DNA of 64,000 nt from Escherichia coli. GTDB lineage: Bacteria; Pseudomonadota; Gammaproteobacteria; Enterobacterales; Enterobacteriaceae. Below are positions 1-64,000 of the stretch, piece after piece. Where the stretch lies: the NCBI RefSeq assembly GCF_044324875.1, contig NZ_CP172185.1. One strand, written 5' to 3'. The translations under genes and the position numbers were made by a program. A model generated the notes under the pieces. The model was not told where the DNA came from, made no database searches, and saw nothing but the letters and a program-made list of their open reading frames with translations. Positions within the stretch are counted from its first letter, which is position 1; the number at the start of each line of letters is the position of its first letter.

Positions 1-513
1 GTAAGCGGCGGCGAAGCCACGACCCAACTGCCGTTTGTAGTGGCGCTGTTTACTGCTATAAAAAACGATCCGCAACTGCGCCACCTCACCTGCCTGGTGG
101 ACAGTAACGGTATGTTGAGCGAAACCGGCTGGGAAAAATTGCTCCCGGTGTGCGACGGCGCAATGCTCGATCTCAAAGCGTGGGGGAGCGAATGTCATCA
201 GCAATTAACCGGACGCGATAATCAGCAGATTAAGCGCAGCATCTGTTTGCTTACCGAACGCGGTAAGCTGGCGGAACTGCGTTTGCTGGTAATCCCTGGC
301 CAGGTGGATTATTTGCAACACATCGATGAGCTGGCGGCGTTTATCAAGGGACTTGGCGATGTTCCGGTACGCCTGAACGCGTTTCATGCCCACGGCGTGT
401 ATGGCGAGGCGCAAAGCTGGCCGAGTGCCACGCCGGAAGACGTTGAGCCATTGGCTGATGCGTTAAAGGTGCGCGGGGTGAGCCGGTTAATATTTCCGGC
501 GCTATATTTGTGA
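1..513 (+). CDS. yjjW: Glycyl-radical enzyme activating protein (radical SAM), C-terminal fragment; 5' end lies outside the window
   Basis: Frame 1 is open from base 1 to the stop at 513; the translation resembles the C-terminal half of PFL-activase-like proteins; synteny with yjjV/yjjU. Confidence 0.65.
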
Positions 514-514
514 C

Positions 515-1807
<1,293 letters not shown>

Positions 1808-1811
<4 letters not shown>

Positions 1812-2881
1812 GCCAGATCCTCATTGTTAAATGTCGGGTCGTTCGCCTGCGGAGCATCGCTCACTTCGGCAACCAGCGTATCGTTGGCGACTGGCGCAGG
1901 CGGAATGACTATCGATTCCGGCGTCACCACGGGCACCAGATGGCGGGTAAGCGGCGCTTTTTCAGTCAATAATTTACCGACCGTGGCGAGGAAATAACGC
2001 CCGCATAAACGCCCAAGTTTATAGTCTTCACGCAGCGCCGGAATCCGACTGCCAAGCGCGATACTATGTAATGGCTTCGGCGGATAAATTTCGAATATCC
2101 GCAGTTTGCCCGGTGGTTTCTCAATAAATTGCTGAATGTCACGATAGCTGGTTTCATGATGCTGCACCAGATTGACCAGCGGCTGCAGGCTACTGTCACC
2201 CAGCCAGCGTTCCATGCGTTTGAACCACTGCGGCGTGTAGTACATTTGTGACGGCACAGTGCGGATGACGACTAACGTTTTAGCGCCCTGCCTTGCCGCC
2301 TCTTTAACCGGGATCGCATCACTGATCCCACCATCCAGGTAGTTAATACCTTCCAGCGACACTCCGCTACGATAAAAGCCAGGTATCGCACTGGAGGCGC
2401 GAATCACATCCAGCCAGTTTTGTTTGGTTGGTAAAAAGTAATTCGGCGCATAGTCATCCTGACGACAGGCGCACATATAAAACGATTTGCCGCTGTCAAA
2501 CAACCGCGCGGCGGTATCCATTTGCAACGGCATCTGGCTTGCAGTGGCCTCCACCAGCCAGTCGAGATCGATAAGATTTCCTCCACGGACAAAGCGCAAT
2601 GGATCGAAAAATTCGCGTTTTGTGGTATAGCGCATGATGACTTTGCGCGCGTAACCGGGCTGATTGCAGATATACGCCGAGAGGTTCTGCGCCCCGGCAG
2701 ATGTGCCGAGATAAAGATCGAAAGGATTAAACTGCGCGCGCATAAACTCATCCAGCACGCCAGCCGTGAAAATTCCACGCTGTCCGCCGCCTTCGCACAC
2801 CAGAGCTATTCGTCCAGGCTGGAACGGCCTTAGCGACAACGGCGCAATATTACCAAGCGTTACAGGTATTCGCTGCCCCAC
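1808..2881 (-). CDS. yjjU: Patatin-like phospholipase
   Basis: Patatin motifs GGGQRG and GTSAG visible. The start is placed at an in-frame GTG (357 aa) rather than the upstream ATG of the 369-aa track ORF, by recollection of protein length. Confidence 0.75.
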
Positions 2882-3002
2882 CTCTGCCTTCCTGTTTTTG
2901 TTGTGAAAGAATGACAAAGTAACGCAATTTATTATTCGCTAAAACCGCAAAAGCCAGTCCGCTGGACTGGCTTTGGATAAAATTTTCTTAATGGTCTGAA
3001 AT

Positions 3003-3164
3003 CTAGGGTCGTTTTCGGCCCATGAACAAACTCACCAGGAACAGAATAATCCCGACGACAAAGACAATTTTAGCTGCGCCTGCAGCGGTACCGGCCAGAC
3101 CACCAAACCCAAGTGCGGCGGCGATTAACGCGATAACCAGAAATATGATGCCCCAACGAAACAT
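3003..3164 (-). CDS. ytjA: Small membrane protein (UPF0391/DUF1328)
   Basis: Hydrophobic 53-aa protein beginning [10 protein letters not shown]; internal Met start chosen within the 63-aa track ORF. Confidence 0.65.
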
Positions 3165-3290
3165 AAGCGTCTCCTTTACCATAGTTAATGTCACCGCTTG
3201 ATATGAGCGTGAAAATCACTCAATGCGATATTTTTAGTGTGGTGCACATCGCGCCTCCCGACAAAGTTCGGGAGGACGAATTACGACGAA

Positions 3291-3896
3291 TTACTTAGTT
3301 TTCAGATCATTTTTAACGCTTTTCACACCATCTACCGCTTTGGCGATACTTTCAGCACGGTCGCTCTGTGCCTGGGAATCGACGGTACCGGAGAGCTGAA
3401 CCACGCCGTCGGTGGTTTCAACTTTCACATGACGGGAAGGGACGATATCGTCCGCCAGCAGTTTGGCTTTGATTTCACTGGTGGTGGCGGTGTCACCCGC
3501 GTAGCCCTTCACCGAGCCTTCTTTAGCGTCGCGAACGTGCAGTTTGTCGCTGACAGAGGTCACCCCTTCAACGCCTTTCGCCACTTTCACTGCCTCTTCG
3601 GCCTGAGCCTGGCTTTCAACGAAACCGCTCAGGGTCACGACTTTTTGATCGGTTTTGACAGAGATATCGGTGCTCTTGATGTTGTCATGATCCACCAGCG
3701 CCGCCTTCACTTTCGCGGTGATGGCGCTGTCATCCATGAAATTACCGACTTTATTCATAGAGCTATCGACTTTTTGCCCTGCGCTTTCATTGGTAGTCTG
3801 TGCGTTGTTTTCCGCGTAGGCAGAGCCGGTCGCGACGGCAGAGGTCAACATTACAGCCAGCAGAGTTTTCGAAATCTTCAGTCTTGTCATAGTCAT
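3291..3896 (-). CDS. osmY: Osmotically inducible periplasmic protein OsmY (two BON domains)
   Basis: Start placed at [17 protein letters not shown] with signal peptide (201 aa); the track ORF extends 26 codons further upstream. Confidence 0.9.
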
Positions 3897-4288
3897 CGAT
3901 TTATTCCTGTATGTTTGCTCGTAATTTGAGCCTGGCAACACGAGGTTGCATTGCTGAATAGGGAGAGACTTCACCCTCTACAGAAGTCAATGGTCGCCAT
4001 CACAAAAGCGATGGGTGATAAATAACGACCATTACAGCCTCTGAATCAGTTATTAATATCGGTAGAATGACAATCGACGGCTTTAGATACTGATATCTAC
4101 GCATTGAACGGTATTTAACGCCGTCAGAAATGTCATTACTTTGTTAAATATAGATCACAATTTTGAAACCGCTCGGGATATCAGCGAAAACATAAGCAAA
4201 AGTGAATGTTTTAAGAACATTCCGTAAGCGGCTAATAAGGAAGGGAAATTGACAGGGCGCAGCGGCTACCGCGCCCTGGAGGCAAGAA

Positions 4289-5878
4289 TTAATGCTCGCG
4301 GGTCTGGTGGAACTGAACGTCCGGATAACGTTCCTGCGCCAGGCGCAGGTTTACCATGCTGGTAGCGATGTAAGCGAGGTTATCGCCGCCATCAAGCGCC
4401 AGTTGGCTTTCGTTCTTACGCTTGAACTCTTCGAATTTCTTCGCGTCCGCACATTCTACCCAGCGGGCAGTGGCAACGTTGACTGACTCATACACTGCTT
4501 CAACGTTGTATTCGCTCTTCAGGCGCGCTACCACCACATCAAACTGCAGCACACCAACCGCACCAACGATCAGATCGTTGTTGGAGATCGGACGGAACAC
4601 CTGCACTGCGCCCTCTTCGGAAAGCTGTACCAGCCCTTTAAGCAGCTGTTTTTGCTTCAGCGGATCTTTCAGGCGGATACGACGGAACAGTTCCGGCGCG
4701 AAGTTCGGAATACCGGTGAACTTCATCATCTCACCCTGGGTAAAGGTGTCGCCGATCTGAATAGTGCCGTGGTTATGCAGGCCGAGGATATCGCCCGGAT
4801 ACGCTTCTTCAACGTGCGAACGGTCACCCGCCATAAAGGTCAGCGCGTCGGAGATCACCACATCTTTCGCAGTACGCACCTGGCGCAGCTTCATGCCTTT
4901 TTCATATTTACCGGACACCACACGCATAAACGCCACGCGGTCGCGGTGTTTCGGGTCCATGTTGGCCTGAATTTTAAATACGAAGCCGGTAAATTTGTCT
5001 TCGCTCGCCTCTACGGTACGGGTATCAGTCTGACGCGGCATCGGCGCAGGGGCCCACTCCACCAGGCCATCCAGCATATGATCAACGCCGAAGTTACCCA
5101 GCGCAGTACCGAAGAATACCGGAGTGATTTCGCCCGCAAGGAACAGCTCTTTGTCGAACTCGTTAGACGCGCCTTTCACCAGTTCCAGTTCGTCACGTAG
5201 CTGCTGTGCCAGATCTTCACCAACCGCAGCGTCGAGATCCGGGTTATTCAGCCCTTTAACAATGCGGACTTCCTGAATCGTGTGGCCTTTACCGCTCTGA
5301 TAGAGATAGGTTTCATCTTTATAAAGGTGGTAAACGCCTTTAAACAGCTTGCCGCAGCCAATCGGCCAGGTGATCGGTGCGCAGCCGATTTTCAGCTCGT
5401 TCTCAACTTCATCGAGCAGCTCCATCGGGTCGCGGATATCACGGTCAAGTTTGTTCATAAAGGTGAGGATCGGCGTGTCGCGCAGACGGGTAACTTCCAT
5501 CAGCTTACGGGTACGATCTTCAACACCTTTTGCAGCGTCGATAACCATCAGGCAGCAGTCCACCGCCGTCAGGGTACGATAGGTATCTTCCGAGAAGTCT
5601 TCGTGCCCCGGGGTGTCGAGCAGGTTAACCAGGCAATCGTGATACGGAAACTGCATCACAGAAGTAGTAATGGAGATCCCACGCTGCTTTTCCATCTCCA
5701 TCCAGTCCGACTTAGCGTGCTGGTTGGAACCACGGCCTTTTACTGTACCGGCGGTCTGAATGGCCTGTCCGAACAGCAGCACCTTCTCGGTGATGGTAGT
5801 CTTACCGGCGTCCGGGTGAGAAATAATGGCAAAAGTGCGGCGCTTCGCCACCTCTTGCAAATAAGGAGACAACGTCAT
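4289..5878 (-). CDS. prfC: Peptide chain release factor 3 (GTPase)
   Basis: G-domain motifs ([24 protein letters not shown]); 529 aa from [10 protein letters not shown]. Confidence 0.95.
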
Positions 5879-5968
5879 AATTCTTTCTTCTTGAGTAAGC
5901 GGCATCGCGCCGCGCTTGTTGAAAACGAAAAATTGCGGCTATTTTACCCATCAACGGGGGGGAGGCAA

Positions 5969-6646
5969 TCAGTGTTTACACAGGAGCTGCTCCAGTTCGT
6001 GCAACGAAGAAACGGTCCAGGTGGGCGCGATGCCTTCTGGTTGCTCGCGATTGTGCGCATTCAGCCAGCAGGTCGCAAGCCCGGCGTTGATGCCACCGAG
6101 AATATCGGACTCGGCAGTGTCGCCAACCATCAGCACGCGTGAACGGTCAGGATTGCCCGCCTGTTCCAGCGCATAATCGAAAATTTTCTTATTCGGTTTG
6201 GCAACGCCAACTTCTTCGGAAATCACCAGCAAATCGAAATAATCACGCAGGCCCGTGCGTTCCAGACGCACTTGCTGCAAGGCGCTAAAGCCGTTGGTGA
6301 TGATGCCGATTTTGGCGTTGCCACGAATGGCGTTAAGCAGAGAAACCGCGCCCGGCAGCGGCGTACAGATTTCCGCCATCGCATTAATAAAGGCTTCGTT
6401 GAGTTTACCCGGCTCGACGTTCAGTCGTTCGGCCCAGCTCTCAAACCGCCCGTGCTGAAGCTGTAATGAAGTGATCGCGCCGTTTTGATAATCCACCCAC
6501 AGTGGCTTATTAACGGCCTGATAGTCCTGAAAATCTTCAGCGGTAAAGGTGACACTGTAATCAAGAAACATCCGCTGCAGGCCGGTGAATGAGTCAAAGG
6601 TAAACAGCGTTTCATCGGCATCAAAGAAAATCCAGTCCCACTTCAT
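5969..6646 (-). CDS. yjjG: HAD-superfamily pyrimidine 5'-nucleotidase
   Basis: 225-aa ORF with HAD motif I ([10 protein letters not shown]); synteny between prfC and rimI. Confidence 0.85.
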
Positions 6647-6660
6647 TATTCCACCTTGTC

Positions 6661-7107
6661 TTACATACTGATTGGCAACGCCATGATGATGGCGTCTTCG
6701 CGACCGTCCGTGGTGGGGTAGTAATTGCGGCGAATCGTCGCCTCGTTAAAGCCTAAACTTTCGTACAGGGCAATGGCGGCAGCGTTTGAAGCACGGACTT
6801 CCAGCCATAGTGTCGCCACGCCGCGTTTTTCCAGTTCGTCGATCAGATGTTCCAGCAGCGCCCTTCCCAATCCCTGACGCTGATAGTCAGGATCGACCGC
6901 AATATTGAACAATGTAGCTTCATCCAGCACCACTTGCGTAATCGCAAACGCCGCCATTTTGCCGTTTTGCGTTAACTGAAAGTTGAGATAACGCTCGCCC
7001 TGGTTGCTGGCAAAGGTTTTTTCACTCCACGGAAAGGCGTGGGCGCGTTGTTCAATGTGGTAAGCCGCTGGTAAATCAGTCGTTTCGAGGGAAGAAATCG
7101 TGTTCAT
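6661..7107 (-). CDS. rimI: Ribosomal protein S18 alanine N-acetyltransferase (GNAT)
   Basis: 148-aa GNAT-like ORF ([10 protein letters not shown]); overlaps the holD 3' end. Confidence 0.9.
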
Positions 7108-7489
7108 ATGTGCAAATTTGTTGCCATAACGCGGCGCGTGCCGTTGGGTTTGCCCGTAATTCGGTGAGCGCCGGTGATGCCACCTGAGCGCCTTCCAGTG
7201 ATAGCGGTTCGTCAGTACCCAACCGCCAGCTGTTGCAGCGACTGCCTTGTGGCAGCATCGAGATTTTTTCTGGCGTCAGTTGCAGCACTTGATCGGGGCT
7301 GACGGTTAATGCGCGCAGAACATCGCTCACCAGAGGATCAGTCAGGGCGGGAAGATCGTTTGCCACCATCACCAGACGGACGTGTGCCGGGATCGCAATG
7401 GCAATCTCCCCCTGCAACGCGCCAGGGCGACGCAGCGACCACTGGGTAATGCCCAGTTGCTGTAACTGCCAGTCTCGTCGGGATGTCAT
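7076..7489 (-). CDS. holD: DNA polymerase III psi subunit
   Basis: 137-aa ORF; conserved holD-rimI overlapping arrangement. Confidence 0.85.
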   Translation of the reverse strand: MTSRRDWQLQQLGITQWSLRRPGALQGEIAIAIPAHVRLVMVANDLPALTDPLVSDVLRALTVSPDQVLQLTPEKISMLPQGSRCNSWRLGTDEPLSLEGAQVASPALTELRANPTARAALWQQICTYEHDFFPRND

Positions 7490-7591
7490 AGCGAATCGCT
7501 CCTGTTGTCAGGGGCGCAAATATAGCAAATTCGTCGATACCGCGCCAACATATGGCTATAATCGCCGCCAGTATCAATTGAGGAGCATTCC

Positions 7592-8623
7592 ATGTCTGCA
7601 TTTACCCCGGCAAGTGAAGTCTTGCTGCGTCACAGTGATGATTTCGAACAAAGCCGTATTCTGTTTGCCGGAGACTTACAGGATGACCTGCCCGCGCGTT
7701 TAGATACCGCGGCCAGCCGTGCTCATACCCAGCAATTCCACCATTGGCAGGTGTTAAGCCGCCAGATGGGGGATAACGCCCGTTTTAGTCTGGTCGCAAC
7801 GGCAGATGACGTCGCAGATTGCGATACGCTGATCTACTACTGGCCGAAGAATAAACCGGAAGCCCAGTTCCAGTTGATGAATTTACTTTCTCTGCTGCCG
7901 GTGGGCACGGATATTTTTGTCGTTGGCGAGAACCGCAGCGGCGTGCGCAGCGCCGAACAGATGCTGGCAGATTATGCGCCGTTGAATAAAGTCGACAGCG
8001 CCCGTCGCTGCGGCCTCTATTTTGGCCGTCTGGAAAAACAGCCGGAATTTGATGCGGATAAATTCTGGGGCGAATATAACGTGGATGGCCTGACGGTCAA
8101 AACGCTGCCGGGCGTGTTTAGCCGCGACGGTCTGGATGTCGGTAGCCAGTTACTGCTCTCGACGTTAACTCCGCACACGAAAGGTAAAGTACTGGATGTC
8201 GGCTGTGGCGCGGGCGTGCTTTCTGTTGCCTTTGCGCGCCATTCACCGAAAATTCGTCTCACTCTGTGCGATGTCTCTGCGCCAGCGGTAGAAGCCAGCC
8301 GCGCAACACTTGCGGCCAACGGTGTTGAAGGTGAAGTCTTTGCCAGTAACGTCTTTTCCGAGGTGAAAGGTCGTTTTGATATGATCATCTCCAACCCGCC
8401 GTTCCACGATGGGATGCAAACCAGCCTCGATGCGGCGCAAACGCTGATTCGCGGCGCGGTGCGTCATCTTAATAGCGGCGGCGAGCTGCGAATTGTAGCG
8501 AACGCCTTCCTGCCTTACCCGGACGTGCTGGATGAGACATTTGGCTTCCACGAAGTGATCGCGCAAACCGGGCGCTTCAAGGTGTATCGCGCCATTATGA
8601 CCCGCCAGGCGAAGAAAGGTTAA
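7592..8623 (+). CDS. rsmC: 16S rRNA m2G1207 methyltransferase
   Basis: 343-aa ORF; SAM-methyltransferase motifs ([16 protein letters not shown]). Confidence 0.9.
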
Positions 8624-8629
8624 GTATCC

Positions 8630-8890
<261 letters not shown>

Positions 8891-9001
8891 GGCCATTTTT
8901 CCAGCAATTACACCTCCGGCGATAATTAACTATTGACGAAAAGCTGAAAACCACTAGAATGCGCCTCCGTGGTAGCAATTCTTTTTAAGAATTGATGGTA
9001 T

Positions 9002-9088
9002 GCGAAGGTGGCGGAATTGGTAGACGCGCTAGCTTCAGGTGTTAGTGTCCTTACGGACGTGGGGGTTCAAGTCCCCCCCCTCGCACCA
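9002..9088 (+). tRNA. leuV: tRNA-Leu (anticodon CAG), copy 1 of 3
   Basis: 87-nt sequence GCGAAGGTGGCGGAATTGGTAGACGCG...CTTCAGGTG...GGGGGTTCAAGTCCCCCCCCTCGCACCA with encoded CCA; first copy downstream of rsmC. Confidence 0.95.
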
Positions 9089-9116
9089 AAAACCACGTTG
9101 ATATTGCTCGCACTGG

Positions 9117-9203
9117 GCGAAGGTGGCGGAATTGGTAGACGCGCTAGCTTCAGGTGTTAGTGTTCTTACGGACGTGGGGGTTCAAGTCCCCCCCCTCGCA
9201 CCA
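9117..9203 (+). tRNA. leuP: tRNA-Leu (anticodon CAG), copy 2 of 3; one substitution in the variable arm (GTGTTCTTACGGAC)
   Basis: Same 87-nt tRNA with a single C-to-T difference relative to copy 1. Confidence 0.95.
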
Positions 9204-9237
9204 AACGAGGCGATATCAAAAAAAGTAAGACGACTGT

Positions 9238-9324
9238 GCGAAGGTGGCGGAATTGGTAGACGCGCTAGCTTCAGGTGTTAGTGTCCTTACGGACGTGGGG
9301 GTTCAAGTTCCCCCCCTCGCACCA
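9238..9324 (+). tRNA. leuQ: tRNA-Leu (anticodon CAG), copy 3 of 3; one substitution on the 3' side of the T-arm (TTCAAGTTCCCCCCC)
   Basis: Same 87-nt tRNA with a single C-to-T difference relative to copy 1. Confidence 0.95.
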
Positions 9325-9362
9325 ATTATCTTTACTTCCTTTCTTGTTTCTTCCCTGATTTT

Positions 9363-9599
9363 TCATCCCTGATTCAAATTCATTATCATCAGCATGATGC
9401 CAGCAATAAGCGCCAGGCACGATGGCAGCAAAACGTAATGCCGCAACTGTTTGTGATACAGCATCACCGGCGTCAATATTAATCCCATCAGAATGACAAT
9501 CCGCCACTGATCCGGCGATAAATCCGCATACATCAGCCCTGCAATCAGCAATCCCGGCAGCAACACTCCCCAGCCACTGCCCAGCGTACGTTGCAACAT
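9363..9599 (-). CDS. yjjZ: Small inner-membrane protein (78 aa)
   Basis: Hydrophobic ORF from MLQRTLGSGWGVLLPGLLIAG; internal start chosen within the 115-aa track ORF; position between leuQ and fhuF. Confidence 0.6.
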   Translation of the reverse strand: MLQRTLGSGWGVLLPGLLIAGLMYADLSPDQWRIVILMGLILTPVMLYHKQLRHYVLLPSCLALIAGIMLMIMNLNQG

Positions 9600-9617
9600 G
9601 GTTTCATCTCTTTCATT

Positions 9618-9656
9618 GATAATGATAACTAATATCATATGATAATTTTTATCATT
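9618..9656. promoter_or_regulatory. Fur boxes (gataatgataactaatatc and gataatttttatcatt) in the yjjZ/fhuF divergent promoter region
   Basis: Close matches to the Fur consensus GATAATGATAATCATTATC; fhuF is a known Fur-regulated gene. Confidence 0.55.
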
Positions 9657-9706
9657 TGCAAGCCAGAGAAATCCCTTGCTATCGGGTAAACCTATCGCTA
9701 GGATTA

Positions 9707-9729
9707 GCAATCATTATCATTTAGATTAC
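9707..9729. promoter_or_regulatory. Additional Fur-box-like site (gcaatcattatcatttagattac) immediately upstream of the fhuF start
   Basis: AATCATTATCATT matches the core of the Fur consensus. Confidence 0.45.
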
Positions 9730-9739
9730 TATCCCGATT

Positions 9740-10528
9740 ATGGCCTATCGTTCCGCACCGCTCTATGAAGATGTTATCTGGCGAACGCATCTCCAGCCGC
9801 AGGATGCTGGGCTTGCACAAGCCATACGGGCGACGATCGCCGAACATCGTGAACATTTGCTCGAGTTTATCCGCCTGGATGAACCCGCTCCGCTTAACGC
9901 CATGACGCTGGCGCAATGGTCATCAACGAATGCGCTAAGTTCTCTACTGGCGGTCTATTCCGATCATATCTATCGCAACCAACCAACGATGATCCGCGAG
10001 AACAAACCGCTGATCTCACTATGGGCGCAATGGTATATCGGCCTGATGGTGCCACCATTAATGTTGGCGCTGCTGACGCAGGAAAAAGCATTAGATGTGT
10101 CGCCGGAACATTTCCACGTTGAGTTTCACGAAACCGGACGCGCCGCCTGTTTCTGGGTCGATGTGTGTGAAGATAAAAACGCAACACTACATTCGCCGCA
10201 GCAGCGAATGGAAACGTTAATCAGTCAGGCGCTGGTTCCGGTAGTGCAGGCATTAGAAGCAACGGGAGAGATCAACGGCAAACTTATCTGGAGCAATACC
10301 GGTTATTTGATCAACTGGTATCTGACTGAGATGAAACAGCTGCTTGGCGAGGCGGCGGTTGAATCGCTGCGCCATGCCCTCTTTTTTGAGAAAATGCTCA
10401 CGAACGGTGAAGATAATCCACTCTGGCGTACCGTGGTACTGCGCGACGGCCTGCTGGTGCGCCGCACTTGCTGCCAGCGTTATCGCTTACCGGATGTGCA
10501 GCAATGTGGCGATTGTACGCTGAAATGA
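9740..10528 (+). CDS. fhuF: Ferric-siderophore reductase FhuF (C-terminal Cys-rich 2Fe-2S motif)
   Basis: 262-aa ORF; C-terminal C-C-x...C-x-x-C motif (RRTCCQRYRLPDVQQCGDC). Confidence 0.9.
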   Translation: MAYRSAPLYEDVIWRTHLQPQDAGLAQAIRATIAEHREHLLEFIRLDEPAPLNAMTLAQWSSTNALSSLLAVYSDHIYRNQPTMIRENKPLISLWAQWYIGLMVPPLMLALLTQEKALDVSPEHFHVEFHETGRAACFWVDVCEDKNATLHSPQQRMETLISQALVPVVQALEATGEINGKLIWSNTGYLINWYLTEMKQLLGEAAVESLRHALFFEKMLTNGEDNPLWRTVVLRDGLLVRRTCCQRYRLPDVQQCGDCTLK

Positions 10529-10565
10529 AAGCACTGCCGGGGAAGTAAACCCGGCATCATGCGGA

Positions 10566-11243
10566 TTAATAGGGATGCAACACATTACTTGCTTCGCAAT
10601 GCCGCATACATAACAGAATATCTGCGGCCTCCAACAACCCTGCATCAGAACTGACGCCCAGTTTCGACATCACATTAAATTTATGTGCACGGATCGTTTT
10701 GATATTGCGTTTAAGCTGCTCGGCAATTTGTGTCATTGAGTAGCCACGCGACATAAAGCGCAATATTTCTCTCTCCGTCGGGCTTAGCGTTCGGCTTTGA
10801 TTAATGTACCACTGATTGTTCAGTCGGTCGGTCGCCTGACGTACACCATTTAATGACAAAAAGAGTTCCTGATGAAAAATCTCCAGCGTTGACGCTTTAC
10901 TTAATACACCGTCCAGCGGTGATGGCGACAATGAACCAATCAGCCGAGCTTCAATATCATCATCCGCAATAACTAAACGCCGGGTACGCGGAAACTTAAT
11001 CGCCAGTTCAGTCAGGCAAGATAATCCCTCTCTGCGCTCACTTCTCATGGCAGAAAAAGAAAAAATGACCGCCGCAAACGAGATCCGCGACATGGCATCC
11101 TGAAATGACTCCTGACTGGTATAGGTATGGAGCTTATAAGGGTTACCCGCAAACTTTCTGAATAAACTCTCAATACCGATACTACTCATGACGCATTTTT
11201 CTATGAGTGCGACATTTCTCTTCTTAATTCGGCTGTGTTCCAT
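10566..11243 (-). CDS. bglJ: LuxR-family transcriptional regulator BglJ
   Basis: 225-aa ORF with C-terminal LuxR-type HTH; overlaps the upstream yjjQ. Confidence 0.85.
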
Positions 11244-11926
11244 TCTGCGGCATCTCCATAAACAGAAGGCAAGTTAAGTTCTCTTGCACCCTGCGCGCTA
11301 TTTATCCATGCATACATTTCAGCGTTGCTGTGAATTGCCAGTCGACGCATCGCACTGTTTTTTTGGGCGCTGATAGTTTTATTACTTTTCTTAAGCAATG
11401 AAGCTATCTGGTTGATGCCCCATCCTTTACCTAATAGCCGCAGTACCTTGCGCTCTGAAAGAGTGAGAATGACGGAGCGATAGCTAAAATCATGAGTTTC
11501 AGTCATTGCCGGAGAGGTCAGCATGGCGCTGATACGCTCTGCGTGCGTATTACCGGAACGTACGGTCTTGACCAGATTCTCAATGGGTTCAACATCAGAC
11601 AATAACGTCGCCGTAGGGCACATGAGCAATTCTACTGCCTGGGAATACCAGGATCGTGACACCATGAAAACCCAGTGAATTTCCCGATATTGTGAGATTA
11701 AAGAATAATAATGTTCACAAACAGAACGTGGATCTTCACTTTCACCGGCTAAATCAGCAATGACTAATCCGGAACGACGTAATTGTAATAAGGTAAGGTC
11801 CTCCGCAGAGGCGCTGGATATTATTTCATATTCAGGGAAGTGAGTCCTCATGACCTCTTTTAACCCTGCTTGCATAACAGGTATTTTACTGATAACAATT
11901 CCATTTTTGCAGCATCCTGGCAACAT
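11201..11926 (-). CDS. yjjQ: LuxR-family transcriptional regulator YjjQ
   Basis: 241-aa ORF with C-terminal LuxR-type HTH; yjjQ-bglJ operon arrangement with AT-rich upstream region. Confidence 0.85.
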
Positions 11927-12544
11927 ATTTCCTCCACATCCACTGTCTAAAAATTATGATGGTTTATTCAGGATATTCATTCCTTAAATGTTTCCAGCAA
12001 ATTAATAGATTAAGCGAATAAATTATCCTTAGCATTCACTTTCATATCAGCATACTCCTGCTGCACAACAACTCCACTGCATGTGTCAGAAGGTTAGCAT
12101 CAAATGATAACCTGGTGAAATAGCCTGGAGACATTTAAAATATCTACATTAAGTTGTTAGAAATACTTAATGAAAAACAGAATTCTCATTCATTTAATTT
12201 ATAATTAACTGATATCCCTTCCAGTAGAATGCAAAATCACACAATCAATATTTATTCAATAAAATCTGATAGTTTTAACTTGTAAAAATTAAAAAACGCG
12301 CCCAGTTATCTTTTATCCTGATTCGTAAAGGCTAAACAATAAATTTATTATAGTGATAATATTCATGTGATAATTTGTTTGCGGCGAGAGATAATTCGCT
12401 TTTTATCACCGAGCTTCTCCCGATAACCAGGATTAATCAGCGCAATTTTGATCTTAACCTACCGCAAAACAACCGTGCTTCATGATACAAATGGATTCTC
12501 ATTATCTGAACAATACGCAGCACGTCTATGACAAAGGGCGAGTT

Positions 12545-13315
12545 ATGCAAACTGAGCAACAGCGAGCCGTAACACGGCTTTGTATCCAGTGTGGATTATT
12601 TCTTTTGCAACATGGTGCGGAAAGCGCGTTGGTTGATGAGCTTTCCTCACGACTGGGTCGGGCGTTGGGGATGGACAGCGTCGAAAGTTCTATCTCTTCG
12701 AACGCCATAGTGCTGACAACCATTAAAGATGGGCAATGCCTGACATCGACACGTAAAAATCAAGATCGCGGCATTAATATGCATGTGGTGACTGAAGTCC
12801 AGCACATTGTGATTCTGGCGGAGCACCATCTGCTGGATTACAAAGGCGTAGAGAAACGATTTAGCCAAATTCAGCCATTACGTTACCCAAGATGGCTGGT
12901 AGCCTTAATGGTTGGCCTTTCTTGTGCCTGTTTCTGTAAACTCAATAAAGGTGGCTGGGATGGTGCCGTCATCACCTTCTTTGCCAGTACGGTCGCGATG
13001 TATATCCGCCAGCTGCTGGCACAACGTCATCTTCATCCACAAATCAACTTTTGCCTCACCGCTTTCGCCGCCACCACCATTTCCGGTTTGCTTTTGCAAC
13101 TCCCCACTTTCAGCAATACCCCCACCATTGCGATGGCCGCCAGCGTTCTGCTGCTGGTGCCGGGCTTTCCGTTGATTAATGCCGTCGCCGATATGTTTAA
13201 AGGCCACATCAATACCGGACTGGCACGCTGGGCGATCGCCAGTCTGCTGACACTGGCTACCTGCGTCGGCGTAGTGATGGCACTGACGATTTGGGGGCTA
13301 CGCGGATGGGTGTGA
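12545..13315 (+). CDS. yjjP: Inner-membrane protein YjjP (ThrE/DUF1212 family)
   Basis: Start placed at [12 protein letters not shown] (256 aa) inside the 277-aa track ORF; multi-TM protein. Confidence 0.75.
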
Positions 13316-13779
13316 TCGAATTTCTGTTAGCGTTGGCGCAGGATATGATCCTCGCCGCCATTCCTGCGGTCGGCTTTGCGATGGTGTTCAACGTTCCCGT
13401 TCGGGCGTTACGCTGGTGTGCGCTGCTTGGCTCGATAGGTCATGGTTCCCGAATGATCTTAATGACCAGCGGGCTGAATATTGAGTGGTCAACTTTTATG
13501 GCTTCTATGCTGGTCGGCACCATTGGTATTCAATGGTCGCGCTGGTATCTGGCGCATCCGAAAGTGTTTACCGTGGCGGCCGTTATCCCTATGTTCCCGG
13601 GCATATCGGCTTATACCGCAATGATTTCGGCGGTAAAAATCAGCCAGTTAGGTTACAGCGAACCGTTGATGATTACCCTGTTAACCAACTTTCTTACAGC
13701 TTCATCGATTGTTGGTGCGTTATCCATCGGTCTTTCCATTCCTGGATTATGGTTGTACCGCAAGCGCCCTCGCGTATAA
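13306..13779 (+). CDS. yjjB: Inner-membrane protein YjjB (DUF3815)
   Basis: 157-aa hydrophobic ORF from [12 protein letters not shown]; overlaps the yjjP 3' end. Confidence 0.75.
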
Positions 13780-13885
13780 AATTGCCTCGCTTAAGCACAC
13801 GGATGAGAGACAGCCTCCTCTCCTCCGTGTGTTACTATAAAAGTTATCTCCCTTCTCGTTCATCGTTCCATATTTGAGAAACAGT

Positions 13886-14425
13886 ATGTCTTCCAGAGTT
13901 TTGACCCCGGACGTCGTTGGTATTGACGCCCTGGTACACGATCACCAAACCGTTCTGGCAAAAGCTGAAGGCGGTGTGGTTGCCGTATTTGCTAACAATG
14001 CCCCGGCGTTTTATGCCGTCACGCCTGCACGCCTGGCTGAACTGCTGGCGCTGGAAGAAAAGCTGGCGCGTCCGGGAAGCGATGTCGCTCTGGACGATCA
14101 ACTCTATCAGGAACCGCAAGCCGCTCCCGTTGCTGTACCCATGGGGAAATTCGCCATGTATCCGGACTGGCAACCCGATGCCGACTTTATCCGCCTGGCG
14201 GCGCTATGGGGCGTGGCACTAAGAGAGCCGGTGACCACCGAAGAACTGGCCTCATTCATTGCCTACTGGCAGGCGGAAGGTAAAGTCTTTCACCATGTGC
14301 AGTGGCAACAAAAACTGGCGCGCAGCCTGCAAATCGGTCGTGCCAGCAACGGCGGACTGCCGAAACGAGATGTGAATACGGTCAGTGAACCTGACAGCCA
14401 AATTCCACCAGGATTCAGAGGGTAA
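13886..14425 (+). CDS. dnaT: Primosomal protein DnaT
   Basis: 179-aa ORF from [14 protein letters not shown]; immediately upstream of dnaC. Confidence 0.9.
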
Positions 14426-14427
14426 CG

Positions 14428-15165
14428 ATGAAAAACGTTGGCGACCTGATGCAACGCCTGCAAAAAATGATGCCTGCCCATATCAAACCTGCTTTCAAAA
14501 CGGGTGAAGAACTACTGGCCTGGCAGAAAGAACAAGGGGCGATCCGCTCCGCCGCTCTCGAACGTGAAAATCGGGCGATGAAAATGCAGCGCACCTTTAA
14601 CCGCTCCGGTATTCGTCCACTGCATCAGAACTGCTCCTTTGAGAACTATCGCGTTGAGTGTGAAGGGCAGATGAATGCGTTAAGCAAAGCGCGCCAGTAT
14701 GTCGAAGAGTTTGACGGCAACATCGCCAGCTTCATCTTTTCTGGTAAGCCAGGAACCGGCAAAAACCATCTGGCGGCGGCAATCTGCAACGAGCTGCTGC
14801 TACGCGGTAAATCCGTATTGATCATCACCGTGGCCGATATTATGTCGGCGATGAAAGATACCTTCAGGAATAGCGGTACCAGCGAAGAACAACTACTTAA
14901 CGATCTGAGCAACGTTGATCTGCTGGTGATCGATGAGATCGGCGTGCAGACCGAATCGAAATACGAAAAAGTGATCATCAACCAGATCGTCGATCGCCGC
15001 TCTTCTTCCAAACGCCCAACCGGGATGCTGACCAACAGTAATATGGAAGAGATGACCAAGTTGCTGGGCGAACGCGTGATGGACCGTATGCGCCTGGGTA
15101 ACAGTTTGTGGGTGATCTTCAACTGGGATAGCTACCGTAGCCGGGTAACGGGTAAAGAGTATTAA
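14428..15165 (+). CDS. dnaC: Helicase loader DnaC (AAA+ ATPase)
   Basis: 245-aa ORF; Walker A GKPGTGKNHLAAA and Walker B LLVIDEIG. Confidence 0.95.
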   Translation: MKNVGDLMQRLQKMMPAHIKPAFKTGEELLAWQKEQGAIRSAALERENRAMKMQRTFNRSGIRPLHQNCSFENYRVECEGQMNALSKARQYVEEFDGNIASFIFSGKPGTGKNHLAAAICNELLLRGKSVLIITVADIMSAMKDTFRNSGTSEEQLLNDLSNVDLLVIDEIGVQTESKYEKVIINQIVDRRSSSKRPTGMLTNSNMEEMTKLLGERVMDRMRLGNSLWVIFNWDSYRSRVTGKEY

Positions 15166-15210
15166 TCCCCGTTTCTGGCGGTATACTGCGACACAATTCC
15201 ACCTTGAGTA

Positions 15211-15708
15211 ATGATGATGAAAACTGTTAAACATCTTCTGTGCTGTGCCATTGCCGCCAGCGCATTAATTTCCACCGGGGTGCATGCTGCGTCCTGGAAA
15301 GATGCACTCTCCAGCGCCGCCAGCGAACTTGGCAACCAAAACAGCACGACACAGGAAGGCGGTTGGTCGCTCGCGTCATTAACTAACTTGCTTAGCAGCG
15401 GAAACCAGGCCTTAAGCGCAGATAACATGAACAATGCCGCAGGCATTCTGCAATACTGCGCGAAGCAAAAGCTGGCTTCGGTAACCGATGCCGAAAACAT
15501 CAAGAATCAGGTACTGGAAAAACTGGGCCTGAACAGTGAAGAGCAAAAAGAAGACACCAATTATCTGGATGGCATTCAGGGTTTGCTGAAAACTAAAGAT
15601 GGTCAGCAACTCAATCTGGATAATATCGGAACGACTCCGCTGGCAGAAAAGGTGAAAACCAAAGCCTGCGATCTGGTGTTAAAGCAGGGGCTGAACTTCA
15701 TTTCCTGA
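15211..15708 (+). CDS. yjjA: Secreted protein of unknown function (DUF2501)
   Basis: 165-aa ORF with N-terminal signal peptide; synteny dnaC-yjjA-opgB. Confidence 0.7.
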   Translation: MMMKTVKHLLCCAIAASALISTGVHAASWKDALSSAASELGNQNSTTQEGGWSLASLTNLLSSGNQALSADNMNNAAGILQYCAKQKLASVTDAENIKNQVLEKLGLNSEEQKEDTNYLDGIQGLLKTKDGQQLNLDNIGTTPLAEKVKTKACDLVLKQGLNFIS

Positions 15709-15961
15709 ACCGCGAAACGCCGCGTTTTAGCTGTTATCCGGCTGACGCGGCTCTCTCCTGCCCTTTTCCCTGCTCCTGGACGGTTTTCCCCCTGTTACAC
15801 GGGAAGCGACCGTAATCAAAAAAGTCTGTTTATAAACTAATTCCTAACAACATCGCATTTTTTTGACACTAGAATTGCAGCAATATGGCGACGCCATTAC
15901 ATTGTGCTTCTCAAAAAGCTTAAACGTTGGCTAAACGGCCCGGTTTAGTGAGGATCGCCCG

Positions 15962-18253
15962 TTGTCAGAACTACTCTCTTTCGCCCTTTTTCTCGCCTCT
16001 GTGCTGATTTACGCATGGAAAGCGGGACGTAACACCTGGTGGTTTGCAGCCACATTAACGGTACTGGGGCTATTTGTCGTTTTAAATATCACCCTGTTTG
16101 CCAGCGACTATTTTACTGGCGATGGTATTAACGACGCGGTTCTCTATACCTTAACCAACAGCCTGACCGGTGCTGGTGTCAGTAAATACATCCTGCCTGG
16201 TATCGGCATTGTGCTGGGGCTGACGGCGGTGTTCGGTGCGCTGGGCTGGATCCTGCGCCGTCGTCGCCATCATCCGCACCATTTTGGTTACAGCCTGCTG
16301 GCACTCTTACTGGCGCTGGGCTCAGTGGATGCCAGCCCGGCATTTCGTCAGATAACGGAACTGGTGAAATCCCAGTCACGCGACGGCGACCCGGACTTTG
16401 CGGCTTATTATAAAGAGCCGTCGAAAACTATCCCTGACCCGAAACTCAACCTGGTTTATATCTACGGCGAAAGTCTCGAGCGGACCTATTTTGATAACGA
16501 GGCTTTCCCGGATCTCACGCCTGAACTGGGCGCGTTGAAAAATGAAGGCCTGGATTTCAGCCACACGCAGCAGCTGCCGGGAACAGATTACACGATTGCT
16601 GGCATGGTGGCTTCTCAGTGCGGCATACCGCTGTTTGCCCCCTTTGAAGGTAACGCCTCCGCCTCTGTCTCCAGCTTCTTCCCGCAGAACATCTGTCTGG
16701 GCGATATCCTGAAAAACTCGGGTTATCAGAACTATTTCGTGCAGGGCGCGAATCTGCGTTTTGCCGGTAAAGATGTGTTCCTGAAGTCGCATGGCTTCGA
16801 CCACTTATACGGCTCAGAAGAGCTGAAAAGCGTGGTGGCCGACCCGCACTATCGCAACGACTGGGGATTCTACGACGATACCGTTCTCGATGAAGCGTGG
16901 AAAAAGTTTGAAGAGCTTTCCCGCTCAGGTCAGCGATTCTCACTGTTTACCCTGACAGTCGATACCCATCACCCGGATGGTTTTATCTCGCGTACCTGTA
17001 ACCGCAAAAAATATGATTTTGACGGTAAGCCGAATCAGTCATTCAGCGCGGTAAGTTGCAGCCAGGAGAATATCTCGACGTTTATCAACAAAATCAAAGC
17101 GTCACCGTGGTTTAAAGATACTGTTATCGTCGTCTCTTCTGACCATTTAGCGATGAACAATACGGCGTGGAAATACCTTAATAAGCAGGATCGCAATAAC
17201 CTGTTTTTTGTCATCCGTGGCGACAAGCCGCAGCAAGAGACGCTGGCAGTGAAGCGTAATACGATGGATAACGGCGCGACGGTGCTGGACATTCTCGGTG
17301 GCGATAACTATCTCGGACTTGGCCGTAGCAGTTTATCCGGGCAGTCGATGTCGGAAATCTTCCTCAATATCAAAGAGAAAACATTGGCGTGGAAGCCGGA
17401 TATCATCCGCCTGTGGAAATTCCCTAAAGAGATGAAAGAGTTCACCATCGACCAGCAGAAAAACATGATTGCCTTCTCAGGTAGCCATTTCCGTTTGCCG
17501 CTGCTGTTGCGGGTTTCAGACAAACGCGTGGAACCGCTGCCGGAAAGCGAATACTCAGCACCGCTGCGTTTCCAGCTGGCCGATTTCGCTCCACGCGACA
17601 ATTTCGTCTGGGTTGACCGTTGCTACAAGATGGCACAACTTTGGGCTCCGGAACTGGCACTCTCCACCGACTGGTGTGTCTCGCAAGGGCAGCTTGGCGG
17701 TCAGCAAATTGTTCAGCATGTTGACAAAACAATGTGGAAGGGCAAAACGGCATTTAAAGATACGGTCATCGACATGGCGCGTTACAAAGGCAATGTCGAT
17801 ACGCTGAAGATTGTTGATAACGATATTCGCTACAAAGCCGACAGTTTCATCTTTAACGTCGCCGGTGCGCCAGAAGAGGTGAAACAGTTTAGCGGGATTT
17901 CCCGTCCGGAGTCGTGGGGCCGCTGGTCCAACGCGCAACTGGGCGACGAAGTAAAAATCGAGTACAAGCATCCGCTGCCGAAGAAATTTGACCTGGTGAT
18001 TACCGCCAAAGCATACGGCAATAACGCCAGCCGTCCTATTCCGGTACGCGTAGGCAATGAAGAACAAACTCTTGTGCTGGGCAATGAAGTGACCACCACC
18101 ACGCTGCATTTCGATAACCCAACCGATGCCGACACGCTGGTAATTGTGCCGCCGGAACCTGTCTCAACCAACGAAGGGAATATCCTCGGACACTCGCCGC
18201 GTAAGCTCGGGATCGGCATGGTGGAAATTAAAGTGGTAGAACGTGAAGGGTAA
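15962..18253 (+). CDS. opgB: Phosphoglycerol transferase I (OPG biosynthesis; sulfatase-family membrane enzyme)
   Basis: 763-aa ORF with N-terminal TM segments and a sulfatase-like domain. Confidence 0.9.
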
Positions 18254-18389
18254 TTCCTGACTGATGTGTAGGTCGCATAAGGTGCGACCTACACGCCTTC
18301 TCCGGCTTACAACACATTATTAAGAAACAAAAAAACAGCGCCCAACACTTCCCCGGACGCTGCATGGCAACTTGAATAATCTCGCCTTA

Positions 18390-19412
18390 TCAGAAAGTAA
18401 TTACCCCCTTAATCAACTCACGATTGTTAATCACATCGCGCTCGTAGGTTTCTGCCAGCGTGGCGAACGGGTATCGATGGGTTAACATCATGTCGGCAGT
18501 GATTTTCCCTTCCGCCATCAGTCGACCGACTTTAGCGAAATCTTCCGGCGTGGCGTTGCGGCTACCCATCATCGTCGTTTCTTTTTTATGGAATTCTGGA
18601 TCGGAGAACTGCAACTCACCTTTAAACAGACCGACAAATACCACCGTGCCGCCGTGACGAATCAGATTCACGGTGTTATTCATCGCATGTTGATTACCTG
18701 TCGCGTCGATCACTTTCTGCGCCAGAGAACCACCAAACTGCGCCCGCAGCTGCGCGTCAAAATCTTCGGCTGACGGGTCCAGTACAGGTAATTCCAGACG
18801 TGTTGCCACATGTTCACGGCGCGCCGGACTGGTATCCGCCACCACCACCTGTGCGCCATCGGCTTTAGCGATTGCCGCCGCGCCCAGACCGATTGGCCCC
18901 GCCCCGACCACCAGCACCTGCTCGCCGGGAGCAATGGCTGCGCGACGCACCGCATGAGCGCTAATAGCGAAAGGTTCAATCAATGCTGCCGCCTGCGGGT
19001 CAATACCATCTGCGGGCAAAATGTTCGCCACCGGCACGCTCAAATACTCACTAAAACCGCCATCCTGATGCACGCCAATGACTGAAATTTTTTCACAGCA
19101 ATTGGTACGCCCGCTTTTACACGCCGGGCATTGCTGACAGGCAACATAAGGGATCACAGCAACTTGCTGACCATTTTTAAGATCAGCAATATTTTTACCC
19201 AGCCCAACAATCTCCCCACATATTTCATGGCCTAAAACCCGTGGATAACTAAAAAATGGTTGATTTCCACCCCAGGCATGAATATCGGTACCGCAAATCC
19301 CGACAGACTTAATTTTTATTAATGCTTCATTGTCACCCGGAATAGGTATCTCACGTTGTTTCCAGACTAATTCTTTCGGCTGCTGGCAAATTAAAACATT
19401 CATCGTAGACAT
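18390..19412 (-). CDS. lgoD: L-galactonate 5-dehydrogenase (Zn-dependent alcohol dehydrogenase family)
   Basis: MDR/ADH motifs (GHEICGEIVG, GAGPIGLG); 340 aa from MSTMNVLICQ. Confidence 0.85.
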   Translation of the reverse strand: MSTMNVLICQQPKELVWKQREIPIPGDNEALIKIKSVGICGTDIHAWGGNQPFFSYPRVLGHEICGEIVGLGKNIADLKNGQQVAVIPYVACQQCPACKSGRTNCCEKISVIGVHQDGGFSEYLSVPVANILPADGIDPQAAALIEPFAISAHAVRRAAIAPGEQVLVVGAGPIGLGAAAIAKADGAQVVVADTSPARREHVATRLELPVLDPSAEDFDAQLRAQFGGSLAQKVIDATGNQHAMNNTVNLIRHGGTVVFVGLFKGELQFSDPEFHKKETTMMGSRNATPEDFAKVGRLMAEGKITADMMLTHRYPFATLAETYERDVINNRELIKGVITF

Positions 19413-19550
19413 GATTCGGCTCTCCATTTTTTGTTGCCTTAGATATCAATGAAAATGAAAAATGGCAGCGGAACGGAAAATCTGTTTTGTGAAAACACAC
19501 GCATAAAAATGTTTTAAATCGGGTTTTAATGGACTCACAAGGAGGAAAAT

Positions 19551-20465
19551 ATGAGTCGTTCACAAAATTTACGCCACAATGTGATTAACCAGGTCATTGA
19601 TGATATGGCGCGGGGTCATATCCCTTCCCCACTTCCATCGCAAAGTGCGCTGGCGGAAATGTACAACATCAGCCGCACTACAGTGCGTCATATTCTCAGC
19701 CACTTACGCGAATGCGGCGTCTTAACGCAGGTTGGAAACGACTATGTTATTGCGCGTAAACCTGACCATGATGACGGTTTCGCCTGTACTACCGCTTCAA
19801 TGAGTGAACAAAACAAAGTGTTTGAGCAGGCTTTTTTCACGATGATAAACCAGCGTCAGTTACGCCCTGGGGAAACTTTTTCCGAACTGCAACTGGCGCG
19901 GGCCGCGGGTGTCAGCCCGGTGGTTGTAAGAGAATATCTTTTAAAATTCGGCCGTTATAATCTTATTCAAAGCGAAAAGCGCGGCCAGTGGAGCATGAAG
20001 CAATTCGATCAATCCTACGCCGAGCAGCTGTTTGAGCTACGCGAAATGCTCGAAACACATTCACTTCAGCACTTTCTCAACCTGCCTGATCACGATCCCC
20101 GCTGGCTGCAGGCGAAAACCATGCTCGAACGTCATCGGCTACTGCGTGACAACATCGGCAATAGCTTTCGCATGTTCTCGCAACTTGACAGAGATTTTCA
20201 CTCCTTACTGCTTTCAGCTGCCGACAATATCTTTTTTGATCAATCGCTTGAGATCATCTCAGTCATCTTTCATTTTCACTATCAATGGGACGAAAGCGAT
20301 CTTAAACAGCGCAATATCATTGCCGTCGATGAGCATATGACCATTCTCAGTGCTCTGATTTGCCGCAGTGACCTGGATGCCACCCTTGCGCTCCGTAACC
20401 ATTTGAATTCAGCTAAACAATCAATGATTCGATCCATTAATGAGAACACGCGTTATGCTCATTAA
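19551..20465 (+). CDS. lgoR: GntR-family transcriptional regulator LgoR
   Basis: 304-aa ORF with N-terminal wHTH; divergent from lgoD. Confidence 0.8.
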   Translation: MSRSQNLRHNVINQVIDDMARGHIPSPLPSQSALAEMYNISRTTVRHILSHLRECGVLTQVGNDYVIARKPDHDDGFACTTASMSEQNKVFEQAFFTMINQRQLRPGETFSELQLARAAGVSPVVVREYLLKFGRYNLIQSEKRGQWSMKQFDQSYAEQLFELREMLETHSLQHFLNLPDHDPRWLQAKTMLERHRLLRDNIGNSFRMFSQLDRDFHSLLLSAADNIFFDQSLEIISVIFHFHYQWDESDLKQRNIIAVDEHMTILSALICRSDLDATLALRNHLNSAKQSMIRSINENTRYAH

Positions 20466-20679
20466 GTACGGATTAAAAACAGCAAACTATTAGCGGGTGC
20501 ACGGTTTTATCAAAAGATAAATACCGGGAAATTCCCGCTTACCTATGCTCACAATCAGTCGACTAAAAATGTTTTTGTGAGCGGTAGTAAAGTCCTAAAA
20601 CTTTAACCTGCCGTTAATGTCAACCTTGCGTAATGCACAATTACGTAAACAATTAAAATTATAAATACAGGAGTCCGGC

Positions 20680-22041
20680 GTGGAAAAAGAAAATATCACC
20701 CTCGATCCGCGTTCTTCATTTACTCCATCTTCGTCGGCAGATATTCCCGTGCCACCAGATGGATTAGTTCAACGCAGTACCCGAATTAAACGCATTCAAA
20801 CCACCGCCATGTTGTTATTATTTTTTGCGGCGGTAATCAATTATCTCGACCGCAGTTCGCTGTCGGTAGCAAATTTAACGATTCGTGAAGAATTGGGATT
20901 AAGTGCCACCGAAATCGGCGCTTTGCTCTCCGTGTTTTCACTCGCTTACGGGATTGCGCAACTTCCTTGCGGCCCACTATTGGATCGTAAAGGCCCACGC
21001 CTGATGCTGGGACTGGGGATGTTCTTCTGGTCACTGTTCCAGGCCATGTCTGGCATGGTGCACAGCTTTACGCAGTTCGTGTTGGTGCGTATTGGTATGG
21101 GGATTGGTGAAGCGCCGATGAACCCATGCGGTGTAAAAGTCATTAACGACTGGTTCAACATCAAAGAGCGCGGACGCCCGATGGGCTTCTTCAACGCAGC
21201 TTCTACCATTGGCGTTGCCGTAAGCCCACCGATTCTGGCGGCGATGATGCTGGTGATGGGCTGGCGCGGGATGTTTATTACCATTGGTGTACTGGGGATT
21301 TTTCTCGCCATCGGCTGGTATATGCTCTATCGCAACCGCGAGCACGTAGAACTGACTGCCGTTGAACAAGCTTATCTCAATGCAGGTAGCGTCAATGCCC
21401 GCCGAGATCCGCTCAGTTTTGCCGAATGGCGCAGCCTGTTCCGTAACCGCACAATGTGGGGAATGATGCTCGGATTCAGTGGCATCAACTACACTGCGTG
21501 GCTGTATCTGGCCTGGCTTCCTGGTTACCTGCAAACAGCCTATAACCTGGATTTAAAAAGCACAGGATTGATGGCGGCTATCCCTTTCCTGTTTGGGGCT
21601 GCCGGGATGCTGGTCAACGGTTACGTTACCGACTGGCTGGTCAAAGGGGGAATGGCTCCGATTAAAAGCCGTAAGATCTGCATTATTGCCGGGATGTTCT
21701 GTTCTGCCGCCTTTACGCTGGTCGTACCGCAAGCGACAACATCCATGACGGCGGTTCTGCTGATTGGCATGGCACTGTTCTGTATTCACTTTGCCGGAAC
21801 ATCCTGCTGGGGCTTGATCCACGTCGCAGTTGCTTCTCGCATGACTGCGTCGGTGGGCAGTATCCAGAACTTTGCCAGCTTCATCTGCGCCTCTTTCGCG
21901 CCGATCATTACTGGTTTTATTGTTGATACCACCCACTCATTCCGTCTGGCACTAATCATCTGCGGTTGCGTCACCGCGGCGGGTGCACTGGCGTACATCT
22001 TCCTGGTTCGTCAGCCGATCAACGACCCGCGTAAAGATTAA
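20680..22041 (+). CDS. lgoT: MFS transporter, L-galactonate:H+ symporter
   Basis: 453-aa 12-TM MFS protein; synteny. Confidence 0.85.
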   Translation: MEKENITLDPRSSFTPSSSADIPVPPDGLVQRSTRIKRIQTTAMLLLFFAAVINYLDRSSLSVANLTIREELGLSATEIGALLSVFSLAYGIAQLPCGPLLDRKGPRLMLGLGMFFWSLFQAMSGMVHSFTQFVLVRIGMGIGEAPMNPCGVKVINDWFNIKERGRPMGFFNAASTIGVAVSPPILAAMMLVMGWRGMFITIGVLGIFLAIGWYMLYRNREHVELTAVEQAYLNAGSVNARRDPLSFAEWRSLFRNRTMWGMMLGFSGINYTAWLYLAWLPGYLQTAYNLDLKSTGLMAAIPFLFGAAGMLVNGYVTDWLVKGGMAPIKSRKICIIAGMFCSAAFTLVVPQATTSMTAVLLIGMALFCIHFAGTSCWGLIHVAVASRMTASVGSIQNFASFICASFAPIITGFIVDTTHSFRLALIICGCVTAAGALAYIFLVRQPINDPRKD

Positions 22042-22050
22042 TCTCCCTAT

Positions 22051-22082
22051 GCCCGATAACATTTTGCTTATCGGGCATTTTT
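22051..22082. terminator. Hairpin (gcccgataa...ttatcgggc) followed by a T-run between the convergent lgoT and tsr genes
   Basis: Inverted repeat plus atttttat directly read from the sequence. Confidence 0.5.
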
Positions 22083-22089
22083 ATGGCGA

Positions 22090-23754
22090 TTAAAACGTTT
22101 CCCAGTTCTCCCCGCTATCTGCCACGGCTATTTTACGCGGCGCAGCTGGCGTCACGGTTTTTACCACAGCCGATGTTTCACGCTGATGTTGCTGCTGTTG
22201 CTGAATCCGGAACACTGCCACAGCTTCGGTCAGGCGACTGGCCTGCTCTTCCAGCGCGGCGGCGGCAGCGGCAGATTCTTCCACCAGCGCAGCGTTCTGT
22301 TGAGTTACCCGGTCCATCTCAGCGACCGCTAAGCCAACCTGATCGATACCACGGCTCTGCTCATCAGAAGCAGAAGCTATTTCGCCCATAATGTCCGTCA
22401 CACGGGTCACGGCGCTGACAATCTCCGCCATTGTTTCCCCGGCGCTTTCGACCAGCGTAGAGCCAACATCCACTTTCCCCACCGAGTCTTCAATCAGGCT
22501 TTTAATTTCACGAGCCGCCTGGGCGCTACGCTGGGCCAGATTACGCACTTCTCCCGCAACCACCGCAAAACCGCGCCCTTGCTCACCCGCACGCGCAGCC
22601 TCAACCGCGGCGTTCAAAGCCAGAATATTGGTCTGGAAGGCAATGCCGTCAATTACGCTGATAATATCGGCGATTTTCTGCGAACTGGTGGAGATATCGC
22701 GCATGGTCTGCACCACGTTATCCACCACTTTGCCGCCGCGTTGCGCCGTTTCAGAAGCACTTAATGCCAGATGGCTGGCCTGGCGCGCATTCTCGGCGTT
22801 CTGTTTCACCGTTGCGGTCAGTTGCTCCATGCTGGCTGCCGTCTCTTCCAGCGAAGCGGCCTGTTGCTCGGTGCGCGAAGAGAGATCGTTATTGCCGGTG
22901 GCGATTTCGCTGGCACCGCTATAAATGGCATTGGCCCCGTTGCGCACATCACCGACGGTACGCATCAGCTCTCCCTGCATATGGCGCAAACTCTCTGCCA
23001 GTTGCCCCATCTCATTAGAGCCATCCACCTCAATCGGTTTGACCAGATCGCCGCCTGCAATATGACGAATGCTGTCAATCAGGCGATTCATTGGCGCTAC
23101 CAACGAGGCTTTAATACCGAACCAGACGGCGAAGATGACTGCCAGTACGACGATCATCACGCCCACCAGAATCCACATCGCCTGGCTGTAGGAGGCATTA
23201 TTATCGCTGACGGCGATATCATAGAGCCGATCGTTTTGCTCCATGTAAGCCACATACTGCTTCTCGAAACCGTCCTGATATCCCTGGGTTGGCTGATCAA
23301 AGAACTCGTTGATTTTGCCTGCACCTAACAGTTGGATCAGCTCCGCCAGCGCATTGTGATAAATATCGTAATTACGTTTGATCTCTGCCGCTGCGGCGGT
23401 GCTCTGACGCGGGTCACGCGGCAACGCTTCGTAATCCGCCCAGTTTTTTTCCGCCTGTTTCAGCGAAATACTGGCACTCTGCATTAGCTCAGCAACGGTT
23501 GAACCGCTACCAATATTATTCTGATCCATCATGTAGCGGATACCCGCGCGGTTGAGGGTGTTACGCGTCTGCAACAACGCAACCCAGCTGCCATTCAGCG
23601 TGGATTGCTGCTGGCGAATGGTTTGTAAAACAGTGAAATTTTCTTTGTCATTCTTTAAGGCATTAAAGAACAGACCGCCTGATGTCAGTTGTAAAAGGCC
23701 AAAAACGGCCAAAACCAGCAGTAAGCTGGTCACAATTTTGATACGTTTTAACAT
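22090..23754 (-). CDS. tsr: Methyl-accepting chemotaxis protein I (serine chemoreceptor)
   Basis: 554-aa ORF; HAMP and MCP signalling domains and the C-terminal NWETF pentapeptide. Confidence 0.9.
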
Positions 23755-23902
23755 GGTTTCTCTTTCCTGTGGACCGATGCAAGATTTTCGGCCTGGAAAG
23801 GAAAAACTTTATGAATATCCCGCGGAGATTACGCCGAGTAATTTTATTCACACTCTGAATTTAAAAAACCATTATTTACATAAATTATTCACAATATAAA
23901 TA

Positions 23903-23918
23903 TGTGATATGAATCACA
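23903..23918. promoter_or_regulatory. Consensus cAMP-CRP site TGTGATATGAATCACA in the tsr/btsT divergent intergenic region
   Basis: Perfect TGTGA-N6-TCACA palindrome; btsT (yjiY) is reported to be CRP-dependent. Confidence 0.55.
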
Positions 23919-23966
23919 TATTTATCGTCACTTAAACGACGCCTTTGCCGCTCAACCGCAAAACTG

Positions 23967-23995
23967 ACCGCTTACATCCCTAAAATAACCACTCA
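23967..23995 (+). promoter_or_regulatory. BtsR (YehT) operator: direct repeat ACCGCTTA-N13-ACCACTCA upstream of btsT
   Basis: Matches the reported ACC(G/A)CT(C/T)A direct repeat with 13-bp spacer. Confidence 0.55.
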
Positions 23996-24130
23996 GTTAT
24001 TTACCTTACTTTACGCGCGCGTAACTCTGGCAACATCACTGCAGGATAGCGGTCAATTTACCTCCTCAAACGCAACGCAAACCTAGAACGGCTTCGGCCA
24101 ACTATTAATCAATACATGCCAGGTTTTACT

Positions 24131-26281
24131 ATGGATACTAAAAAGATATTCAAGCACATACCCTGGGTGATTCTCGGAATCATCGGTGCATTCTGCCTCG
24201 CGGTAGTTGCATTACGTCGGGGGGAGCACGTCAGCGCCCTGTGGATCGTGGTCGCCTCTGTGTCGGTGTATCTGGTGGCGTATCGCTACTACAGTCTGTA
24301 CATCGCCCAGAAGGTAATGAAACTCGACCCCACGCGCGCGACGCCTGCGGTTATTAACAACGACGGTCTGAACTACGTTCCGACCAACCGTTACGTGTTG
24401 TTTGGTCACCACTTCGCCGCTATCGCCGGTGCTGGTCCGCTGGTGGGTCCGGTTCTCGCCGCGCAGATGGGCTACCTGCCTGGCACGCTGTGGCTGCTGG
24501 CGGGGGTCGTGCTGGCCGGTGCAGTACAGGACTTTATGGTGCTGTTTATCTCCTCTCGCCGTAACGGCGCATCTCTCGGTGAGATGATCAAAGAAGAGAT
24601 GGGACCAGTACCGGGGACTATCGCGCTGTTTGGCTGTTTCTTAATCATGATCATCATCCTCGCCGTCCTGGCGCTGATTGTGGTTAAAGCCCTGGCCGAA
24701 AGTCCGTGGGGTGTCTTCACCGTTTGCTCAACCGTACCAATTGCGCTGTTTATGGGTATCTACATGCGCTTTATCCGTCCGGGGCGTGTGGGTGAAGTCT
24801 CTGTCATTGGTATCGTGCTGCTGGTTGCCTCTATCTACTTCGGTGGCGTGATTGCTCACGATCCGTACTGGGGTCCGGCACTGACCTTTAAAGACACCAC
24901 CATTACCTTCGCGCTGATTGGCTATGCGTTTGTTTCCGCGCTGCTGCCGGTGTGGCTGATCCTCGCACCACGCGACTATCTGGCAACCTTCCTGAAAATC
25001 GGCGTTATCGTCGGCCTGGCGCTGGGTATCGTGGTGCTGAACCCGGAACTGAAAATGCCTGCGATGACCCAGTACATTGACGGTACTGGCCCGCTGTGGA
25101 AAGGCGCTCTGTTCCCGTTCCTGTTCATCACCATCGCCTGTGGTGCGGTATCCGGCTTCCACGCGCTGATCTCTTCCGGTACGACGCCGAAACTGCTGGC
25201 TAACGAAACCGACGCGCGTTTCATTGGCTACGGCGCAATGCTGATGGAGTCCTTCGTGGCGATTATGGCGCTGGTTGCTGCGTCCATCATCGAACCGGGT
25301 CTTTACTTCGCGATGAACACCCCGCCTGCTGGCCTTGGCATCACCATGCCTAACCTGCATGAAATGGGTGGCGAGAACGCGCCGATCATCATGGCGCAGC
25401 TGAAAGACGTTACCGCACACGCGGCAGCGACCGTCAGCTCCTGGGGCTTCGTGATTTCACCAGAGCAGATCCTGCAAACCGCGAAAGACATTGGTGAGCC
25501 TTCTGTCCTGAACCGTGCAGGTGGTGCGCCGACGCTGGCGGTAGGTATCGCTCACGTGTTCCACAAAGTGCTGCCGATGGCTGACATGGGCTTCTGGTAT
25601 CACTTCGGTATTCTGTTCGAAGCCCTGTTTATCCTGACCGCGCTGGATGCGGGTACCCGTTCTGGCCGCTTTATGCTGCAAGACCTGCTGGGTAACTTCA
25701 TCCCGTTCCTGAAAAAAACCGACTCTCTGGTTGCTGGTATCATCGGTACTGCGGGTTGTGTGGGTCTGTGGGGCTACCTGCTGTATCAGGGCGTGGTCGA
25801 TCCGCTGGGCGGCGTTAAGAGCCTGTGGCCGCTGTTCGGTATCTCCAACCAGATGCTGGCAGCCGTAGCGCTGGTACTGGGCACCGTTGTGCTGATTAAG
25901 ATGAAGCGCACCCAATACATCTGGGTAACTGTTGTTCCGGCTGTATGGCTGCTTATCTGCACCACCTGGGCGCTGGGCCTGAAACTGTTCAGCACCAACC
26001 CGCAGATGGAAGGCTTCTTCTACATGGCGAGCCAGTACAAAGAGAAGATTGCTAACGGTACTGACCTGACGGCGCAGCAGATTGCCAACATGAACCACAT
26101 CGTTGTGAATAACTACACCAACGCAGGTCTGAGTATTCTGTTCCTGATTGTGGTGTACAGCATCATCTTCTACGGTTTCAAAACCTGGCTTGCGGTGCGT
26201 AACAGCGACAAACGTACTGACAAAGAAACACCGTACGTTCCTATCCCGGAAGGCGGCGTGAAGATCTCTTCGCATCACTAA
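24131..26281 (+). CDS. btsT: Pyruvate:H+ symporter BtsT (CstA family)
   Basis: 716 aa from MDTKKIFKHIPW; many TM segments. Confidence 0.9.
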   Translation: MDTKKIFKHIPWVILGIIGAFCLAVVALRRGEHVSALWIVVASVSVYLVAYRYYSLYIAQKVMKLDPTRATPAVINNDGLNYVPTNRYVLFGHHFAAIAGAGPLVGPVLAAQMGYLPGTLWLLAGVVLAGAVQDFMVLFISSRRNGASLGEMIKEEMGPVPGTIALFGCFLIMIIILAVLALIVVKALAESPWGVFTVCSTVPIALFMGIYMRFIRPGRVGEVSVIGIVLLVASIYFGGVIAHDPYWGPALTFKDTTITFALIGYAFVSALLPVWLILAPRDYLATFLKIGVIVGLALGIVVLNPELKMPAMTQYIDGTGPLWKGALFPFLFITIACGAVSGFHALISSGTTPKLLANETDARFIGYGAMLMESFVAIMALVAASIIEPGLYFAMNTPPAGLGITMPNLHEMGGENAPIIMAQLKDVTAHAAATVSSWGFVISPEQILQTAKDIGEPSVLNRAGGAPTLAVGIAHVFHKVLPMADMGFWYHFGILFEALFILTALDAGTRSGRFMLQDLLGNFIPFLKKTDSLVAGIIGTAGCVGLWGYLLYQGVVDPLGGVKSLWPLFGISNQMLAAVALVLGTVVLIKMKRTQYIWVTVVPAVWLLICTTWALGLKLFSTNPQMEGFFYMASQYKEKIANGTDLTAQQIANMNHIVVNNYTNAGLSILFLIVVYSIIFYGFKTWLAVRNSDKRTDKETPYVPIPEGGVKISSHH

Positions 26282-26290
26282 CCGTGTTTA

Positions 26291-26317
26291 GCCCCGCTTC
26301 GGCGGGGCTTTGTTCTT
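26291..26317 (+). terminator. Rho-independent terminator (gccccgcttcggcggggc + tttgttctt) after btsT
   Basis: GC-rich hairpin with GCTTCG-type loop followed by a T-rich tract. Confidence 0.65.
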
Positions 26318-26330
26318 ATCAGAGTGAACT

Positions 26331-26534
26331 ATGTTTGGTAACTTAGGACAGGCAAAAAAATATCTCGGCCAGGCGGCGAAGATGTTGATTGGCATTCCAG
26401 ACTACGACAACTACGTCGAGCATATGAAGACCAACCATCCCGACAAGCCGTACATGAGCTATGAAGAATTCTTCCGCGAACGCCAGAACGCGCGCTACGG
26501 CGGCGATGGTAAAGGCGGTATGCGCTGTTGTTAA
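26331..26534 (+). CDS. yjiX: Small conserved protein YjiX (DUF466)
   Basis: 67-aa ORF immediately downstream of btsT. Confidence 0.8.
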
Positions 26535-26544
26535 TGGAGAGAGC

Positions 26545-27501
26545 ATGAACCCGATTGCAGTTACCCTACTCACCGGTTTTTTAGGCGCGGGCAAAACTAC
26601 CCTGCTGCGCCATATTCTTAACGAACAACACGGCTACAAGATTGCCGTGATTGAAAACGAATTCGGCGAAGTCTCCGTTGATGATCAACTGATTGGCGAC
26701 CGCGCCACGCAGATCAAAACGCTGACCAACGGCTGCATCTGCTGTTCGCGCTCCAACGAGCTGGAAGACGCACTACTCGACCTGCTGGATAATCTCGACA
26801 AGGGCAATATTCAGTTCGACCGTCTGGTCATTGAATGCACCGGCATGGCCGATCCCGGCCCGATTATTCAGACCTTTTTCTCCCATGAGATTTTATGCCA
26901 GCGCTACCTGCTGGACGGCGTGATTGCGCTGGTGGACGCGGTACATGCCGATGAGCAGATGAACCAGTTCACCATCGCCCAGTCACAAGTGGGCTACGCC
27001 GACCGTATTCTGCTGACTAAAACCGACGTCGCAGGCGAAGCAGAAAAACTGCGCGAACGCCTGGCACGCATCAACGCCCGCGCACCGGTCTACACCGTCA
27101 CCCACGGCGACATCGACCTGGGCCTGCTGTTCAACACCAACGGTTTTATGCTGGAAGAAAACGTCGTCAGCACCAAACCGCGTTTCCACTTTATCGCGGA
27201 TAAACAAAACGATATTTCGTCGATTGTGGTGGAACTGGATTACCCGGTAGATATCAGCGAAGTTTCCCGCGTGATGGAAAACCTGCTGCTGGAATCGGCA
27301 GATAAACTGCTGCGTTACAAAGGGATGCTATGGATTGACGGCGAACCTAACCGCCTGCTGTTCCAGGGCGTCCAGCGCCTCTACAGCGCCGACTGGGACA
27401 GGCCGTGGGGCGATGAAAAACCGCATAGCACGATGGTGTTTATCGGGATTCAGCTGCCGGAGGATGAGATTCGGGCAGCGTTTGCGGGGTTGAGGAAGTA
27501 A
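26545..27501 (+). CDS. yjiA: CobW/P47K-family GTPase YjiA
   Basis: 318 aa from MNPIAVTLLTGFLGAGKTTLL (Walker A). Confidence 0.85.
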   Translation: MNPIAVTLLTGFLGAGKTTLLRHILNEQHGYKIAVIENEFGEVSVDDQLIGDRATQIKTLTNGCICCSRSNELEDALLDLLDNLDKGNIQFDRLVIECTGMADPGPIIQTFFSHEILCQRYLLDGVIALVDAVHADEQMNQFTIAQSQVGYADRILLTKTDVAGEAEKLRERLARINARAPVYTVTHGDIDLGLLFNTNGFMLEENVVSTKPRFHFIADKQNDISSIVVELDYPVDISEVSRVMENLLLESADKLLRYKGMLWIDGEPNRLLFQGVQRLYSADWDRPWGDEKPHSTMVFIGIQLPEDEIRAAFAGLRK

Positions 27502-27512
27502 TTTTGGATGAT

Positions 27513-27545
27513 GGCCGCCATGTGGCGGCCTGAATTATTTTTTGT
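27513..27545. terminator. Hairpin (ggccgccatgtggcggcc) followed by a T-run at the yjiA 3' end, overlapping the 3' end of the convergent antitoxin-like gene
   Basis: Inverted repeat plus tgaattattttttgtt directly read. Confidence 0.5.
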
Positions 27546-27837
27546 TCTGATCGCGCAGCATCGCTTCACGTAAAATTGCGTTCAGGCGAGTTTGATAGCC
27601 TTTACCTGGTCGCTTCAACCATTCCATCACATCAGCATCAATACGCACCGAAGCCTGAGTTTTCAATGGCCGATAAAACTTACCGCGTTCTGCGTTAGAC
27701 CATTGCTCATCGCTGGAAGGTGGGATATCGCTGTAATCAATCTCTTCGTCGGATTTATTCGCCAGCGCCTTCAGTTCGGCCTCATGTTGCACATCGAGTG
27801 TAGAGGAGGTCCCTCGTTTATGTTTAACCATGCTCAT
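27535..27837 (-). CDS. BrnA-like antitoxin-family protein (DUF4415/COG3514-like)
   Basis: C-terminal pattern ...SDIP...ERGKFYRP...VRIDADVMEWLKRPGKGYQTRLNAILREAM typical of BrnA/DUF4415; start chosen at the internal ATG preceded by a GAGGAG Shine-Dalgarno (100 aa) rather than the 122-aa track ORF. Confidence 0.6.
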   Translation of the reverse strand: MSMVKHKRGTSSTLDVQHEAELKALANKSDEEIDYSDIPPSSDEQWSNAERGKFYRPLKTQASVRIDADVMEWLKRPGKGYQTRLNAILREAMLRDQNKK

Positions 27838-27975
27838 AGCGACTCCTCTCTTTACGATCTGCTTTTCGTGCACTGATGATTCGAATGTTGGAAATAGCAT
27901 CACGTTTTAGGAAAAGATGGGGAAGTTGATATGAAAGGGCTGGATGGCAACATTGGGACACCATCCAGCACTTAT

Positions 27976-28710
27976 TCAAACCTGATAGCAATCCACCAAA
28001 AATGCCATCATTTCACTGGCATCTTTGCTGTGATAAAAGCGCACCATTTTGCTGTTGAACTCCAGCGCACGAGCTGCGGGTACACTAATTGGATTGTAAC
28101 CGTGGCGCATTAACCAGCCGTTCATCATATGGCGACTGGTACGCTTGTTGCCATCAAAGAAAAACTGAAAATAAGCACCAAATAAAAACATTGCCAGCGC
28201 CCCTTCGAACGGTGGCATCTCTTTTATTTGTGCCACACCTGCGGCGAATATTCGATTCAGTTCAGGTGCACCTGCTTCAGTGGCTGGTGGAAAATGGGTG
28301 CCCAGTTCACCGAGATGAACGCGCGCATTGTAATGCAACTCTTCACCTTCGCCGCGAAAAACGCCCCACTCCAGCGCCTCATTACGCGCAATAATGCCGT
28401 TAAGCAACGTGAACGTTTTCTTATCAAGATCGAAACGCCCGGATTGCACAAGTTCAATCAGTTTTTTTGCGCTATCTGCCAGGTTCAACACCTGCTCAGT
28501 ATCACTGACCTTATGCCCGCCAACGGTGACGCCATCGAGCAGCGTTTTAACTTCAACAAAGGTATAGGGGTTATTTTCCAGTTGCGCGGCATCCCAGACA
28601 AACCCTGCCATATGCGTTTTGAAGGTAAACAAGGCCGCGCGCGTACCGACAATTTGCATCGCCGGGATGGCATTTGCATTCCAGCTCAGGTCCAGTAGTT
28701 TGGTTGTCAT
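27976..28710 (-). CDS. Fic/Doc-fold protein with non-canonical active-site motif QFFFDGNKRTSR (Doc-like xFxDGNKR, His replaced by Gln)
   Basis: Motif comparison with Fic HPFx(D/E)GNGRxxR and Doc HxFx(D/N)(A/G)NKR; AAGGA ribosome-binding site upstream. Confidence 0.55.
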   Translation of the reverse strand: MTTKLLDLSWNANAIPAMQIVGTRAALFTFKTHMAGFVWDAAQLENNPYTFVEVKTLLDGVTVGGHKVSDTEQVLNLADSAKKLIELVQSGRFDLDKKTFTLLNGIIARNEALEWGVFRGEGEELHYNARVHLGELGTHFPPATEAGAPELNRIFAAGVAQIKEMPPFEGALAMFLFGAYFQFFFDGNKRTSRHMMNGWLMRHGYNPISVPAARALEFNSKMVRFYHSKDASEMMAFLVDCYQV

Positions 28711-28753
28711 TAGAGGATCCTTGATTGCATGGTAAAGAGGATATTATTCCATA

Positions 28754-30853
28754 TTAAACCATCGCGTTATCCATCTGCTTTTCAAATGCCTGACGAATTA
28801 ATCCCATCACATAAGGAAGCTCAGAAAGATCGCTGAAACCTACTTCAACATCGCCATTGCCCCAACGGCCTATATCTGTGACATCTTTAGCCATACATTT
28901 TGGGTCAACCAGTTCATGAAATGGCATATTTAGTGATAAACGTAAGCGACTTTTTTGCGGCACCACATCAACAAAATTCGTCTCCGCTTTGAAGGCAACA
29001 TAGAGCTTAAATATTTCTCGCGTAACCCCAGCGTCCAGCGCCATAACGGCATCAGAAAGGCTGTCAAAAAGTACGCGGATATGCGTACCTTCTTCAAGTT
29101 GTGGGAAATCAGCAAGGACATATCCCGTTCCTCGTTCAACGACAGTGCGATAACGAGCCAACACGTCTTCCGAAAGTTTGGGGATCGCCCAGACGTCTAT
29201 TGCCAGCTCGGCCAGACGTTCCGCTCTCTTTTGTATCGCTGCACGATCCCATATTTCACATTGCCCTAACCCCGTGTTCAGGCGTAATGGACTTTCCTTA
29301 AAGCCACCTTTTATATCTCGCTTCTTCGCAAATGGACGGTCGCTGTAGCTTGAGTTATAGCCAGTTAACGTTAAATTACCCAACGTATGGAGCCACTTTT
29401 TATGGATTCGCTTCCATTCCGGACCAAGGTCATCGCGCCACTTCGCCGATAAATTAGGGTTCTGCGGCATGATATGTTCAATCGTATAAGTGTCAACATA
29501 GGCCCGTTCTTTACGATCGTGGTTTTCAAATCTACGTAGCCAATAGCTGCGATTACGGAAGTTGTAGAGGTCGCGAGTTTTCAGTTCACGTTGAAATTCA
29601 TCATCATCCGGGAAACGACGGTAGGAAGGCAGTTCCAGCAAATGTGCCGCAATGCTCTCCAGATAACGCTCTTTATCCAGCACTTTGTAAAACGTGGCGA
29701 AGGTTTTAGTAAATGAGTTAGTGGGAATGGCACAGACTGCGCGCCGGAAGATATACGACTCAATTAAACGCGTGGCACTTAAAAAATCCGCGGCAGAAAG
29801 AATTCCCTGTTTATAGTCATGATAAAGCACCAACAGGAACGGCCAGGCAGCATCGACTTTCAGCTCGCGTAGATCCTGAAATGCCATCTTTAAGGTTTTA
29901 TCCTTTTCGCTATCCAGCGCCATCGCACAAAAATAGTCAGCAAACGTACGAATATCCGCAACCAGCGCCCCCATCCCGCGATCCATCACTCCTGGTTTTC
30001 GCGCATAGCGTTTAAAGGCTTCATAGACATCACCAATTCGCGGAATCTCACCTGTTTTTACCGTCAGATAATTACGCATAAAACTGTCGAAATAGTCAGT
30101 GTATCCCTTCTGACCAAACGCCAGCTCCATGGGCCGCGAGTAATCGTCGTACAGTTGGCTTTGATGTTCTGGCTCCAGCCCCATCAGAACATAGTTGCGA
30201 ACCAGATCCGCCTGACTCAGCGCTTTTCCTGTTGAGTTCATGCTTTCGAAGATTAGTTGCGGATTATCCTGACCGCGATTCAAGGCGACATCCACAATCA
30301 GCAGTTTGGAAAGTCCCTGACATAACGCGGTGAAATTGCCGTGGAGTTTGCCTATTTGCTCATGGAAAAACTCAAAATTCTCTTTCACGCGTAGAGAGCA
30401 ATTTTCTGCCAGCGGTTTTTGTCTAATCAATGCCAGCAGGCTTTCTCTGTCCGTTTGCGTGAGCAGTAACTTAAAACCACGCTCGCCCGATTCATACGGA
30501 TTGAGCAGATAATAGTTTCGTAATTTCATGGCGGAGAAACCATCCATCACCTCGTCATCGCCAAGATGTCTGGACAACGCTTCCAGCAATAACATCGCCG
30601 TTGTCAGGCGTTGCTGACCGTCAATCACCAGTAATGGCGAAATCCCCGAAACCTGATATATGCCCTGTTCGATATACACCACCGAGCCGATGAAATGCGC
30701 CGGGATATCATCACGCTGCCCGGCACGTATTACATCGTCCCAGAGCTGGCGGCACTGTTCCTCTGACCATGAATAAGTACGCTGATAAATGGGAATAACG
30801 AATTGCTGAGAGCGTTTTAGAAAATCGAGTAATCGGGCTTCGGTGGCTTTCAT
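28754..30853 (-). CDS. GmrSD-like type IV (modification-dependent) restriction endonuclease, DUF262 (ParB-like NTPase) + DUF1524 (His-Me finger nuclease)
   Basis: N-terminal DGQQR motif (LLVIDGQQRLTT), C-terminal HIMPQNP His-Me-type motif; 699 aa; AGGAG ribosome-binding site. Confidence 0.7.
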   Translation of the reverse strand: MKATEARLLDFLKRSQQFVIPIYQRTYSWSEEQCRQLWDDVIRAGQRDDIPAHFIGSVVYIEQGIYQVSGISPLLVIDGQQRLTTAMLLLEALSRHLGDDEVMDGFSAMKLRNYYLLNPYESGERGFKLLLTQTDRESLLALIRQKPLAENCSLRVKENFEFFHEQIGKLHGNFTALCQGLSKLLIVDVALNRGQDNPQLIFESMNSTGKALSQADLVRNYVLMGLEPEHQSQLYDDYSRPMELAFGQKGYTDYFDSFMRNYLTVKTGEIPRIGDVYEAFKRYARKPGVMDRGMGALVADIRTFADYFCAMALDSEKDKTLKMAFQDLRELKVDAAWPFLLVLYHDYKQGILSAADFLSATRLIESYIFRRAVCAIPTNSFTKTFATFYKVLDKERYLESIAAHLLELPSYRRFPDDDEFQRELKTRDLYNFRNRSYWLRRFENHDRKERAYVDTYTIEHIMPQNPNLSAKWRDDLGPEWKRIHKKWLHTLGNLTLTGYNSSYSDRPFAKKRDIKGGFKESPLRLNTGLGQCEIWDRAAIQKRAERLAELAIDVWAIPKLSEDVLARYRTVVERGTGYVLADFPQLEEGTHIRVLFDSLSDAVMALDAGVTREIFKLYVAFKAETNFVDVVPQKSRLRLSLNMPFHELVDPKCMAKDVTDIGRWGNGDVEVGFSDLSELPYVMGLIRQAFEKQMDNAMV

Positions 30854-31137
30854 GAATGACTCCTGTCAAATTGCGCTGGCAAACGGTGTCATTATGCTGC
30901 GAATAAAAAATAAAAGTTAGCGTCTTTGTTTCTGCAAAAATACCATTCCAGGATAAATCAAAATATATTAAGAAACACCTCAAAACGCATTCATTAGAAC
31001 AATTAATATTTTCAATTCATATTTATAACGCATTGAAAATGATCGTGTTTTTGATCATCACAGCAATAGTTTGATATAACAAAGCATTCACTTCACATTG
31101 AATATCTCCCTCTTTTTCAGGGCAAGGAATGCTTTTT

Positions 31138-33483
31138 ATGTCATCAACTAATTTCAGTCAGATTGCAGCCTTCCTGTGGTCTGTCGCCGACCTGTTACGC
31201 GGCGATTTTAAACAATCACAATATGGGCGAATTATTCTCCCTTTCACTCTTCTTCGTCGTCTGGAATGCGTACTCGAAACAACGAAAGACGCGGTCATTG
31301 CCGAGGCGCAAAAAGTAAAAGCCATGAAACTGCCGGAGGAAGCCCAGGAGAAAATGATCCTGCGGGCGACTAATGGCCTCACGTTCTTTAATGCCTCAGC
31401 GATGGATCTCAGCAAAATGGGGCAAAATGGCATACAGGACAACCTGGAAAACTACATCCAGTCGTTCTCTTCGGATGCCCGCGAAATTTTCGAACACTTC
31501 AAGTTCAGCGAGTTTGTCGGACAGCTGGCGGATGCGAACTTGCTGTTCAAAGTGGTGCAAATATTCGCTAAAGCAGATTTATACCCGGAGCACGTCACCA
31601 ACCACGATATGGGGCTGGTGTTTGAGGAGCTGATCCGCCGTTTTGCCGAGAGTTCAAACGAAACCGCCGGGGAGCACTTTACCCCGCGTGATATCGTCAA
31701 TCTGACCACCTCGCTGGTGTTTTTCGATGATGATGATGCGCTCAATAAAGACGGCATCATCCGCACCATTTACGATCCAACGGCAGGAACCGGCGGCTTT
31801 CTCTCCTCCGGCATGGAGTACGTCCATAAACAAAACCCCAATGCCGTGATGCGCGCGTTTGGTCAGGAGTTAAACCCGGAATCCTACGCCATCTGCAAAG
31901 CCGACATGCTGATTAAGGGCCAGGACGTCAGCCTTATCAAACTCGGCAATACCCTTTCCAACGATCAACTCCCCGCAGAAAAATTTGATTACATGCTTTC
32001 TAATCCACCTTTCGGCGTGGACTGGAAAAAGATAGAAACCGACATCAACAACGAGCACAAACTCAAAGGTGCTGATGGTCGCTTTGGCCCCGGCCTGCCC
32101 CGCGTCTCTGACGGTTCGTTGCTGTTTCTGCTGCACCTGATCAGCAAAATGCGCGATGCCAAAAGCGGTGGCGGGCGGATCGGCATCATTCTTAATGGTT
32201 CCCCATTATTTACCGGCGGCGCGGGCAGCGGTGAAAGCGAGATCCGCCGCTACATTCTGGAAGCGGATTTGCTGGAAGGCATTATCGCCCTGCCCACCGA
32301 CATGTTTTACAACACCGGTATCGCTACCTATGTTTGGGTGCTGTCCAACAAAAAAGCGCCAGAACGCAAAGGCAAAGTCCAGCTTATCGACGGCAGCAAC
32401 CTGTGCGGCAAGATGCGTAAATCGCTGGGGTCAAAACGCAATATTCTCGGAGACGAGGATATTGGTTTAATCACCCGCACGTTTGGCGATTTCGAACCCG
32501 TTGCCACCACTACGCTTGCGGCGTTAGGCCTGGAGAAAGCACCCGAACAAAAATCCAGCCGGGGACGCCAGCCCGCAACAACCAAAACCGAGGCGGCAAA
32601 AACTTTTGCCAGCAAAGTCTTTCACAGCACCGAGTTTGGCTATCGTCGCATCACCGTTGAGCGCCCGTTACGCCTGTCGGCTCAGATAAGTGATGACGCC
32701 ATTGCCACATTACGTTTTGCGCCGAAGCCGTTTAACGCTCCGATGGCGCAACTGTATGACGCCTTTGCTTTCCAGTGGCAGGACGGTCATTACGGCGACT
32801 TAACAGCGGTAGAAAGTGAAGCCCGCGCCATTCTTAAAGCCGATTTTAGCGAGCTGAAAGAGAAGCAAATTAAAGATCTGCTCGACAGCAAATTATGGCT
32901 GGCCCAGCGCGGGTTAATGGAAAAAGCGCGGCGTATTCAGGCGGCGATGGGTATGCAGGCGGGCGGCAAAGACACCGTTAGCAATGACTTTAATCAGTTC
33001 CAGTTGACGCTGAAAGAGGCGTTCAAAACCGCAGGCGTGAAGCTGGATGCGAAAGAGAACAAGCAGTTTATCGATGCTATCACCCGCAAAAACCCGGACG
33101 CCGAGCCGGTAGTCAGCAAGGTACTGAAAGAAGCGGCCCAACCGTTGTACGGCGCGTTTGAGTACCACGGAAAGGTTGTGGAGTTTGAGCCGGATGGCGA
33201 CCTGCGTGATAACGAGAATGTGCCGTTAAATCCGGCGGTATCTACCAGCGAGTTGATCGAGGGTTACTTCAAAGCAGAAGTATTGCCGCACGTCGCGGAT
33301 GCGTGGATTAACGCCGATAAGCGCGATGCGAAAGATGGGGATATCGGGATTGTGGGGTATGAAATTCCGTTTAATCGCCATTTTTATGTTTATCAACCGC
33401 CAAGGCCGCTGGAGGAGATTGATGCGGATCTGGATGCAGTAAGCGCTGAAATTATGAAACTGTTGCAGGAGGTACATTCCTGA
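31138..33483 (+). CDS. hsdM: Type I restriction-modification system methyltransferase subunit HsdM (unusually long, ~781 aa)
   Basis: N6-adenine MTase motifs ([10 protein letters not shown] motif I, NPPFG motif IV); canonical HsdM N- and C-termini; start placed at the ATG 9 nt downstream of AAGGAA. Confidence 0.9.
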
Positions 33484-34772
33484 TGGCAGGGTTAAATAAA
33501 TATCAGGCGTATCCGGAGTATAGGGATTCTGGGGTGGAGTGGATCGATGCAATCCCTTTTCATTGGGAAGTGCTACCAACATTTTCTCTATGTGAGGCAT
33601 CGACGAAGAAAAATATCGATGGAGCAGAAAACAATGTGCTCTCATTGAGTTATGGAAAAATTATTCCCAGAGATATAGAAACAAACTTCGGGCTTTTACC
33701 AGAGTCATTTAATACTTATCAAATCGTTGAAAATGGCGATATTATTTTAAGATTAACTGATCTACAAAATGATAAAAACAGTTTACGCGTAGGATTAGTC
33801 AAACAAAAAGGGATTATTACATCTGCATATTTAAAACTCAATTCACAAGGAAGTATGCTATCCGAATATTTATATCGCCTACTTCATTCATATGATACGA
33901 CTAAAGTTTTTTATGGCATGGGAGGAGGGCTGAGACAATCAATGAAATTTGAGGATTTCAGAAGATTGCCCTTACTGCTTCCATCGAAAAACGAACAGGG
34001 AAAAATAATTGATTTCCTCGACCACGAAACAGCAAAAATCGATAACCTGATCGAAAAACAACAACAACTTATTGAACTACTGAAAGAAAAACGTCAGGCA
34101 GTGATTAGCCATGCGGTGACCAAAGGGCTAAATCCTGATGTGCCGATGAAAGATTCTGGGGTTGAGTGGTTGGGTGAAGTTCCGAAACACTGGCACATAT
34201 GCAAGTTAAAATGGTTTGCTAATTTGAAAAGTGGTGATTTTATAACCAGCAATTCAATAGAACCAGAAGGAAACTATCCTGTTTATGGTGGAAATGGATT
34301 AAGAGGATATTATTCTCATTTTACACACAATGGTGAATATGTTCTTATTGGTAGACAAGGTGCTCTTTGCGGAAATATAAATTACGCAATTGGAAAATTT
34401 TGGGCTTCAGAACATGCTGTTGTTGTCACCCCAAACGAAAGAGCTGTTACAATATGGTTAGGAGAATTATTAAGAATAATGAACTTAAACCAATATTCAG
34501 TTTCTGCTGCACAACCGGGGCTTGCGGTTGAAAGAATTACTGATTTATATATTCCAATCCCACCATATCAAGAGCAAATAAATATCGGAACTTATATATC
34601 TAAATATATTTCTCTAGATAAAAAATTGATTGAGCATAGTACAGATAATATTGAACTCCTAAAAGAACGCCGCACCGCCCTTATCTCCGCCGCCGTCACC
34701 GGCAAAATCGACCTACGCAACTGGACCGCGCCCATCCCCGAAGCGGAAACACCCACGGAGGTCAGCGCATGA
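33483..34772 (+). CDS. hsdS: Type I R-M specificity subunit HsdS (two target-recognition domains)
   Basis: Duplicated conserved segments (DSGVEWIDAIPFHWEV / DSGVEWLGEVPKHWHI) flank two variable AT-rich TRDs; start overlaps the hsdM stop (TGATG). Confidence 0.9.
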   Translation: MAGLNKYQAYPEYRDSGVEWIDAIPFHWEVLPTFSLCEASTKKNIDGAENNVLSLSYGKIIPRDIETNFGLLPESFNTYQIVENGDIILRLTDLQNDKNSLRVGLVKQKGIITSAYLKLNSQGSMLSEYLYRLLHSYDTTKVFYGMGGGLRQSMKFEDFRRLPLLLPSKNEQGKIIDFLDHETAKIDNLIEKQQQLIELLKEKRQAVISHAVTKGLNPDVPMKDSGVEWLGEVPKHWHICKLKWFANLKSGDFITSNSIEPEGNYPVYGGNGLRGYYSHFTHNGEYVLIGRQGALCGNINYAIGKFWASEHAVVVTPNERAVTIWLGELLRIMNLNQYSVSAAQPGLAVERITDLYIPIPPYQEQINIGTYISKYISLDKKLIEHSTDNIELLKERRTALISAAVTGKIDLRNWTAPIPEAETPTEVSA

Positions 34773-37700
34773 GCAACGACATAACAAAAGAGATCAACCT
34801 GCAAAACGACATCATCGCGCAGATGGCAGAAAAAGGCTGGATTGTCGGCAAAGGTGACGGCTACGACCGGGAACGAGCACTATACGCACAGGATACCTTA
34901 AACTTCGTACAAACCACCCAACCGCAAGAGTGGGAAAAATTCGCCCGCGTTTACCCCAACGACACCGAGCGCCATTTCCTCGACGCACTGGTCGCGCAGC
35001 TTAAAAAAGCCGACAGCAACGCCACCGATATTCAGTCGCGCACCAGGGGTACGCTCGGCGTACTTCGCCACGGCCTGAAAATCCGCAATGCCCGTTTTTC
35101 GCTGTGCCAGTTTAAACCGGAACATAATCTCAACCCGGAAACGCTGGCGCGCTATCAGCAGAATATCTGCCGCATTGTGCCGGAACTGATCTACAGCCCT
35201 TATGCCTCAAATAGCGTCTTTGCAGAAACGGGCGTGAAAGCCAAAAAATGGCGCATCGACCTGGTGCTGTTTATCAACGGCCTGCCAATTGCCACGCTGG
35301 AGCTGAAATCCGAATTCAAACAGGCGGTGCAGAACGCCATTGCGCAGTATAAAAAAACCCGCCTGCCGAAAGATCCCGCTACCAATAAGCCCGAACCGCT
35401 GCTGACCTTCAAGCGCGGGGCGCTGGTGCATTTTGCCGTCAGCCAGTATGACGTTTATATGACCACCAAACTCGTGGGTGACAGCACCTTCTTCCTGCCG
35501 TTTAACAAAGGCACCAAAGATGGTGGTGCAGGCAATGAGATCCCCGAAGATACCCACCGCTACGCCACCGATTATCTGTGGAATGAAGTACTGCTGCCGG
35601 ACAACTTATTAAAAATCCTCGCCAGTTTTGTCCATTTGCAGATTGAAGAAAAAGAGGAGTGGAACGGGCTGAAAGCGAAGAAAGAGAGCCTGATTTTCCC
35701 GCGCTATCACCAGTGGGATGTAGTCAACAAACTGCTGGAGGCCGCGACGGTCGAAGGCACCGGCCATAAATACCTGATCCAGCACAGCGCAGGTTCCGGA
35801 AAGTCGAACTCCATTGCCTGGACCGCCCACCAGCTTTCTCGTCTGTACGACGCAAACGGGGAAAAACAGTTTCATTCTGTTATCGTGGTGACGGACCGCA
35901 CAGTGCTGGACGACCAGCTTCAGGACGCCATCTGGCAGTTCGAGCACGCCGACGGCGTGGTCGGGCGCATCAATAATAGAGAGGGCGATGGCTCTAAATC
36001 GGAAAAGCTCGCCAACGCGCTGGAAAACTCGCAACCGATTATTATTGTCACCATCCAGACGTTCCCGTTCGTATTGAAAGCTATCGAAAACAGTGTCAGC
36101 CTGAAGCAGCGTAAATATGCGGTGATTGCCGACGAAGCACACTCCTCGCAGAGCGGTTCTACCGCCCGTCAGCTTAAAGAAGTGCTGATGAGCGAAGAGA
36201 TGGATGATGACGTGGTACTGTCGTCAGAAGATATTCTGGATGCGACCATCGCTGCACGGAAAGGCAGCAGTAACCTGAACTACTACGCCTTTACCGCCAC
36301 GCCAAAATCCAAAACCCTGGAACTCTTTGGTCGCTGTCCGCGTCCCGATGAGCCGGCCTCAAAAACCAATAAACCTGAGGCCTTCCACGTCTACTCCATG
36401 CGCCAGGCAATCGAAGAAGGCTTTATCCTCGACGTGCTGAAAAACTACACCAACTACAAAGTGGCGTATCAGTTGCTGCAAAAGCTGGAAGACAAGGACC
36501 GCGAAGTCGACAGCAAAAAGGCAAAGATAAAGCTCAACCAATGGGTGACACTGCACGACCACAACATCTCGCAGAAGGTGAAGGTGATTGTGGAGCACTT
36601 CCGCAAACATGTGATGCACCTGCTTGGCGGCCAGGCTAAAGCGATGGTGGTCACCAGTTCACGCAAAGCCGCTGTGCGCTACAAGCTGGCGTTTGATAAA
36701 TACATTAGCGAGAACAATTACCAGAAAATCAGCGCGATGGTGGCATTTTCCGGGGAAGTTGAATTCCAGGAAGGCGACCATAACAGCCTGGCATTGTTAA
36801 AGCAGAAATTTACTGAAATAAACATGAACCCCGGCCTGAAAGGGCGGGATATGCGCAAAGCCTTCGACAGCGATGATTATCAGGTGATGTTGGTCGCCAA
36901 TAAATTCCAGACCGGTTTTGACCAGCCAAAGCTGTGCGCGATGTACGTGGATAAACCCCTCGGTGGCGTCGAGTGCGTGCAGACACTCTCCCGCCTGAAC
37001 CGCACCTATCCGGGCAAAGCGGAATCGGGCACTTTTGTCCTCGATTTTTATAATGATCCGGACGAGATCCTCGGCGCATTCCAGCCCTATTTCCAGACGG
37101 CGGAACTGACCGATGTCAGCGATCCGCAGCAGGTATTCGATCTGTTTGAAAAACTGCGCGCCACGCAGATTTTTCAGTGGCATGAAGTCGAGCAGTTCTG
37201 CGAGGCGTACTTCATCAAAAATAAATCGAATGCGGCGATCAGTAATATCTGTAAACCGGCGGTCGAACGCTGGAAAAAGCGTTATCTGATGGCAATAGAC
37301 GCCTATTTGACCGCCAAAGAGATGTTCGAGCGCACTAAAAAAACGGGCGATACGGTGTTAATCACCAATGCGGAAAACAGTTTTAAAGCCTGTAAGCAGG
37401 AGAAAGATCGTCTGGAGATTTTCAAGAAAGATCTCGGCAGCTTTGTTCGCTTTTATGAGTTTATGTCGCAAATCGTTGAGTACGATGACAAGGATCTGGA
37501 AAAGCTAAGCCTGTTTGCCCGTCATCTGCGTCCGCTGCTGCATGAGCAACGTCTGGAAGAGGATGAAATTGATCTCAGTAATGTGGAGATGAGTCACTAT
37601 CGTTTATCGAAAATCCATGAGCAAGATTTACGCTTACAGGAAGAAACGTCTGACTATACGCTGGATGCAAGTAATGATATTGGTACGGCAAAAGCGAAAG

Positions 37701-38032
37701 ATAAAAAAGAGGAGTTTTTATCGCAGGTGCTTTCTCGGATGAATGAATTATTCATTAGCGACCATTTGACCGACAAAGATATGATCAGCAATGCTTTTGC
37801 GGTGTATAACAAAATAACTGAAAATGAAAATGTTATGACACAAATTAAAAACAATCCGCCAGAACAAGCGATTCTTGGTGATTTCCTCCAGGCAGTTGAT
37901 AATGCTGTAATGGACAGTAATGACGCTCGGCAAGAATTTATGTTGCAATATTTATCCGATCCAGTTCGGGCAAAGGGCTTTGCTTATCTGATGTTTGATA
38001 TGCTCACGGGGAAAATTGCTTTGCCAACATAA
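34769..38032 (+). CDS. hsdR: Type I R-M restriction subunit HsdR (SF2 helicase/endonuclease)
   Basis: Walker A (SAGSGKSNS) and DEAH box (IADEAHSSQ); 1087 aa; ATGA overlap with the hsdS stop. Confidence 0.9.
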   Translation: MSNDITKEINLQNDIIAQMAEKGWIVGKGDGYDRERALYAQDTLNFVQTTQPQEWEKFARVYPNDTERHFLDALVAQLKKADSNATDIQSRTRGTLGVLRHGLKIRNARFSLCQFKPEHNLNPETLARYQQNICRIVPELIYSPYASNSVFAETGVKAKKWRIDLVLFINGLPIATLELKSEFKQAVQNAIAQYKKTRLPKDPATNKPEPLLTFKRGALVHFAVSQYDVYMTTKLVGDSTFFLPFNKGTKDGGAGNEIPEDTHRYATDYLWNEVLLPDNLLKILASFVHLQIEEKEEWNGLKAKKESLIFPRYHQWDVVNKLLEAATVEGTGHKYLIQHSAGSGKSNSIAWTAHQLSRLYDANGEKQFHSVIVVTDRTVLDDQLQDAIWQFEHADGVVGRINNREGDGSKSEKLANALENSQPIIIVTIQTFPFVLKAIENSVSLKQRKYAVIADEAHSSQSGSTARQLKEVLMSEEMDDDVVLSSEDILDATIAARKGSSNLNYYAFTATPKSKTLELFGRCPRPDEPASKTNKPEAFHVYSMRQAIEEGFILDVLKNYTNYKVAYQLLQKLEDKDREVDSKKAKIKLNQWVTLHDHNISQKVKVIVEHFRKHVMHLLGGQAKAMVVTSSRKAAVRYKLAFDKYISENNYQKISAMVAFSGEVEFQEGDHNSLALLKQKFTEINMNPGLKGRDMRKAFDSDDYQVMLVANKFQTGFDQPKLCAMYVDKPLGGVECVQTLSRLNRTYPGKAESGTFVLDFYNDPDEILGAFQPYFQTAELTDVSDPQQVFDLFEKLRATQIFQWHEVEQFCEAYFIKNKSNAAISNICKPAVERWKKRYLMAIDAYLTAKEMFERTKKTGDTVLITNAENSFKACKQEKDRLEIFKKDLGSFVRFYEFMSQIVEYDDKDLEKLSLFARHLRPLLHEQRLEEDEIDLSNVEMSHYRLSKIHEQDLRLQEETSDYTLDASNDIGTAKAKDKKEEFLSQVLSRMNELFISDHLTDKDMISNAFAVYNKITENENVMTQIKNNPPEQAILGDFLQAVDNAVMDSNDARQEFMLQYLSDPVRAKGFAYLMFDMLTGKIALPT

Positions 38033-38096
38033 AACACGTTGATAGCCGGGGTCGCACTTTCTACCCCGGCCATATTGTTTACAATAAGGAATAGCT

Positions 38097-38810
38097 ATGC
38101 TGAAGATGATTAAAGATTTTAAATTCAAAAAATACATTAAAAAATTACGTGAAGAAGGTTTGTTTTTTTATGTTTCTTTCGGTTTTATATTTACATTGTT
38201 AATGGAAGTTGATAATCAATTACCATACTATCTTCAACAAGACTTCTTCTTTTATACACTTATAGGATTTATGCCAATCAATATATTCTTTGTTTTGATT
38301 TGCACAAATGTATTTTTCAATGCCGCCCACACACTTATTTCACCTTATAAAGGTCAAAGAGTTGGTGAGAAATTTCTCTCTGAACTTGATAAAAGAACGC
38401 AACAAATTGGCTTTATTATTTCATTTATATGTTTTGGCATGACATTGTTTTGTGCTCTGGCGTGGTTGCTGTTTTTTGAGATGAATAATGAAAGTTACTA
38501 CGCAAAATATACATTAGATTTTTTGGCTGTTTTTATCATTATGATTATGTTTTCTTCAGCAGTTAATCCAGTCATGAGAAGAATATTCCAAAAAATGAAG
38601 GGATCGGACTCACATGGAAATTCAAAAATAATTCTTATAATTATAATCATTGTGTTATTGCTATTATTGCCAATTGCGTACATTATCAATAAAAATAAAA
38701 CAATTGAAATCAATATTAAGAAAGAAACTTATCAGCAAATAAAAGAAAAAACAAAGATGAAACCAGAAGATTATATCAAAAAATTGATTGCTGATATTAA
38801 ATTCAACTAA
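38097..38810 (+). CDS. Low-GC multi-pass membrane protein of unknown function (237 aa)
   Basis: Strongly AT-rich ORF with several hydrophobic segments and a Lys-rich C-terminus; AAGGAA ribosome-binding site; 64 bp downstream of hsdR. Confidence 0.55.
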   Translation: MLKMIKDFKFKKYIKKLREEGLFFYVSFGFIFTLLMEVDNQLPYYLQQDFFFYTLIGFMPINIFFVLICTNVFFNAAHTLISPYKGQRVGEKFLSELDKRTQQIGFIISFICFGMTLFCALAWLLFFEMNNESYYAKYTLDFLAVFIIMIMFSSAVNPVMRRIFQKMKGSDSHGNSKIILIIIIIVLLLLLPIAYIINKNKTIEINIKKETYQQIKEKTKMKPEDYIKKLIADIKFN

Positions 38811-38886
38811 TATCTATATGTACCCTGGTTTCTTCCTGGGTACATATAAAAAGTTAATATCCTGATTTATTCTCAACATCCCCCCA

Positions 38887-39051
38887 TCACTCCACATCCT
38901 CCCTGCGTAACCCAATATCCCTCAACCGCTCATCACTCATCTGCTGTAACACCCGCCGGGCCTGCATTTGCCGCCGCCAACGCCTCACTGCCTGCCAGAG
39001 TTGCACAAGTCCAATAAACGGTGCTTTAGCTTTGTTTTCATGAAATTCCAT
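38887..39051 (-). CDS. yjiS: DUF1127 small protein YjiS (54 aa; below the ORF-track length cut-off)
   Basis: Manual translation of the minus strand gives MEFHENKAKAPFIGLVQLWQAVRRWRRQMQARRVLQQMSDERLRDIGLRREDVE. Confidence 0.7.
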   Translation of the reverse strand: MEFHENKAKAPFIGLVQLWQAVRRWRRQMQARRVLQQMSDERLRDIGLRREDVE

Positions 39052-39227
39052 CGACTGCCTCCTCATCTTTCAGAGGCTTCATCATCCGTCTTCTGGCAGT
39101 TCACAATACAGATGCAAATATTAGTTTTATTTAACATACAGACAGGTTAAAACAGCATCTGCATCCGGTTTTTTAGCCTCATCTGTACCGGTTTTTCTCT
39201 CTGTATGGTCCACATAAGGAATACAGC

Positions 39228-40640
39228 ATGACGCGTTATCAACATCTGGCGACTCTGCTTGCCGAGCGGATTGAGCAGGGGCTGTATCGTCACGGGGAGA
39301 AATTGCCGTCGGTGCGCAGCTTAAGTCAGGAGCACGGCGTCAGCATCAGCACCGTGCAGCAGGCGTATCAGACGCTGGAGACGATGAAGCTCATCACCCC
39401 ACAGCCGCGTTCGGGTTATTTTGTCGCACAACGTAAAGCCCAGCCGCCAGTGCCGCCGATGACGCGTCCGGTGCAGCGCCCGGTGGAAATTACCCAGTGG
39501 GATCAGGTGCTGGATATGCTGGAGGCGCATAGCGACAGTTCCATTGTTCCGTTAAGTAAAAGCACGCCGGATGTCGAAACGCCCAGCCTGAAACCGCTGT
39601 GGCGGGAGCTAAGCCGGGTGGTGCAGCATAATCTGCAAACCGTTCTCGGTTATGACTTGTTAGCCGGTCAGCGAGTGTTGCGAGAGCAGATTGCCCGCCT
39701 GATGCTCGACAGCGGCTCGGTGGTCACTGCCGATGACATCATCATCACCAGCGGCTGCCATAACTCGATGTCGCTGGCGTTAATGGCGGTGTGTAAACCG
39801 GGCGATATTGTCGCGGTCGAATCCCCCTGTTATTACGGTTCGATGCAGATGCTGCGTGGCATGGGCGTGAAAGTGATTGAAATCCCAACCGATCCAGAAA
39901 CAGGCATCAGCGTTGAAGCGCTGGAACTGGCGCTGGAACAGTGGCCGATTAAAGGCATCATTCTGGTGCCAAACTGTAATAATCCGCTGGGATTTATTAT
40001 GCCGGACGCGCGCAAACGGGCCGTTCTCTCTCTCGCTCAGCGTCATGATATTGTGATTTTTGAAGATGATGTCTACGGCGAACTGGCAACGGAGTATCCG
40101 CGCCCGCGGACCATTCATTCCTGGGATATCGACGGGCGAGTGCTGTTGTGCAGCTCATTCAGTAAAAGTATTGCACCTGGCCTGCGCGTGGGTTGGGTCG
40201 CACCGGGGCGTTATCACGATAAACTGATGCATATGAAATACGCCATCAGCAGCTTTAATGTACCGTCCACGCAAATGGCGGCGGCAACGTTTGTGCTGGA
40301 AGGTCACTATCATCGCCATATCCGGCGGATGCGGCAGATCTATCAGCGCAATTTGGCGCTTTATACCTGCTGGATACGGGAATATTTTCCCTGCGAAATC
40401 TGCATTACGCGCCCGAAAGGCGGATTTTTACTGTGGATCGAATTGCCTGAACAGGTCGATATGGTCTGCGTCGCACGGCAGCTATACCGCATGAAAATCC
40501 AGGTGGCGGCAGGCTCGATTTTCTCAGCTTCCGGCAAATACCGTAATTGTCTGCGCATCAACTGCGCTTTGCCGCTCAGCGAAACCTATCGCGAAGCACT
40601 GAAGCAAATTGGCGAAGCCGTGTATCGGGCAATGGAATGA
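39228..40640 (+). CDS. yjiR: MocR-type regulator (GntR HTH fused to PLP aminotransferase-like domain)
   Basis: 470-aa ORF with N-terminal GntR wHTH and aminotransferase class I/II-like C-terminal domain. Confidence 0.85.
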   Translation: MTRYQHLATLLAERIEQGLYRHGEKLPSVRSLSQEHGVSISTVQQAYQTLETMKLITPQPRSGYFVAQRKAQPPVPPMTRPVQRPVEITQWDQVLDMLEAHSDSSIVPLSKSTPDVETPSLKPLWRELSRVVQHNLQTVLGYDLLAGQRVLREQIARLMLDSGSVVTADDIIITSGCHNSMSLALMAVCKPGDIVAVESPCYYGSMQMLRGMGVKVIEIPTDPETGISVEALELALEQWPIKGIILVPNCNNPLGFIMPDARKRAVLSLAQRHDIVIFEDDVYGELATEYPRPRTIHSWDIDGRVLLCSSFSKSIAPGLRVGWVAPGRYHDKLMHMKYAISSFNVPSTQMAAATFVLEGHYHRHIRRMRQIYQRNLALYTCWIREYFPCEICITRPKGGFLLWIELPEQVDMVCVARQLYRMKIQVAAGSIFSASGKYRNCLRINCALPLSETYREALKQIGEAVYRAME

Positions 40641-40754
40641 ATTCGAAATAGTGGCGAGCCCCCTGATTTCCTCTCACGAATAGCGTGTGACTTGTTTTAA
40701 CTTTGCAGGGTCATCTCCACGTTCCAGCATGGCTTAGGTAAAATGCGCTTCGTT

Positions 40755-40860
40755 CATGCCGGATGCCATGTGAACGCCTTACCAGGTCTACAAAATTTTT
40801 AAAGTTCAATATATTTAATGGGTTATGTAGACCTGATAAGCGTAGCACATCAGGCAGTTT
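40755..40860. repeat. REP/RIP-like inverted palindromic element between yjiR and the rpnD pseudogene
   Basis: gccggatgccatgtgaacgccttaccaggtctac ... gtagacctgataagcgtagcacatcaggc inverted pair. Confidence 0.5.
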
Positions 40861-40882
40861 TGCGTTTGTCATCAGTCTCTGA

Positions 40883-41964
40883 TTAGTACTCGATCCATGG
40901 ATCGCGCTTGCTTTCAGGCAAGGGCTGATCTAATGCCTGCATTTGCTCTGCCGAAAGTCCGGTATATCGTTGTATCCATTCAGGATCCGCCCCATTCTGC
41001 AACAACAATCGGAGGAGGCTCCGTTCCCCTTCTACTTTCCCTTCTTTCCTCCCCCTCTCCCTTCCCAACAGCCATCCATCATTATGAATTCGCTCTGCAA
41101 TCGTCATTATTCGCTCCCTTTGTTGTGGCATTCGACTGGTTAGTTCGCTGATAAACTCTTTAAAACGCGCTTCATCGCCAGTCAGTAAAATGTAATTTAA
41201 CAGCGCAGTTATCTGGCTGTCATTAGTACACTCTGTAACCAGTAATACTACCAGTTGGTCGATAAGCCCCATCAGATCGCGCTGGCGAATATGCTTTTGG
41301 ATCAACTCCAACAGGGCGACTCTGCGGTGCTGCACAATCTCGTCGTCTGGCACGACAGTGATATCCACCAGCGGGAACGCGGCGGTATATACTCGTCATA
41401 CTTCAAGTTGCATGTGCTGCGACTGCGTTCATTCACCCCAGTCACTTACTTTTGTAAGCTCCTGGGGATTCACTCACTTGTCGCCTTCCTGCAACTTGAA
41501 TTATTTAGAGTATAAAGCTTCCGTGCGGTGGTCGGGTCAGCAAATTCGTCCAGCCAGCACAGGGACCAGGGGTAAGGACTACGGCTACCGTGATAAAACA
41601 GCATCGGGATGACCAGCGGTAGCGGCCGGCGTTTATCATGCTCGATATGGCGCTGCATCACCGCCATGGAATATCGCATCAGGCGAAAGGCCATATGGAT
41701 ATCCTCGCGGCTCTGATGTTCAATCACTACGTAAATATAACCATCACCTTCACGGGTCTTTACCGACCACAGAATATCAGAGTGTAGCGCCCGCAATTTT
41801 TCATCGACAAAGCTGGCGGATTCCAGTTTTAAGCTGTCGAGATCGCACAATTCACGTAAATCTATTGGTAAGTGGATCTCCATAAAATCCCGCGCGGTGT
41901 CAGGGTGGGTGAGAAAGGATTTAAATAATGCGTCATGCGGCGTACTGGTCGTGAAGTTTGTCAT
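40883..41964 (-). pseudogene. rpnD: Rpn-family (YhgA-like, PD-(D/E)XK) recombination-promoting nuclease gene disrupted by a frameshift
   Basis: N-terminal part (41470..41964) and C-terminal part (40883..41368 and its upstream in-frame extension) lie in different frames on the same strand; matches the yjiP/yjiQ split in K-12. Confidence 0.75.
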
Positions 41965-42430
41965 GGCGATCCGTCACCTGTTGATAAGATGGCCCGACTT
42001 TAGCGACTAACAAAACCATTCTCACCCGGCAATTTCCCGTTCCCCGAGGCGCTTTCCAGGCTATTTTTGTTCTTCTGCAAACGATACATTTTTCCGGAAA
42101 CAGGCTCGCGTTTTACATGTCCTGTACCCGGCAGATATTCCTCTTTCCACCGCGCTCTTTTGATTAACCGCAAATTTTAATTACACTTAAGGTGTATATT
42201 TTCTATGCAACCCATCAATTCAAGAGGTGTAATGTGCTGATGACTATTTGTAATCGTTATACATTCTGACCAGAACTCAGAAGGTATTTCTCTGTCTGTA
42301 TAAGCACAGGCAGTGTGGTTGATTACATGAAATTCAGTACATTTGTCCTTCTCGCCTGCCTTTCGTCATTACCGACGGTATTGAATTTCGTTTTCCCCAT
42401 TGGGGTTCTCCGGACAAGGAGTTGTTTGTT

Positions 42431-43663
42431 ATGCCACGTTTTTTTGCCCGCCATGCCGCTACGCTGTTTTTCCCGATGGCGTTGATTTTGTATGACTTTG
42501 CCGCGTACCTGTCGACGGATCTGATCCAGCCAGGGATCATTAATGTGGTCCGTGATTTTAATGCCGATGTCAGTCTGGCCCCTGCTGCCGTCAGTCTCTA
42601 TCTTGCTGGCGGTATGGCGTTACAGTGGCTGCTGGGGCCGCTTTCCGACAGAATTGGCCGCAGGCCGGTGCTGATTACCGGGGCGCTAATTTTTACCCTT
42701 GCCTGCGCCGCAACAATGTTCACCACGTCAATGACACAATTTCTTATCGCGCGTGCAATTCAGGGCACCAGTATCTGTTTTATTGCCACCGTTGGTTATG
42801 TCACGGTGCAGGAGGCGTTCGGACAGACAAAAGGAATTAAGTTGATGGCGATTATCACCTCCATCGTACTGATTGCGCCGATTATCGGCCCGCTTTCCGG
42901 CGCAGCTCTGATGCACTTTATGCACTGGAAAGTCCTTTTTGCCATCATTGCGGTTATGGGTTTTATCTCATTTGTTGGCTTACTGCTGGCGATGCCAGAG
43001 ACGGTGAAGCGCGGCGCGGTTCCGTTTAGCGCCAAAAGCGTCTTGCGCGATTTTCGTAATGTCTTTTGCAATCGGCTGTTCCTCTTTGGCGCAGCAACCA
43101 TCTCTTTAAGCTATATCCCGATGATGAGCTGGGTGGCTGTCTCGCCGGTGATCCTTATCGATGCAGGCGGCTTAACAACTTCGCAGTTCGCCTGGACACA
43201 GGTTCCGGTGTTCGGCGCGGTGATTGTCGCGAATGCCATCGTGGCGCGTTTCGTTAAAGATCCAACCGAACCGCGATTTATCTGGCGTGCCGTCCCCATT
43301 CAACTGGTCGGCCTCGCGCTGTTGATTATCGGCAATCTGCTGTCGCCGCACGTCTGGCTGTGGTCGGTGCTGGGCACCAGTCTGTATGCTTTCGGGATTG
43401 GTTTGATTTTCCCGACCTTATTCCGCTTTACGCTGTTTTCCAATAACTTACCGAAAGGGACCATCTCCGCATCGCTAAATATGGTGATCCTGATGGTGAT
43501 GTCTGTCTCGGTCGAAATCGGCCGCTGGCTGTGGTTTAACGGCGGTCGCTTGCAGTTTCATCTGTTAGCCGTTGTGGCAGGCGTTATCGTCGTTTTCACC
43601 CTGGCCGGATTGCTTAATCGCGTGCGCCAACATCAGGCTGCCGAGCTGGCGGAGGAGCGGTGA
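42431..43663 (+). CDS. mdtM: MFS multidrug efflux transporter MdtM
   Basis: 410-aa 12-TM MFS protein from [14 protein letters not shown]. Confidence 0.85.
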
Positions 43664-43703
43664 TTTTTGCGCGATCCTGCCGTCAGGCTCTATTCTTAAC
43701 GTT

Positions 43704-64000: not shown

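Follow-up and report, generated by a model that had tools for sequence, protein, structure and literature searches.

What do the regulatory sites between tsr and btsT control in Escherichia coli, and which of these two divergent genes do they serve? We addressed this question in a 64-kb stretch of DNA from a strain other than K-12 (hereafter the window; positions are counted from its first base), by reading the sequence, by comparing it with other E. coli genomes and other Enterobacterales species, and by setting the sites against published binding data.

The tsr-btsT spacer and its flanking genes

The spacer between the two genes corresponds exactly to positions 23755-24130, with a length of 376 bp in the window versus 377 bp in K-12 MG1655. 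On the minus strand it is flanked by tsr, which encodes the serine chemoreceptor (22090-23754; an open reading frame annotated by RefSeq in the matching genomes and carrying the Pfam domains TarH, HAMP and MCPsignal), and on the plus strand by btsT (yjiY), which encodes a pyruvate/H+ symporter of 716 aa (24131-26281; RefSeq annotation; Pfam CstA, E = 5e-242). Besides the Pfam domains, both gene names are backed by the RefSeq annotation of E. coli genomes that are 99-100% identical. A 701-base query spanning the region found matches with 95-100% identity in 5,389 of the 5,426 complete E. coli genomes, with tsr and btsT annotated there. The layout is the same in K-12 MG1655 (btsT b4354, tsr b4355), and the spacer of the window shows three differences from it, one indel and two substitutions. 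Between the CRP box and the start codon, a single base differs (G/A at 24041), the other two differences falling within the variable part of the spacer described below. The genes btsS/btsR (yehUT, a distant locus in E. coli), crp and cyaA all lie outside this region of the genome, so that the window by itself does not allow a judgement on the intact carbon-starvation and pyruvate-sensing input that had been read from the sites.

Some observations concern the genes themselves. The tsr gene has 554 codons in the window and in O157-type strains versus 551 in K-12 and strain 3985, a 9-bp in-gene length polymorphism. An in-frame ATG is located 15 bases 5' of the annotated btsT start (window 24116-24130), so that the mechanically called open reading frame has 721 aa versus the annotated 716 aa; the start used by RefSeq and K-12 is MDTKK at 24131. 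In E. coli strain ET245 (locus L006), an IS1A element is located just 5' of the tsr promoter, btsT is absent and yjiT comes next, so that the btsT region appears to have been deleted in association with the IS element.

The CRP box and the BtsR repeats

A cAMP-CRP site, TGTGATATGAATCACA, is present in the spacer at 23903-23918 (centre 23910.5), with a perfect core of inverted half-sites TGTGA-N6-TCACA. The preliminary description of the region had reported a perfect CRP palindrome at this place, and reading the sequence confirmed its coordinates. The word perfect holds for the half-sites and also for the 9-base arms ATATGTGAT and ATCACATAT (23900-23908 and 23913-23921, with ATGA between them), which extend the inverted repeat to 23900-23921, but it does not hold for the 16-mer as a whole, the central TATGAA of which is not self-complementary. 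The assignment to CRP agrees with a genomic-SELEX study (PMC3105977, supplementary file 4) that lists a peak in the yjiY/tsr spacer with the box TGTGATTCATATCACA, which is the reverse complement of window 23903-23918. The exact 16-mer was also sought in the main texts of the literature, where no match was obtained; it was found only in a supplement. Deletion of crp significantly alters the activity of a btsT-lux fusion (PMC7730263, Fig. 5), and both a cAMP-CRP requirement and catabolite repression of btsT transcription are stated in several papers.

Closer to btsT, two direct repeats are found on the plus strand, R1 (ACCGCTTA, 23967-23974) and R2 (ACCACTCA, 23988-23995), separated by 13 bases, and R1 starts 164 bp ahead of the ATG of btsT. 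Kraxenberger and colleagues are said to have described, in 2012, two direct repeats ACC[G/A]CT[C/T]A with a 13-bp spacer for BtsR (YehT). The repeats had been noted before at these positions as a match to the reported BtsR/YehT binding architecture, and the match extends to every base of the repeat region, as window 23943-24000 is identical to the 'yjiY YehT bs' oligonucleotide, CCTTTGCCGCTCAACCGCAAAACTGACCGCTTACATCCCTAAAATAACCACTCAGTTA (PMC4847170). The same oligonucleotide includes a further upstream repeat on the plus strand, R0 (GCCGCTCA, 23947-23954), with 1 mismatch to ACCRCTYA. R0 lies 12 bp upstream of R1, so that the whole follows the pattern of a LytTR operator, i.e., direct repeats ACC[G/A]CT[C/T]A spaced by about 12-13 bp. 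It has been published that btsT transcription requires BtsS/BtsR and that the BtsR motif is conserved across gamma-proteobacteria, and the binding of BtsR to the repeat DNA and of CRP to the box in vitro are both in the literature, as is the loss of btsT promoter activity in a crp mutant. The sites thus coincide with a published oligonucleotide and a published SELEX box, and the CRP dependence has been published as well. These agreements support the earlier interpretation of a btsT gene controlled by CRP and BtsR, and they also mean that the CRP box and the BtsR repeats of btsT are already known.

Conservation of the sites across Enterobacterales

A scan with BtsT using one genome per species yielded 80 loci with at least 90% amino-acid identity, from Escherichia to Rahnella and Erwinia. 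The conservation set, anchored on the CRP box, comprised 79 sequences, i.e., 78 other Enterobacterales species and the window. In this set, the CRP box had zero, one or two mismatches in 29, 46 and 4 sequences, respectively. The promoter-proximal half-site TCACA was kept in 77 of 79, and the single mismatch was usually the outermost T of the distal half-site. R1 was the most strictly kept repeat (no mismatch in 70 sequences, one in 9), while R2 had none in 56 and one in 23. R0 had none in 55, one in 23 and two in a single sequence, a conservation equal to that of the published R2, with a perfect ACCGCTYA in most other species. The columns of R0 are more than 90% conserved, and the spacers between the repeats vary in sequence. 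One locus, L070, on a contig labelled Chryseobacterium sp. 18061, has a btsT of enterobacterial type (92% identical), preceded by the complete CRP/R0/R1/R2 promoter; this record is probably mislabelled or contaminated.

The distances are conserved to a similar degree. Counted from the CRP centre, R0 starts at 36.5 in 70 of 79 sequences, R1 at 56.5 in 65, R2 at 76.5 or 77.5 in 67, and a TGnCAnnAT element further downstream at 116.5 or 117.5 in 66. R0 and R1 are separated by 12 bp in 74 of the 79 sequences, and R1 and R2 by 12 or 13 bp in 78. Overall, the offsets of the CRP box, the three repeats and TGnCAnnAT are constant within about 1 bp across the 78 other species. Based on this conservation, the operator probably consists of three repeats and not two, with R0 as a putative BtsR target. 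A possible degenerate fourth repeat, R-1 (GTCACTTA, 23927-23934, plus strand, +16.5 from the CRP centre), is weak, with 2 mismatches in the window. We do not claim it as a repeat, as its mismatches across species are mostly 2-4 and it is only marginally above chance.

Short motifs such as these can arise randomly, and nothing further speaks for the reading of the CRP and BtsR motifs as functionless chance matches. TGTGA-N6-TCACA occurs once on the two strands of the 64-kb window, where 0.06 occurrences are expected from shuffled sequences, and ACCRCTYA-N13-ACCRCTYA likewise has a single occurrence, also with up to 2 mismatches tolerated, against about 0.0005 expected for an exact match (analytic estimate). 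Both motifs stand upstream of the one known BtsR target gene, where they correspond to published binding sites and are conserved in 78 species. The conservation and the published binding data effectively refute the chance reading, to which we assign a negligible probability.

The sites belong to the btsT side of the spacer

The tsr gene has its own promoter, read on the minus strand as TAAAGTTT (23811-23804), 11 bases, and GCCGAAAA (23792-23785). This element (23785-23811) has 1 mismatch to TAAAGTTT-N11-GCCGATAA, as in class 3 flagellar (FliA) promoters depending on sigma-28. It is kept in 28 of the 28 species with tsr in reach, and a SELEX peak of the RpoF holoenzyme that lies within the spacer has been assigned to tsr (PMC5493296).

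At least four types of sequence are found upstream of btsT among the 5,426 complete E. coli genomes. Haplotype A, represented by the window and K-12 (2,633 genomes; box TGTGATATGAATCACA), has a spacer of 84 bp and a directly divergent tsr. Haplotype B (2,261 genomes; box TGTGATCTCAATCACA) contains the 11-kb hpa (4-hydroxyphenylacetate) cluster, with the hpaC terminator abutting the CRP box. Haplotype C, mostly O157:H7 (363 genomes; box TGTGATCATCATCACA), contains a 543-bp orphan ORF, and haplotype D an oxidoreductase locus (box CGTGATCTCAATCACA). An island is present between tsr and btsT in about half of the 5,426 genomes, always inserted just upstream of the CRP box. On the tsr side, the sequence shared by every haplotype ends just past the -35 of the sigma-28 promoter (about 23812-23816), and on the btsT side it restarts 0-3 bases from TGTGA. 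The variable K-12-type spacer at 23816-23899, the point of island insertion or swap, holds no conserved element in the four-haplotype alignment. In type B, just 118 bp of DNA, including the sigma-28 promoter, are left upstream of tsr, and R0 is perfect on the btsT side (ACCGCTCA). The CRP centre is located exactly 56.5 bp from the first R1 base in all four haplotypes, and the 48-base stretch from the CRP box to R1 is just 44-63% identical among them.

Two of the insertions can be described further. The hpa cluster, from hpaR to hpaC, extends over L003:5856-17033 in E. coli strain 3985 and is absent from the window and K-12. The orphan ORF of type C encodes 180 aa without a Pfam match and is embedded in AT-rich DNA (L002:1884-2426 in E. 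coli strain 120).

These distributions bear on the reading that the CRP site is shared with, or directed at, the divergent tsr promoter, in addition to or instead of btsT. The site does stand between both genes in the window, at 126 bp from the tsr -10, and the tsr-btsT adjacency is widespread, being found in 22 other species. On the other hand, the hpa cluster parts tsr from the CRP site by 11 kb in the 2,261 type B genomes. Besides, the CRP centre is 70 to 132 bp away from the tsr -10 where the genes are adjacent and 774 to 1,123 bp away in the presence of insertions, while the distances from the CRP site to the btsT elements are fixed. Together with the conserved sigma-28 promoter and the RpoF SELEX peak described above, this makes a role of the site at tsr very unlikely. 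As the box and the repeats are kept with fixed spacing in all haplotypes while the DNA toward tsr is replaced, the comparison of genomes assigns them to btsT alone, tsr having its own sigma-28 promoter. The term divergent control region, which had been applied to the interval, is therefore correct in that the interval is the tsr-btsT spacer, but not in the sense of shared control, as the sites accompany btsT, not tsr, across both haplotypes and species. Where islands have inserted naturally, they delimit the btsT control region, whose outer boundary falls exactly on the CRP box.

The btsT promoter and leader

The conserved TGnCAnnAT element reads TG (24028-24029), G, CAACAT (24031-24036) on the plus strand of the window and is a putative extended -10 of btsT. 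Taken as such, it would place the transcription start at about 24043 and give a leader of about 88 nt (putative 5' untranslated region, 24043-24130). Between R2 and this element, two blocks on the plus strand, ATTTACC (23999-24005) and ACTTTACGCGCGCG (24008-24021), have columns that are 70-99% conserved across species; they contain TTTAC twice, 10 bp apart. The blocks (23999-24021) probably contain a weak -35, TTTACG (24010-24015), and a contact of the RNA polymerase alpha subunit or a site for another factor are further possibilities. A generic scan for sigma-70 promoters and terminators gave nothing adjoining btsT, only AT-rich matches within the variable spacer; this is expected for an activator-dependent promoter and is not positive evidence. 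An experimental btsT start site was sought in supplements of transcriptome studies, which contained no usable entry, that of bioRxiv 2020.07.18.207399 listing RNA 3' ends only.

Two other promoter assignments were considered and rejected. The sequence TGGCAACATCACTGCA (24028-24043) resembles the sigma-54 consensus TGGCAC-N5-TTGCA, but the -12 'TGC' is not conserved across species, whereas TGnCAnnAT is. Furthermore, sigma-54 promoters require an AAA+ activator, and BtsR has been described as having receiver and LytTR domains only. The combination of a -35 TTTACC (24000-24005) with a -10 TAACTC (24022-24027) was discarded, as the columns of this -10 are poorly conserved.

Post-transcriptional control of the btsT mRNA by CsrA has been reported (PMC5431176, PMC10653868, PMC5936718). 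GGA motifs are present in the leader at 24044-24046 and, overlapping the start codon, at 24133-24135. An Rfam scan of 23600-24400 returned chance hits below threshold only and found no structured RNA. Term-seq data place an RNA 3' end 122 nt within the btsT coding sequence, at about window position 24253 (K-12 4591157; bioRxiv 2020.07.18.207399, supplement), which may be a site of premature termination or processing.

In 2,063 E. coli genomes (about 38%), the leader contains an imperfect palindrome of about 125 bp after the position equivalent to window 24098 (L001:2653-2795), with a predicted folding energy of -56 kcal/mol. The palindrome is also present in E. albertii and a Citrobacter, and a copy with 82% identity occurs on the minus strand of the window at 41390-41494. 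It resembles the consensus of the ERIC/IRU element. An ERIC-like insertion at this position could change the structure of the btsT leader or the CsrA-dependent control of translation.

Proposed model of btsT activation

Considering the above, the region is very probably the characterised E. coli btsT (yjiY) promoter, with a BtsR array and CRP co-activation, adjoining an independent sigma-28 promoter of tsr. It is established that the kinase BtsS senses external pyruvate and that the LytTR-type response regulator BtsR then binds the repeats, which are R1, R2 and probably R0, and activates btsT. Under the model that we propose, BtsR would do so at a sigma-70 promoter with a poor -35 and the extended -10 TG-G-CAACAT. 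With cAMP-CRP on TGTGATATGAATCACA acting as a required co-activator, btsT is switched on only in the presence of pyruvate and in the absence of preferred carbon sources. In this way, the sites place the high-affinity pyruvate transporter under the joint control of BtsS/BtsR pyruvate sensing and cAMP-CRP catabolite repression.

With the putative start at 24043, the site centres would be at -51.5 (R2), -72.5 (R1), -92.5 (R0) and -132.5 (CRP). The CRP site would thus be outside the canonical positions -41.5, -61.5, -72.5, -82.5 and -92.5, and a direct contact of CRP with RNA polymerase of the class I or class II type is doubtful at such a distance. The repeat centres are 20-21 bp apart, and the CRP centre is 40 bp from that of R0, with the weak R-1 position midway. 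Each step amounts to about two helical turns, so that all proteins would share one face of the DNA. As the CRP site is in the same register of about 20 bp as the repeats, its role is most likely architectural, in which CRP would bend the DNA and stabilise either the BtsR array or an upstream contact of the RNA polymerase alpha subunit.

A different reading of the distant position is that CRP is bound without stereospecific requirements, i.e., that it only counters the silencing of AT-rich DNA by H-NS or LeuO, or that the dependence of btsT on CRP is mainly indirect. This would be in line with a centre at about -132.5, too far upstream for a classical CRP contact, with the AT-rich nature of the K-12-type upstream DNA and with the report of LeuO as a repressor of btsT. 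However, an anti-silencer would need no fixed helical phasing, and the spacing between the CRP box and the repeats stays within 1 bp over the 79 sequences and in haplotypes with unrelated upstream DNA. In addition, one haplotype carries a GC-rich terminator directly against the box. We regard anti-silencing or indirect control as improbable, and the strict phasing argues for the architectural role of CRP. The most specific version of this model, in which R0, R1 and R2 (and possibly R-1) form a helically phased array, with CRP occupying the next slot and co-activating architecturally or cooperatively throughout the Enterobacterales, is put forward tentatively, as a possibility that we would not yet favour over its negation.

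What the present comparison adds to the known btsT promoter is modest: the ownership of the sites by btsT alone, the operator of probably three repeats, the rigid geometry of CRP box, repeats and promoter, and the putative, unusually distant upstream position of the CRP site. The third repeat and the rigid CRP phasing provide a testable model for the cooperation of CRP with an activator of the LytTR family.

Comparison with known systems

The closest system is the K-12 yjiY (btsT) promoter studied in the Jung laboratory (Kraxenberger et al. 2012, J Bacteriol 194:4272; Behr et al. 2016, 2017), which is the same locus and shows no essential difference, as both repeats and the 13-bp spacer are identical in the non-K-12 strain of the window. 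Compared with that literature, in which two repeats are described, the conserved R0 and the fixed CRP phasing are added here by comparison of genomes.

The arrangement also resembles the 'class III' CRP promoters, in which expression likewise requires both a specific activator, bound at its own sites, and a consensus CRP box upstream of these. Among the promoters with two activators, acsP2 and araBAD are examples of a CRP site far upstream. The btsT promoter differs from this class in that its CRP site, at about -132.5 from the putative start, would be past the canonical positions and in that the partner is a LytTR-type response regulator. We found no worked-out mechanism of CRP synergy for regulators of this type in the literature.

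The promoter of cstA, which encodes a paralogous pyruvate transporter, is like that of btsT in being CRP-dependent and in giving rise to a CsrA-controlled mRNA, and its CRP site is unusually far upstream, at about 80 nt (PMC7730263), as that of btsT would be. On the other hand, BtsR repeats are absent from cstA, which is repressed by Fis, whereas btsT additionally requires BtsR.

Direct repeats like those of btsT are found in other LytTR operators, such as AgrA P2/P3, the VirR boxes and the YpdB sites A and B at yhjX, the general form being repeats of 8-11 bp with a gap of 11-13 bp upstream of the -35 (PMC4847170). While these operators consist of a single pair, btsT would have three repeats, and possibly a degenerate fourth, in an array with a periodicity of 20-21 bp. 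In the 'yhjX YpdB bs' oligonucleotide (PMC4847170), the sequence GTCATTCATT is present upstream of the two GGCATTTCAT repeats, starting 20 bp before site A and agreeing with the repeat in 6 of 10 positions. In view of this similarity, the LytTR promoters of yhjX and btsT may share a degenerate third repeat upstream.

Follow-up and report, generated by a model that had tools for sequence, protein, structure and literature searches.

The gene between positions 28754 and 30853 (minus strand) of the window, by which we mean the whole 64,000-nt stretch of Escherichia coli contig NZ_CP172185.1 that was analysed, encodes a 699-aa protein that is, judged by its sequence, a member of the GmrSD superfamily and of a ~700-aa three-domain subfamily (DUF262, helical linker, DUF1524 and DUF5655). 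The gene is already known, and it is ordinary apart from its uncharacterised third domain. We consider it reasonably probable, taking the explanation as a whole, that the protein is an accessory GmrSD nuclease standing beside a type I restriction-modification (R-M) system and most likely covering modified phage DNA.

The open reading frame (taken from the ORF list) starts with ATG, and inspection of the sequence places an AGGAG ribosome-binding site 7 nt upstream (30860-30864, minus strand). The Pfam searches proposed by the first-pass annotation gave matches well past chance to both expected domains on the minus strand: the ParB-like NTPase domain DUF262 (GmrSD_N, PF03235; residues 9-222, 30188-30829; E 3.6e-34) and the His-Me finger nuclease domain DUF1524 (GmrSD_C, PF07510; residues 414-549, 29207-29614; E 2.5e-27). 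That annotation had described a single-polypeptide DUF262-DUF1524 (GmrSD-like) enzyme, and with both domains and both motifs intact the description holds. The DGQQR motif (residues 78-82; 30608-30622, minus strand) lies at a beta-strand/helix junction in the AF2 model, which is confident (pLDDT 89.4), and D78-R82 do not vary in any of the 60 aligned subfamily members (60/60). The nuclease motif EHIMP (residues 459-463; 29465-29479, minus strand; the longer EHIMPQNP spans 459-466) contributes E459, H460 and P463, and the rest of the His-Me finger is provided by N493 (29375-29377) and N500 (29354-29356), both on the minus strand. Among 59 relatives these residues are kept in 56 (E459), 57 (H460), 59 (P463), 59 (N493) and 58 (N500), and in the model a beta-beta-alpha arrangement is made up of strands 457-460 and 494-497 and the helix after them. 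Residues ~223-413 (29615-30187, minus strand) form a linker that is all-helical by DSSP on the AF2 model (pLDDT ~90); Machnicka (2015) described the superfamily by an alpha-helical linker of ~200-400 residues joining the two domains, and the modelled protein has such a linker. E. coli proteins labelled 'GmrSD restriction endonuclease domain-containing protein' are 98% identical to it. The best PADLOC match is Orf5 (PDLC02693; E 8e-213, 542 of 543 profile positions), and NCBIfam returned zero matches for GmrSD or for the neighbouring Fic and BrnA proteins.

The C-terminus carries a further domain, which the first-pass annotation had overlooked. Residues 593-692 (28778-29077, minus strand; alpha+beta) match DUF5655 (Pfam PF18899): E is 1.8e-10 when the full protein is searched and 6.2e-12 when the isolated domain is, and the match is found in 40 of 46 subfamily members. 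Fold comparison shows that the model of this domain resembles the 'double-wing' folds of YdhG, YjbR and MotA-C; this placement came solely from fold comparison, as the profile of the domain had no significant match among PDB sequences. In AFDB50 the domain occurs mainly in 700-aa DUF262 proteins, plus 150-300-aa entries named 'predicted transport protein', and a search of its profile against a set of 5.8 billion proteins gave same-family fragments and revealed no other architectures. In our literature search DUF5655 was named in just one paper, an unrelated one, PDC-S18 was mentioned nowhere, and no published substrate was found for the DUF5655-bearing cluster, the commonest GmrSD cluster of enterobacteria.

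The relationship to characterised enzymes is distant. The prototype type IV enzymes Eco94GmrSD and EcoCT596 GmrSD (acting on glc-hmC and hmC) share with the window protein a single polypeptide with DUF262 and DGQQR, a helical linker and a DUF1524 (D/E)H...N motif, but they are prophage-borne, lack DUF5655 and are far removed in sequence. The PADLOC mREase_IV model (629 positions), which may represent the prototype GmrSD, matches the window protein with E 3.5e-24 in three stretches, the best covering residues 8-94 only; membership in the prototype clade (Eco94, CT596, UTI89) was rejected, since this profile shows no close full-length similarity. He et al. (2015) similarly reported 24% identity between the prototype and a GmrSD homolog of the immigration control region (ICR). 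The PADLOC profile of HEC-06 gives a full-length match over residues 8-557 (E 2.6e-58). HEC-06 shares DGQQR, EHxxP and the habit of sitting as an embedded accessory gene; it differs in that its profile ends at ~560 residues, and so lacks DUF5655, and in its host system, which is Hma and not type I R-M. In HEC-06, mutations of DGQQR or EH abolish defence (Payne et al. 2024; 10.1101/2024.01.29.577857). The best matches among solved structures are DndI (9JFL; phmmer E 2e-11) and SspE (E 2e-6) by sequence, and 9jfl (E 6.7e-16, TM 0.50/0.56) and 7drr (E 8.5e-14) by Foldseek. DndI (9JFL) and SspE (6JIV, 7DRS) share the DGQQR at a strand-helix junction and an insert between the strands of the nuclease motif, but they are only 15-19% identical to the window protein, lack DUF5655 and act together with dnd or ssp phosphorothioation genes. 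BrxU (PDB 7P9K) is absent both from the phmmer matches (E <= 0.01) and from the Foldseek matches (E <= 10).

The gene order in the window is yjiA, brnA, fic, gmrSD and, divergently, hsdMSR, and the locus is a known variant cassette of the ICR. The type I R-M operon (31138-38032, plus strand) consists of hsdM (31138-33483), hsdS (33483-34772) and hsdR (34769-38032), recognised by PADLOC as MTase_I (E 4.7e-281), Specificity_I (E 1.6e-113) and REase_I (E 1.7e-39); the TIGR matches to hsdM and hsdR are under their curated cut-offs. Between gmrSD and hsdM lies an AT-rich divergent intergenic region (30854-31137, GC 0.44), in which a scan for the sigma-70 consensus gave no match; the sole match of that scan (29496-29469) is inside gmrSD and below the shuffled expectation, and was discarded. 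On the other side, an orphan brnA antitoxin gene (27535-27837, minus strand; as annotated by RefSeq in the syntenic strain AF39, with a PHROG antitoxin match) has just upstream of it a fragment of brnT, whereas in Citrobacter the brnT-brnA pair is intact. A 237-aa ORF past hsdR (38097-38810) was considered as the YgjP-like protein seen in Kiritimatiella and ruled out, having only weak membrane-protein-like Pfam matches.

In K-12 yjiA is followed by mrr (convergent with yjiA and divergent from hsdR) and then by hsdRMS. The window gmrSD thus occupies the yjiA-proximal slot, and the earlier statement that it sits in the position of mrr is correct as synteny: like the window gene, the type IV enzyme Mrr (EcoKMrr) lies between yjiA and a type I operon, divergent from hsd, although its fold is unrelated to that of GmrSD, being PD-(D/E)XK, as stated in the title of Bujnicki and Rychlewski (2001). 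The further suggestion that one activity functionally replaced the other does not follow, because the whole island differs and a relative with 73% nucleotide identity coexists with mrr. The type I system of the window belongs to another family, with the order M-S-R, and no mcrBC ORF was found between hsdR and the yjiS-side flank of the window. The content of the slot varies as well: it is brnA, fic and gmrSD in the window and fic only in strain E04. In strain MS20655 the 73% relative shares the island with mrr, and mutual exclusion of GmrSD and Mrr was rejected on this ground; APEC O1 likewise has an ICR GmrSD homolog coexisting with Mrr (He et al. 2015).

We compared the contexts of nine loci encoding three-domain relatives, the window included. 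In six of the nine (window, Citrobacter, Kiritimatiella, Oceanimonas, Litorilinea and Binatia) the gene is next to or inside a type I R-M system; in the others it follows BrxL, lies beside Mks-like genes, or is alone (one locus each). The gene thus recurs in or next to hsd operons of unrelated genomes, which is the habit of RloF, TgvAB and PrrC. In Kiritimatiella and Binatia its start and stop codons overlap type I genes; in the window it is adjacent and divergent to hsdMSR, and not embedded. Across phyla the GmrSD proteins are 68-72% identical, as against 21-40% for the adjoining HsdM and HsdR, and the gene therefore behaves as a portable add-on. Within E. coli, window and AF39 have HsdS proteins only 35% identical, versus a difference of 11 out of 699 residues in GmrSD. 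GmrSD-like genes are often embedded in type I R-M systems, for which a complementary role has been proposed (10.1101/2024.01.29.577857), and TgvAB is a tested case of such complementation (10.1101/2024.04.04.588119). TgvAB (Vibrio cholerae VPI-2), RloF (Campylobacter) and BrxU (pEFER) resemble the window gene in being GmrSD-like genes that lie inside type I R-M or BREX operons or are attached to them, and they are assumed to deal with modified phage DNA beyond the reach of the host system; TgvAB differs in requiring two proteins.

By analogy with Eco94GmrSD, BrxU, HEC-06, DndI and SspE, the N-terminal ParB-like domain would bind and hydrolyse NTP through DGQQR and would gate the C-terminal E459/H460/N493/N500 His-Me nuclease, which in turn would nick or cleave invading DNA, whereas the double-wing DUF5655 domain probably serves in DNA or ligand recognition. 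The gene behaves as an accessory nuclease, complete in itself, that is added to defence operons of other kinds, type I R-M in most cases and BREX in some, and its role there would most likely be to act on phage DNA whose base modifications evade the type I enzyme. Ordinary m6A or m5C should not be the target, because the host is presumably Dam+ and Dcm+ and has its own type I m6A methylation; a hypermodified cytosine (hmC or glucosyl-hmC) or another phage-specific modification is most likely. That the window GmrSD depends on modification is something we infer by analogy with these enzymes. Counted against the explanation as a whole are the closeness to DndI and SspE, which do not follow classical type IV logic, the weak mREase_IV similarity, the failure to recover BrxU, and a serine at residue 239.

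An alternative that we regard as unlikely is that the enzyme works as DndI or SspE does, reading a self mark of the host (phosphorothioate or the adjacent type I m6A) and attacking DNA without it; on that view GmrSD would not be a type IV enzyme but would give the neighbouring R-M system a second, modification-protected effector. These two proteins are the best PDB matches in both sequence and fold, and the codon overlaps with type I genes in Kiritimatiella and Binatia point in the same direction. The top PADLOC label, Orf5, is near PbeA and SspE in the accession list, and this place may suggest a phosphorothioate-related group. A patch of the window protein, P21-x-Y23-Q24, aligns with P23/Y25/Q26 of DndI, residues that the DndI paper linked to phosphorothioate sensing; according to the DndI literature, the target of DndI is unmodified DNA, SspE detects the phosphorothioate of its own host, and neither follows classical type IV logic. 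However, the annotation of the syntenic 26-49 kb in AF39 and A20 has no dnd or ssp genes, nor do the nine sampled contexts, and the P-x-Y/F-Q-R patch is kept throughout the subfamily whatever the context. The conservation of GmrSD moreover far exceeds that of its type I neighbours, the protein is indifferent to HsdS specificity, and the gene is also found alone, after BrxL, or beside Mks-like genes.

We likewise doubt that the window copy is decaying or hypomorphic, its frame intact and its function impaired, as in many E. coli relatives. Codon 239 (30137-30139, minus strand) is TCG, encoding Ser where relatives have Trp (W239S): the residue is Trp in 56 of 59 relatives, and Ser is found in the window copy alone among 60 sequences, at this near-invariant site. 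Relatives in strains A37, Q5 and GF130 carry IS4 insertions, the allele of strain A20 is frameshifted beside a degraded hsdS, all three genomes sampled (3/3) have a split paralog at the yjiS end of the island, and the neighbouring brnT is already fragmentary. Against decay, the ORF is full-length with every catalytic and invariant residue kept, the adjoining hsdM, hsdS and hsdR ORFs are full length too, and residue 239 is located in the helical linker of the AF2 model, outside the active site. The window protein differs from E. coli alleles at 11-14 residues (W239S among them) with dN/dS of 0.10-0.12, and gmrSD is under purifying selection. The activity of the window copy is nevertheless not assured, as frameshifts, splits and IS4 insertions are common among its E. 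coli relatives.

It is rather improbable, in our estimate, that the three-domain subfamily is functionally distinct from classical GmrSD, with DUF5655 recognising some phage modification other than those of the hmC series, or else sensing the state of its type I partner; in the latter case the protein would be a PrrC-like guard that fires on inhibition of R-M. The conservation behind this proposal is the ~70% identity from Escherichia to Kiritimatiellota, Chloroflexota and Binatota, next to 21-40% for the type I R-M neighbours.

The fic gene (27976-28710, minus strand; Doc-like motif QFFFDGNKRTSR; Pfam Fic E 4.4e-4, phrog_11900 E 3e-43) begins 43 nt downstream of gmrSD on the same strand, which bears out the earlier remark that gmrSD is directly upstream of a Doc-like gene; a search of the gap for terminator-like sites found none, and the two genes are probably co-transcribed. 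Its product has a conserved Doc-type GNKR motif, but with Gln in place of the catalytic His. That the two genes form one system (e.g. a nuclease with a Doc-like toxin or regulator) is very unlikely: the short gap without a terminator, the near-equal counts (of 5426 E. coli genomes, 117 have fic and 114 the gmrSD arrangement) and the same pair in Enterobacteriaceae FGI 57 favour it, but the E04 slot holds fic alone (so that Fic as an obligate partner was rejected), fic is missing from Citrobacter and five other distant three-domain contexts, the Fic_N-Fic protein encoded a few kb off in Binatia is another one, of 387 aa, and the catalytic His is missing.

Among 5426 complete E. coli genomes, 114 have the arrangement seen in the window, and in these RefSeq already labels the protein GmrSD. 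ICR GmrSD genes were reported in 2015 (He et al.) and in 2025 (PMC12707154), the latter finding GmrSD in 12% of ICR loci, alongside type I families and brnAT. In Silas et al. (2025; PMC12373910) the three-domain subfamily corresponds to cluster CLS_001, and one representative of each of 15 GmrSD systems was tested against T-even phages. The supplement lists under CLS_001 the protein AGB79837.1 (D782_3934; P0018), which is 83% identical to the window GmrSD over all 699 aa (100% of the query); its neighbourhood (yjiA-like GTPase, Fic, GmrSD, HsdM) is like that of the window, and CLS_001 shows no difference in kind from the window gene. The ICR homologs APECO1_2080 and UTI89_C5048 of He et al. 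(2015) very probably belong to CLS_001 as well. Given its 733-aa length and described neighbours, the homolog of He et al. probably corresponds to the relative with 76% identity that lies at the opposite end of the island, where it coexists with Mrr.

The practical value of these results lies in correct annotation: the locus is an ICR with a type I R-M system, a GmrSD nuclease, a Doc-like Fic protein and an orphan brnA, and this set stands in place of the Mrr, EcoKI and McrBC of K-12. The cassette affects the transformability and the sensitivity to T-even-like phages to be expected of strains that carry it. The wider point is a modest one, namely that the commonest enterobacterial GmrSD cluster has a conserved C-terminal domain, DUF5655, which is uncharacterised.

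The gene at 28754–30853 (minus strand; ATG start, with the ribosome-binding site AGGAG 7 nt upstream) encodes a GmrSD-like protein of 699 a.a. with three Pfam-A domains: GmrSD_N/DUF262 (residues 9–222, E 3.6e-34), GmrSD_C/DUF1524 (residues 414–549, E 2.5e-27) and DUF5655 (residues 593–692, E 1.8e-10). The first-pass annotation had recognized a DUF262–DUF1524 gene here and had named a profile search as the test of it; both domains are strongly matched, and both motifs, DGQQR (residues 78–82) and EHIMPQNP (residues 459–466), are present. The DUF5655 domain had been overlooked. No NCBIfam model was found for the protein. In the AF2 model, which has high confidence (pLDDT 89.4, pTM 0.78), DGQQR is at a strand–helix junction, and E459/H460 close a strand, after which come strand 494–497 and a helix, i.e. 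a His-Me finger. The dN/dS of the gene is 0.10–0.12 against two E. coli alleles.

On one side the island is bounded by btsT–yjiX–yjiA (yjiA on the plus strand), followed by brnA (27535–27837, minus strand), a Fic gene (27976–28710, minus strand) and gmrSD; a divergent AT-rich region of 284 bp separates gmrSD from hsdM–hsdS–hsdR (31138–38032, plus strand). The order in K-12 MG1655 is yjiA–mrr–hsdR–hsdM–hsdS–symE–mcrBC, with mrr convergent with yjiA and divergent from hsdR, and gmrSD does lie where K-12 has mrr, in the same slot and orientation. The slot in the window holds three genes (brnA, fic and gmrSD), and the island differs from that of K-12 as an entire cassette. The complete arrangement is found in 114 out of 5426 complete E. 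coli genomes (96–98% nucleotide identity), in which RefSeq names the gene 'GmrSD restriction endonuclease domain-containing protein'. Functional replacement of Mrr had been suggested; the correspondence is one of position, and the subfamily is neither exclusive with Mrr nor bound to the slot. A relative (73% nucleotide, 76% amino acid identity) is present in about 800 further E. coli genomes, at the opposite end of the island in the symE–yjiS interval (about positions 12000–15100 of loci L003, L004 and L019, from strains TUM18780, ST2747 and MS20655); each of the three genomes inspected has it in two fragments, broken in the same pattern. In MS20655 this relative shares the island with mrr and a type IA hsdRMS, and in E04 (L017) the yjiA–hsdR slot is occupied by fic alone. 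What differs from strain to strain is the whole cassette. Right behind hsdR in the window is a 237-a.a. ORF (38097–38810, plus strand), hypothetical in E. coli; it is not the YgjP-like gene found 3' of hsdR in Kiritimatiella, and its Pfam matches are weak and membrane-protein-like.

We compared the window with eight other contexts on long contigs, whose three-domain proteins are 67–76% identical to that of the window. Six of the nine contexts are linked to type I R-M genes: besides the window, these are Kiritimatiella (hsdM–hsdS–gmrSD–hsdR, with overlapping codons), Binatia (hsdM–gmrSD–hsdS–hsdR), Litorilinea (hsdM, gmrSD, then hsdS and hsdR at some remove), Oceanimonas (hsdM–S–BroN–hsdR–gmrSD) and Citrobacter amalonaticus (the same immigration control region, ICR, with gmrSD convergent with hsdR and brnT–brnA intact). 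Elsewhere gmrSD is immediately 3' of brxL (one MAG), adjoins Mks-like genes (Nitrincola) or stands alone (Desulfobulbus). This proportion fits earlier surveys, in which type I genes were the most enriched GmrSD neighbours, RloF being an example (Machnicka 2015), and GmrSD-like genes were often embedded in type I R-M loci (Payne 2024, 10.1101/2024.01.29.577857). Type I loci holding relatives also host other defence or toxin genes: DarT–Macro is lodged between hsdS and hsdR in Litorilinea (L008, 13711–15004), and a Fic_N–Fic protein is encoded close behind hsdR in Binatia (L012, 16338–17501).

Across Escherichia, Kiritimatiellota, Chloroflexota and Binatota (the window compared with L005, L006, L008 and L012) the GmrSD–DUF5655 proteins are 68–72% identical. 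Identity to the window is only 21–40% for the HsdM and HsdR that adjoin them, which implies that the gene crossed between phyla recently or that the nuclease is under unusually strong constraint. Between the window and E. coli AF39 (L001), GmrSD differs at 11 of 699 residues and HsdM and HsdR are 98% identical, yet the HsdS between them (33483–34772 in the window, 16730–18133 in L001) share only 35% identity, a classic case of specificity-subunit swapping in an otherwise identical cassette. Because GmrSD is conserved while its R-M partners diverge, the nuclease moves and evolves independently of the host R-M system, which favours an autonomous add-on over a nuclease that recognizes its partner's specific methylation.

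Among solved structures DndI (9JFL) is the best match both by sequence (E 2e-11) and by fold (E 7e-16, TM 0.50–0.56), with SspE next in both; neither search recovered BrxU. In PADLOC, 'Orf5' scores best (E 8e-213, end to end), followed by HEC-06 (E 2.6e-58); mREase_IV (629 positions), which may be a prototype-based model, gives E 3.5e-24 with its best-scoring stretch at residues 8–94 only. DGQQR and EH are needed for defence by HEC-06 (10.1101/2024.01.29.577857). Mechanisms differ in this superfamily: Eco94GmrSD, BrxU and TgvAB target modified-cytosine DNA (for TgvAB, 10.1101/2024.04.04.588119), and host phosphorothioate activates SspE but restrains DndI, which nicks DNA that is unmodified. 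We therefore infer modification-dependence by analogy, as the domain matches do not by themselves give it. From established E. coli biology, ordinary m6A and m5C would not be targets, because the enzyme must tolerate the host chromosome, which presumably bears Dam and Dcm methylation in addition to that of the neighbouring type I system. The favoured reading, which is somewhat likely, is of an NTP-gated His-Me nuclease that, as a stand-alone accessory of the type I system, would restrict phage DNA able to escape type I restriction by being hypermodified. A DndI-like enzyme, as the closest solved match suggests, is unlikely given the conservation of GmrSD independently of its partner R-M.

Codon 239 (TCG, 30137–30139, minus strand) encodes Ser where 56 out of 59 relatives have Trp, as do the E. 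coli alleles closest to it; W239S may be hypomorphic, or it may stem from a sequencing error. E. coli relatives are often inactivated, by a frameshift (A20), IS4 insertions (three strains) or splitting of the copies at the yjiS end. Both observations point to an impaired copy, a doubtful reading that overlaps with the others. An obligate GmrSD–Fic pair, also overlapping, is quite improbable, since fic is alone in the slot in E04. In the Doc-type motif of the Fic-fold protein, QFFFDGNKRTSR, Gln replaces the catalytic His; the Gln is retained in the 86%-nt-diverged copy of E04, where the gene is flanked by yjiA and a type IA hsdR. No Phd-like antitoxin gene adjoins the Fic gene. The brnA antitoxin gene (within 27535–27903, minus strand) is an orphan: its cognate brnT toxin gene is down to a ∼60-nt fragment in syntenic E. 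coli, and intact brnT–brnA is in the same place in Citrobacter amalonaticus (L014).

Both the kind of gene and its arrangement are already known. He et al. 2015 described a GmrSD homologue in the ICR, with Mrr alongside it in APEC O1. GmrSD was found in 12% of 9040 ICR loci, where the type IA, IB and ID families go together with distinct type IV families and with the brnAT, symE and rpn toxin–antitoxin systems (EcoSal review 2025, PMC12707154). Among the clusters listed for enterobacterial GmrSD proteins by Silas et al. 2025 (PMC12373910), CLS_001 is the first and is larger than CLS_002 (116 members versus 97), and its members include AGB79837 (D782_3934), which matches the window protein at 83% identity from end to end and lies in the same neighbourhood (yjiA-like GTPase–Fic–GmrSD–HsdM). 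The three-domain architecture of ∼700 a.a. occurs widely: 2560 matches at E ≤ 1e-30, many end to end, came from a full scan of 1.84 billion cluster representatives, and AFDB50 has it in Helicobacter, Bacteroides, Eubacterium, Proteus and Methanobrevibacter. Among 60 aligned members P21, Q24, R25, D78-G-Q-Q-R82, N206, G209, R370, P463 and N493 are invariant, and E459, H460 and N500 nearly so. The DUF5655 domain is conserved in this very common three-domain subfamily.

Follow-up and report, generated by a model that had tools for sequence, protein, structure and literature searches.

[quoted passage not shown]

The immigration control region of E. coli is usually described with type IA, IB, and ID systems (PMC12707154). 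The allele of O157 belongs to type IB (PMC2490747), and the HsdR subunit of EcoMII is 92% identical to that of StySBLI (PMC4659465). In Vibrio cholerae, the VPI-2 locus VC1769-68-[tgvAB]-65 confers GATGN6CTT methylation and HsdR-dependent plasmid restriction (PMC11411939). M and R subunits with more than 70% identity have been assigned to the same family and those with less than 30% identity to different families (PMC10030836).

A 64,000-nucleotide stretch of E. coli DNA, here called the window, carries hsdM, hsdS, and hsdR between yjiA and yjiR, the site of the immigration control region (Table 1). Pfam and PADLOC assigned the three contiguous, overlapping genes to the M, S, and R subunits of a type I system, and such matches mark them as genuine genes rather than reading frames that arose by chance. 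The hsdM/hsdS junction reads ...TCC TGA TGG... with a 1-base TGATG overlap, and the hsdS/hsdR junction reads ...GCA TGA GCA... with a 4-base ATGA overlap; both are preceded by GGAGG. The overlaps and the order M-S-R, as claimed in the first-pass annotation, were evident from the open reading frame list and the raw sequence, and the contrasting R-M-S arrangement was confirmed on the K-12 locus. The layout as such is not unusual, because type ID (EC958) and type IC systems are likewise ordered M-S-R. The ATG of hsdM at 31138 is preceded at 9 nt by AGGA. An alternative ATG at 31129 would extend the protein to 784 aa; in RefSeq, the orthologue is annotated with 781 aa, in agreement with the start at 31138. 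The putative promoter given in Table 1 was picked by eye. A scan for consensus promoters reported none upstream of hsdM, and its total counts were not above those of shuffled sequences; the scan missed the candidate because it demands T at the last -10 position.

Table 1. Features of the hsdMSR operon and the surrounding cassette, with positions in the window
Feature	Position	Strand	Description
Fic family protein	27976..28710	-	244 aa; left cassette end; RefSeq orthologue annotation; PHROG 11900, E 3e-43
GmrSD-like (DUF262/DUF1524-type) putative type IV restriction enzyme	28754..30853	-	699 aa; divergent from hsdM
Putative sigma-70 promoter of hsdMSR	31051..31080	+	TTGATC, 18 nt, TGaTATAAC (extended -10); candidate picked by eye
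hsdM	31138..33483	+	781 aa; N6-adenine DNA methyltransferase subunit; open reading frame list and raw sequence
HsdM C-terminal extension	32593..33408	+	residues 486-757 (~270 aa); between catalytic domain and terminal helix
HsdM terminal helix	33409..33477	+	residues 758-780; in both AF2 models
hsdS	33483..34772	+	429 aa; specificity subunit; two TRDs and two conserved helical regions
HsdS TRD1	33540..33992	+	~residues 20-170; from allele comparison
HsdS conserved regions		+	~residues 174-233 and 375-413; helical
hsdR	34769..38032	+	1087 aa; restriction/translocase subunit
Low-GC (27%) ORF	38097..38810	+	237 aa; predicted multi-pass membrane protein; right cassette end

In HsdM, Pfam detected HsdM_N at residues 9-143 and N6_Mtase at residues 155-455 (E 1e-57), and the PADLOC model MTase_I PDLC03029 matched the full length of the protein (residues 2-780, E 5e-281). 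Motif I for SAM binding (DPTAGTGG, residues 213-220), motif IV (NPPF at 289-292, within NPPFG at 289-293), the N6_Mtase domain, and a fold that fits solved HsdM structures mark the protein as a gamma-class N6-adenine methyltransferase. The AF2 model of HsdM had a pLDDT of 88. HsdR contains HSDR_N, ResIII, SWI2_SNF2, and T1R_D3-like domains according to Pfam, and it combines a PD-(D/E)xK nuclease (D164, E178-L-K180) with an SF2 ATPase motor (GSGKS at 342-346, DEAH at 455-458, TATP at 509-512, and QTLSRLNR at 738-745). Compared with the copy in E. coli A37, hsdM and hsdR are under strong purifying selection (pN/pS 0.067 and 0.061, respectively). The curated NCBIfam models scored below their cut-offs (90 versus 243 bits for hsdM, 183 versus 285 bits for hsdR); HsdM and HsdR are therefore atypical relative to the curated equivalogs.

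HsdS was matched over its full length by PADLOC Specificity_I (E 2e-113), and its two TRDs are split by conserved helical regions. Residues 174-429 are near-identical to those of the E. coli A37 allele, whereas TRD1 is unrelated, showing that TRD1 has been replaced between alleles. Such TRD exchange is behavior typical of working type I systems. The GC content is 38% for hsdS and 35% for its TRDs. Among complete E. coli genomes, none covered more than 64% of hsdS, and TRD1 was without a match, which suggests a new specificity. Judging from the sequence, the recognition sequence of this allele is probably one not yet recorded for E. coli. A new specificity would matter for transformation barriers and for the interpretation of methylomes in the carrier lineage.

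According to established type I biology, the operon would be transcribed from one promoter before hsdM into a single transcript, from which M, S, and R would be translated in that order by coupling. The two TRDs of HsdS would define a bipartite target, in which M2S1 would methylate one adenine per strand at N6. On an unmethylated target, R2M2S1 would move DNA with ATP and cut at a distance.

HsdM exceeds the length of its counterparts in EcoKI (529 aa), the O157 type IB system (489 aa), and the EC958 type ID system (539 aa) by 242-292 aa, as had been claimed for a protein of ~781 aa far above the classical length. The description of HsdM as unusually long is apt in relation to the four classical E. 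coli families; within a very large family spanning phyla, the length is normal. The 120 best HsdM homologues were at least 81% identical and nearly all 780-797 aa long, with one 1021-aa M-S fusion among them; where the source names their organisms, these were Enterobacterales or Vibrio. More distant relatives (40-50% identity; L004 and L005-L007) retained the order M-S-(insert)-R and the same HsdR architecture, and a nearly full-length HsdM homologue was found in 173 plasmid records from many phyla. The operon reported here shares the features of the family: a full-length PDLC03029 match including the C-terminal module, and an M-S-(optional insert)-R operon with an HSDR_N/ResIII/SWI2_SNF2/T1R_D3-like HsdR. 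Because the same length and module occur throughout, the long HsdM is a family trait.

The locus very probably holds an intact and, by prediction, functional type I operon that belongs to this widespread family outside types IA, IB, IC, and ID and constitutes one allele of the immigration control region. The suggestion of a distinct type I family was borne out by the comparison of subunits, since HsdM and HsdR were 23-31% identical to those of types IA, IB, and ID over cores only and matched EcoR124I (type IC) weakly. Against type IA (EcoKI of K-12), the identities over the cores were 27% for HsdM and 23% for HsdR. For type IB (O157 Sakai), they were 25% over the core of HsdM and 31% over just 81 residues of HsdR. 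With the PDB chains of EcoR124I, phmmer aligned HsdM at residues 151-457 only (E 7e-26) and HsdR over 65 residues only (693-757, E 1e-11). None of these comparisons places the subunits in the respective type. This large, unnamed family possesses its own PADLOC model, and its HsdM proteins routinely carry the annotation "type I restriction-modification system subunit M". Public pipelines already call a type I restriction-modification operon, and the annotation is unchanged.

The operon might instead be a member of type IE, whose prototype is KpnBI of Klebsiella pneumoniae, a tentative assignment that we consider doubtful. In that event, the length of HsdM and the form of the M-S junction would simply be type IE traits, known since 2004. 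As reported by Chin et al. in 2004, KpnBI is said to have an unusually long hsdM (2631 bp) with a one-base overlap with hsdS, a promoter before hsdM, and 25-33% identity to types IA-ID. The long hsdM and the overlap would resemble those of the locus, and the 23-31% identity to types IA, IB, and ID fits; in addition, an orthologue from K. pneumoniae (P0061, 786 aa) is 82% identical to HsdM. However, the length that KpnBI reportedly has (876 aa) does not match the 781-787 aa seen here. The overlap is not diagnostic, as one base is likewise shared by hsdM and hsdS of EcoKI (PMC3510504). Several other PADLOC type I methylase models have 800-930 positions, and models of 810-932 positions matched HsdM residues 1-455 only, pointing to other long-HsdM families whose extensions are unrelated to that of HsdM.

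The extra length of HsdM lies in the C-terminal extension. It comprises beta strands (489-515), a variable helical bundle (519-648), and beta/alpha elements (649-748), the last containing [10 protein letters not shown] and [11 protein letters not shown]. Three alignments contained invariant or near-invariant columns that define the motifs FGYxxITVERP ... DLRDxENVPL ... GYEIxFNRxFY of the family module. The sequence [23 protein letters not shown], located at residues 740-762, had been regarded as a conserved C-terminal tail; it is kept within its own family, but the motif is absent from HsdM of types IA, IB, and ID. As predicted, the polypeptide would run from the catalytic domain through a disordered linker to a conserved beta-rich module with the variable helical bundle inserted, and would end in the terminal helix. 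By analogy with EcoKI and EcoR124I, we infer that this helix binds to the coiled coil of HsdS; the published M2S1 structures (PMC3510504; PDB 2y7c and 7bst, both matched here) are the basis for this role.

No counterpart of the extension was found in Pfam or the PDB. HsdM residues 451-781, a span including the module, were matched by 2391 protein clusters, and the related sequences are spread over different phyla. Among the 253 Foldseek matches in AFDB50 (E<=0.001), the best 50 were adenine methyltransferases with the exception of one unnamed protein, and V. cholerae methylases were present among the fold matches. An occurrence of the module outside methylases was considered and rejected on the same list of matches. 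The pN/pS value was 0.031 for the core of HsdM and 0.125 for the extension, and the helical bundle is weakly conserved and mostly absent in family members of ~650 aa.

The most likely role of the extension is that of a structural or assembly module, specific to the family, which would contact HsdS, HsdR, or DNA. An inserted accessory domain, the other explanation offered in the first-pass annotation, holds insofar as ~270 residues, predicted to be well folded and without a Pfam or PDB match, precede the terminal helix in a structurally reasonable position; a separately acting domain they probably are not. It appears unlikely that the extension has an activity of its own as a functional accessory domain, be it sensing, regulating restriction alleviation via DNA or HsdR, or binding an anti-restriction decoy. 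If it did, the family would operate in another manner than the classical type I enzymes. Against this reading, no catalytic or ligand-binding motif was recognized in the extension, and the helical bundle is poorly kept, being largely gone from the ~650-aa members. An analysis of charge bias, which might have hinted at DNA binding or DNA mimicry, revealed nothing marked in the extension. Among the fold matches listed, the module was seen in methyltransferases only, which fits an integral structural part, and the V. cholerae relative shows the behavior of an ordinary type I enzyme (PMC11411939).

For the extension, we would give only a small chance to the combined proposal that it is a functional element which changes assembly or the control of restriction, for example by docking or gating HsdR, in a mechanistically distinct, unnamed type I family, and that this allele has a new specificity via TRD1. 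HsdR of this family would be made from the same coupled transcript, without a promoter of its own. The earlier consideration that the system might prove to be a common and fully characterized family with HsdM of this length and no extra domain applies in part: such systems are common, and experiments have been reported on one relative (PMC11411939), but the extension is uncharacterized. As a large, widespread module that is predicted to be well folded and has no structural or functional description, it would be worth studying by cryo-EM within a type I complex of this non-classical kind.

That the locus is a remnant, either decayed or limited to methylation, or another defense system reusing type I-like parts such as MADS, is highly improbable, because the weak NCBIfam matches to MAD2 (53 bits) and MAD5 (18 bits) and the curated hsdM and hsdR models below cut-off are opposed by MADS cut-offs of 720 and 400 bits that lie far above these scores, by neighbors that include no other mad genes, by three full-length open reading frames in which no nuclease, helicase, or methylase motif is missing, by pN/pS values of ~0.06, and by the PADLOC classification of all three proteins as type I parts.

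The operon is part of an 11-kb cassette consisting of the genes for Fic, the GmrSD-like enzyme, and HsdMSR and the low-GC membrane ORF. With coverage of at least 80% of the block counted as presence, it was carried by 114 of the 5426 complete genomes of E. coli. The GmrSD-like protein matched PADLOC Orf5 (E 8e-213) as well as HEC-06 and mREase_IV; RefSeq names its orthologue a GmrSD domain protein, and the gene is co-inherited with the operon in the 114 genomes. IS4 disrupts the GmrSD-like gene in some genomes of E. coli, indicating that parts of the cassette can decay. The 237-aa ORF, which occurred in exactly the 114 cassette-carrying genomes, had no match in NCBIfam, PADLOC, or PHROG and only weak transmembrane-type matches in Pfam, and it showed no similarity to a 239-aa ORF 3' of hsdR in the distant relative L004. 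In ~2% of complete E. coli genomes, the immigration control region instead holds this fourth family, to which a type IV enzyme of GmrSD-like character is linked.

In comparison with the known systems, types IA and IB can take the place of the operon in the immigration control region and follow the same subunit logic, but they are ordered R-M-S, and their HsdM subunits of 529 and 489 aa are without the C-terminal motif. In type IC, hsdR has its own promoter, in contrast to the hsdR gene described here with its 4-base overlap with hsdS. HsdM of EcoR124I comprises 520 aa, and the HsdM core superposed with a TM of 0.5-0.6 normalized to the target. Type ID had been suspected from the shared site, the M-S-R order, and the identical length of HsdR. 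EcoMII of EC958 indeed lies at the same site by yjiA/brnA, is ordered M-S-R, and has an HsdR that also comprises 1087 aa by coincidence; its HsdM of 539 aa is without the extension. Type ID was rejected, as the identities to EcoMII were 28% for HsdM and 24% for HsdR, with none detectable for HsdS.

VC1769 and VC1765 of V. cholerae were 37% identical to HsdM and HsdR, respectively, a value between the family limits given above (PMC10030836); for VC1765, the match covered the first 400 aa. The VPI-2 locus shares the order M-S-...-R (VC1769 hsdM, VC1768 hsdS, VC1765 hsdR). HsdS of the V. cholerae system differs from HsdS described here, and thus the targets differ. In V. cholerae, tgvAB is embedded between hsdS and hsdR, whereas the GmrSD-like gene in E. 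coli lies upstream of the operon in divergent orientation; a type IV enzyme of the GmrSD family is linked to both systems. The lysine of the nuclease ExK motif is found at a similar place (K172 in V. cholerae, K180 here), and both systems possess the same C-terminal module of a long HsdM, as demonstrated for V. cholerae via P0202, a carrier of this module with 81% identity to VC1769, and by the fold matches.

The three plus-strand ORFs that the first-pass annotation had described at 31138-38032 were recovered, and their overlaps were confirmed at both junctions. One base is shared at the hsdM/hsdS junction (TCC-TGA-TGG) and four at the hsdS/hsdR junction (GCA-TGA-GCA), each preceded by GGAGG. 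The raw sequence also contains an in-frame ATG at 31129, which is the less likely start of hsdM because AGGA lies 9 nt ahead of the ATG at 31138 and the RefSeq orthologue comprises 781 aa. All three products were assigned to type I components by PADLOC. Pfam matched HsdM_N (residues 9-143) and N6_Mtase (residues 155-455, E 1e-57) in HsdM, and HSDR_N, ResIII, SWI2_SNF2 and a T1R_D3-like domain in HsdR. The motifs DPTAGTGG (213-220) and NPPF (289-292) were found in HsdM; HsdR contains D164/E178-L-K180, GSGKS, DEAH, TATP and QTLSRLNR. Compared with the copy in E. coli A37, a strain carrying the common allele of the same operon (96% nucleotide identity), pN/pS was 0.067 for hsdM and 0.061 for hsdR. 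Thus, hsdM, hsdS and hsdR are real, constrained genes.

Features of the cassette and predicted structural elements of HsdM
Feature	Position	Strand	Remarks
Fic family gene	27976-28710	-	244 aa; left end of cassette; PHROG 11900, E 3e-43; weak PADLOC PDC-S24
GmrSD-like (DUF262/DUF1524-type) putative type IV restriction enzyme gene	28754-30853	-	699 aa; intact; divergent from hsdM
hsdM	31138-33483	+	781 aa; ORF list
hsdS	33483-34772	+	429 aa; ORF list
hsdR	34769-38032	+	1087 aa; ORF list
Membrane ORF (predicted multi-pass)	38097-38810	+	237 aa; 27% GC; right piece
Disordered linker (predicted)	HsdM 469-484		AlphaFold2
Beta strands (predicted)	HsdM 489-515		AlphaFold2
Helical bundle (predicted)	HsdM 519-648		AlphaFold2
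Beta/alpha elements (predicted)	HsdM 649-748		AlphaFold2
Long terminal helix (predicted)	HsdM 758-780		AlphaFold2

The proteins were compared with the classical type I families. In the enzyme cores only, HsdM and HsdR were 27% and 23% identical to type IA (K-12) and 28% and 24% identical to type ID (EC958). Type IB (Sakai) gave 25% core identity for HsdM and 31% across just 81 residues for HsdR, and the match to type IC (EcoR124I, PDB chains) was limited to HsdM residues 151-457 and HsdR residues 693-757. As a rule of thumb, identity is >70% within a type I family and <30% between families (PMC10030836); the system thus belongs to none of IA, IB, IC and ID. The earlier reading as a distinct family was therefore right relative to IA-ID, with core identities of 23-31% and partial EcoR124I matches. 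Both proteins scored below the cut-offs of the curated NCBIfam hsdM and hsdR models. The PADLOC model PDLC03029 (MTase_I) matched HsdM residues 2-780 (E 5e-281); the other PADLOC type I methylase models matched the first ~450 residues only. In a search of 5.8 billion proteins, the best 120 HsdM homologues were all at least 81% identical and nearly all 780-797 aa long, except for two short proteins and an M-S fusion of 1021 aa. For those with a named source, most bearing the annotation "type I restriction-modification system subunit M", the sources were E. coli, Salmonella, Citrobacter, Serratia, Yersinia, Klebsiella, Enterobacter, Pantoea, Xenorhabdus, Edwardsiella and Vibrio. Among plasmid sequences, 173 records spanning Proteobacteria, Actinobacteria, Bacteroidetes and Firmicutes also contained a nearly full-length homologue. 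The low identity to IA-ID, the many homologues and the full-length PADLOC model place the long-HsdM family, on sequence grounds, as distinct from the four classical families yet common and recognised by annotation tools. The description of the system as unusual did not hold: this family is large, a model of it already exists, its members are annotated as a matter of routine, and one relative is functional. KpnBI (type IE) reportedly has a long hsdM of 2631 bp and a one-base M-S overlap; this length does not fit the 781-787 aa here. EcoKI has a one-base overlap as well (PMC3510504).

Solved HsdM structures and Pfam cover HsdM residues 1 to ~457 only. A search of 1.84 billion cluster representatives with residues 451-781 returned 2391 matches at E<=1e-3, including 1014 at E<=1e-10, and the full-length members were 640-800 aa long. 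Alignments divided the extension (residues about 486-757) into three parts: a conserved segment at 493-512; a poorly conserved stretch at about 519-648, much shorter in ~650-aa members (Streptomyces and others); and a conserved distal part with ExDxDLRDxENVPL, EVLPHVxDAWI and a further segment, followed by the terminal helix. AlphaFold2 gave confident models (pLDDT 88 for whole HsdM, 92 for residues 486-781 alone). The beta parts are conserved to the same degree as the catalytic domain, the bundle and linker less so; pN/pS was 0.125 for residues 456-757 versus 0.031 for the core. The C-terminal tail had been taken for a conserved HsdM feature. Its motif was absent from IA, IB and ID HsdM, so that it is a family marker and no general feature of HsdM. 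The C-terminal helix of HsdM runs along the HsdS coiled coil in EcoKI (PMC3510504) and in EcoR124I (PMC10030836, quoting Gao et al. 2020), from which we infer that helix 758-780 docks likewise. On this view, the extension would be inserted between this helix and the catalytic domain, and would most likely act as an assembly or scaffold module. Two HsdM homologues of 1130-1148 aa (P0123 and P0134) carry a ~400-aa extra C-terminal domain in place of the usual HsdM tail (columns about 950-1388 of the homologue alignment A1). This domain holds an R-x4-H motif (ATDLRNDIAHRG) that recalls HEPN nucleases, and the two proteins may be HsdM-effector fusions.

The novelty of this copy lies in its HsdS allele. 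From residue 174 on, HsdS differs very little from the A37 allele; this part comprises the central conserved region, the second target recognition domain (TRD2) and the distal conserved region. TRD1 (about residues 20-170) is unrelated. The best coverage of hsdS in any complete E. coli genome was at most 64%. GC content was 35% in the TRDs versus 50-52% in hsdM and hsdR. Replacement of TRD1 next to a conserved remainder is TRD shuffling of the kind common in active type I systems. The shared TRD2 and unmatched TRD1 imply a predicted target that combines the second half-site of the common E. coli allele with a first half-site new among complete genomes.

To the left of the operon lie btsT, yjiX, yjiA and brnA, and to its right yjiS, yjiR, rpn, mdtM, yjiN and yjiM. 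This is the site of the immigration control region of E. coli, the classic variable restriction locus (PMC12707154). In K-12 it is occupied by type IA EcoKI plus mrr and mcrBC, and the K-12 locus bore out the noted difference between M-S-R and the R-M-S order of EcoKI. At this site, O157 Sakai carries an R-M-S type I system assigned to type IB (PMC2490747), and ST131 EC958 carries EcoMII, of M-S-R order and type ID (PMC4659465). A megablast search across 5426 complete E. coli genomes located the hsdMSR block in 116, single-copy and chromosomal every time, and nearly full length in 114. Coverage reached 80% or more in exactly 114 genomes for the left piece (Fic plus GmrSD-like gene) and likewise for the right piece (237-aa ORF); thus, the unit is a ~11-kb cassette at about 27,890-38,880. 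Searches of NCBIfam, PADLOC and PHROGs gave no family match for the 237-aa ORF, which is found in exactly the 114 hsdMSR-cassette genomes, and its Pfam matches were all weak and of transmembrane type. The gene may have an accessory defence function or may simply hitch-hike. The last ~110 residues of the GmrSD-like protein match PADLOC PDC-S18, apart from the Orf5/HEC-06 body, and its orthologue in A37 is interrupted by an IS4 insertion.

Further features were observed elsewhere in the window. At 40883-41964 (-), two neighbouring ORFs (161 and 164 aa) take the place of the single Rpn family recombination-promoting nuclease gene of other E. coli, which points to a split or frameshifted copy of rpn. 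A low-GC 696-aa pentapeptide-repeat protein (47604-49694, +) lies at the position of the T3SS effector-like EspX6 of O157 Sakai, and a 1746-aa IatC-like inverse autotransporter/invasin (52249-57489, +) at that of the Sakai ECs_5290 invasin; neither had a PADLOC match. Rfam located seven naRNA4 (CssrE) repeat copies (-) and three tandem tRNA genes (+) at 552-1032, 8669-8862 and 9002-9321.

A candidate promoter, TTGATC-18 nt-TGaTATAAC, was read by eye at 31051-31080 upstream of hsdM; a consensus promoter scan did not report it. An inverted repeat with two Dam GATC sites (ATGATC-8 nt-GATCAT, 31039-31058) overlaps the putative -35 element; it may be due to chance because its arms are just 6 bp. 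One promoter upstream of hsdM probably drives the whole operon, and translational coupling would yield M, then S, then R. M2S1 would maintain m6A on both strands of a bipartite target, and R2M2S1 would translocate and cleave unmodified DNA. Because hsdR would lack a promoter of its own, a naive host that receives the operon would have to be protected through synthesis order and post-translational control. The divergent GmrSD-like enzyme would cover phages whose hypermodified DNA escapes type I restriction; the same reasoning has been put forward for V. cholerae tgvAB (PMC11411939) and for homologues of GmrSD that lie in the immigration control region (PMC4437046).

The VPI-2 cluster of V. cholerae comprises VC1769 (hsdM), VC1768 (hsdS), VC1767-66 (tgvAB) and VC1765 (hsdR); it methylates GATGN6CTT and restricts plasmids carrying this site in an hsdR-dependent manner (PMC11411939). 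Partial sequences from Table S4 of PMC11411939 were used for comparison. VC1769 was 37% identical to HsdM across residues 1-367, and VC1765 37% identical to HsdR across residues 9-399. The partial VC1769 was 81% identical to a 799-aa Pseudomonas HsdM (P0202), whose C-terminal 290 residues match the HsdM extension (E 4e-28), and V. cholerae methylases occur among the structural matches to the extension. In distant long-HsdM members, the M-S-R order is retained and HsdR has the same set of domains; M-S-R order and tight coupling are thus family traits. In some distant members a further gene separates hsdS from hsdR, such as the Pseudomonas SLFN_AlbA_2/HATPase_c_4 gene. In three Pseudomonas relatives of the V. 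cholerae-type system (loci L005-L007), this gene encodes 547 aa and lies at 11766-13409. Because this insert sits where V. cholerae has tgvAB, extra defence genes appear to have entered the hsdS-hsdR gap recurrently.

Follow-up and report, generated by a model that had tools for sequence, protein, structure and literature searches.

The hsdS gene in the analysed window, a 64,000-nucleotide stretch of Escherichia coli DNA, carries two AT-rich blocks at its target-recognition domains (TRDs). The preliminary description took these blocks as the signature of TRD exchange that changes specificity, and the question is whether the TRDs are in fact exchanged and what the AT-richness says about it.

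The hsdM–hsdS–hsdR operon and its HsdS protein

The gene hsdS (33483-34772, + strand, 429 aa; Pfam Methylase_S, PADLOC Specificity_I) encodes the specificity subunit and is located between hsdM and hsdR, with overlapping stop and start codons on both sides. The Type I methyltransferase subunit gene hsdM (31138-33483, + strand) contains Pfam HsdM_N and N6_Mtase and matched PADLOC MTase_I PDLC03029 with 932 bits. Its ATG at 31138, the choice of gene callers, gives a product of 781 aa, and an upstream ATG at 31129 in the same ORF gives 784 aa. The gene hsdR (34769-38032, + strand) encodes a Type I restriction/translocase subunit of 1087 aa with Pfam HSDR_N, ResIII/SWI2_SNF2 and T1R_D3-like domains, and scored 183 bits against TIGR00348, under the cut-off of that model. 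As read from the junction sequences, the hsdM stop and the hsdS start overlap by 1 nt (TGATG), and an overlap, ATGA, likewise joins the stop of hsdS to the start of hsdR. The three genes form a single overlapping operon, probably with translational coupling. Promoter and terminator scans of the operon gave matches at or under shuffle expectation.

The genes yjiA and yjiN bracket the operon, which belongs to the immigration control region of E. coli; a GmrSD gene and yjiR were also found around it. The GmrSD-family Type IV restriction gene (28754-30853, - strand; Pfam GmrSD_N, GmrSD_C and DUF5655) shares the defence island with the operon as its divergent neighbour, and the same neighbour was also observed at E. 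coli and Citrobacter loci. The window showed only 94-96% identity to complete E. coli genomes here, which reflects the known polymorphism of the immigration control region. A single base in 9290 separated the window from two E. coli assemblies, and on this ground an origin in an Escherichia other than E. coli, which the 94-96% had suggested, was rejected.

HsdS matched PF01420 (Methylase_S) in two stretches with 88 bits (cut-off 22) and PADLOC Specificity_I over aa 5-417 with E = 1.6e-113. An identical protein (P0001) is already deposited as E. coli 'restriction endonuclease subunit S' on 199 contigs; GCA_027274645.1 and GCA_044683685.1 are examples of assemblies with the window allele. HsdS is built as a two-fold internal repeat, and each of its halves combines a DSGVEW..P.HW block with a globular TRD and a long helix that ends in ELLKE(K/R)R.A.IS.AVTG. 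The duplicated DSGVEW...HW blocks noted in the preliminary description are real; they are located at aa 15-28 and 224-237, and the corresponding DNA (33525-33556 and 34152-34183) is 78% identical over 32 nt. A second internal repeat, at (I)ELLKE+R, was found at 34070-34088 and 34649-34667 with 89% identity.

The AF2 model of HsdS (pLDDT 83.6) has two globular domains and two helices of about 45 residues (169-214 and 362-405). Foldseek matched this model to 1YF2, 3OKG, 5YBB_D, 7VS4_C, 2Y7C_A (EcoKI) and 7BST_A (EcoR124I) with E values from 4e-19 to 1e-8, and the TM scores with 5YBB_D were 0.67/0.73. By sequence, the only solved relatives of the TRDs were 7EEW (a V. vulnificus MTase) and 1YDX, the TRD of 7EEW being closest to TRD2 (E = 8e-18); the literature searched on 7EEW offered no help towards a recognition sequence. 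With two Methylase_S TRDs, two long helices, the HsdS fold, and hsdM and hsdR adjoining, the gene is a Type I hsdS.

Cassette structure of hsdS and TRD exchange among alleles

The window allele was compared with seven other E. coli alleles from complete genomes, and the cassette borders were set by the real allele breakpoints. The N-terminal conserved segment (33483-33542, + strand, aa 1-20 up to DSGVEW, GC 0.48) is the left recombination flank of TRD1; it was 94-96% identical at the nucleotide level in six of the seven other alleles, and homology stopped at 33542. Next follows the TRD1 cassette of type B (33543-34003, + strand, aa 21-174), with a GC3 of 0.275. The central conserved region (34004-34183, + strand, aa 175-234, GC 0.42) includes the long helix CR1 and the second DSGVEW..P.HW block. 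It showed 90-96% nucleotide identity in all seven other alleles and is the crossover substrate common to both TRDs. The TRD2 cassette of type A (34184-34655, + strand, aa 235-391, GC3 0.19) holds the first ~30 residues of helix CR2. Homology to all other alleles picked up again at 34621-34665, and the C-terminal conserved segment (34656-34772, + strand, aa 392-429, LLKERRTALISAAVTGKIDLRNW..., GC 0.63) is the right recombination flank.

The allele of OkiPb01695 matched window positions 33000-34183 (the hsdM 3' end, the N-terminal segment, TRD1 and the central region) at 95.7% and contained an unrelated TRD2. The alleles of A37 and GmM077 matched from 34004/34013 to 35300 (the central region, TRD2, the C-terminal segment and the hsdR 5' end) at 96.3-96.5% and contained two different TRD1s. 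The remaining four alleles had only the conserved segments in common with the window hsdS. Across the seven sampled complete genomes, the window TRD1 was found only in allele L003, and TRD2 was common, at ~96% nucleotide identity, to alleles L001 and L002, whose TRD1s differ. Tracts resembling L003 and tracts resembling L001/L002 have about 34030-34160 in common, and the exchange breakpoints sit at the edges of conserved segments. No immediate parent was present among the sampled alleles, all of which were at least 3.5% diverged at the nucleotide level. The alignment bore out the proposal of independent TRD exchange, in that each variable region swaps on its own; identical TRDs in all alleles, named beforehand as the result that would speak against it, were not observed, and unrelated TRDs occurred among the sampled alleles.

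Among 120 database homologues, the identities of TRD1 and TRD2 were bimodal and mutually uncorrelated, and the central region of the same homologues was 46-100% identical (at least 59% in all but one). The family was present in 116 E. coli genomes. Forty-two proteins built on the E. coli scaffold contained at least 16 TRD types in at least 17 combinations; these counts are lower bounds because the homologues were gathered by similarity to the query, and the type frequencies are biased in the same way. The window allele is the combination B+A, and its partner alleles include B+E (OkiPb01695), C+A (A37) and F+A (GmM077). As TRD1, type B was paired with five different TRD2 types; as TRD2, type A was paired with at least six TRD1 types (seven counting the truncated fragment K). 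Type B was also found in position 2 of several alleles, with ~71% nucleotide and 73-84% amino acid identity, and type A was present in both positions in P0044 and P0055. Judged from their sequences, the alleles form a TRD-mosaic series, in which the conserved regions are highly identical and unrelated TRDs assort independently. By analogy with characterised enzymes, B+A would differ in specificity from B+E or C+A.

Base composition of the TRDs and its interpretation

Two AT-rich blocks had been reported in hsdS, and calculation confirmed them, with a GC of 0.35 in TRD1 and 0.33 in TRD2 compared with about 0.51 in hsdM/hsdR. The gene is far from the uniform GC that had been named as a contrary result. 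The ranges first given for the variable regions (about 33600-33960 and 34200-34620) were correct in location and slightly narrower than the breakpoint-defined cassettes. With those ranges, GC was 0.453 in the N-terminal segment, 0.327 in TRD1, 0.427 in the central region, 0.333 in TRD2 and 0.539 in the C-terminal segment; the reference values were 0.493 for the 64-kb window, 0.519 for hsdM and 0.498 for hsdR. The TRDs differed in GC from hsdM+hsdR (chi2 = 91.7, p ~1e-21) and from the conserved parts of hsdS (p ~4e-8). The conserved segments, described as backbone-like, are so in aggregate because their pooled GC was 0.506 versus 0.507 for hsdM+hsdR, but they are uneven when taken segment by segment: the central region was somewhat low at about 0.42-0.43 (p = 0.04) and the C-terminal segment was high.

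AT-richness as a signature of exchange held in part only: it marks where the TRDs are, but neither proves nor dates their exchange. AT-rich troughs were present in all seven other alleles despite their unrelated TRDs, in Citrobacter, Pectobacterium, Klebsiella, Vibrio, Acinetobacter and a 63%-GC contig, and in the EcoKI hsdS of K-12. Because AT-richness is thus a constant trait of TRDs, it gives no date for exchange, and the mosaic reading is upheld by the allele comparison and not by composition alone.

The same observations bear on the idea that the blocks were recently imported from a low-GC donor and are still unameliorated, so that composition would date a transfer into the window allele. 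A GC3 of 0.19-0.28 in the TRDs versus 0.61 in the flanking genes is a classical foreign-DNA signature, and TRD types of the window hsdS do turn up in low-GC genera, Acinetobacter and Vibrio among them. However, recent import would not predict equal troughs in every allele and in EcoKI, and the TRDs were richer in AT than the hsdM/hsdR that accompany them, low-GC hosts and the 63%-GC contig included. Furthermore, a TRD type shared between genera was no more identical than HsdM/HsdR (83-87% versus 81-85% in one comparison, 72-77% versus 58-73% in another), and since the cross-genus identity of TRDs was not above that of HsdM/HsdR, no recent inter-genus transfer was seen. We consider recent import unlikely.

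A GC3 this low also bears on whether the AT-richness is a by-product of the amino acids of a DNA-reading domain (Asn, Lys, Ile, Tyr, Phe), without evolutionary signal. FYMINK residues were slightly more frequent in the TRDs than in HsdM/HsdR (0.33 versus 0.29), but when the TRD amino acids were re-coded with hsdM/hsdR codon usage, GC rose to 0.485-0.495 from the observed 0.33-0.35. Because re-coding would restore GC to that level, the AT bias of the TRDs is almost wholly synonymous; the synonymous-site calculation refutes the by-product explanation, which is left with very little probability.

Slightly less probable again is a phase-variable system of the shufflon type, in which TRDs would be switched within one cell by site-specific inversion with silent hsdS copies. 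The short internal direct repeats of hsdS superficially resemble those of such systems, but tblastn found a single hsdS in the 64-kb window, the central conserved sequence was unique, no recombinase gene was adjacent, and hsdS contained no long inverted repeats and no simple-sequence or tandem repeats; moreover, the allelic differences lie between strains. Chance fluctuation without boundary structure is hardly credible. In its favour, patches of comparable AT-richness do exist elsewhere in the 64 kb, in only about 3-5% of segments of equal length; this reading is refuted by the p value against the flanking genes, by composition steps within a few tens of bases of the independently set homology breakpoints, and by repetition of the pattern in all other alleles.

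We are therefore left with high confidence that the gene is the canonical HsdS gene of a chromosomal Type I operon, that its TRDs are independent cassettes reassorted by recombination, and that their AT-richness is synonymous. By definition, a Type I HsdS guides m6A methylation and restriction to a bipartite asymmetric target. If the gene works like Type I enzymes that have been solved and characterised, each of its TRDs would read one half-site, two HsdM subunits would dock on the two antiparallel helices, which would also fix the spacer, and addition of HsdR would give an enzyme restricting unmethylated targets. On this reading, homologous recombination in the N-terminal, central and C-terminal conserved segments reassorts old TRD lineages, kept as a standing pool, from strain to strain, and each new TRD pairing is expected to yield a new bipartite specificity. 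TRD swapping within a family generates new specificities (PMC5399793, PMC3510504). Independent TRD exchange is a textbook route to new Type I specificities and is already known, and the AT-rich pattern is visible already in EcoKI hsdS, so little new is added. The results do have a modest but real practical use: the cassette map, together with the partner alleles, would permit half-site assignment once the methylomes of two or three strains exist, and the synonymous-bias calculation states cleanly what the AT-richness is and is not.

The AT bias most likely stems from a distinct evolutionary regime of the TRD pool, in which TRDs pass between many hosts, mutation is biased towards AT and codon usage is weakly selected. 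The data are compatible with horizontal exchange in repeated rounds, with mutational bias under weak selection, and with some selected property of AT-rich sequence. That it is actively maintained and not a passive relic is doubtful, marginally more so than recent import; maintenance could serve binding of H-NS-type silencers, slowed translation, or sharp limits to the conserved GC-normal recombination substrates. Behind this proposal stands the persistence of the bias in every allele, host and Type I family, even with shared TRD types of about the same age as the scaffold. Literature searches on the codon usage or GC of hsdS yielded nothing of direct use; Sharp et al. reportedly dealt with the subject in 1992.

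Relationship to known Type I systems

EcoKI (Type IA, K-12) resembles the window system in having two TRDs with N-terminal, central and C-terminal conserved regions, in its location in the immigration control region, and in the 1-nt overlap of hsdM and hsdS (for EcoKI, PMC3510504). The compositional profile of EcoKI hsdS is the same, with a central hump between two AT-rich troughs (0.31-0.39) and a C-terminal segment rich in GC, and new alleles of the EcoKI series arise, as those of the window family appear to, through recombination in conserved regions. Reassortment of TRDs in the classical enterobacterial hsdS allele series (EcoKI/EcoBI/StySPI/StySQ) is reported to have been described by Fuller-Pace and by Gann et al. 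(via PMC12707154). In contrast to EcoKI, whose gene order is R, M-S and whose HsdM has 529 aa, the window has the order M-S-R in one overlapping operon and an HsdM of 781 aa with a C-terminal extension of ~320 aa.

In silico, membership of a Type I family is taken as HsdM/HsdR identity above about 90% to its members (PMC5399793). HsdM was 27% identical (over 320 aa) and HsdS 19% identical to those of EcoKI, and Type IA was rejected. Type IC (EcoR124I) was likewise rejected, as phmmer against the EcoR124II M protein 7BST_D gave only 94 bits (E = 6.7e-26), in the MTase core. Type IB (EcoAI) systems have a shorter HsdM and a longer HsdS with extended conserved regions (PMC3510504), and the window proteins (HsdM of 781 aa, HsdS of 429 aa) are set apart from EcoAI by this description only.

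Type ID (StySBLI/EcoR9I/KpnAI) and Type IE (KpnBI) are, like the window system, enterobacterial chromosomal Type I systems, and Type ID is the third family reported from the immigration control region in a review. Type ID is defined by high identity or complementation with StySBLI/EcoR9I/KpnAI subunits and by 6 bp between the methylated adenines, and Type IE by high identity with the subunits of KpnBI. The StySBLI HsdM is reported to be ~50% identical to staphylococcal HsdMs of ~500 aa. The length of the window HsdM and its score under the TIGR00497 cut-off argue indirectly against Type ID membership, and the indirect evidence as a whole is conflicting. Family letters are absent from both NCBIfam and PADLOC. 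A separate proposal, held with the same low confidence as active maintenance of the AT bias, is that the operon belongs to a Type I family still without a letter.

Sau1 of S. aureus resembles the window family in its large TRD pool on a constant scaffold and in the occasional presence of one TRD type in both position 1 and position 2 (PMC5399793). It differs in family and host and in that its TRD half-sites have been experimentally assigned. In the domain movement (DoMo) of Helicobacter pylori hsdS (Furuta et al. 2011, as cited in PMC5399793), a TRD type moves between positions via internally repeated conserved sequences, as in the window family. Here, however, the position-2 copies of type B have diverged from the position-1 copies, and its movement between positions is therefore old.

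The hsd operon and its family

The hsdS gene (33483-34772, + strand) is an ORF of 429 aa with two Pfam Methylase_S stretches, and its limits agree exactly with those given in the preliminary description. It lies downstream of the Type I methyltransferase gene hsdM (31138/31129-33483, + strand; HsdM_N and N6_Mtase domains) and upstream of hsdR (34769-38032; HSDR_N, ResIII/SWI2_SNF2 and T1R_D3-like domains), and PADLOC models identified all three as Type I components. Overlapping stop and start codons at the hsdM/hsdS (TGATG) and hsdS/hsdR (ATGA) junctions suggest a single translationally coupled operon. The operon is flanked by yjiA (26461-27501; cobW-like) and yjiN (43572-44984; DUF445), with a Fic gene, a GmrSD Type IV restriction gene and yjiR nearby. 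The yjiA-yjiN locus is the enterobacterial immigration control region (PMC12707154). The window derives from E. coli; positions 29483-38772 differed from assemblies GCA_044683685.1 and GCA_027274645.1 by 1 base in 9290. The identical HsdS protein (e.g. EHS0462584.1, UPI000BE2118C) was found on 199 contigs.

Type IA was rejected because HsdM was 27% identical to EcoKI HsdM, and Type IC because the match to the EcoR124 M protein was weak. Type IB was set apart by size, as a 781-aa HsdM with a 429-aa HsdS is unlike the short-M/long-S pattern. Type ID has been reported as the third family of the immigration control region (PMC12707154), but the HsdM of the Type ID system StySBLI is described as sharing about 50% identity with staphylococcal HsdMs of ordinary size, which does not fit the HsdM of the window. 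Scores for TIGR00497 (hsdM) and TIGR00348 (hsdR) were below the NCBI cut-offs. The operon may be a member of a Type I family that has been given no letter. HsdM and HsdR were 98% identical (aa) to those of strain A37, and flanking DNA was 93-98% identical in seven sampled E. coli loci. Under the in-silico rule of >90% identity in HsdM/HsdR (PMC5399793), the system groups with the compared E. coli alleles; relatives in other genera were more distant (58-85% in HsdM/HsdR). Pfam covered only aa 12-458 of HsdM, leaving the C-terminal ~320 aa (aa ~460-781; 32515-33483) without a family match, and this part varied in length between genera (HsdM of 659-787 aa in relatives).

Several neighboring genes were also recorded. 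Upstream of hsdM, a Fic-family gene (weak Pfam match) and a 699-aa GmrSD-type gene are divergent (27976-30853, - strand); the latter carries an additional C-terminal DUF5655, and in A37 an IS4 element interrupts its counterpart. The Citrobacter amalonaticus locus has this GmrSD gene on the downstream side of hsdR and a brnTA toxin-antitoxin pair upstream. Immediately after hsdR, an AT-rich ORF (38097-38810, + strand) encodes a 237-aa predicted membrane protein, annotated as a hypothetical protein at the same position in A37; no significant family match was obtained (Pfam DUF898 sub-threshold; nothing in NCBIfam or PADLOC). Some relatives have an additional gene between hsdS and hsdR: a RhuM-family gene in Vibrio vulnificus (5254-6264 of that locus) and a DUF4357/RAMA gene in a GC-rich metagenomic contig (2320-3186).

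Composition of hsdS

The preliminary description had reported AT-rich variable regions between conserved segments of backbone-like composition. In its ranges, GC was 0.453 (N-terminal), 0.327 (TRD1, the first target-recognition domain), 0.427 (central), 0.333 (TRD2) and 0.539 (C-terminal), against 0.493 for the window, 0.519 for hsdM and 0.498 for hsdR. Segment limits were then reset to the positions at which other alleles gain or lose nucleotide homology to the window. GC and GC3 were 0.48 and 0.55 for the N-terminal segment (33483-33542), 0.35 and 0.275 for TRD1 (33543-34003), 0.42 and 0.38 for the central region (34004-34183), 0.33 and 0.19 for TRD2 (34184-34655), and 0.63 and 0.72 for the C-terminal segment (34656-34772). 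The AT-richness of the TRDs was thus confirmed (GC 0.33-0.35; p ~1e-21 versus hsdM+hsdR, p ~4e-8 versus the conserved parts of hsdS). The conserved parts were backbone-like when pooled (0.506 versus 0.507 in hsdM+hsdR) but uneven, with a somewhat low value in the central region and a high one in the C-terminal segment. The duplication of the DSGVEW..HW block was confirmed: the copies occupy aa 15-28 and 224-237, and 33525-33556 agrees with 34152-34183 in 78% of 32 nt. Together with a further repeat, ELLKE(K/R)R (34070-34088 and 34649-34667), they represent the two halves of the internal two-fold repeat that HsdS proteins typically have.

More AT-rich sequence was present elsewhere in the window: 47251-49621, covering a gene for a 696-aa pentapeptide-repeat protein (47604-49694), and two patches with GC <0.36, at 11821-12601 near a LuxR-type regulator ORF (11201-11926) and at 62161-63091 overlapping a DUF2686 gene (62803-63633). 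A 1746-aa inverse-autotransporter/invasin-like adhesin with many Big_1 domains is encoded at 52249-57489.

Independent exchange of the two TRDs

Composition by itself cannot show TRD exchange, and alleles were therefore compared. Of 5426 complete E. coli genomes, 116 had the hsd family (80-99% nt, megablast), and none of the 116 carried the full hsdS of the window. Seven E. coli loci spread over the ranking were sampled and aligned. Strain OkiPb01695 was 95.7% identical over 33000-34183 and then had an unrelated TRD2. Strains A37 and GmM077 were 96.3-96.5% identical over 34004/34013-35300, with two different TRD1s; the TRD1 of A37 also occurred in FHI_NMBU_03 and that of GmM077 in SCU-105, each with another TRD2. 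Only the conserved segments were common to the window and four sampled alleles. In GF43 the N-terminal 20 HsdS residues also differed (MATYKNYQQTNLL..., corresponding to 33487), placing the left breakpoint at the hsdM/hsdS junction and not in the usual N-terminal block. The OkiPb01695-like and A37/GmM077-like tracts overlap by ~130 bp in the central region (34030-34160), an obvious putative crossover substrate.

Among the best 120 database homologues, TRD1 and TRD2 identities were each bimodal (50-100% or unalignable) and uncorrelated with each other, while the central region was 46-100% identical in all (at least 59% in 119). Clustering of 42 proteins having the E. coli scaffold gave at least 16 TRD types in 17 combinations. 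The window allele combines type B (TRD1) with type A (TRD2); type B paired with five TRD2 types and type A with at least six TRD1 types. Type B was also found at position 2 of several alleles, with 73-84% aa identity (~71% nt in strain 33E), and in both positions of one Vibrio parahaemolyticus protein, and type A in both positions of two metagenomic proteins, as in the domain movement described for other families (PMC5399793). The proposed TRD exchange is thus supported by TRD1 and TRD2 assorting separately across strains; composition was clearly not uniform, and the TRDs were clearly not the same in all alleles. This mosaicism is textbook hsdS behavior, in an allele already deposited. A phase-variable mechanism was ruled out, as the window holds a single hsdS without silent copies and no recombinase gene is adjacent; no simple-sequence repeats or long inverted repeats were found in hsdS.

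An AlphaFold2 model of HsdS (21-sequence alignment; pLDDT 83.6, pTM 0.72) showed globular domains at aa ~13-166 and 222-359 and long helices at 169-214 (CR1) and 362-405 (CR2), matching the solved HsdS structures 1YF2, 3OKG, 5YBB_D (TM 0.67/0.73), PacII S, EcoKI and EcoR124I. By analogy with Type I enzymes, each TRD would read one half-site, and the antiparallel helices would set the spacer and hold two HsdM subunits; M2S1 would methylate and R2M2S1 would restrict unmodified targets. Swapping a single TRD alters one half-site in Type I enzymes (PMC3510504, PMC5399793), and exchange would probably do the same here. At the start of CR2, ~30 residues (aa 362-391; 34566-34655) are variable and AT-rich and move together with TRD2. 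This makes the two conserved regions asymmetric, conserved DNA spanning nearly all of CR1 but just the last ~14 residues of CR2.

Meaning of the AT-richness

Re-coding the TRD amino acids with hsdM/hsdR codon usage gave an expected GC of 0.485-0.495 versus 0.33-0.35 observed; the bias is thus synonymous and not due to amino-acid content. Every family allele compared, whatever its TRDs, had TRD GC of 0.32-0.40 (GC3 0.18-0.30), central GC of 0.40-0.44 and C-terminal GC of 0.60-0.63. Related operons were compared from Citrobacter, Pectobacterium, Klebsiella, Vibrio, Acinetobacter and a 63%-GC contig, and in each of them the TRDs were richer in AT than the hsdM/hsdR of the same operon. The archetypal hsdS of EcoKI (K-12), which belongs to another family, shows the same profile, with two troughs, a hump in the center and a GC-rich C-terminus. 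AT-richness, previously read as a signature of exchange, marks the TRD positions but is a persistent feature of the TRD pool and dates no event. Same-type TRDs were 83-87% identical (aa) in Citrobacter and Pectobacterium versus 81-85% for HsdM/HsdR, and 72-77% versus 58-73% in Klebsiella, Vibrio and Acinetobacter. This similarity indicates that the TRD lineages are old, and no recent inter-genus TRD import was visible in these five genera. Candidate causes of the bias are circulation through a broad pool of hosts, a mutational bias towards AT under weak selection on codons, or some selected property.

Follow-up and report, generated by a model that had tools for sequence, protein, structure and literature searches.

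The yjiA-yjiS segment, known as the "immigration control region" (ICR), is a replaceable cassette of restriction genes whose edge is marked by the framework gene yjiS (PMC2481252, PMC3874165). It is among the best-studied enteric defence loci, yet its last gene has neither a family nor a literature. In Salmonella enterica LT2 this gene is STM4522, an uncharacterised "putative inner membrane protein" that is flanked by symE (STM4523) and yjiS (STM4521) and lies downstream of mrr and a type IA (EcoKI-like) hsdR-M-S locus. A literature search with STM4522 and three WP accessions of its family found no paper.

Two other groups of described genes offer points of comparison. Genes without a restriction function are found inside type I hsd loci, as with prrC in EcoprrI and symE next to EcoKI-type hsdS. 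Small membrane proteins of exclusion or abortive infection include T4 Imm and Sp, P22 SieA, HK97 gp15, Ltp of Streptococcus phage TP-J34, and lambda RexB. With Ltp there is already an example of an extracytoplasmic domain that has a DNA-binding-type fold and works in exclusion.

We analysed a 64,000-nt stretch of Escherichia coli DNA (the window) that includes an ICR. Its gene order is a GmrSD-like type IV enzyme (699 aa, 28754-30853, minus strand), then hsdM (31129-33483), hsdS (33483-34772), and hsdR (34769..38032, plus strand) of a type I restriction-modification (R-M) system in M-S-R order, the 237-codon gene studied here (ORF237; 38097..38810, plus strand, stop codon included), yjiS (DUF1127; 38887..39051, minus strand), yjiR, a split rpn, mdtM, and yjiN. 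ORF237 is the final gene of the variable ICR cassette and is convergent with yjiS. Judged by BLASTP (37% identity over 231 residues, E 5e-45), and with both genes directly before yjiS, ORF237 is the E. coli allele of the STM4522 family. The 2 share length, architecture, and AT-richness as well as the slot before yjiS, and they differ in what precedes them, since STM4522 follows the symE of a type IA locus while ORF237 follows the hsdR of an M-S-R locus. E. coli K-12 is without ORF237.

The gene starts with an ATG, and its 237-aa product, a predicted inner-membrane protein, contains the Ile/Leu-rich run KIILIIIIIVLLLLLPIAYII. GC content is 0.270 versus 0.493 across the window, with a GC3 of 0.277. 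A Shine-Dalgarno AAGGA, read from the sequence, lies at 38086..38090 on the plus strand, 6 nt 5' of the ATG, and the hsdR stop codon ends at 38032, leaving a gap of 64 nt. The final 40 residues hold 11 K/R and 6 D/E. Four segments exceed a Kyte-Doolittle value of 1.6 over 19 residues, and a fifth reaches about 1.56. A first-pass annotation of the window had described an ORF of this length and very low GC with an Ile/Leu run, several hydrophobic helices, a Lys-rich C-terminus, a good ribosome-binding site, and a 64-bp spacing after hsdR, all placed in a defence island; each of these points is borne out, the island being an ICR with a GmrSD-like type IV enzyme and a type I R-M system.

ORF237 is a real coding gene, beyond a chance ORF: of the 114 E. 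coli genomes with the gene, nearly all have a CDS annotated there, homologs can be followed to as little as 21-26% identity, and the gene shows a dN/dS mostly between 0.2 and 0.4 (Nei-Gojobori, pairwise among nine Escherichia alleles, full range 0.17-0.63). Purifying selection is very uneven along the gene, with a dN/dS of 0.26 over codons 1-49, 0.37 over codons 50-197, and 0.04 over codons 198-237, the tail being far more constrained than the membrane core. For comparison, hsdR gives 0.06-0.09 by the same method. One explanation to be weighed is that the E. coli gene is a decaying remnant with little present function. Frameshifted copies in E. coli strain A20 and in S. enterica subsp. diarizonae, a split annotation in strain KE50, and the relaxed dN/dS that reaches 0.63 in some pairs would all agree with decay. 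We nevertheless consider it quite improbable: intact alleles are in the majority, dN/dS stays under 1 throughout and falls to 0.04 in the tail, and the architecture is retained among homologs at 21-26% identity.

Within E. coli, the linkage of ORF237 to hsdR looks complete. Of the 5426 complete E. coli genomes, 114 contain the 3'-terminal 2 kb of this hsdR allele, a count equal to that of ORF237 itself (about 2%), and the 2 genes are adjacent in every cross-checked record with a gap that is constant at 64-65 nt where checked. The E. fergusonii arrangement is identical. Since a scan of the plus strand 5' of ORF237 found no sigma-70-like promoter, read-through from hsdR is possible. Only a weak hairpin stands in the way, a GC-rich 8-bp stem without a U-tract just 3' of the hsdR stop (38045..38070, plus strand; dG -19.2 and z -2.2 for the 71-nt region); the terminator scan makes no terminator call there, and the hairpin is possibly a partial terminator or an RNA-stability element.

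These observations could be taken to mean that ORF237 is an accessory subunit dedicated to the adjacent type I R-M system and expressed by read-through from hsdR, perhaps anchoring the HsdR complex to the membrane or regulating it. We consider this very improbable because the neighbour changes across genera, where the gene upstream is hsdR, symE, mrr, or no R-M gene at all, and because the Enterobacter and Pantoea copies are found among housekeeping genes. In Salmonella and Pseudocitrobacter the gene follows the symE of an unrelated type IA system, and in S. diarizonae hsd is absent while symE is retained and the ORF237 homolog has decayed. An association with type I R-M loci, a point raised by the first-pass annotation, holds within E. 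coli (114 genomes and 114 genomes) and breaks down across genera. Block inheritance of ICR haplotypes would give just the linkage seen in E. coli. Among enterobacteria the STM4522-family gene goes with the yjiS edge of the island rather than with any one restriction system.

ORF237 had also been called an orphan, which it is not, given STM4522 and relatives in other Enterobacterales and in Vibrio. The family is small: exhaustive phmmer against 1.8 billion representative proteins returned only 12 matches, the length of ORF237 being kept down to 25-31% identity; word-indexed and profile searches contributed a handful beyond these, and a scan of genome contigs found only 3 loci. Six clades can be distinguished. 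The first comprises E. coli and E. fergusonii, where the gene always lies 3' of this hsdR allele. The second is S. enterica, in which the annotation of strain SARB27 equates the gene with the LT2 locus STM4522; with 772, 1398, and 1007 sequences in the Salmonella clusters and one cluster seen on at least 1000 contigs, STM4522 is common in Salmonella, unlike ORF237 in E. coli. Pseudocitrobacter faecalis makes up the third clade and has the arrangement seen in Salmonella. Metagenomic enterics at 41-43% identity form the fourth, with one copy between the 3' end of mrr and an aldehyde dehydrogenase gene. The fifth consists of Enterobacter and Pantoea at 21-26% identity, where the copy is flanked by an AI-2E-family transporter on one side and mmuP/mmuM on the other, in housekeeping surroundings with no defence neighbours; the start of the Enterobacter homolog overlaps the stop of a GFA-family (PF04828) gene. 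The sixth, from Vibrio parahaemolyticus at about 21-25% identity, lies in a defence and mobile island with a VspR-like gene, an M78 peptidase/HTH pair, a ubiquitin-like/E1/BubE operon, and a dGTPase detected by PADLOC. The Salmonella allele is absent at the DNA level among the E. coli genomes, and the metagenomic allele used as a query in E. coli recovers only the same 114 loci.

This distribution bears on the 2 readings of ORF237 that we consider foremost. One, which we tentatively favour at somewhat below an even chance, is that ORF237 is a stand-alone module of defence, either excluding phage at the envelope or acting on the membrane. Occurrence in 2 unrelated defence-island settings, the enterobacterial ICR and the V. 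parahaemolyticus island, argues for this; within the ICR the companions are a GmrSD-like enzyme and a type I R-M system or mrr and a type IA hsd locus, and one metagenomic enteric also has a defence neighbour. Patchiness in E. coli (114/5426) points the same way. Against it, the Enterobacter/Pantoea clade is without defence neighbours, and the Escherichia, Salmonella, and Pseudocitrobacter cases may represent a single inherited position; yjiS itself shares only 57% identity between E. coli and Salmonella.

The other reading is that ORF237 is an accessory inner-membrane protein outside defence, with a role in the envelope, in stress, or with small molecules, or as an orphan protein of the bacteriocin-immunity type. 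It would then lie at the ICR edge by descent, with restriction cassettes being exchanged beside it. This we hold to be nearly as likely as the defence reading. A constant place beside yjiS in Escherichia, Salmonella, and Pseudocitrobacter irrespective of the upstream gene, the high frequency in Salmonella, and the housekeeping context in Enterobacter and Pantoea, including the overlap with the GFA-family gene, would be expected from such a protein. Presence in only 2% of E. coli genomes, on the other hand, marks the gene as dispensable there, and the Vibrio homolog is again found within a defence and mobile island. If ORF237 has no part in defence, it becomes a caution against presuming a defence role for every gene of a defence island.

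Phage and plasmid records bear on the same question. A tblastn search of 50,697 phage records found no phage copy, the single match being a misfiled Salmonella chromosomal contig, and 72,556 plasmid records likewise contained no copy. A tiny chromosomal family with this distribution is unlike most mobile defence genes, and the lack of a phage or plasmid link is in keeping with an accessory protein.

Base composition had been taken in the first-pass annotation as showing that ORF237 was acquired separately from the R-M genes, and this does not hold. All family members in every host have a GC content of 0.26-0.36 and a GC3 of 0.23-0.36, versus 0.39-0.55 in their flanks. Within the same operon, hsdS has a GC content of 0.384 and a GC3 of 0.31, and GC already drops over the final 600 nt of hsdR. 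Because the whole family is AT-rich and hsdS is AT-rich too, composition cannot separate the history of ORF237 from that of its neighbours. AT-richness is instead a stable trait of the STM4522 family and is consistent with xenogeneic DNA that is probably silenced by H-NS. More generally, extreme AT-richness can be a lasting property of a gene family and not a sign of recent acquisition. That it is extreme in all hosts counts toward a defence role, and an unameliorated GC3 of 0.23-0.36 everywhere, together with fast evolution, is atypical of a core physiological gene.

The first-pass annotation recognised no family for the protein, and profile searches agree. PADLOC-DB 2.0 gave 0 families at E <= 1. 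In NCBIfam the only matches were MAG0110, FliL, and DsrJ, far under their cut-offs, PHROGs gave nothing better than E 0.013, and Pfam gave DUF898 at 7.8e-4 and other matches; we regard all of these sub-threshold matches, which come from hydrophobic segments, as noise. Foldseek with the full model against AFDB50 returned only uncharacterised relatives from E. coli, Salmonella, and Citrobacter farmeri, followed by Pseudomonas and Serratia at E 5e-4 to 3e-3, plus weak Yip1/DUF4149-type bundles, and no known fold for the core. The absence of any homology link to defence families weighs against a defence role, while the absence of PADLOC matches fits the accessory-protein explanation. Together with the lack of phage and plasmid copies, these results neither back nor overturn the abortive-infection or superinfection-exclusion idea of the first-pass annotation.

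Two specific identities were considered and rejected. Some RefSeq records name one allele (WP_000916454.1) an MFS transporter; the MFS_1 match has an E value of 1.8, and the protein is a 237-aa polypeptide with 5 predicted transmembrane (TM) helices and not a 12-TM one. A holin was suggested by a PHROG match at E = 0.43, and neither an endolysin nor a phage context is found nearby.

The product can be divided into 3 parts. Residues 1-21 (38097..38159, plus strand) form a basic amphipathic segment with 8 K/R, predicted to be cytoplasmic from charge counts and the positive-inside rule. Residues 22-197 (38160..38687, plus strand) form a membrane core with 5 predicted TM helices at about 22-38, 44/50-80, 104-127, 139-159, and 177-197, based on hydropathy, AlphaFold2 (AF2), and family-wide loop charges. 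Residues 198-237 (38688..38807, plus strand; NKNKTIEINIKKETYQQIKEKTKMKPEDYIKKLIADIKFN) form a predicted strand-helix-helix domain that resembles the ribbon-helix-helix (RHH) fold and is the most conserved part of the family. Among the helices TM5 has the highest hydropathy peak (3.49) and TM1 is the weakest (the segment at about 1.56, by hand calculation). AF2 with a 15-sequence alignment gave a mean pLDDT of 73 and a pTM of 0.60, with helices at 10-38, 44-57, 60-80, 85-129, 133-169, and 175-196 and low pLDDT at residues 1-17; in this model residues 197-208 are unstructured and are followed by helices at 209-219 and 223-233.

The topology call rests on charge counts. Across the family, loops 82-103 and 160-176 are strongly basic, and loops 39-49 and 128-138 are acidic or neutral; in the Enterobacter and Pantoea sequences, loop 82-103 holds 7 K/R and 0 D/E in 3 of 4 cases and 5 and 0 in the fourth. 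The positive-inside rule would put the N-terminus and the basic loops in the cytoplasm, and the RHH-like tail is probably periplasmic. We keep this to a modest preference because a 4-TM model without TM1, with the tail inside, scores well once the Lys-rich tail is counted: summed K+R is 251 inside versus 127 outside for that model, compared with 215 versus 162 for the 5-TM model. Both the topology and the dimerisation discussed below are predictions from shallow alignments of 12-15 sequences.

The RHH-like domain is the most informative feature of ORF237 and was absent from the first-pass annotation. An RHH fold was suspected because the tail has a strand with alternating hydrophobic residues followed by 2 helices. 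When 11 family tails were compared with Pfam, 1 matched the NikA-like family at 5.8e-5, and weak matches of one member each were found to RHH_7 (1.8e-3), RHH_1 (3e-3), a FitA-like RHH, and CopG_antitoxin. The output does not name the member concerned, which we infer to be the Vibrio tail; the tail of ORF237 in the window matches no Pfam RHH profile. An HMM of the C-terminal tails searched against PDB sequences gave chance matches only, such as KPEEY in MDA5. A linked-dimer model (tail, 17-residue Gly/Ser/Thr linker, tail; 12-row alignment) forms strand-helix-helix twice with a domain pLDDT of 80-89. As a prediction, an RHH-like fold of the tail, modelled as a dimer with an antiparallel two-stranded sheet, is reasonably supported. 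Its nearest relatives would be in the RHH (Arc/MetJ/CopG) superfamily, especially the single-chain RHH2 proteins TraY and AvtR, from which it differs in being fused to a 5-helix membrane protein through a tether of about 4 residues, in its probably periplasmic location, and in having the loop KPED where the usual RHH has a G-x-S/T N-cap.

A membrane-anchored RHH domain might be thought to bind DNA. In this explanation ORF237 would be a membrane-tethered DNA-binding protein with 4 TM helices and a cytoplasmic RHH domain, serving as an autoregulator, as an antitoxin-like repressor, or in the capture of incoming DNA at the inner leaflet. To our knowledge RHH folds are almost always DNA-binding, which counts for it, as do the basic tail in E. 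coli, the charge sums given above for the 4-TM model, the weakness of TM1, which falls under the 1.6 threshold, and the apparent match of the Vibrio tail to NikA-like and CopG-type profiles. We consider it unlikely even so. The 4-TM model would place the most basic elements, loops 82-103 and 160-176, in the periplasm, and the tails of other clades are neutral or acidic. Only about 4 residues separate TM5 from the beta-strand, which would leave no room for duplex DNA at the sheet, and the outward-facing strand residues are variable across the family and include D/E. Because of this short tether, we expect that the face of the sheet lies against the membrane and that the domain is unlikely to bind the DNA major groove in the canonical way, whichever side of the membrane it is on; the variable or acidic residues also argue against sequence-specific binding through the sheet. 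The lack of an RHH profile match for the tail in the window also weighs against the idea. What the dN/dS of 0.04 does mark is the tail as a functional surface, which would be at minimum a dimerisation clamp.

Literature searches for membrane-anchored RHH proteins found nothing relevant, and no protein with a 5-helix membrane core and a terminal RHH. We know of no described protein that joins the 2. ORF237 would therefore present an RHH-fold module in an unprecedented membrane setting, as an unstudied resident of a classic defence locus.

Taken with its position, this architecture suggests how a stand-alone defence module might be built. ORF237 would be a fast-evolving, persistently AT-rich inner-membrane protein in the last ICR slot before yjiS, present as a homodimer of 2 x 5 TM helices that the RHH-like domain holds together. 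In this picture the conserved RHH-like dimer would serve as an interaction surface and the variable membrane core as an anchor or effector. We expect that it acts alone, independently of the neighbouring R-M genes, because the family has no conserved partner gene (upstream is hsdR, symE, mrr, or nothing), and this independence is itself in favour of a defence module. So are the reality and constraint of the gene, the protein architecture, and the contrast between a dN/dS of 0.37 in the membrane core and 0.06-0.09 in hsdR; the frameshifted copies are a point against. A more specific version, in which the dimer displays the RHH fold in the periplasm and intercepts the incoming phage genome or the ejection and tape-measure machinery, has in our view a slim chance of being correct. 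If it were, ORF237 and its kin would form a new class of chromosomal superinfection-exclusion factor, at home in the ICR of Salmonella and some E. coli. The proposal of a defence role draws on genomic context and is plausible, although weakened by the wider family survey.

Set beside described proteins, ORF237 resembles the exclusion proteins such as T4 Imm/Sp and SieA in being a small inner-membrane protein with no enzymatic motifs and a defence context, and it differs from superinfection-exclusion proteins in being chromosomal, not prophage-borne, and in sharing no sequence or fold similarity with them. Like prrC and symE, it is a non-restriction gene directly beside hsd genes and in the same orientation. 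PrrC and SymE, however, are cytoplasmic RNases, while ORF237 is predicted to be a membrane protein whose association with hsd is not conserved across genera. If phage exclusion proves to be its function, ORF237 would be a single-gene, membrane-level defence missing from PADLOC 2.0 (2023) and the first RHH fold at the envelope known to us.

An Rfam scan of 37500-39400 gave no RNA match, and we saw no sign of a type I toxin-antitoxin pair in which an antisense RNA takes part. The convergent genes ORF237 and yjiS are separated at their stops by a strong 13-bp hairpin (38815..38848) with a dG of -19.6 kcal/mol and a z of -5.8, folding equally good being reached in 0 of 200 shuffles.

One allele of ORF237, the 237-aa predicted five-helix inner-membrane protein encoded between hsdR and yjiS, carries conflicting names in RefSeq: records of this allele, WP_000916454.1, read either "MFS transporter" or "hypothetical protein." Records bearing this allele include NZ_CM183654.1 (comparison locus L003, 12065-12778) and NZ_AP046542.1. 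The transporter label is unsupported, as the Pfam MFS_1 match has an E value of 1.8 and the protein has five transmembrane helices.

ORF237 and yjiS are convergent, and between them lies a strong 13-bp hairpin (38815-38848; dG -19.6 kcal/mol, z -5.8). Despite the lack of a clear U-tract on the + strand, this hairpin is likely a terminator common to both genes. The yjiS gene itself (DUF1127; 38887-39051, -) shares only 57% identity with its Salmonella counterpart (L026, 12741-12905), an unusual divergence for E. coli-Salmonella orthologs, here in a "framework" gene of the immigration control region (ICR).

On the other side of ORF237, the type I restriction-modification operon hsdM-hsdS-hsdR is compositionally mosaic in its own right, with hsdS (33483-34772, +) having a GC of 0.384 and a GC3 of 0.31 versus a GC of about 0.50-0.52 and a GC3 of about 0.61 in hsdM and hsdR. 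Going by the annotation of L001, a near-identical locus, positions 27535-28710 (-), which lie upstream of the GmrSD-like gene, hold a Fic-family gene (244 aa), a BrnA antitoxin, and a truncated BrnT toxin, additional defence or toxin-antitoxin cargo of the same island. An Rpn-family recombination-promoting nuclease gene (yjiP/yjiQ, RpnD-like) is broken into two ORFs (40883-41368 and 41470-41964, -); its equivalent is annotated as frameshifted in L001 and is intact in L002.

A second very AT-rich stretch of the window, with a GC of about 0.31-0.34, surrounds a 696-aa ORF between yjiL/ytiA and yjiK (47604-49694, +), and the L001 annotation at this position reads "pentapeptide repeat-containing protein." This ORF is absent from L002 and L003 and is therefore another strain-variable insertion.

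The ICR of Salmonella enterica subsp. diarizonae CCUG 30040T (L019, 7698-10700) contains neither hsd nor mrr. There, yjiA is followed by an AraC-type regulator and a RhtB/LeuE-type exporter, symE is retained, and the homolog of STM4522, the Salmonella LT2 counterpart of ORF237, is disrupted by frameshifts.

Enterobacter/Pantoea-type loci with an ORF237 homolog (L009, 1385-2484; L010, 1007-2106; L020, 9537-10636; L027, 7328-8705) are all flanked by an AI-2E-family transporter on one side and mmuP/mmuM on the other. In those of the Enterobacter type, the homolog is preceded by a GFA-family gene (PF04828) whose stop overlaps the homolog's start; in Pantoea the GFA gene is absent, and an unannotated protein of ~149 aa is retained upstream. 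The distant Vibrio parahaemolyticus homolog P0018 lies in an island (L011, 3441-13890) that also carries a VspR-like gene, an M78 peptidase/HTH pair, and a Multi_ubiq/ThiF/BubE operon. The island further contains several small genes that lack annotation, a split 5'-nucleotidase gene, and a dGTPase homolog matched by PADLOC (E 1.6e-53).

Follow-up and report, generated by a model that had tools for sequence, protein, structure and literature searches.

An ERIC element interrupts the long form of rpnD in Escherichia coli and leaves the reading frame of its candidate intragenic antitoxin intact

On the minus strand of the window, that is, the whole stretch of 64,000 nucleotides of E. coli DNA that was analysed (contig NZ_CP172185.1), the open reading frame listing contains two neighboring ORFs of 164 and 161 aa (Table 1). 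The Pfam profile PF04754 (Transposase_31, YhgA-like) matches both of them, the former with profile positions 1-144 (E 3e-65) and the latter with positions 150-202 (E 1.8e-11), and therefore the two ORFs are the two halves of a single gene of the Rpn family. The split gene is flanked by yjiR and mdtM, and the order mdtM - Rpn-family gene - yjiR - yjiS is also found in annotated E. coli genomes (RefSeq, four genomes). This conserved synteny identifies the split gene as the rpnD (yjiP/yjiQ) locus itself.

The rpnD locus adjoins a type I restriction-modification/GmrSD region and lies 3 kb from the hsd region. Upstream of yjiS/yjiR lies a variable defence island of the kind known as an "immigration control region", which consists of a hypothetical gene, a GmrSD-like gene and the M, S and R genes of a type I restriction-modification system. 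Over 24 kb, no complete E. coli genome is more than about 97.5% identical to the window. This low value raised the possibility that the DNA came from another species, which was rejected in view of the NCBI records with the exact truncated rpnD product, which are assigned to E. coli. A REP-like inverted repeat with 18-nt arms that are 89% complementary is present in the intergenic region between yjiR and rpnD, and in Rfam it matches the ES036/CssrF sRNA below the threshold (32.6 bits vs. a gathering score of 37.6). The intergenic region between mdtM and rpnD has an 11-bp indel at about position 42347 in comparison with the E. coli alleles examined and with the metagenome scaffold L016, which has the same ERIC allele as the window.

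The nature of the interruption was resolved by a four-way alignment of the window, the intact allele of AR13438 (WP_000181180.1, 318 aa), K-12, and the split allele of CP55_Sichuan, in which the window and CP55 share one clean block of 125 bp that AR13438 and K-12 lack. In silico deletion of positions 41390-41514 restored an ORF of 957 bp without any further lesion, and the encoded protein of 318 aa shares 96% identity with WP_000181180.1. The insertion is located in codon 151 of rpnD, inside the PF04754 domain, and the gain of 125 nt places the two halves in frames that are +2 apart. The reconstructed protein matches PF04754 over profile positions 1-202 with 288 bits, above the curated cut-off, and TIGR01784 with 167 bits (cut-off 52). 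Its translation contains the PDDE motif and all of the catalytic residues D11, D63, E82, Q84 and R94 (in RpnA numbering), which are needed in RpnA (Kingston 2017, PMC5350276). A search for the exact reconstructed 318-aa protein in a collection of 15 billion proteins gave no match. An alternative view of the 125 bp, as ancestral coding sequence, is contradicted by their absence from intact alleles and by copies at other loci.

An earlier note on this DNA had described a YhgA/Rpn-family PD-(D/E)XK gene on the minus strand whose halves are out of frame with each other, and the PF04754 matches to both ORFs agree with that description. It had placed the break at around 41370-41470, which overlaps the true break at 41388-41514 and misses its exact position, and it had proposed a frameshift indel as the cause, in place of which the alignments revealed a clean net insertion of 125 bp by a 127-bp ERIC element.

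Table 1. Coordinates of the features at and around the split rpnD gene
Feature	Position in the window	Strand	Basis or remark
GmrSD-like gene, type I restriction-modification genes, hypothetical gene	28754-38810		
yjiR	39228-40640	+	Flanking gene
REP-like inverted repeat	40778-40840		yjiR-rpnD intergenic region
161-aa ORF	40883-41368	-	ORF listing
rpnD codons 152-318 and stop (rest of the Transposase_31 domain, variable C-terminal tail)	40883-41387	-	Pfam PF04754 150-202; reconstruction
Candidate RpnD_S intragenic antitoxin ORF, 74 aa	40883-41107	-	ATG 41107-41105; sequence and K-12 analogy
Shine-Dalgarno sequence AGGGAG	41114-41119		6 nt before the ATG at 41107
Sigma-70-like site ATGACA-18-TAAATT, extended TG; candidate RpnD_S promoter	41194-41223	-	Consensus scan only
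84-aa ORF	41358-41612	+	
ERIC/IRU/RU-1 miniature inverted-repeat element, 127 bp	41388-41514	+ (published consensus orientation)	Alignments, consensus match
Inverted-repeat arms of ERIC, 25 nt, imperfect	41388-41412 and 41490-41514		
Truncated product ORF, 164 aa	41470-41964	-	ORF listing, reconstruction; WP_409406296.1
Stop codon of the N-terminal ORF	41470-41472		Within the inserted element
rpnD codons 1-150 (PD-(D/E)XK nuclease core)	41515-41964	-	Pfam PF04754; alignment to WP_000181180.1
mdtM	42422-43663	+	Flanking gene

ERIC, also named IRU or RU-1, is reportedly a 127-bp MITE of enterobacteria, in work attributed to Sharples and Lloyd in 1990, Hulton in 1991, and Wilson and Sharp in 2006. 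The core motif of ERIC was found in the inserted block with one mismatch, while 100 shuffled sequences gave 0 matches. The inserted block could be aligned end to end with copies at four unrelated intergenic places (yeiS-preT, yafP-rtcB, ppa-chpB, and an island of strain 06-00048), and the shared unit is exactly 127 bp long and bounded by TATAC...GTATA. Without gaps it is identical to the published E. coli RU-1 consensus at 110 of 127 positions and to the Salmonella SeRU-1 consensus at 117/127 (PMC2759123), a range of 87-92% over both. The ends of the element, each of which has a terminal TA, form a perfect 7-bp inverted repeat (TATACTC/GAGTATA), and comparison of the empty site GCTT-TA-TACCGC with the filled site GCTT-[TA...127 bp...TA]-TACCGC shows that TA was duplicated, for a net gain of 125 bp; both TA termini and TA duplication have been described for the ERIC/IRU family (PMC2759123, PMC2229807). 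As RNA, it is predicted to fold into a hairpin of -56.4 kcal/mol, compared with -25.4 +/- 3 for shuffled sequences (z about -10.4).

In its length of 127 bp, its 7-bp terminal repeats with TA, its stable hairpin and its dispersed copies, the inserted block resembles the ERIC MITE, for which no mobilising transposase is known (Delihas 2007, PMC2759123). However, a typical ERIC is intergenic and the published intragenic copies are mostly in-frame fusions at the ends of genes, whereas the copy in rpnD splits a conserved protein domain in the middle and abolishes the reading frame. The RUP and Correia (NEMIS) MITEs are likewise small, non-autonomous and TA-targeting elements that disrupt a nuclease- or transposase-related gene, but they belong to a different element family and host, and ERIC lacks a known mobilising transposase. 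A 125-bp query found ERIC copies at several unrelated sites in almost all E. coli genomes, with a median of 4 per genome, and these few copies are mostly fixed at orthologous sites. Rfam contains no ERIC family, and only sub-threshold matches (V_AS5, isrH) were obtained from it; one of these, RF02818 (Vibrio RNA AS5), spans ERIC from end to end (41392-41515, minus strand) with 49.5 bits, under the gathering score, and the family may have been built on an ERIC-like repeat. The 84-aa ORF on the plus strand corresponds to an open frame already known from the reverse strand of ERIC (11 residues, not spelled out here, and then ...NLNYLEY), which runs into antisense rpnD, and it is very likely not a gene.

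The consequences for the long form of the protein, RpnD_L, can be read from the junction. The 164-aa product agrees with the intact protein in residues 1-152 and then continues with 12 residues encoded by ERIC; the translation across the junction, a stretch of 16 residues, is followed by a TGA inside ERIC. ERIC at the TA in codon 151 thus adds 125 nt, shifts the frame and leads to termination after 12 foreign codons, and RpnD_L, the nuclease or toxin form, can therefore be made only as a 164-aa fragment. This fragment retains the PD-(D/E)XK catalytic core and has lost the rest of the Transposase_31 domain with PDDE, as well as the C-terminal tail for oligomerisation. The residues D11, D63, E82, Q84 and R94 are located in the N-terminal fragment and PDDE (163-166) in the C-terminal fragment, so no single product has all of them. 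The 164-aa fragment is presumably non-functional, or at least non-toxic, although all of these catalytic residues are still present in it. The exact 164-aa product exists in the database as WP_409406296.1 [Escherichia coli] and occurs on 10 contigs. The very stable hairpin that ERIC would form in the transcript might, in addition, affect the fate of the mRNA.

The situation is different for the short form, RpnD_S. The Rpn proteins form toxin-antitoxin modules, in which RpnS is the antitoxin against the long form, and RpnS contains variable 4-aa repeats that start 8-20 residues past the Met (Zhong et al. 2023, PMC10400941). In K-12, RpnS is produced from each of the five rpn genes, and also from rpnD with its amber codon, by means of an internal promoter and an internal start in the same frame (PMC10400941 and a Ribo-RET study); for RpnD_S, use of the internal start has been published for K-12 only. 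In the window, a candidate RpnD_S ORF of 74 aa is preceded by a Shine-Dalgarno sequence, and K-12 has the same start context. Its 4-aa repeats (16 residues of them, not spelled out here) begin at residue 15, and the length differences from K-12 (12 aa) and from TW10598 (4 aa) are situated exactly at the repeat stretch. At the DNA level (positions 41038-41073), the K-12 and TW10598 alleles differ by 36 bp and 12 bp, respectively, in blocks that keep the frame and reflect the repeat variation known from RpnS proteins. The degenerate 12-bp (4-aa) repeats escaped detection by Tandem Repeats Finder. The sigma-70-like site lies 165 bp downstream of ERIC and its sequence is conserved in K-12; three such sites were found in the region, compared with 2.7 expected from shuffled sequences.

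The RpnD_S ORF, the Shine-Dalgarno sequence and the promoter-like site are all downstream of ERIC and intact, and alleles of the CP55, E4385 and L020 types have likewise kept the ORF with its Shine-Dalgarno sequence; TW10598 without ERIC can be reconstructed to an intact ORF of 314 aa. The 74-aa ORF matches the crystal structure of RpnA_S (7th0_A) weakly (E 0.01, 19.6 bits). Pfam found no family on the 74-aa ORF, and on the 156-aa C-terminal fragment PF27070 (HTH_Rpn_C) is recorded as "weak". The top PDB matches of the 74-aa ORF were spurious, ankyrin-like hits to the stretch LLLQNGADP and were discarded. By analogy with K-12, RpnD_S is probably still produced from the ERIC allele, and the locus would then consist of an orphan antitoxin gene and the remnant of a dead toxin gene. 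Such an arrangement resembles the stand-alone rpnSs genes, for example ypaA (PMC10400941), which likewise have a small C-terminal ORF without a functional long form, their own Shine-Dalgarno sequence and ATG, and 4-aa repeats. However, rpnSs genes of the ypaA type derive from the duplication of a small gene, whereas the stand-alone state in the window would result from a MITE that knocked out the toxin part, and the antitoxin role remains putative.

A disrupted rpnD is also present in K-12, and the earlier note had regarded the split gene as a mirror of yjiP/yjiQ. This is appropriate for the locus: it is the same gene at the same position (mdtM-rpnD-yjiR), and in both cases the long form is interrupted and the RpnD_S ORF is kept. 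The lesions, however, differ. According to the alignment, K-12 rpnD has an in-frame amber codon (CAG>TAG) at codon 104 and is free of ERIC, whereas the lesion in the window is the 127-bp ERIC at codon 151. In addition, the RpnS region of K-12 is 12 aa shorter, with fewer of the 4-aa repeats, and its extreme C-terminus differs from that of the window. The two pseudogenes are thus independent, and therefore the long form of rpnD has been lost at least two times by different routes. K-12 RpnD, the gene for which contains the amber codon 104, was nevertheless reported to be active upon overexpression, in a study that does not mention the stop codon (Kingston 2017, PMC5350276).

The left rpnD/ERIC junction was found in 33 of 5,426 complete E. 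coli genomes (about 0.6%), and the ERIC-split rpnD is a rare, naturally occurring polymorphism. The exact rpnD/ERIC junction had no match in a collection of species-representative genomes. The same element, identical at 127/127 positions and in the same site and orientation, is present on at least five rpnD backbones, namely the window type, CP55/STEC1587, TW10598 (the N half of which is K-12-like), L020/L021, and Escherichia sp. E4385. The last of these belongs to a cryptic clade, and its neighboring genes are only 75-94% identical to those of the window; mdtM is missing at its locus, and yjiN directly adjoins the ERIC-split rpnD. Pairwise, the five backbones differ at 16-31 of 450 positions in the N half, at 14-39 of 505 positions in the C half and at none of the 127 positions of ERIC, which corresponds to a flank divergence of 3-6%. 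The closest ERIC-less allele (98.5% over 957 bp) is nearer to the window than any other ERIC-bearing allele. ERIC is the sole lesion on every backbone, with the exception of the assembly L019 (E4385-type), in which the N half contains an additional 1-bp frameshift and the C fragment is unchanged. Between the N halves of the window and CP55 there are 22 synonymous differences and 1 non-synonymous difference (dS 0.26, dN/dS 0.011), and this synonymous excess implies that the divergence of the flanks arose under selection, before the insertion. More generally, rpnD alleles are unusually diverged for one species (N-half dS 0.18-0.26, dN/dS 0.01-0.05), and the locus looks mosaic.

Several explanations other than the inactivation of one gene by one insertion have to be weighed. 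The earlier note had considered a sequencing or assembly error, by which an indel in a homopolymer would create an artificial frameshift in an intact gene. Such an error would be expected to change 1-2 nt, whereas the lesion is a structured insertion of 125 bp that is present and identical in the 33 complete genomes and also occurs in five independent NCBI draft assemblies, which share 99.97-100% identity with the window along 3.5-6.5 kb, and the probability of an artefact is therefore negligible. It is also very improbable that rpnD has become a functional split gene, in which the N-terminal nuclease fragment reassembles with, or acts apart from, a C-terminal fragment that is translated on its own (for example from a GTG at 41368). 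This would fit with the lack of further lesions in both halves, the low dN/dS between the N halves of the alleles, and the C-terminal protein of 156-162 aa that gene predictors have called in several assemblies. However, the low dN/dS is explained by divergence that preceded the insertion and was brought in by recombination, the ERIC-bearing L019 already has its N half frameshifted, the insertion cuts within the Transposase_31 domain, and no evidence of a ribosome binding site was found for the GTG start. The RefSeq annotation treats the pieces of rpnD as pseudogene fragments in CP55_Sichuan and TW10598, whereas in STEC1587 it flags only the C-terminal piece as pseudo and lists the 164-aa N-terminal ORF as the protein WP_001379452.1.

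More difficult is the question of whether the element entered rpnD once or several times. Several lineages could each have received, at this one TA of rpnD, an independent and site-specific insertion of the same ERIC master copy. This would explain an identical element in the same site and orientation on at least five diverged backbones, including cryptic-clade Escherichia, and as the sole lesion on each backbone except that of L019. The pattern of the flanks points in the same direction: all four gametes with the presence or absence of ERIC are seen already at SNPs that lie 3 bp away on the right side and 18-25 bp away on the left side. Four gametes within 3 bp are unusually tight for homologous recombination and leave room for recurrence at the same site. 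A potential relative of the rpnD copy also exists. The only other 100%-identical ERIC copy in the 5,426 genomes is located at an unrelated locus of E. coli 06-00048 (NZ_CP015229.1, 345754-345878), in an island near ykgR that also contains the remnant of an integrase and a gene for an AbiEii toxin, and it may be a sibling or the source of the ERIC in rpnD. Furthermore, the left flank of the yeiS-preT copy is partly similar to the rpnD target. Recurrent insertion would imply that ERIC is mobile at present and has a strong target preference.

Nevertheless, we regard recurrent insertion as unlikely, and it is most likely that the ERIC allele arose once and was then moved between rpnD backbones by homologous recombination. 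A single origin is favored because ERIC is identical at 127/127 positions and is linked to a marker, 41362-A, which is located 26 bp to the right of ERIC and is shared by 4/5 ERIC-bearing and 0/4 ERIC-less alleles, suggesting identity by descent. In view of this linked marker, the identical ERIC on diverged flanks was set aside as a proof of independent insertion. No ERIC-less allele in the 5,426 genomes is more than 98.3% identical to the 233-bp empty site of the window, and thus none is identical to its flanks, as would have spoken for independent insertion; this also suggests identity by descent. The low number of ERIC copies in E. coli, their mostly orthologous sites and the lack of a known transposase that could mobilise them likewise argue against recurrent insertion. 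The hsd neighborhood is a zone of high effective recombination, and this, too, weighs against recurrence: repeated recombination near this region would have replaced the flanks around one ancestral insertion, and the large heterology could have made conversion tracts stop at the edge of ERIC.

Thus, with a probability of about 0.9, the long form of rpnD has been inactivated by a canonical 127-bp ERIC at the TA of codon 151, RpnD_S is probably still made, and the insertion most likely had a single origin and was spread by recombination. The event is of an ordinary type, a MITE that knocks out a toxic defence gene, and it represents a new allele of a gene known to be prone to pseudogenization; repeated loss of the long form is common for toxic defence genes. 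The intragenic location of ERIC with a clean empty site, together with its odd distribution over diverged alleles, makes it a modest curiosity. A more far-reaching interpretation is speculative and, in our opinion, rather improbable: ERIC could be a selectively favored switch that removes the self-toxic RpnD_L and keeps an orphan RpnD_S, or it could still be mobile and re-target this TA. A favored switch would explain the occurrence on at least five backbones, the crossing into a cryptic Escherichia clade and the fact that ERIC is almost always the sole lesion.

At the level of annotation, the split of rpnD is to be corrected to the insertion of a mobile element, in place of a frameshift or an error. 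The alleles also provide a clean pair of filled and empty sites for ERIC, an element without a known mobilising enzyme. Furthermore, the ERIC allele is a natural variant in which the Rpn toxin would have been removed and the intragenic antitoxin left behind, and it could be used to probe the role of an orphan RpnS.
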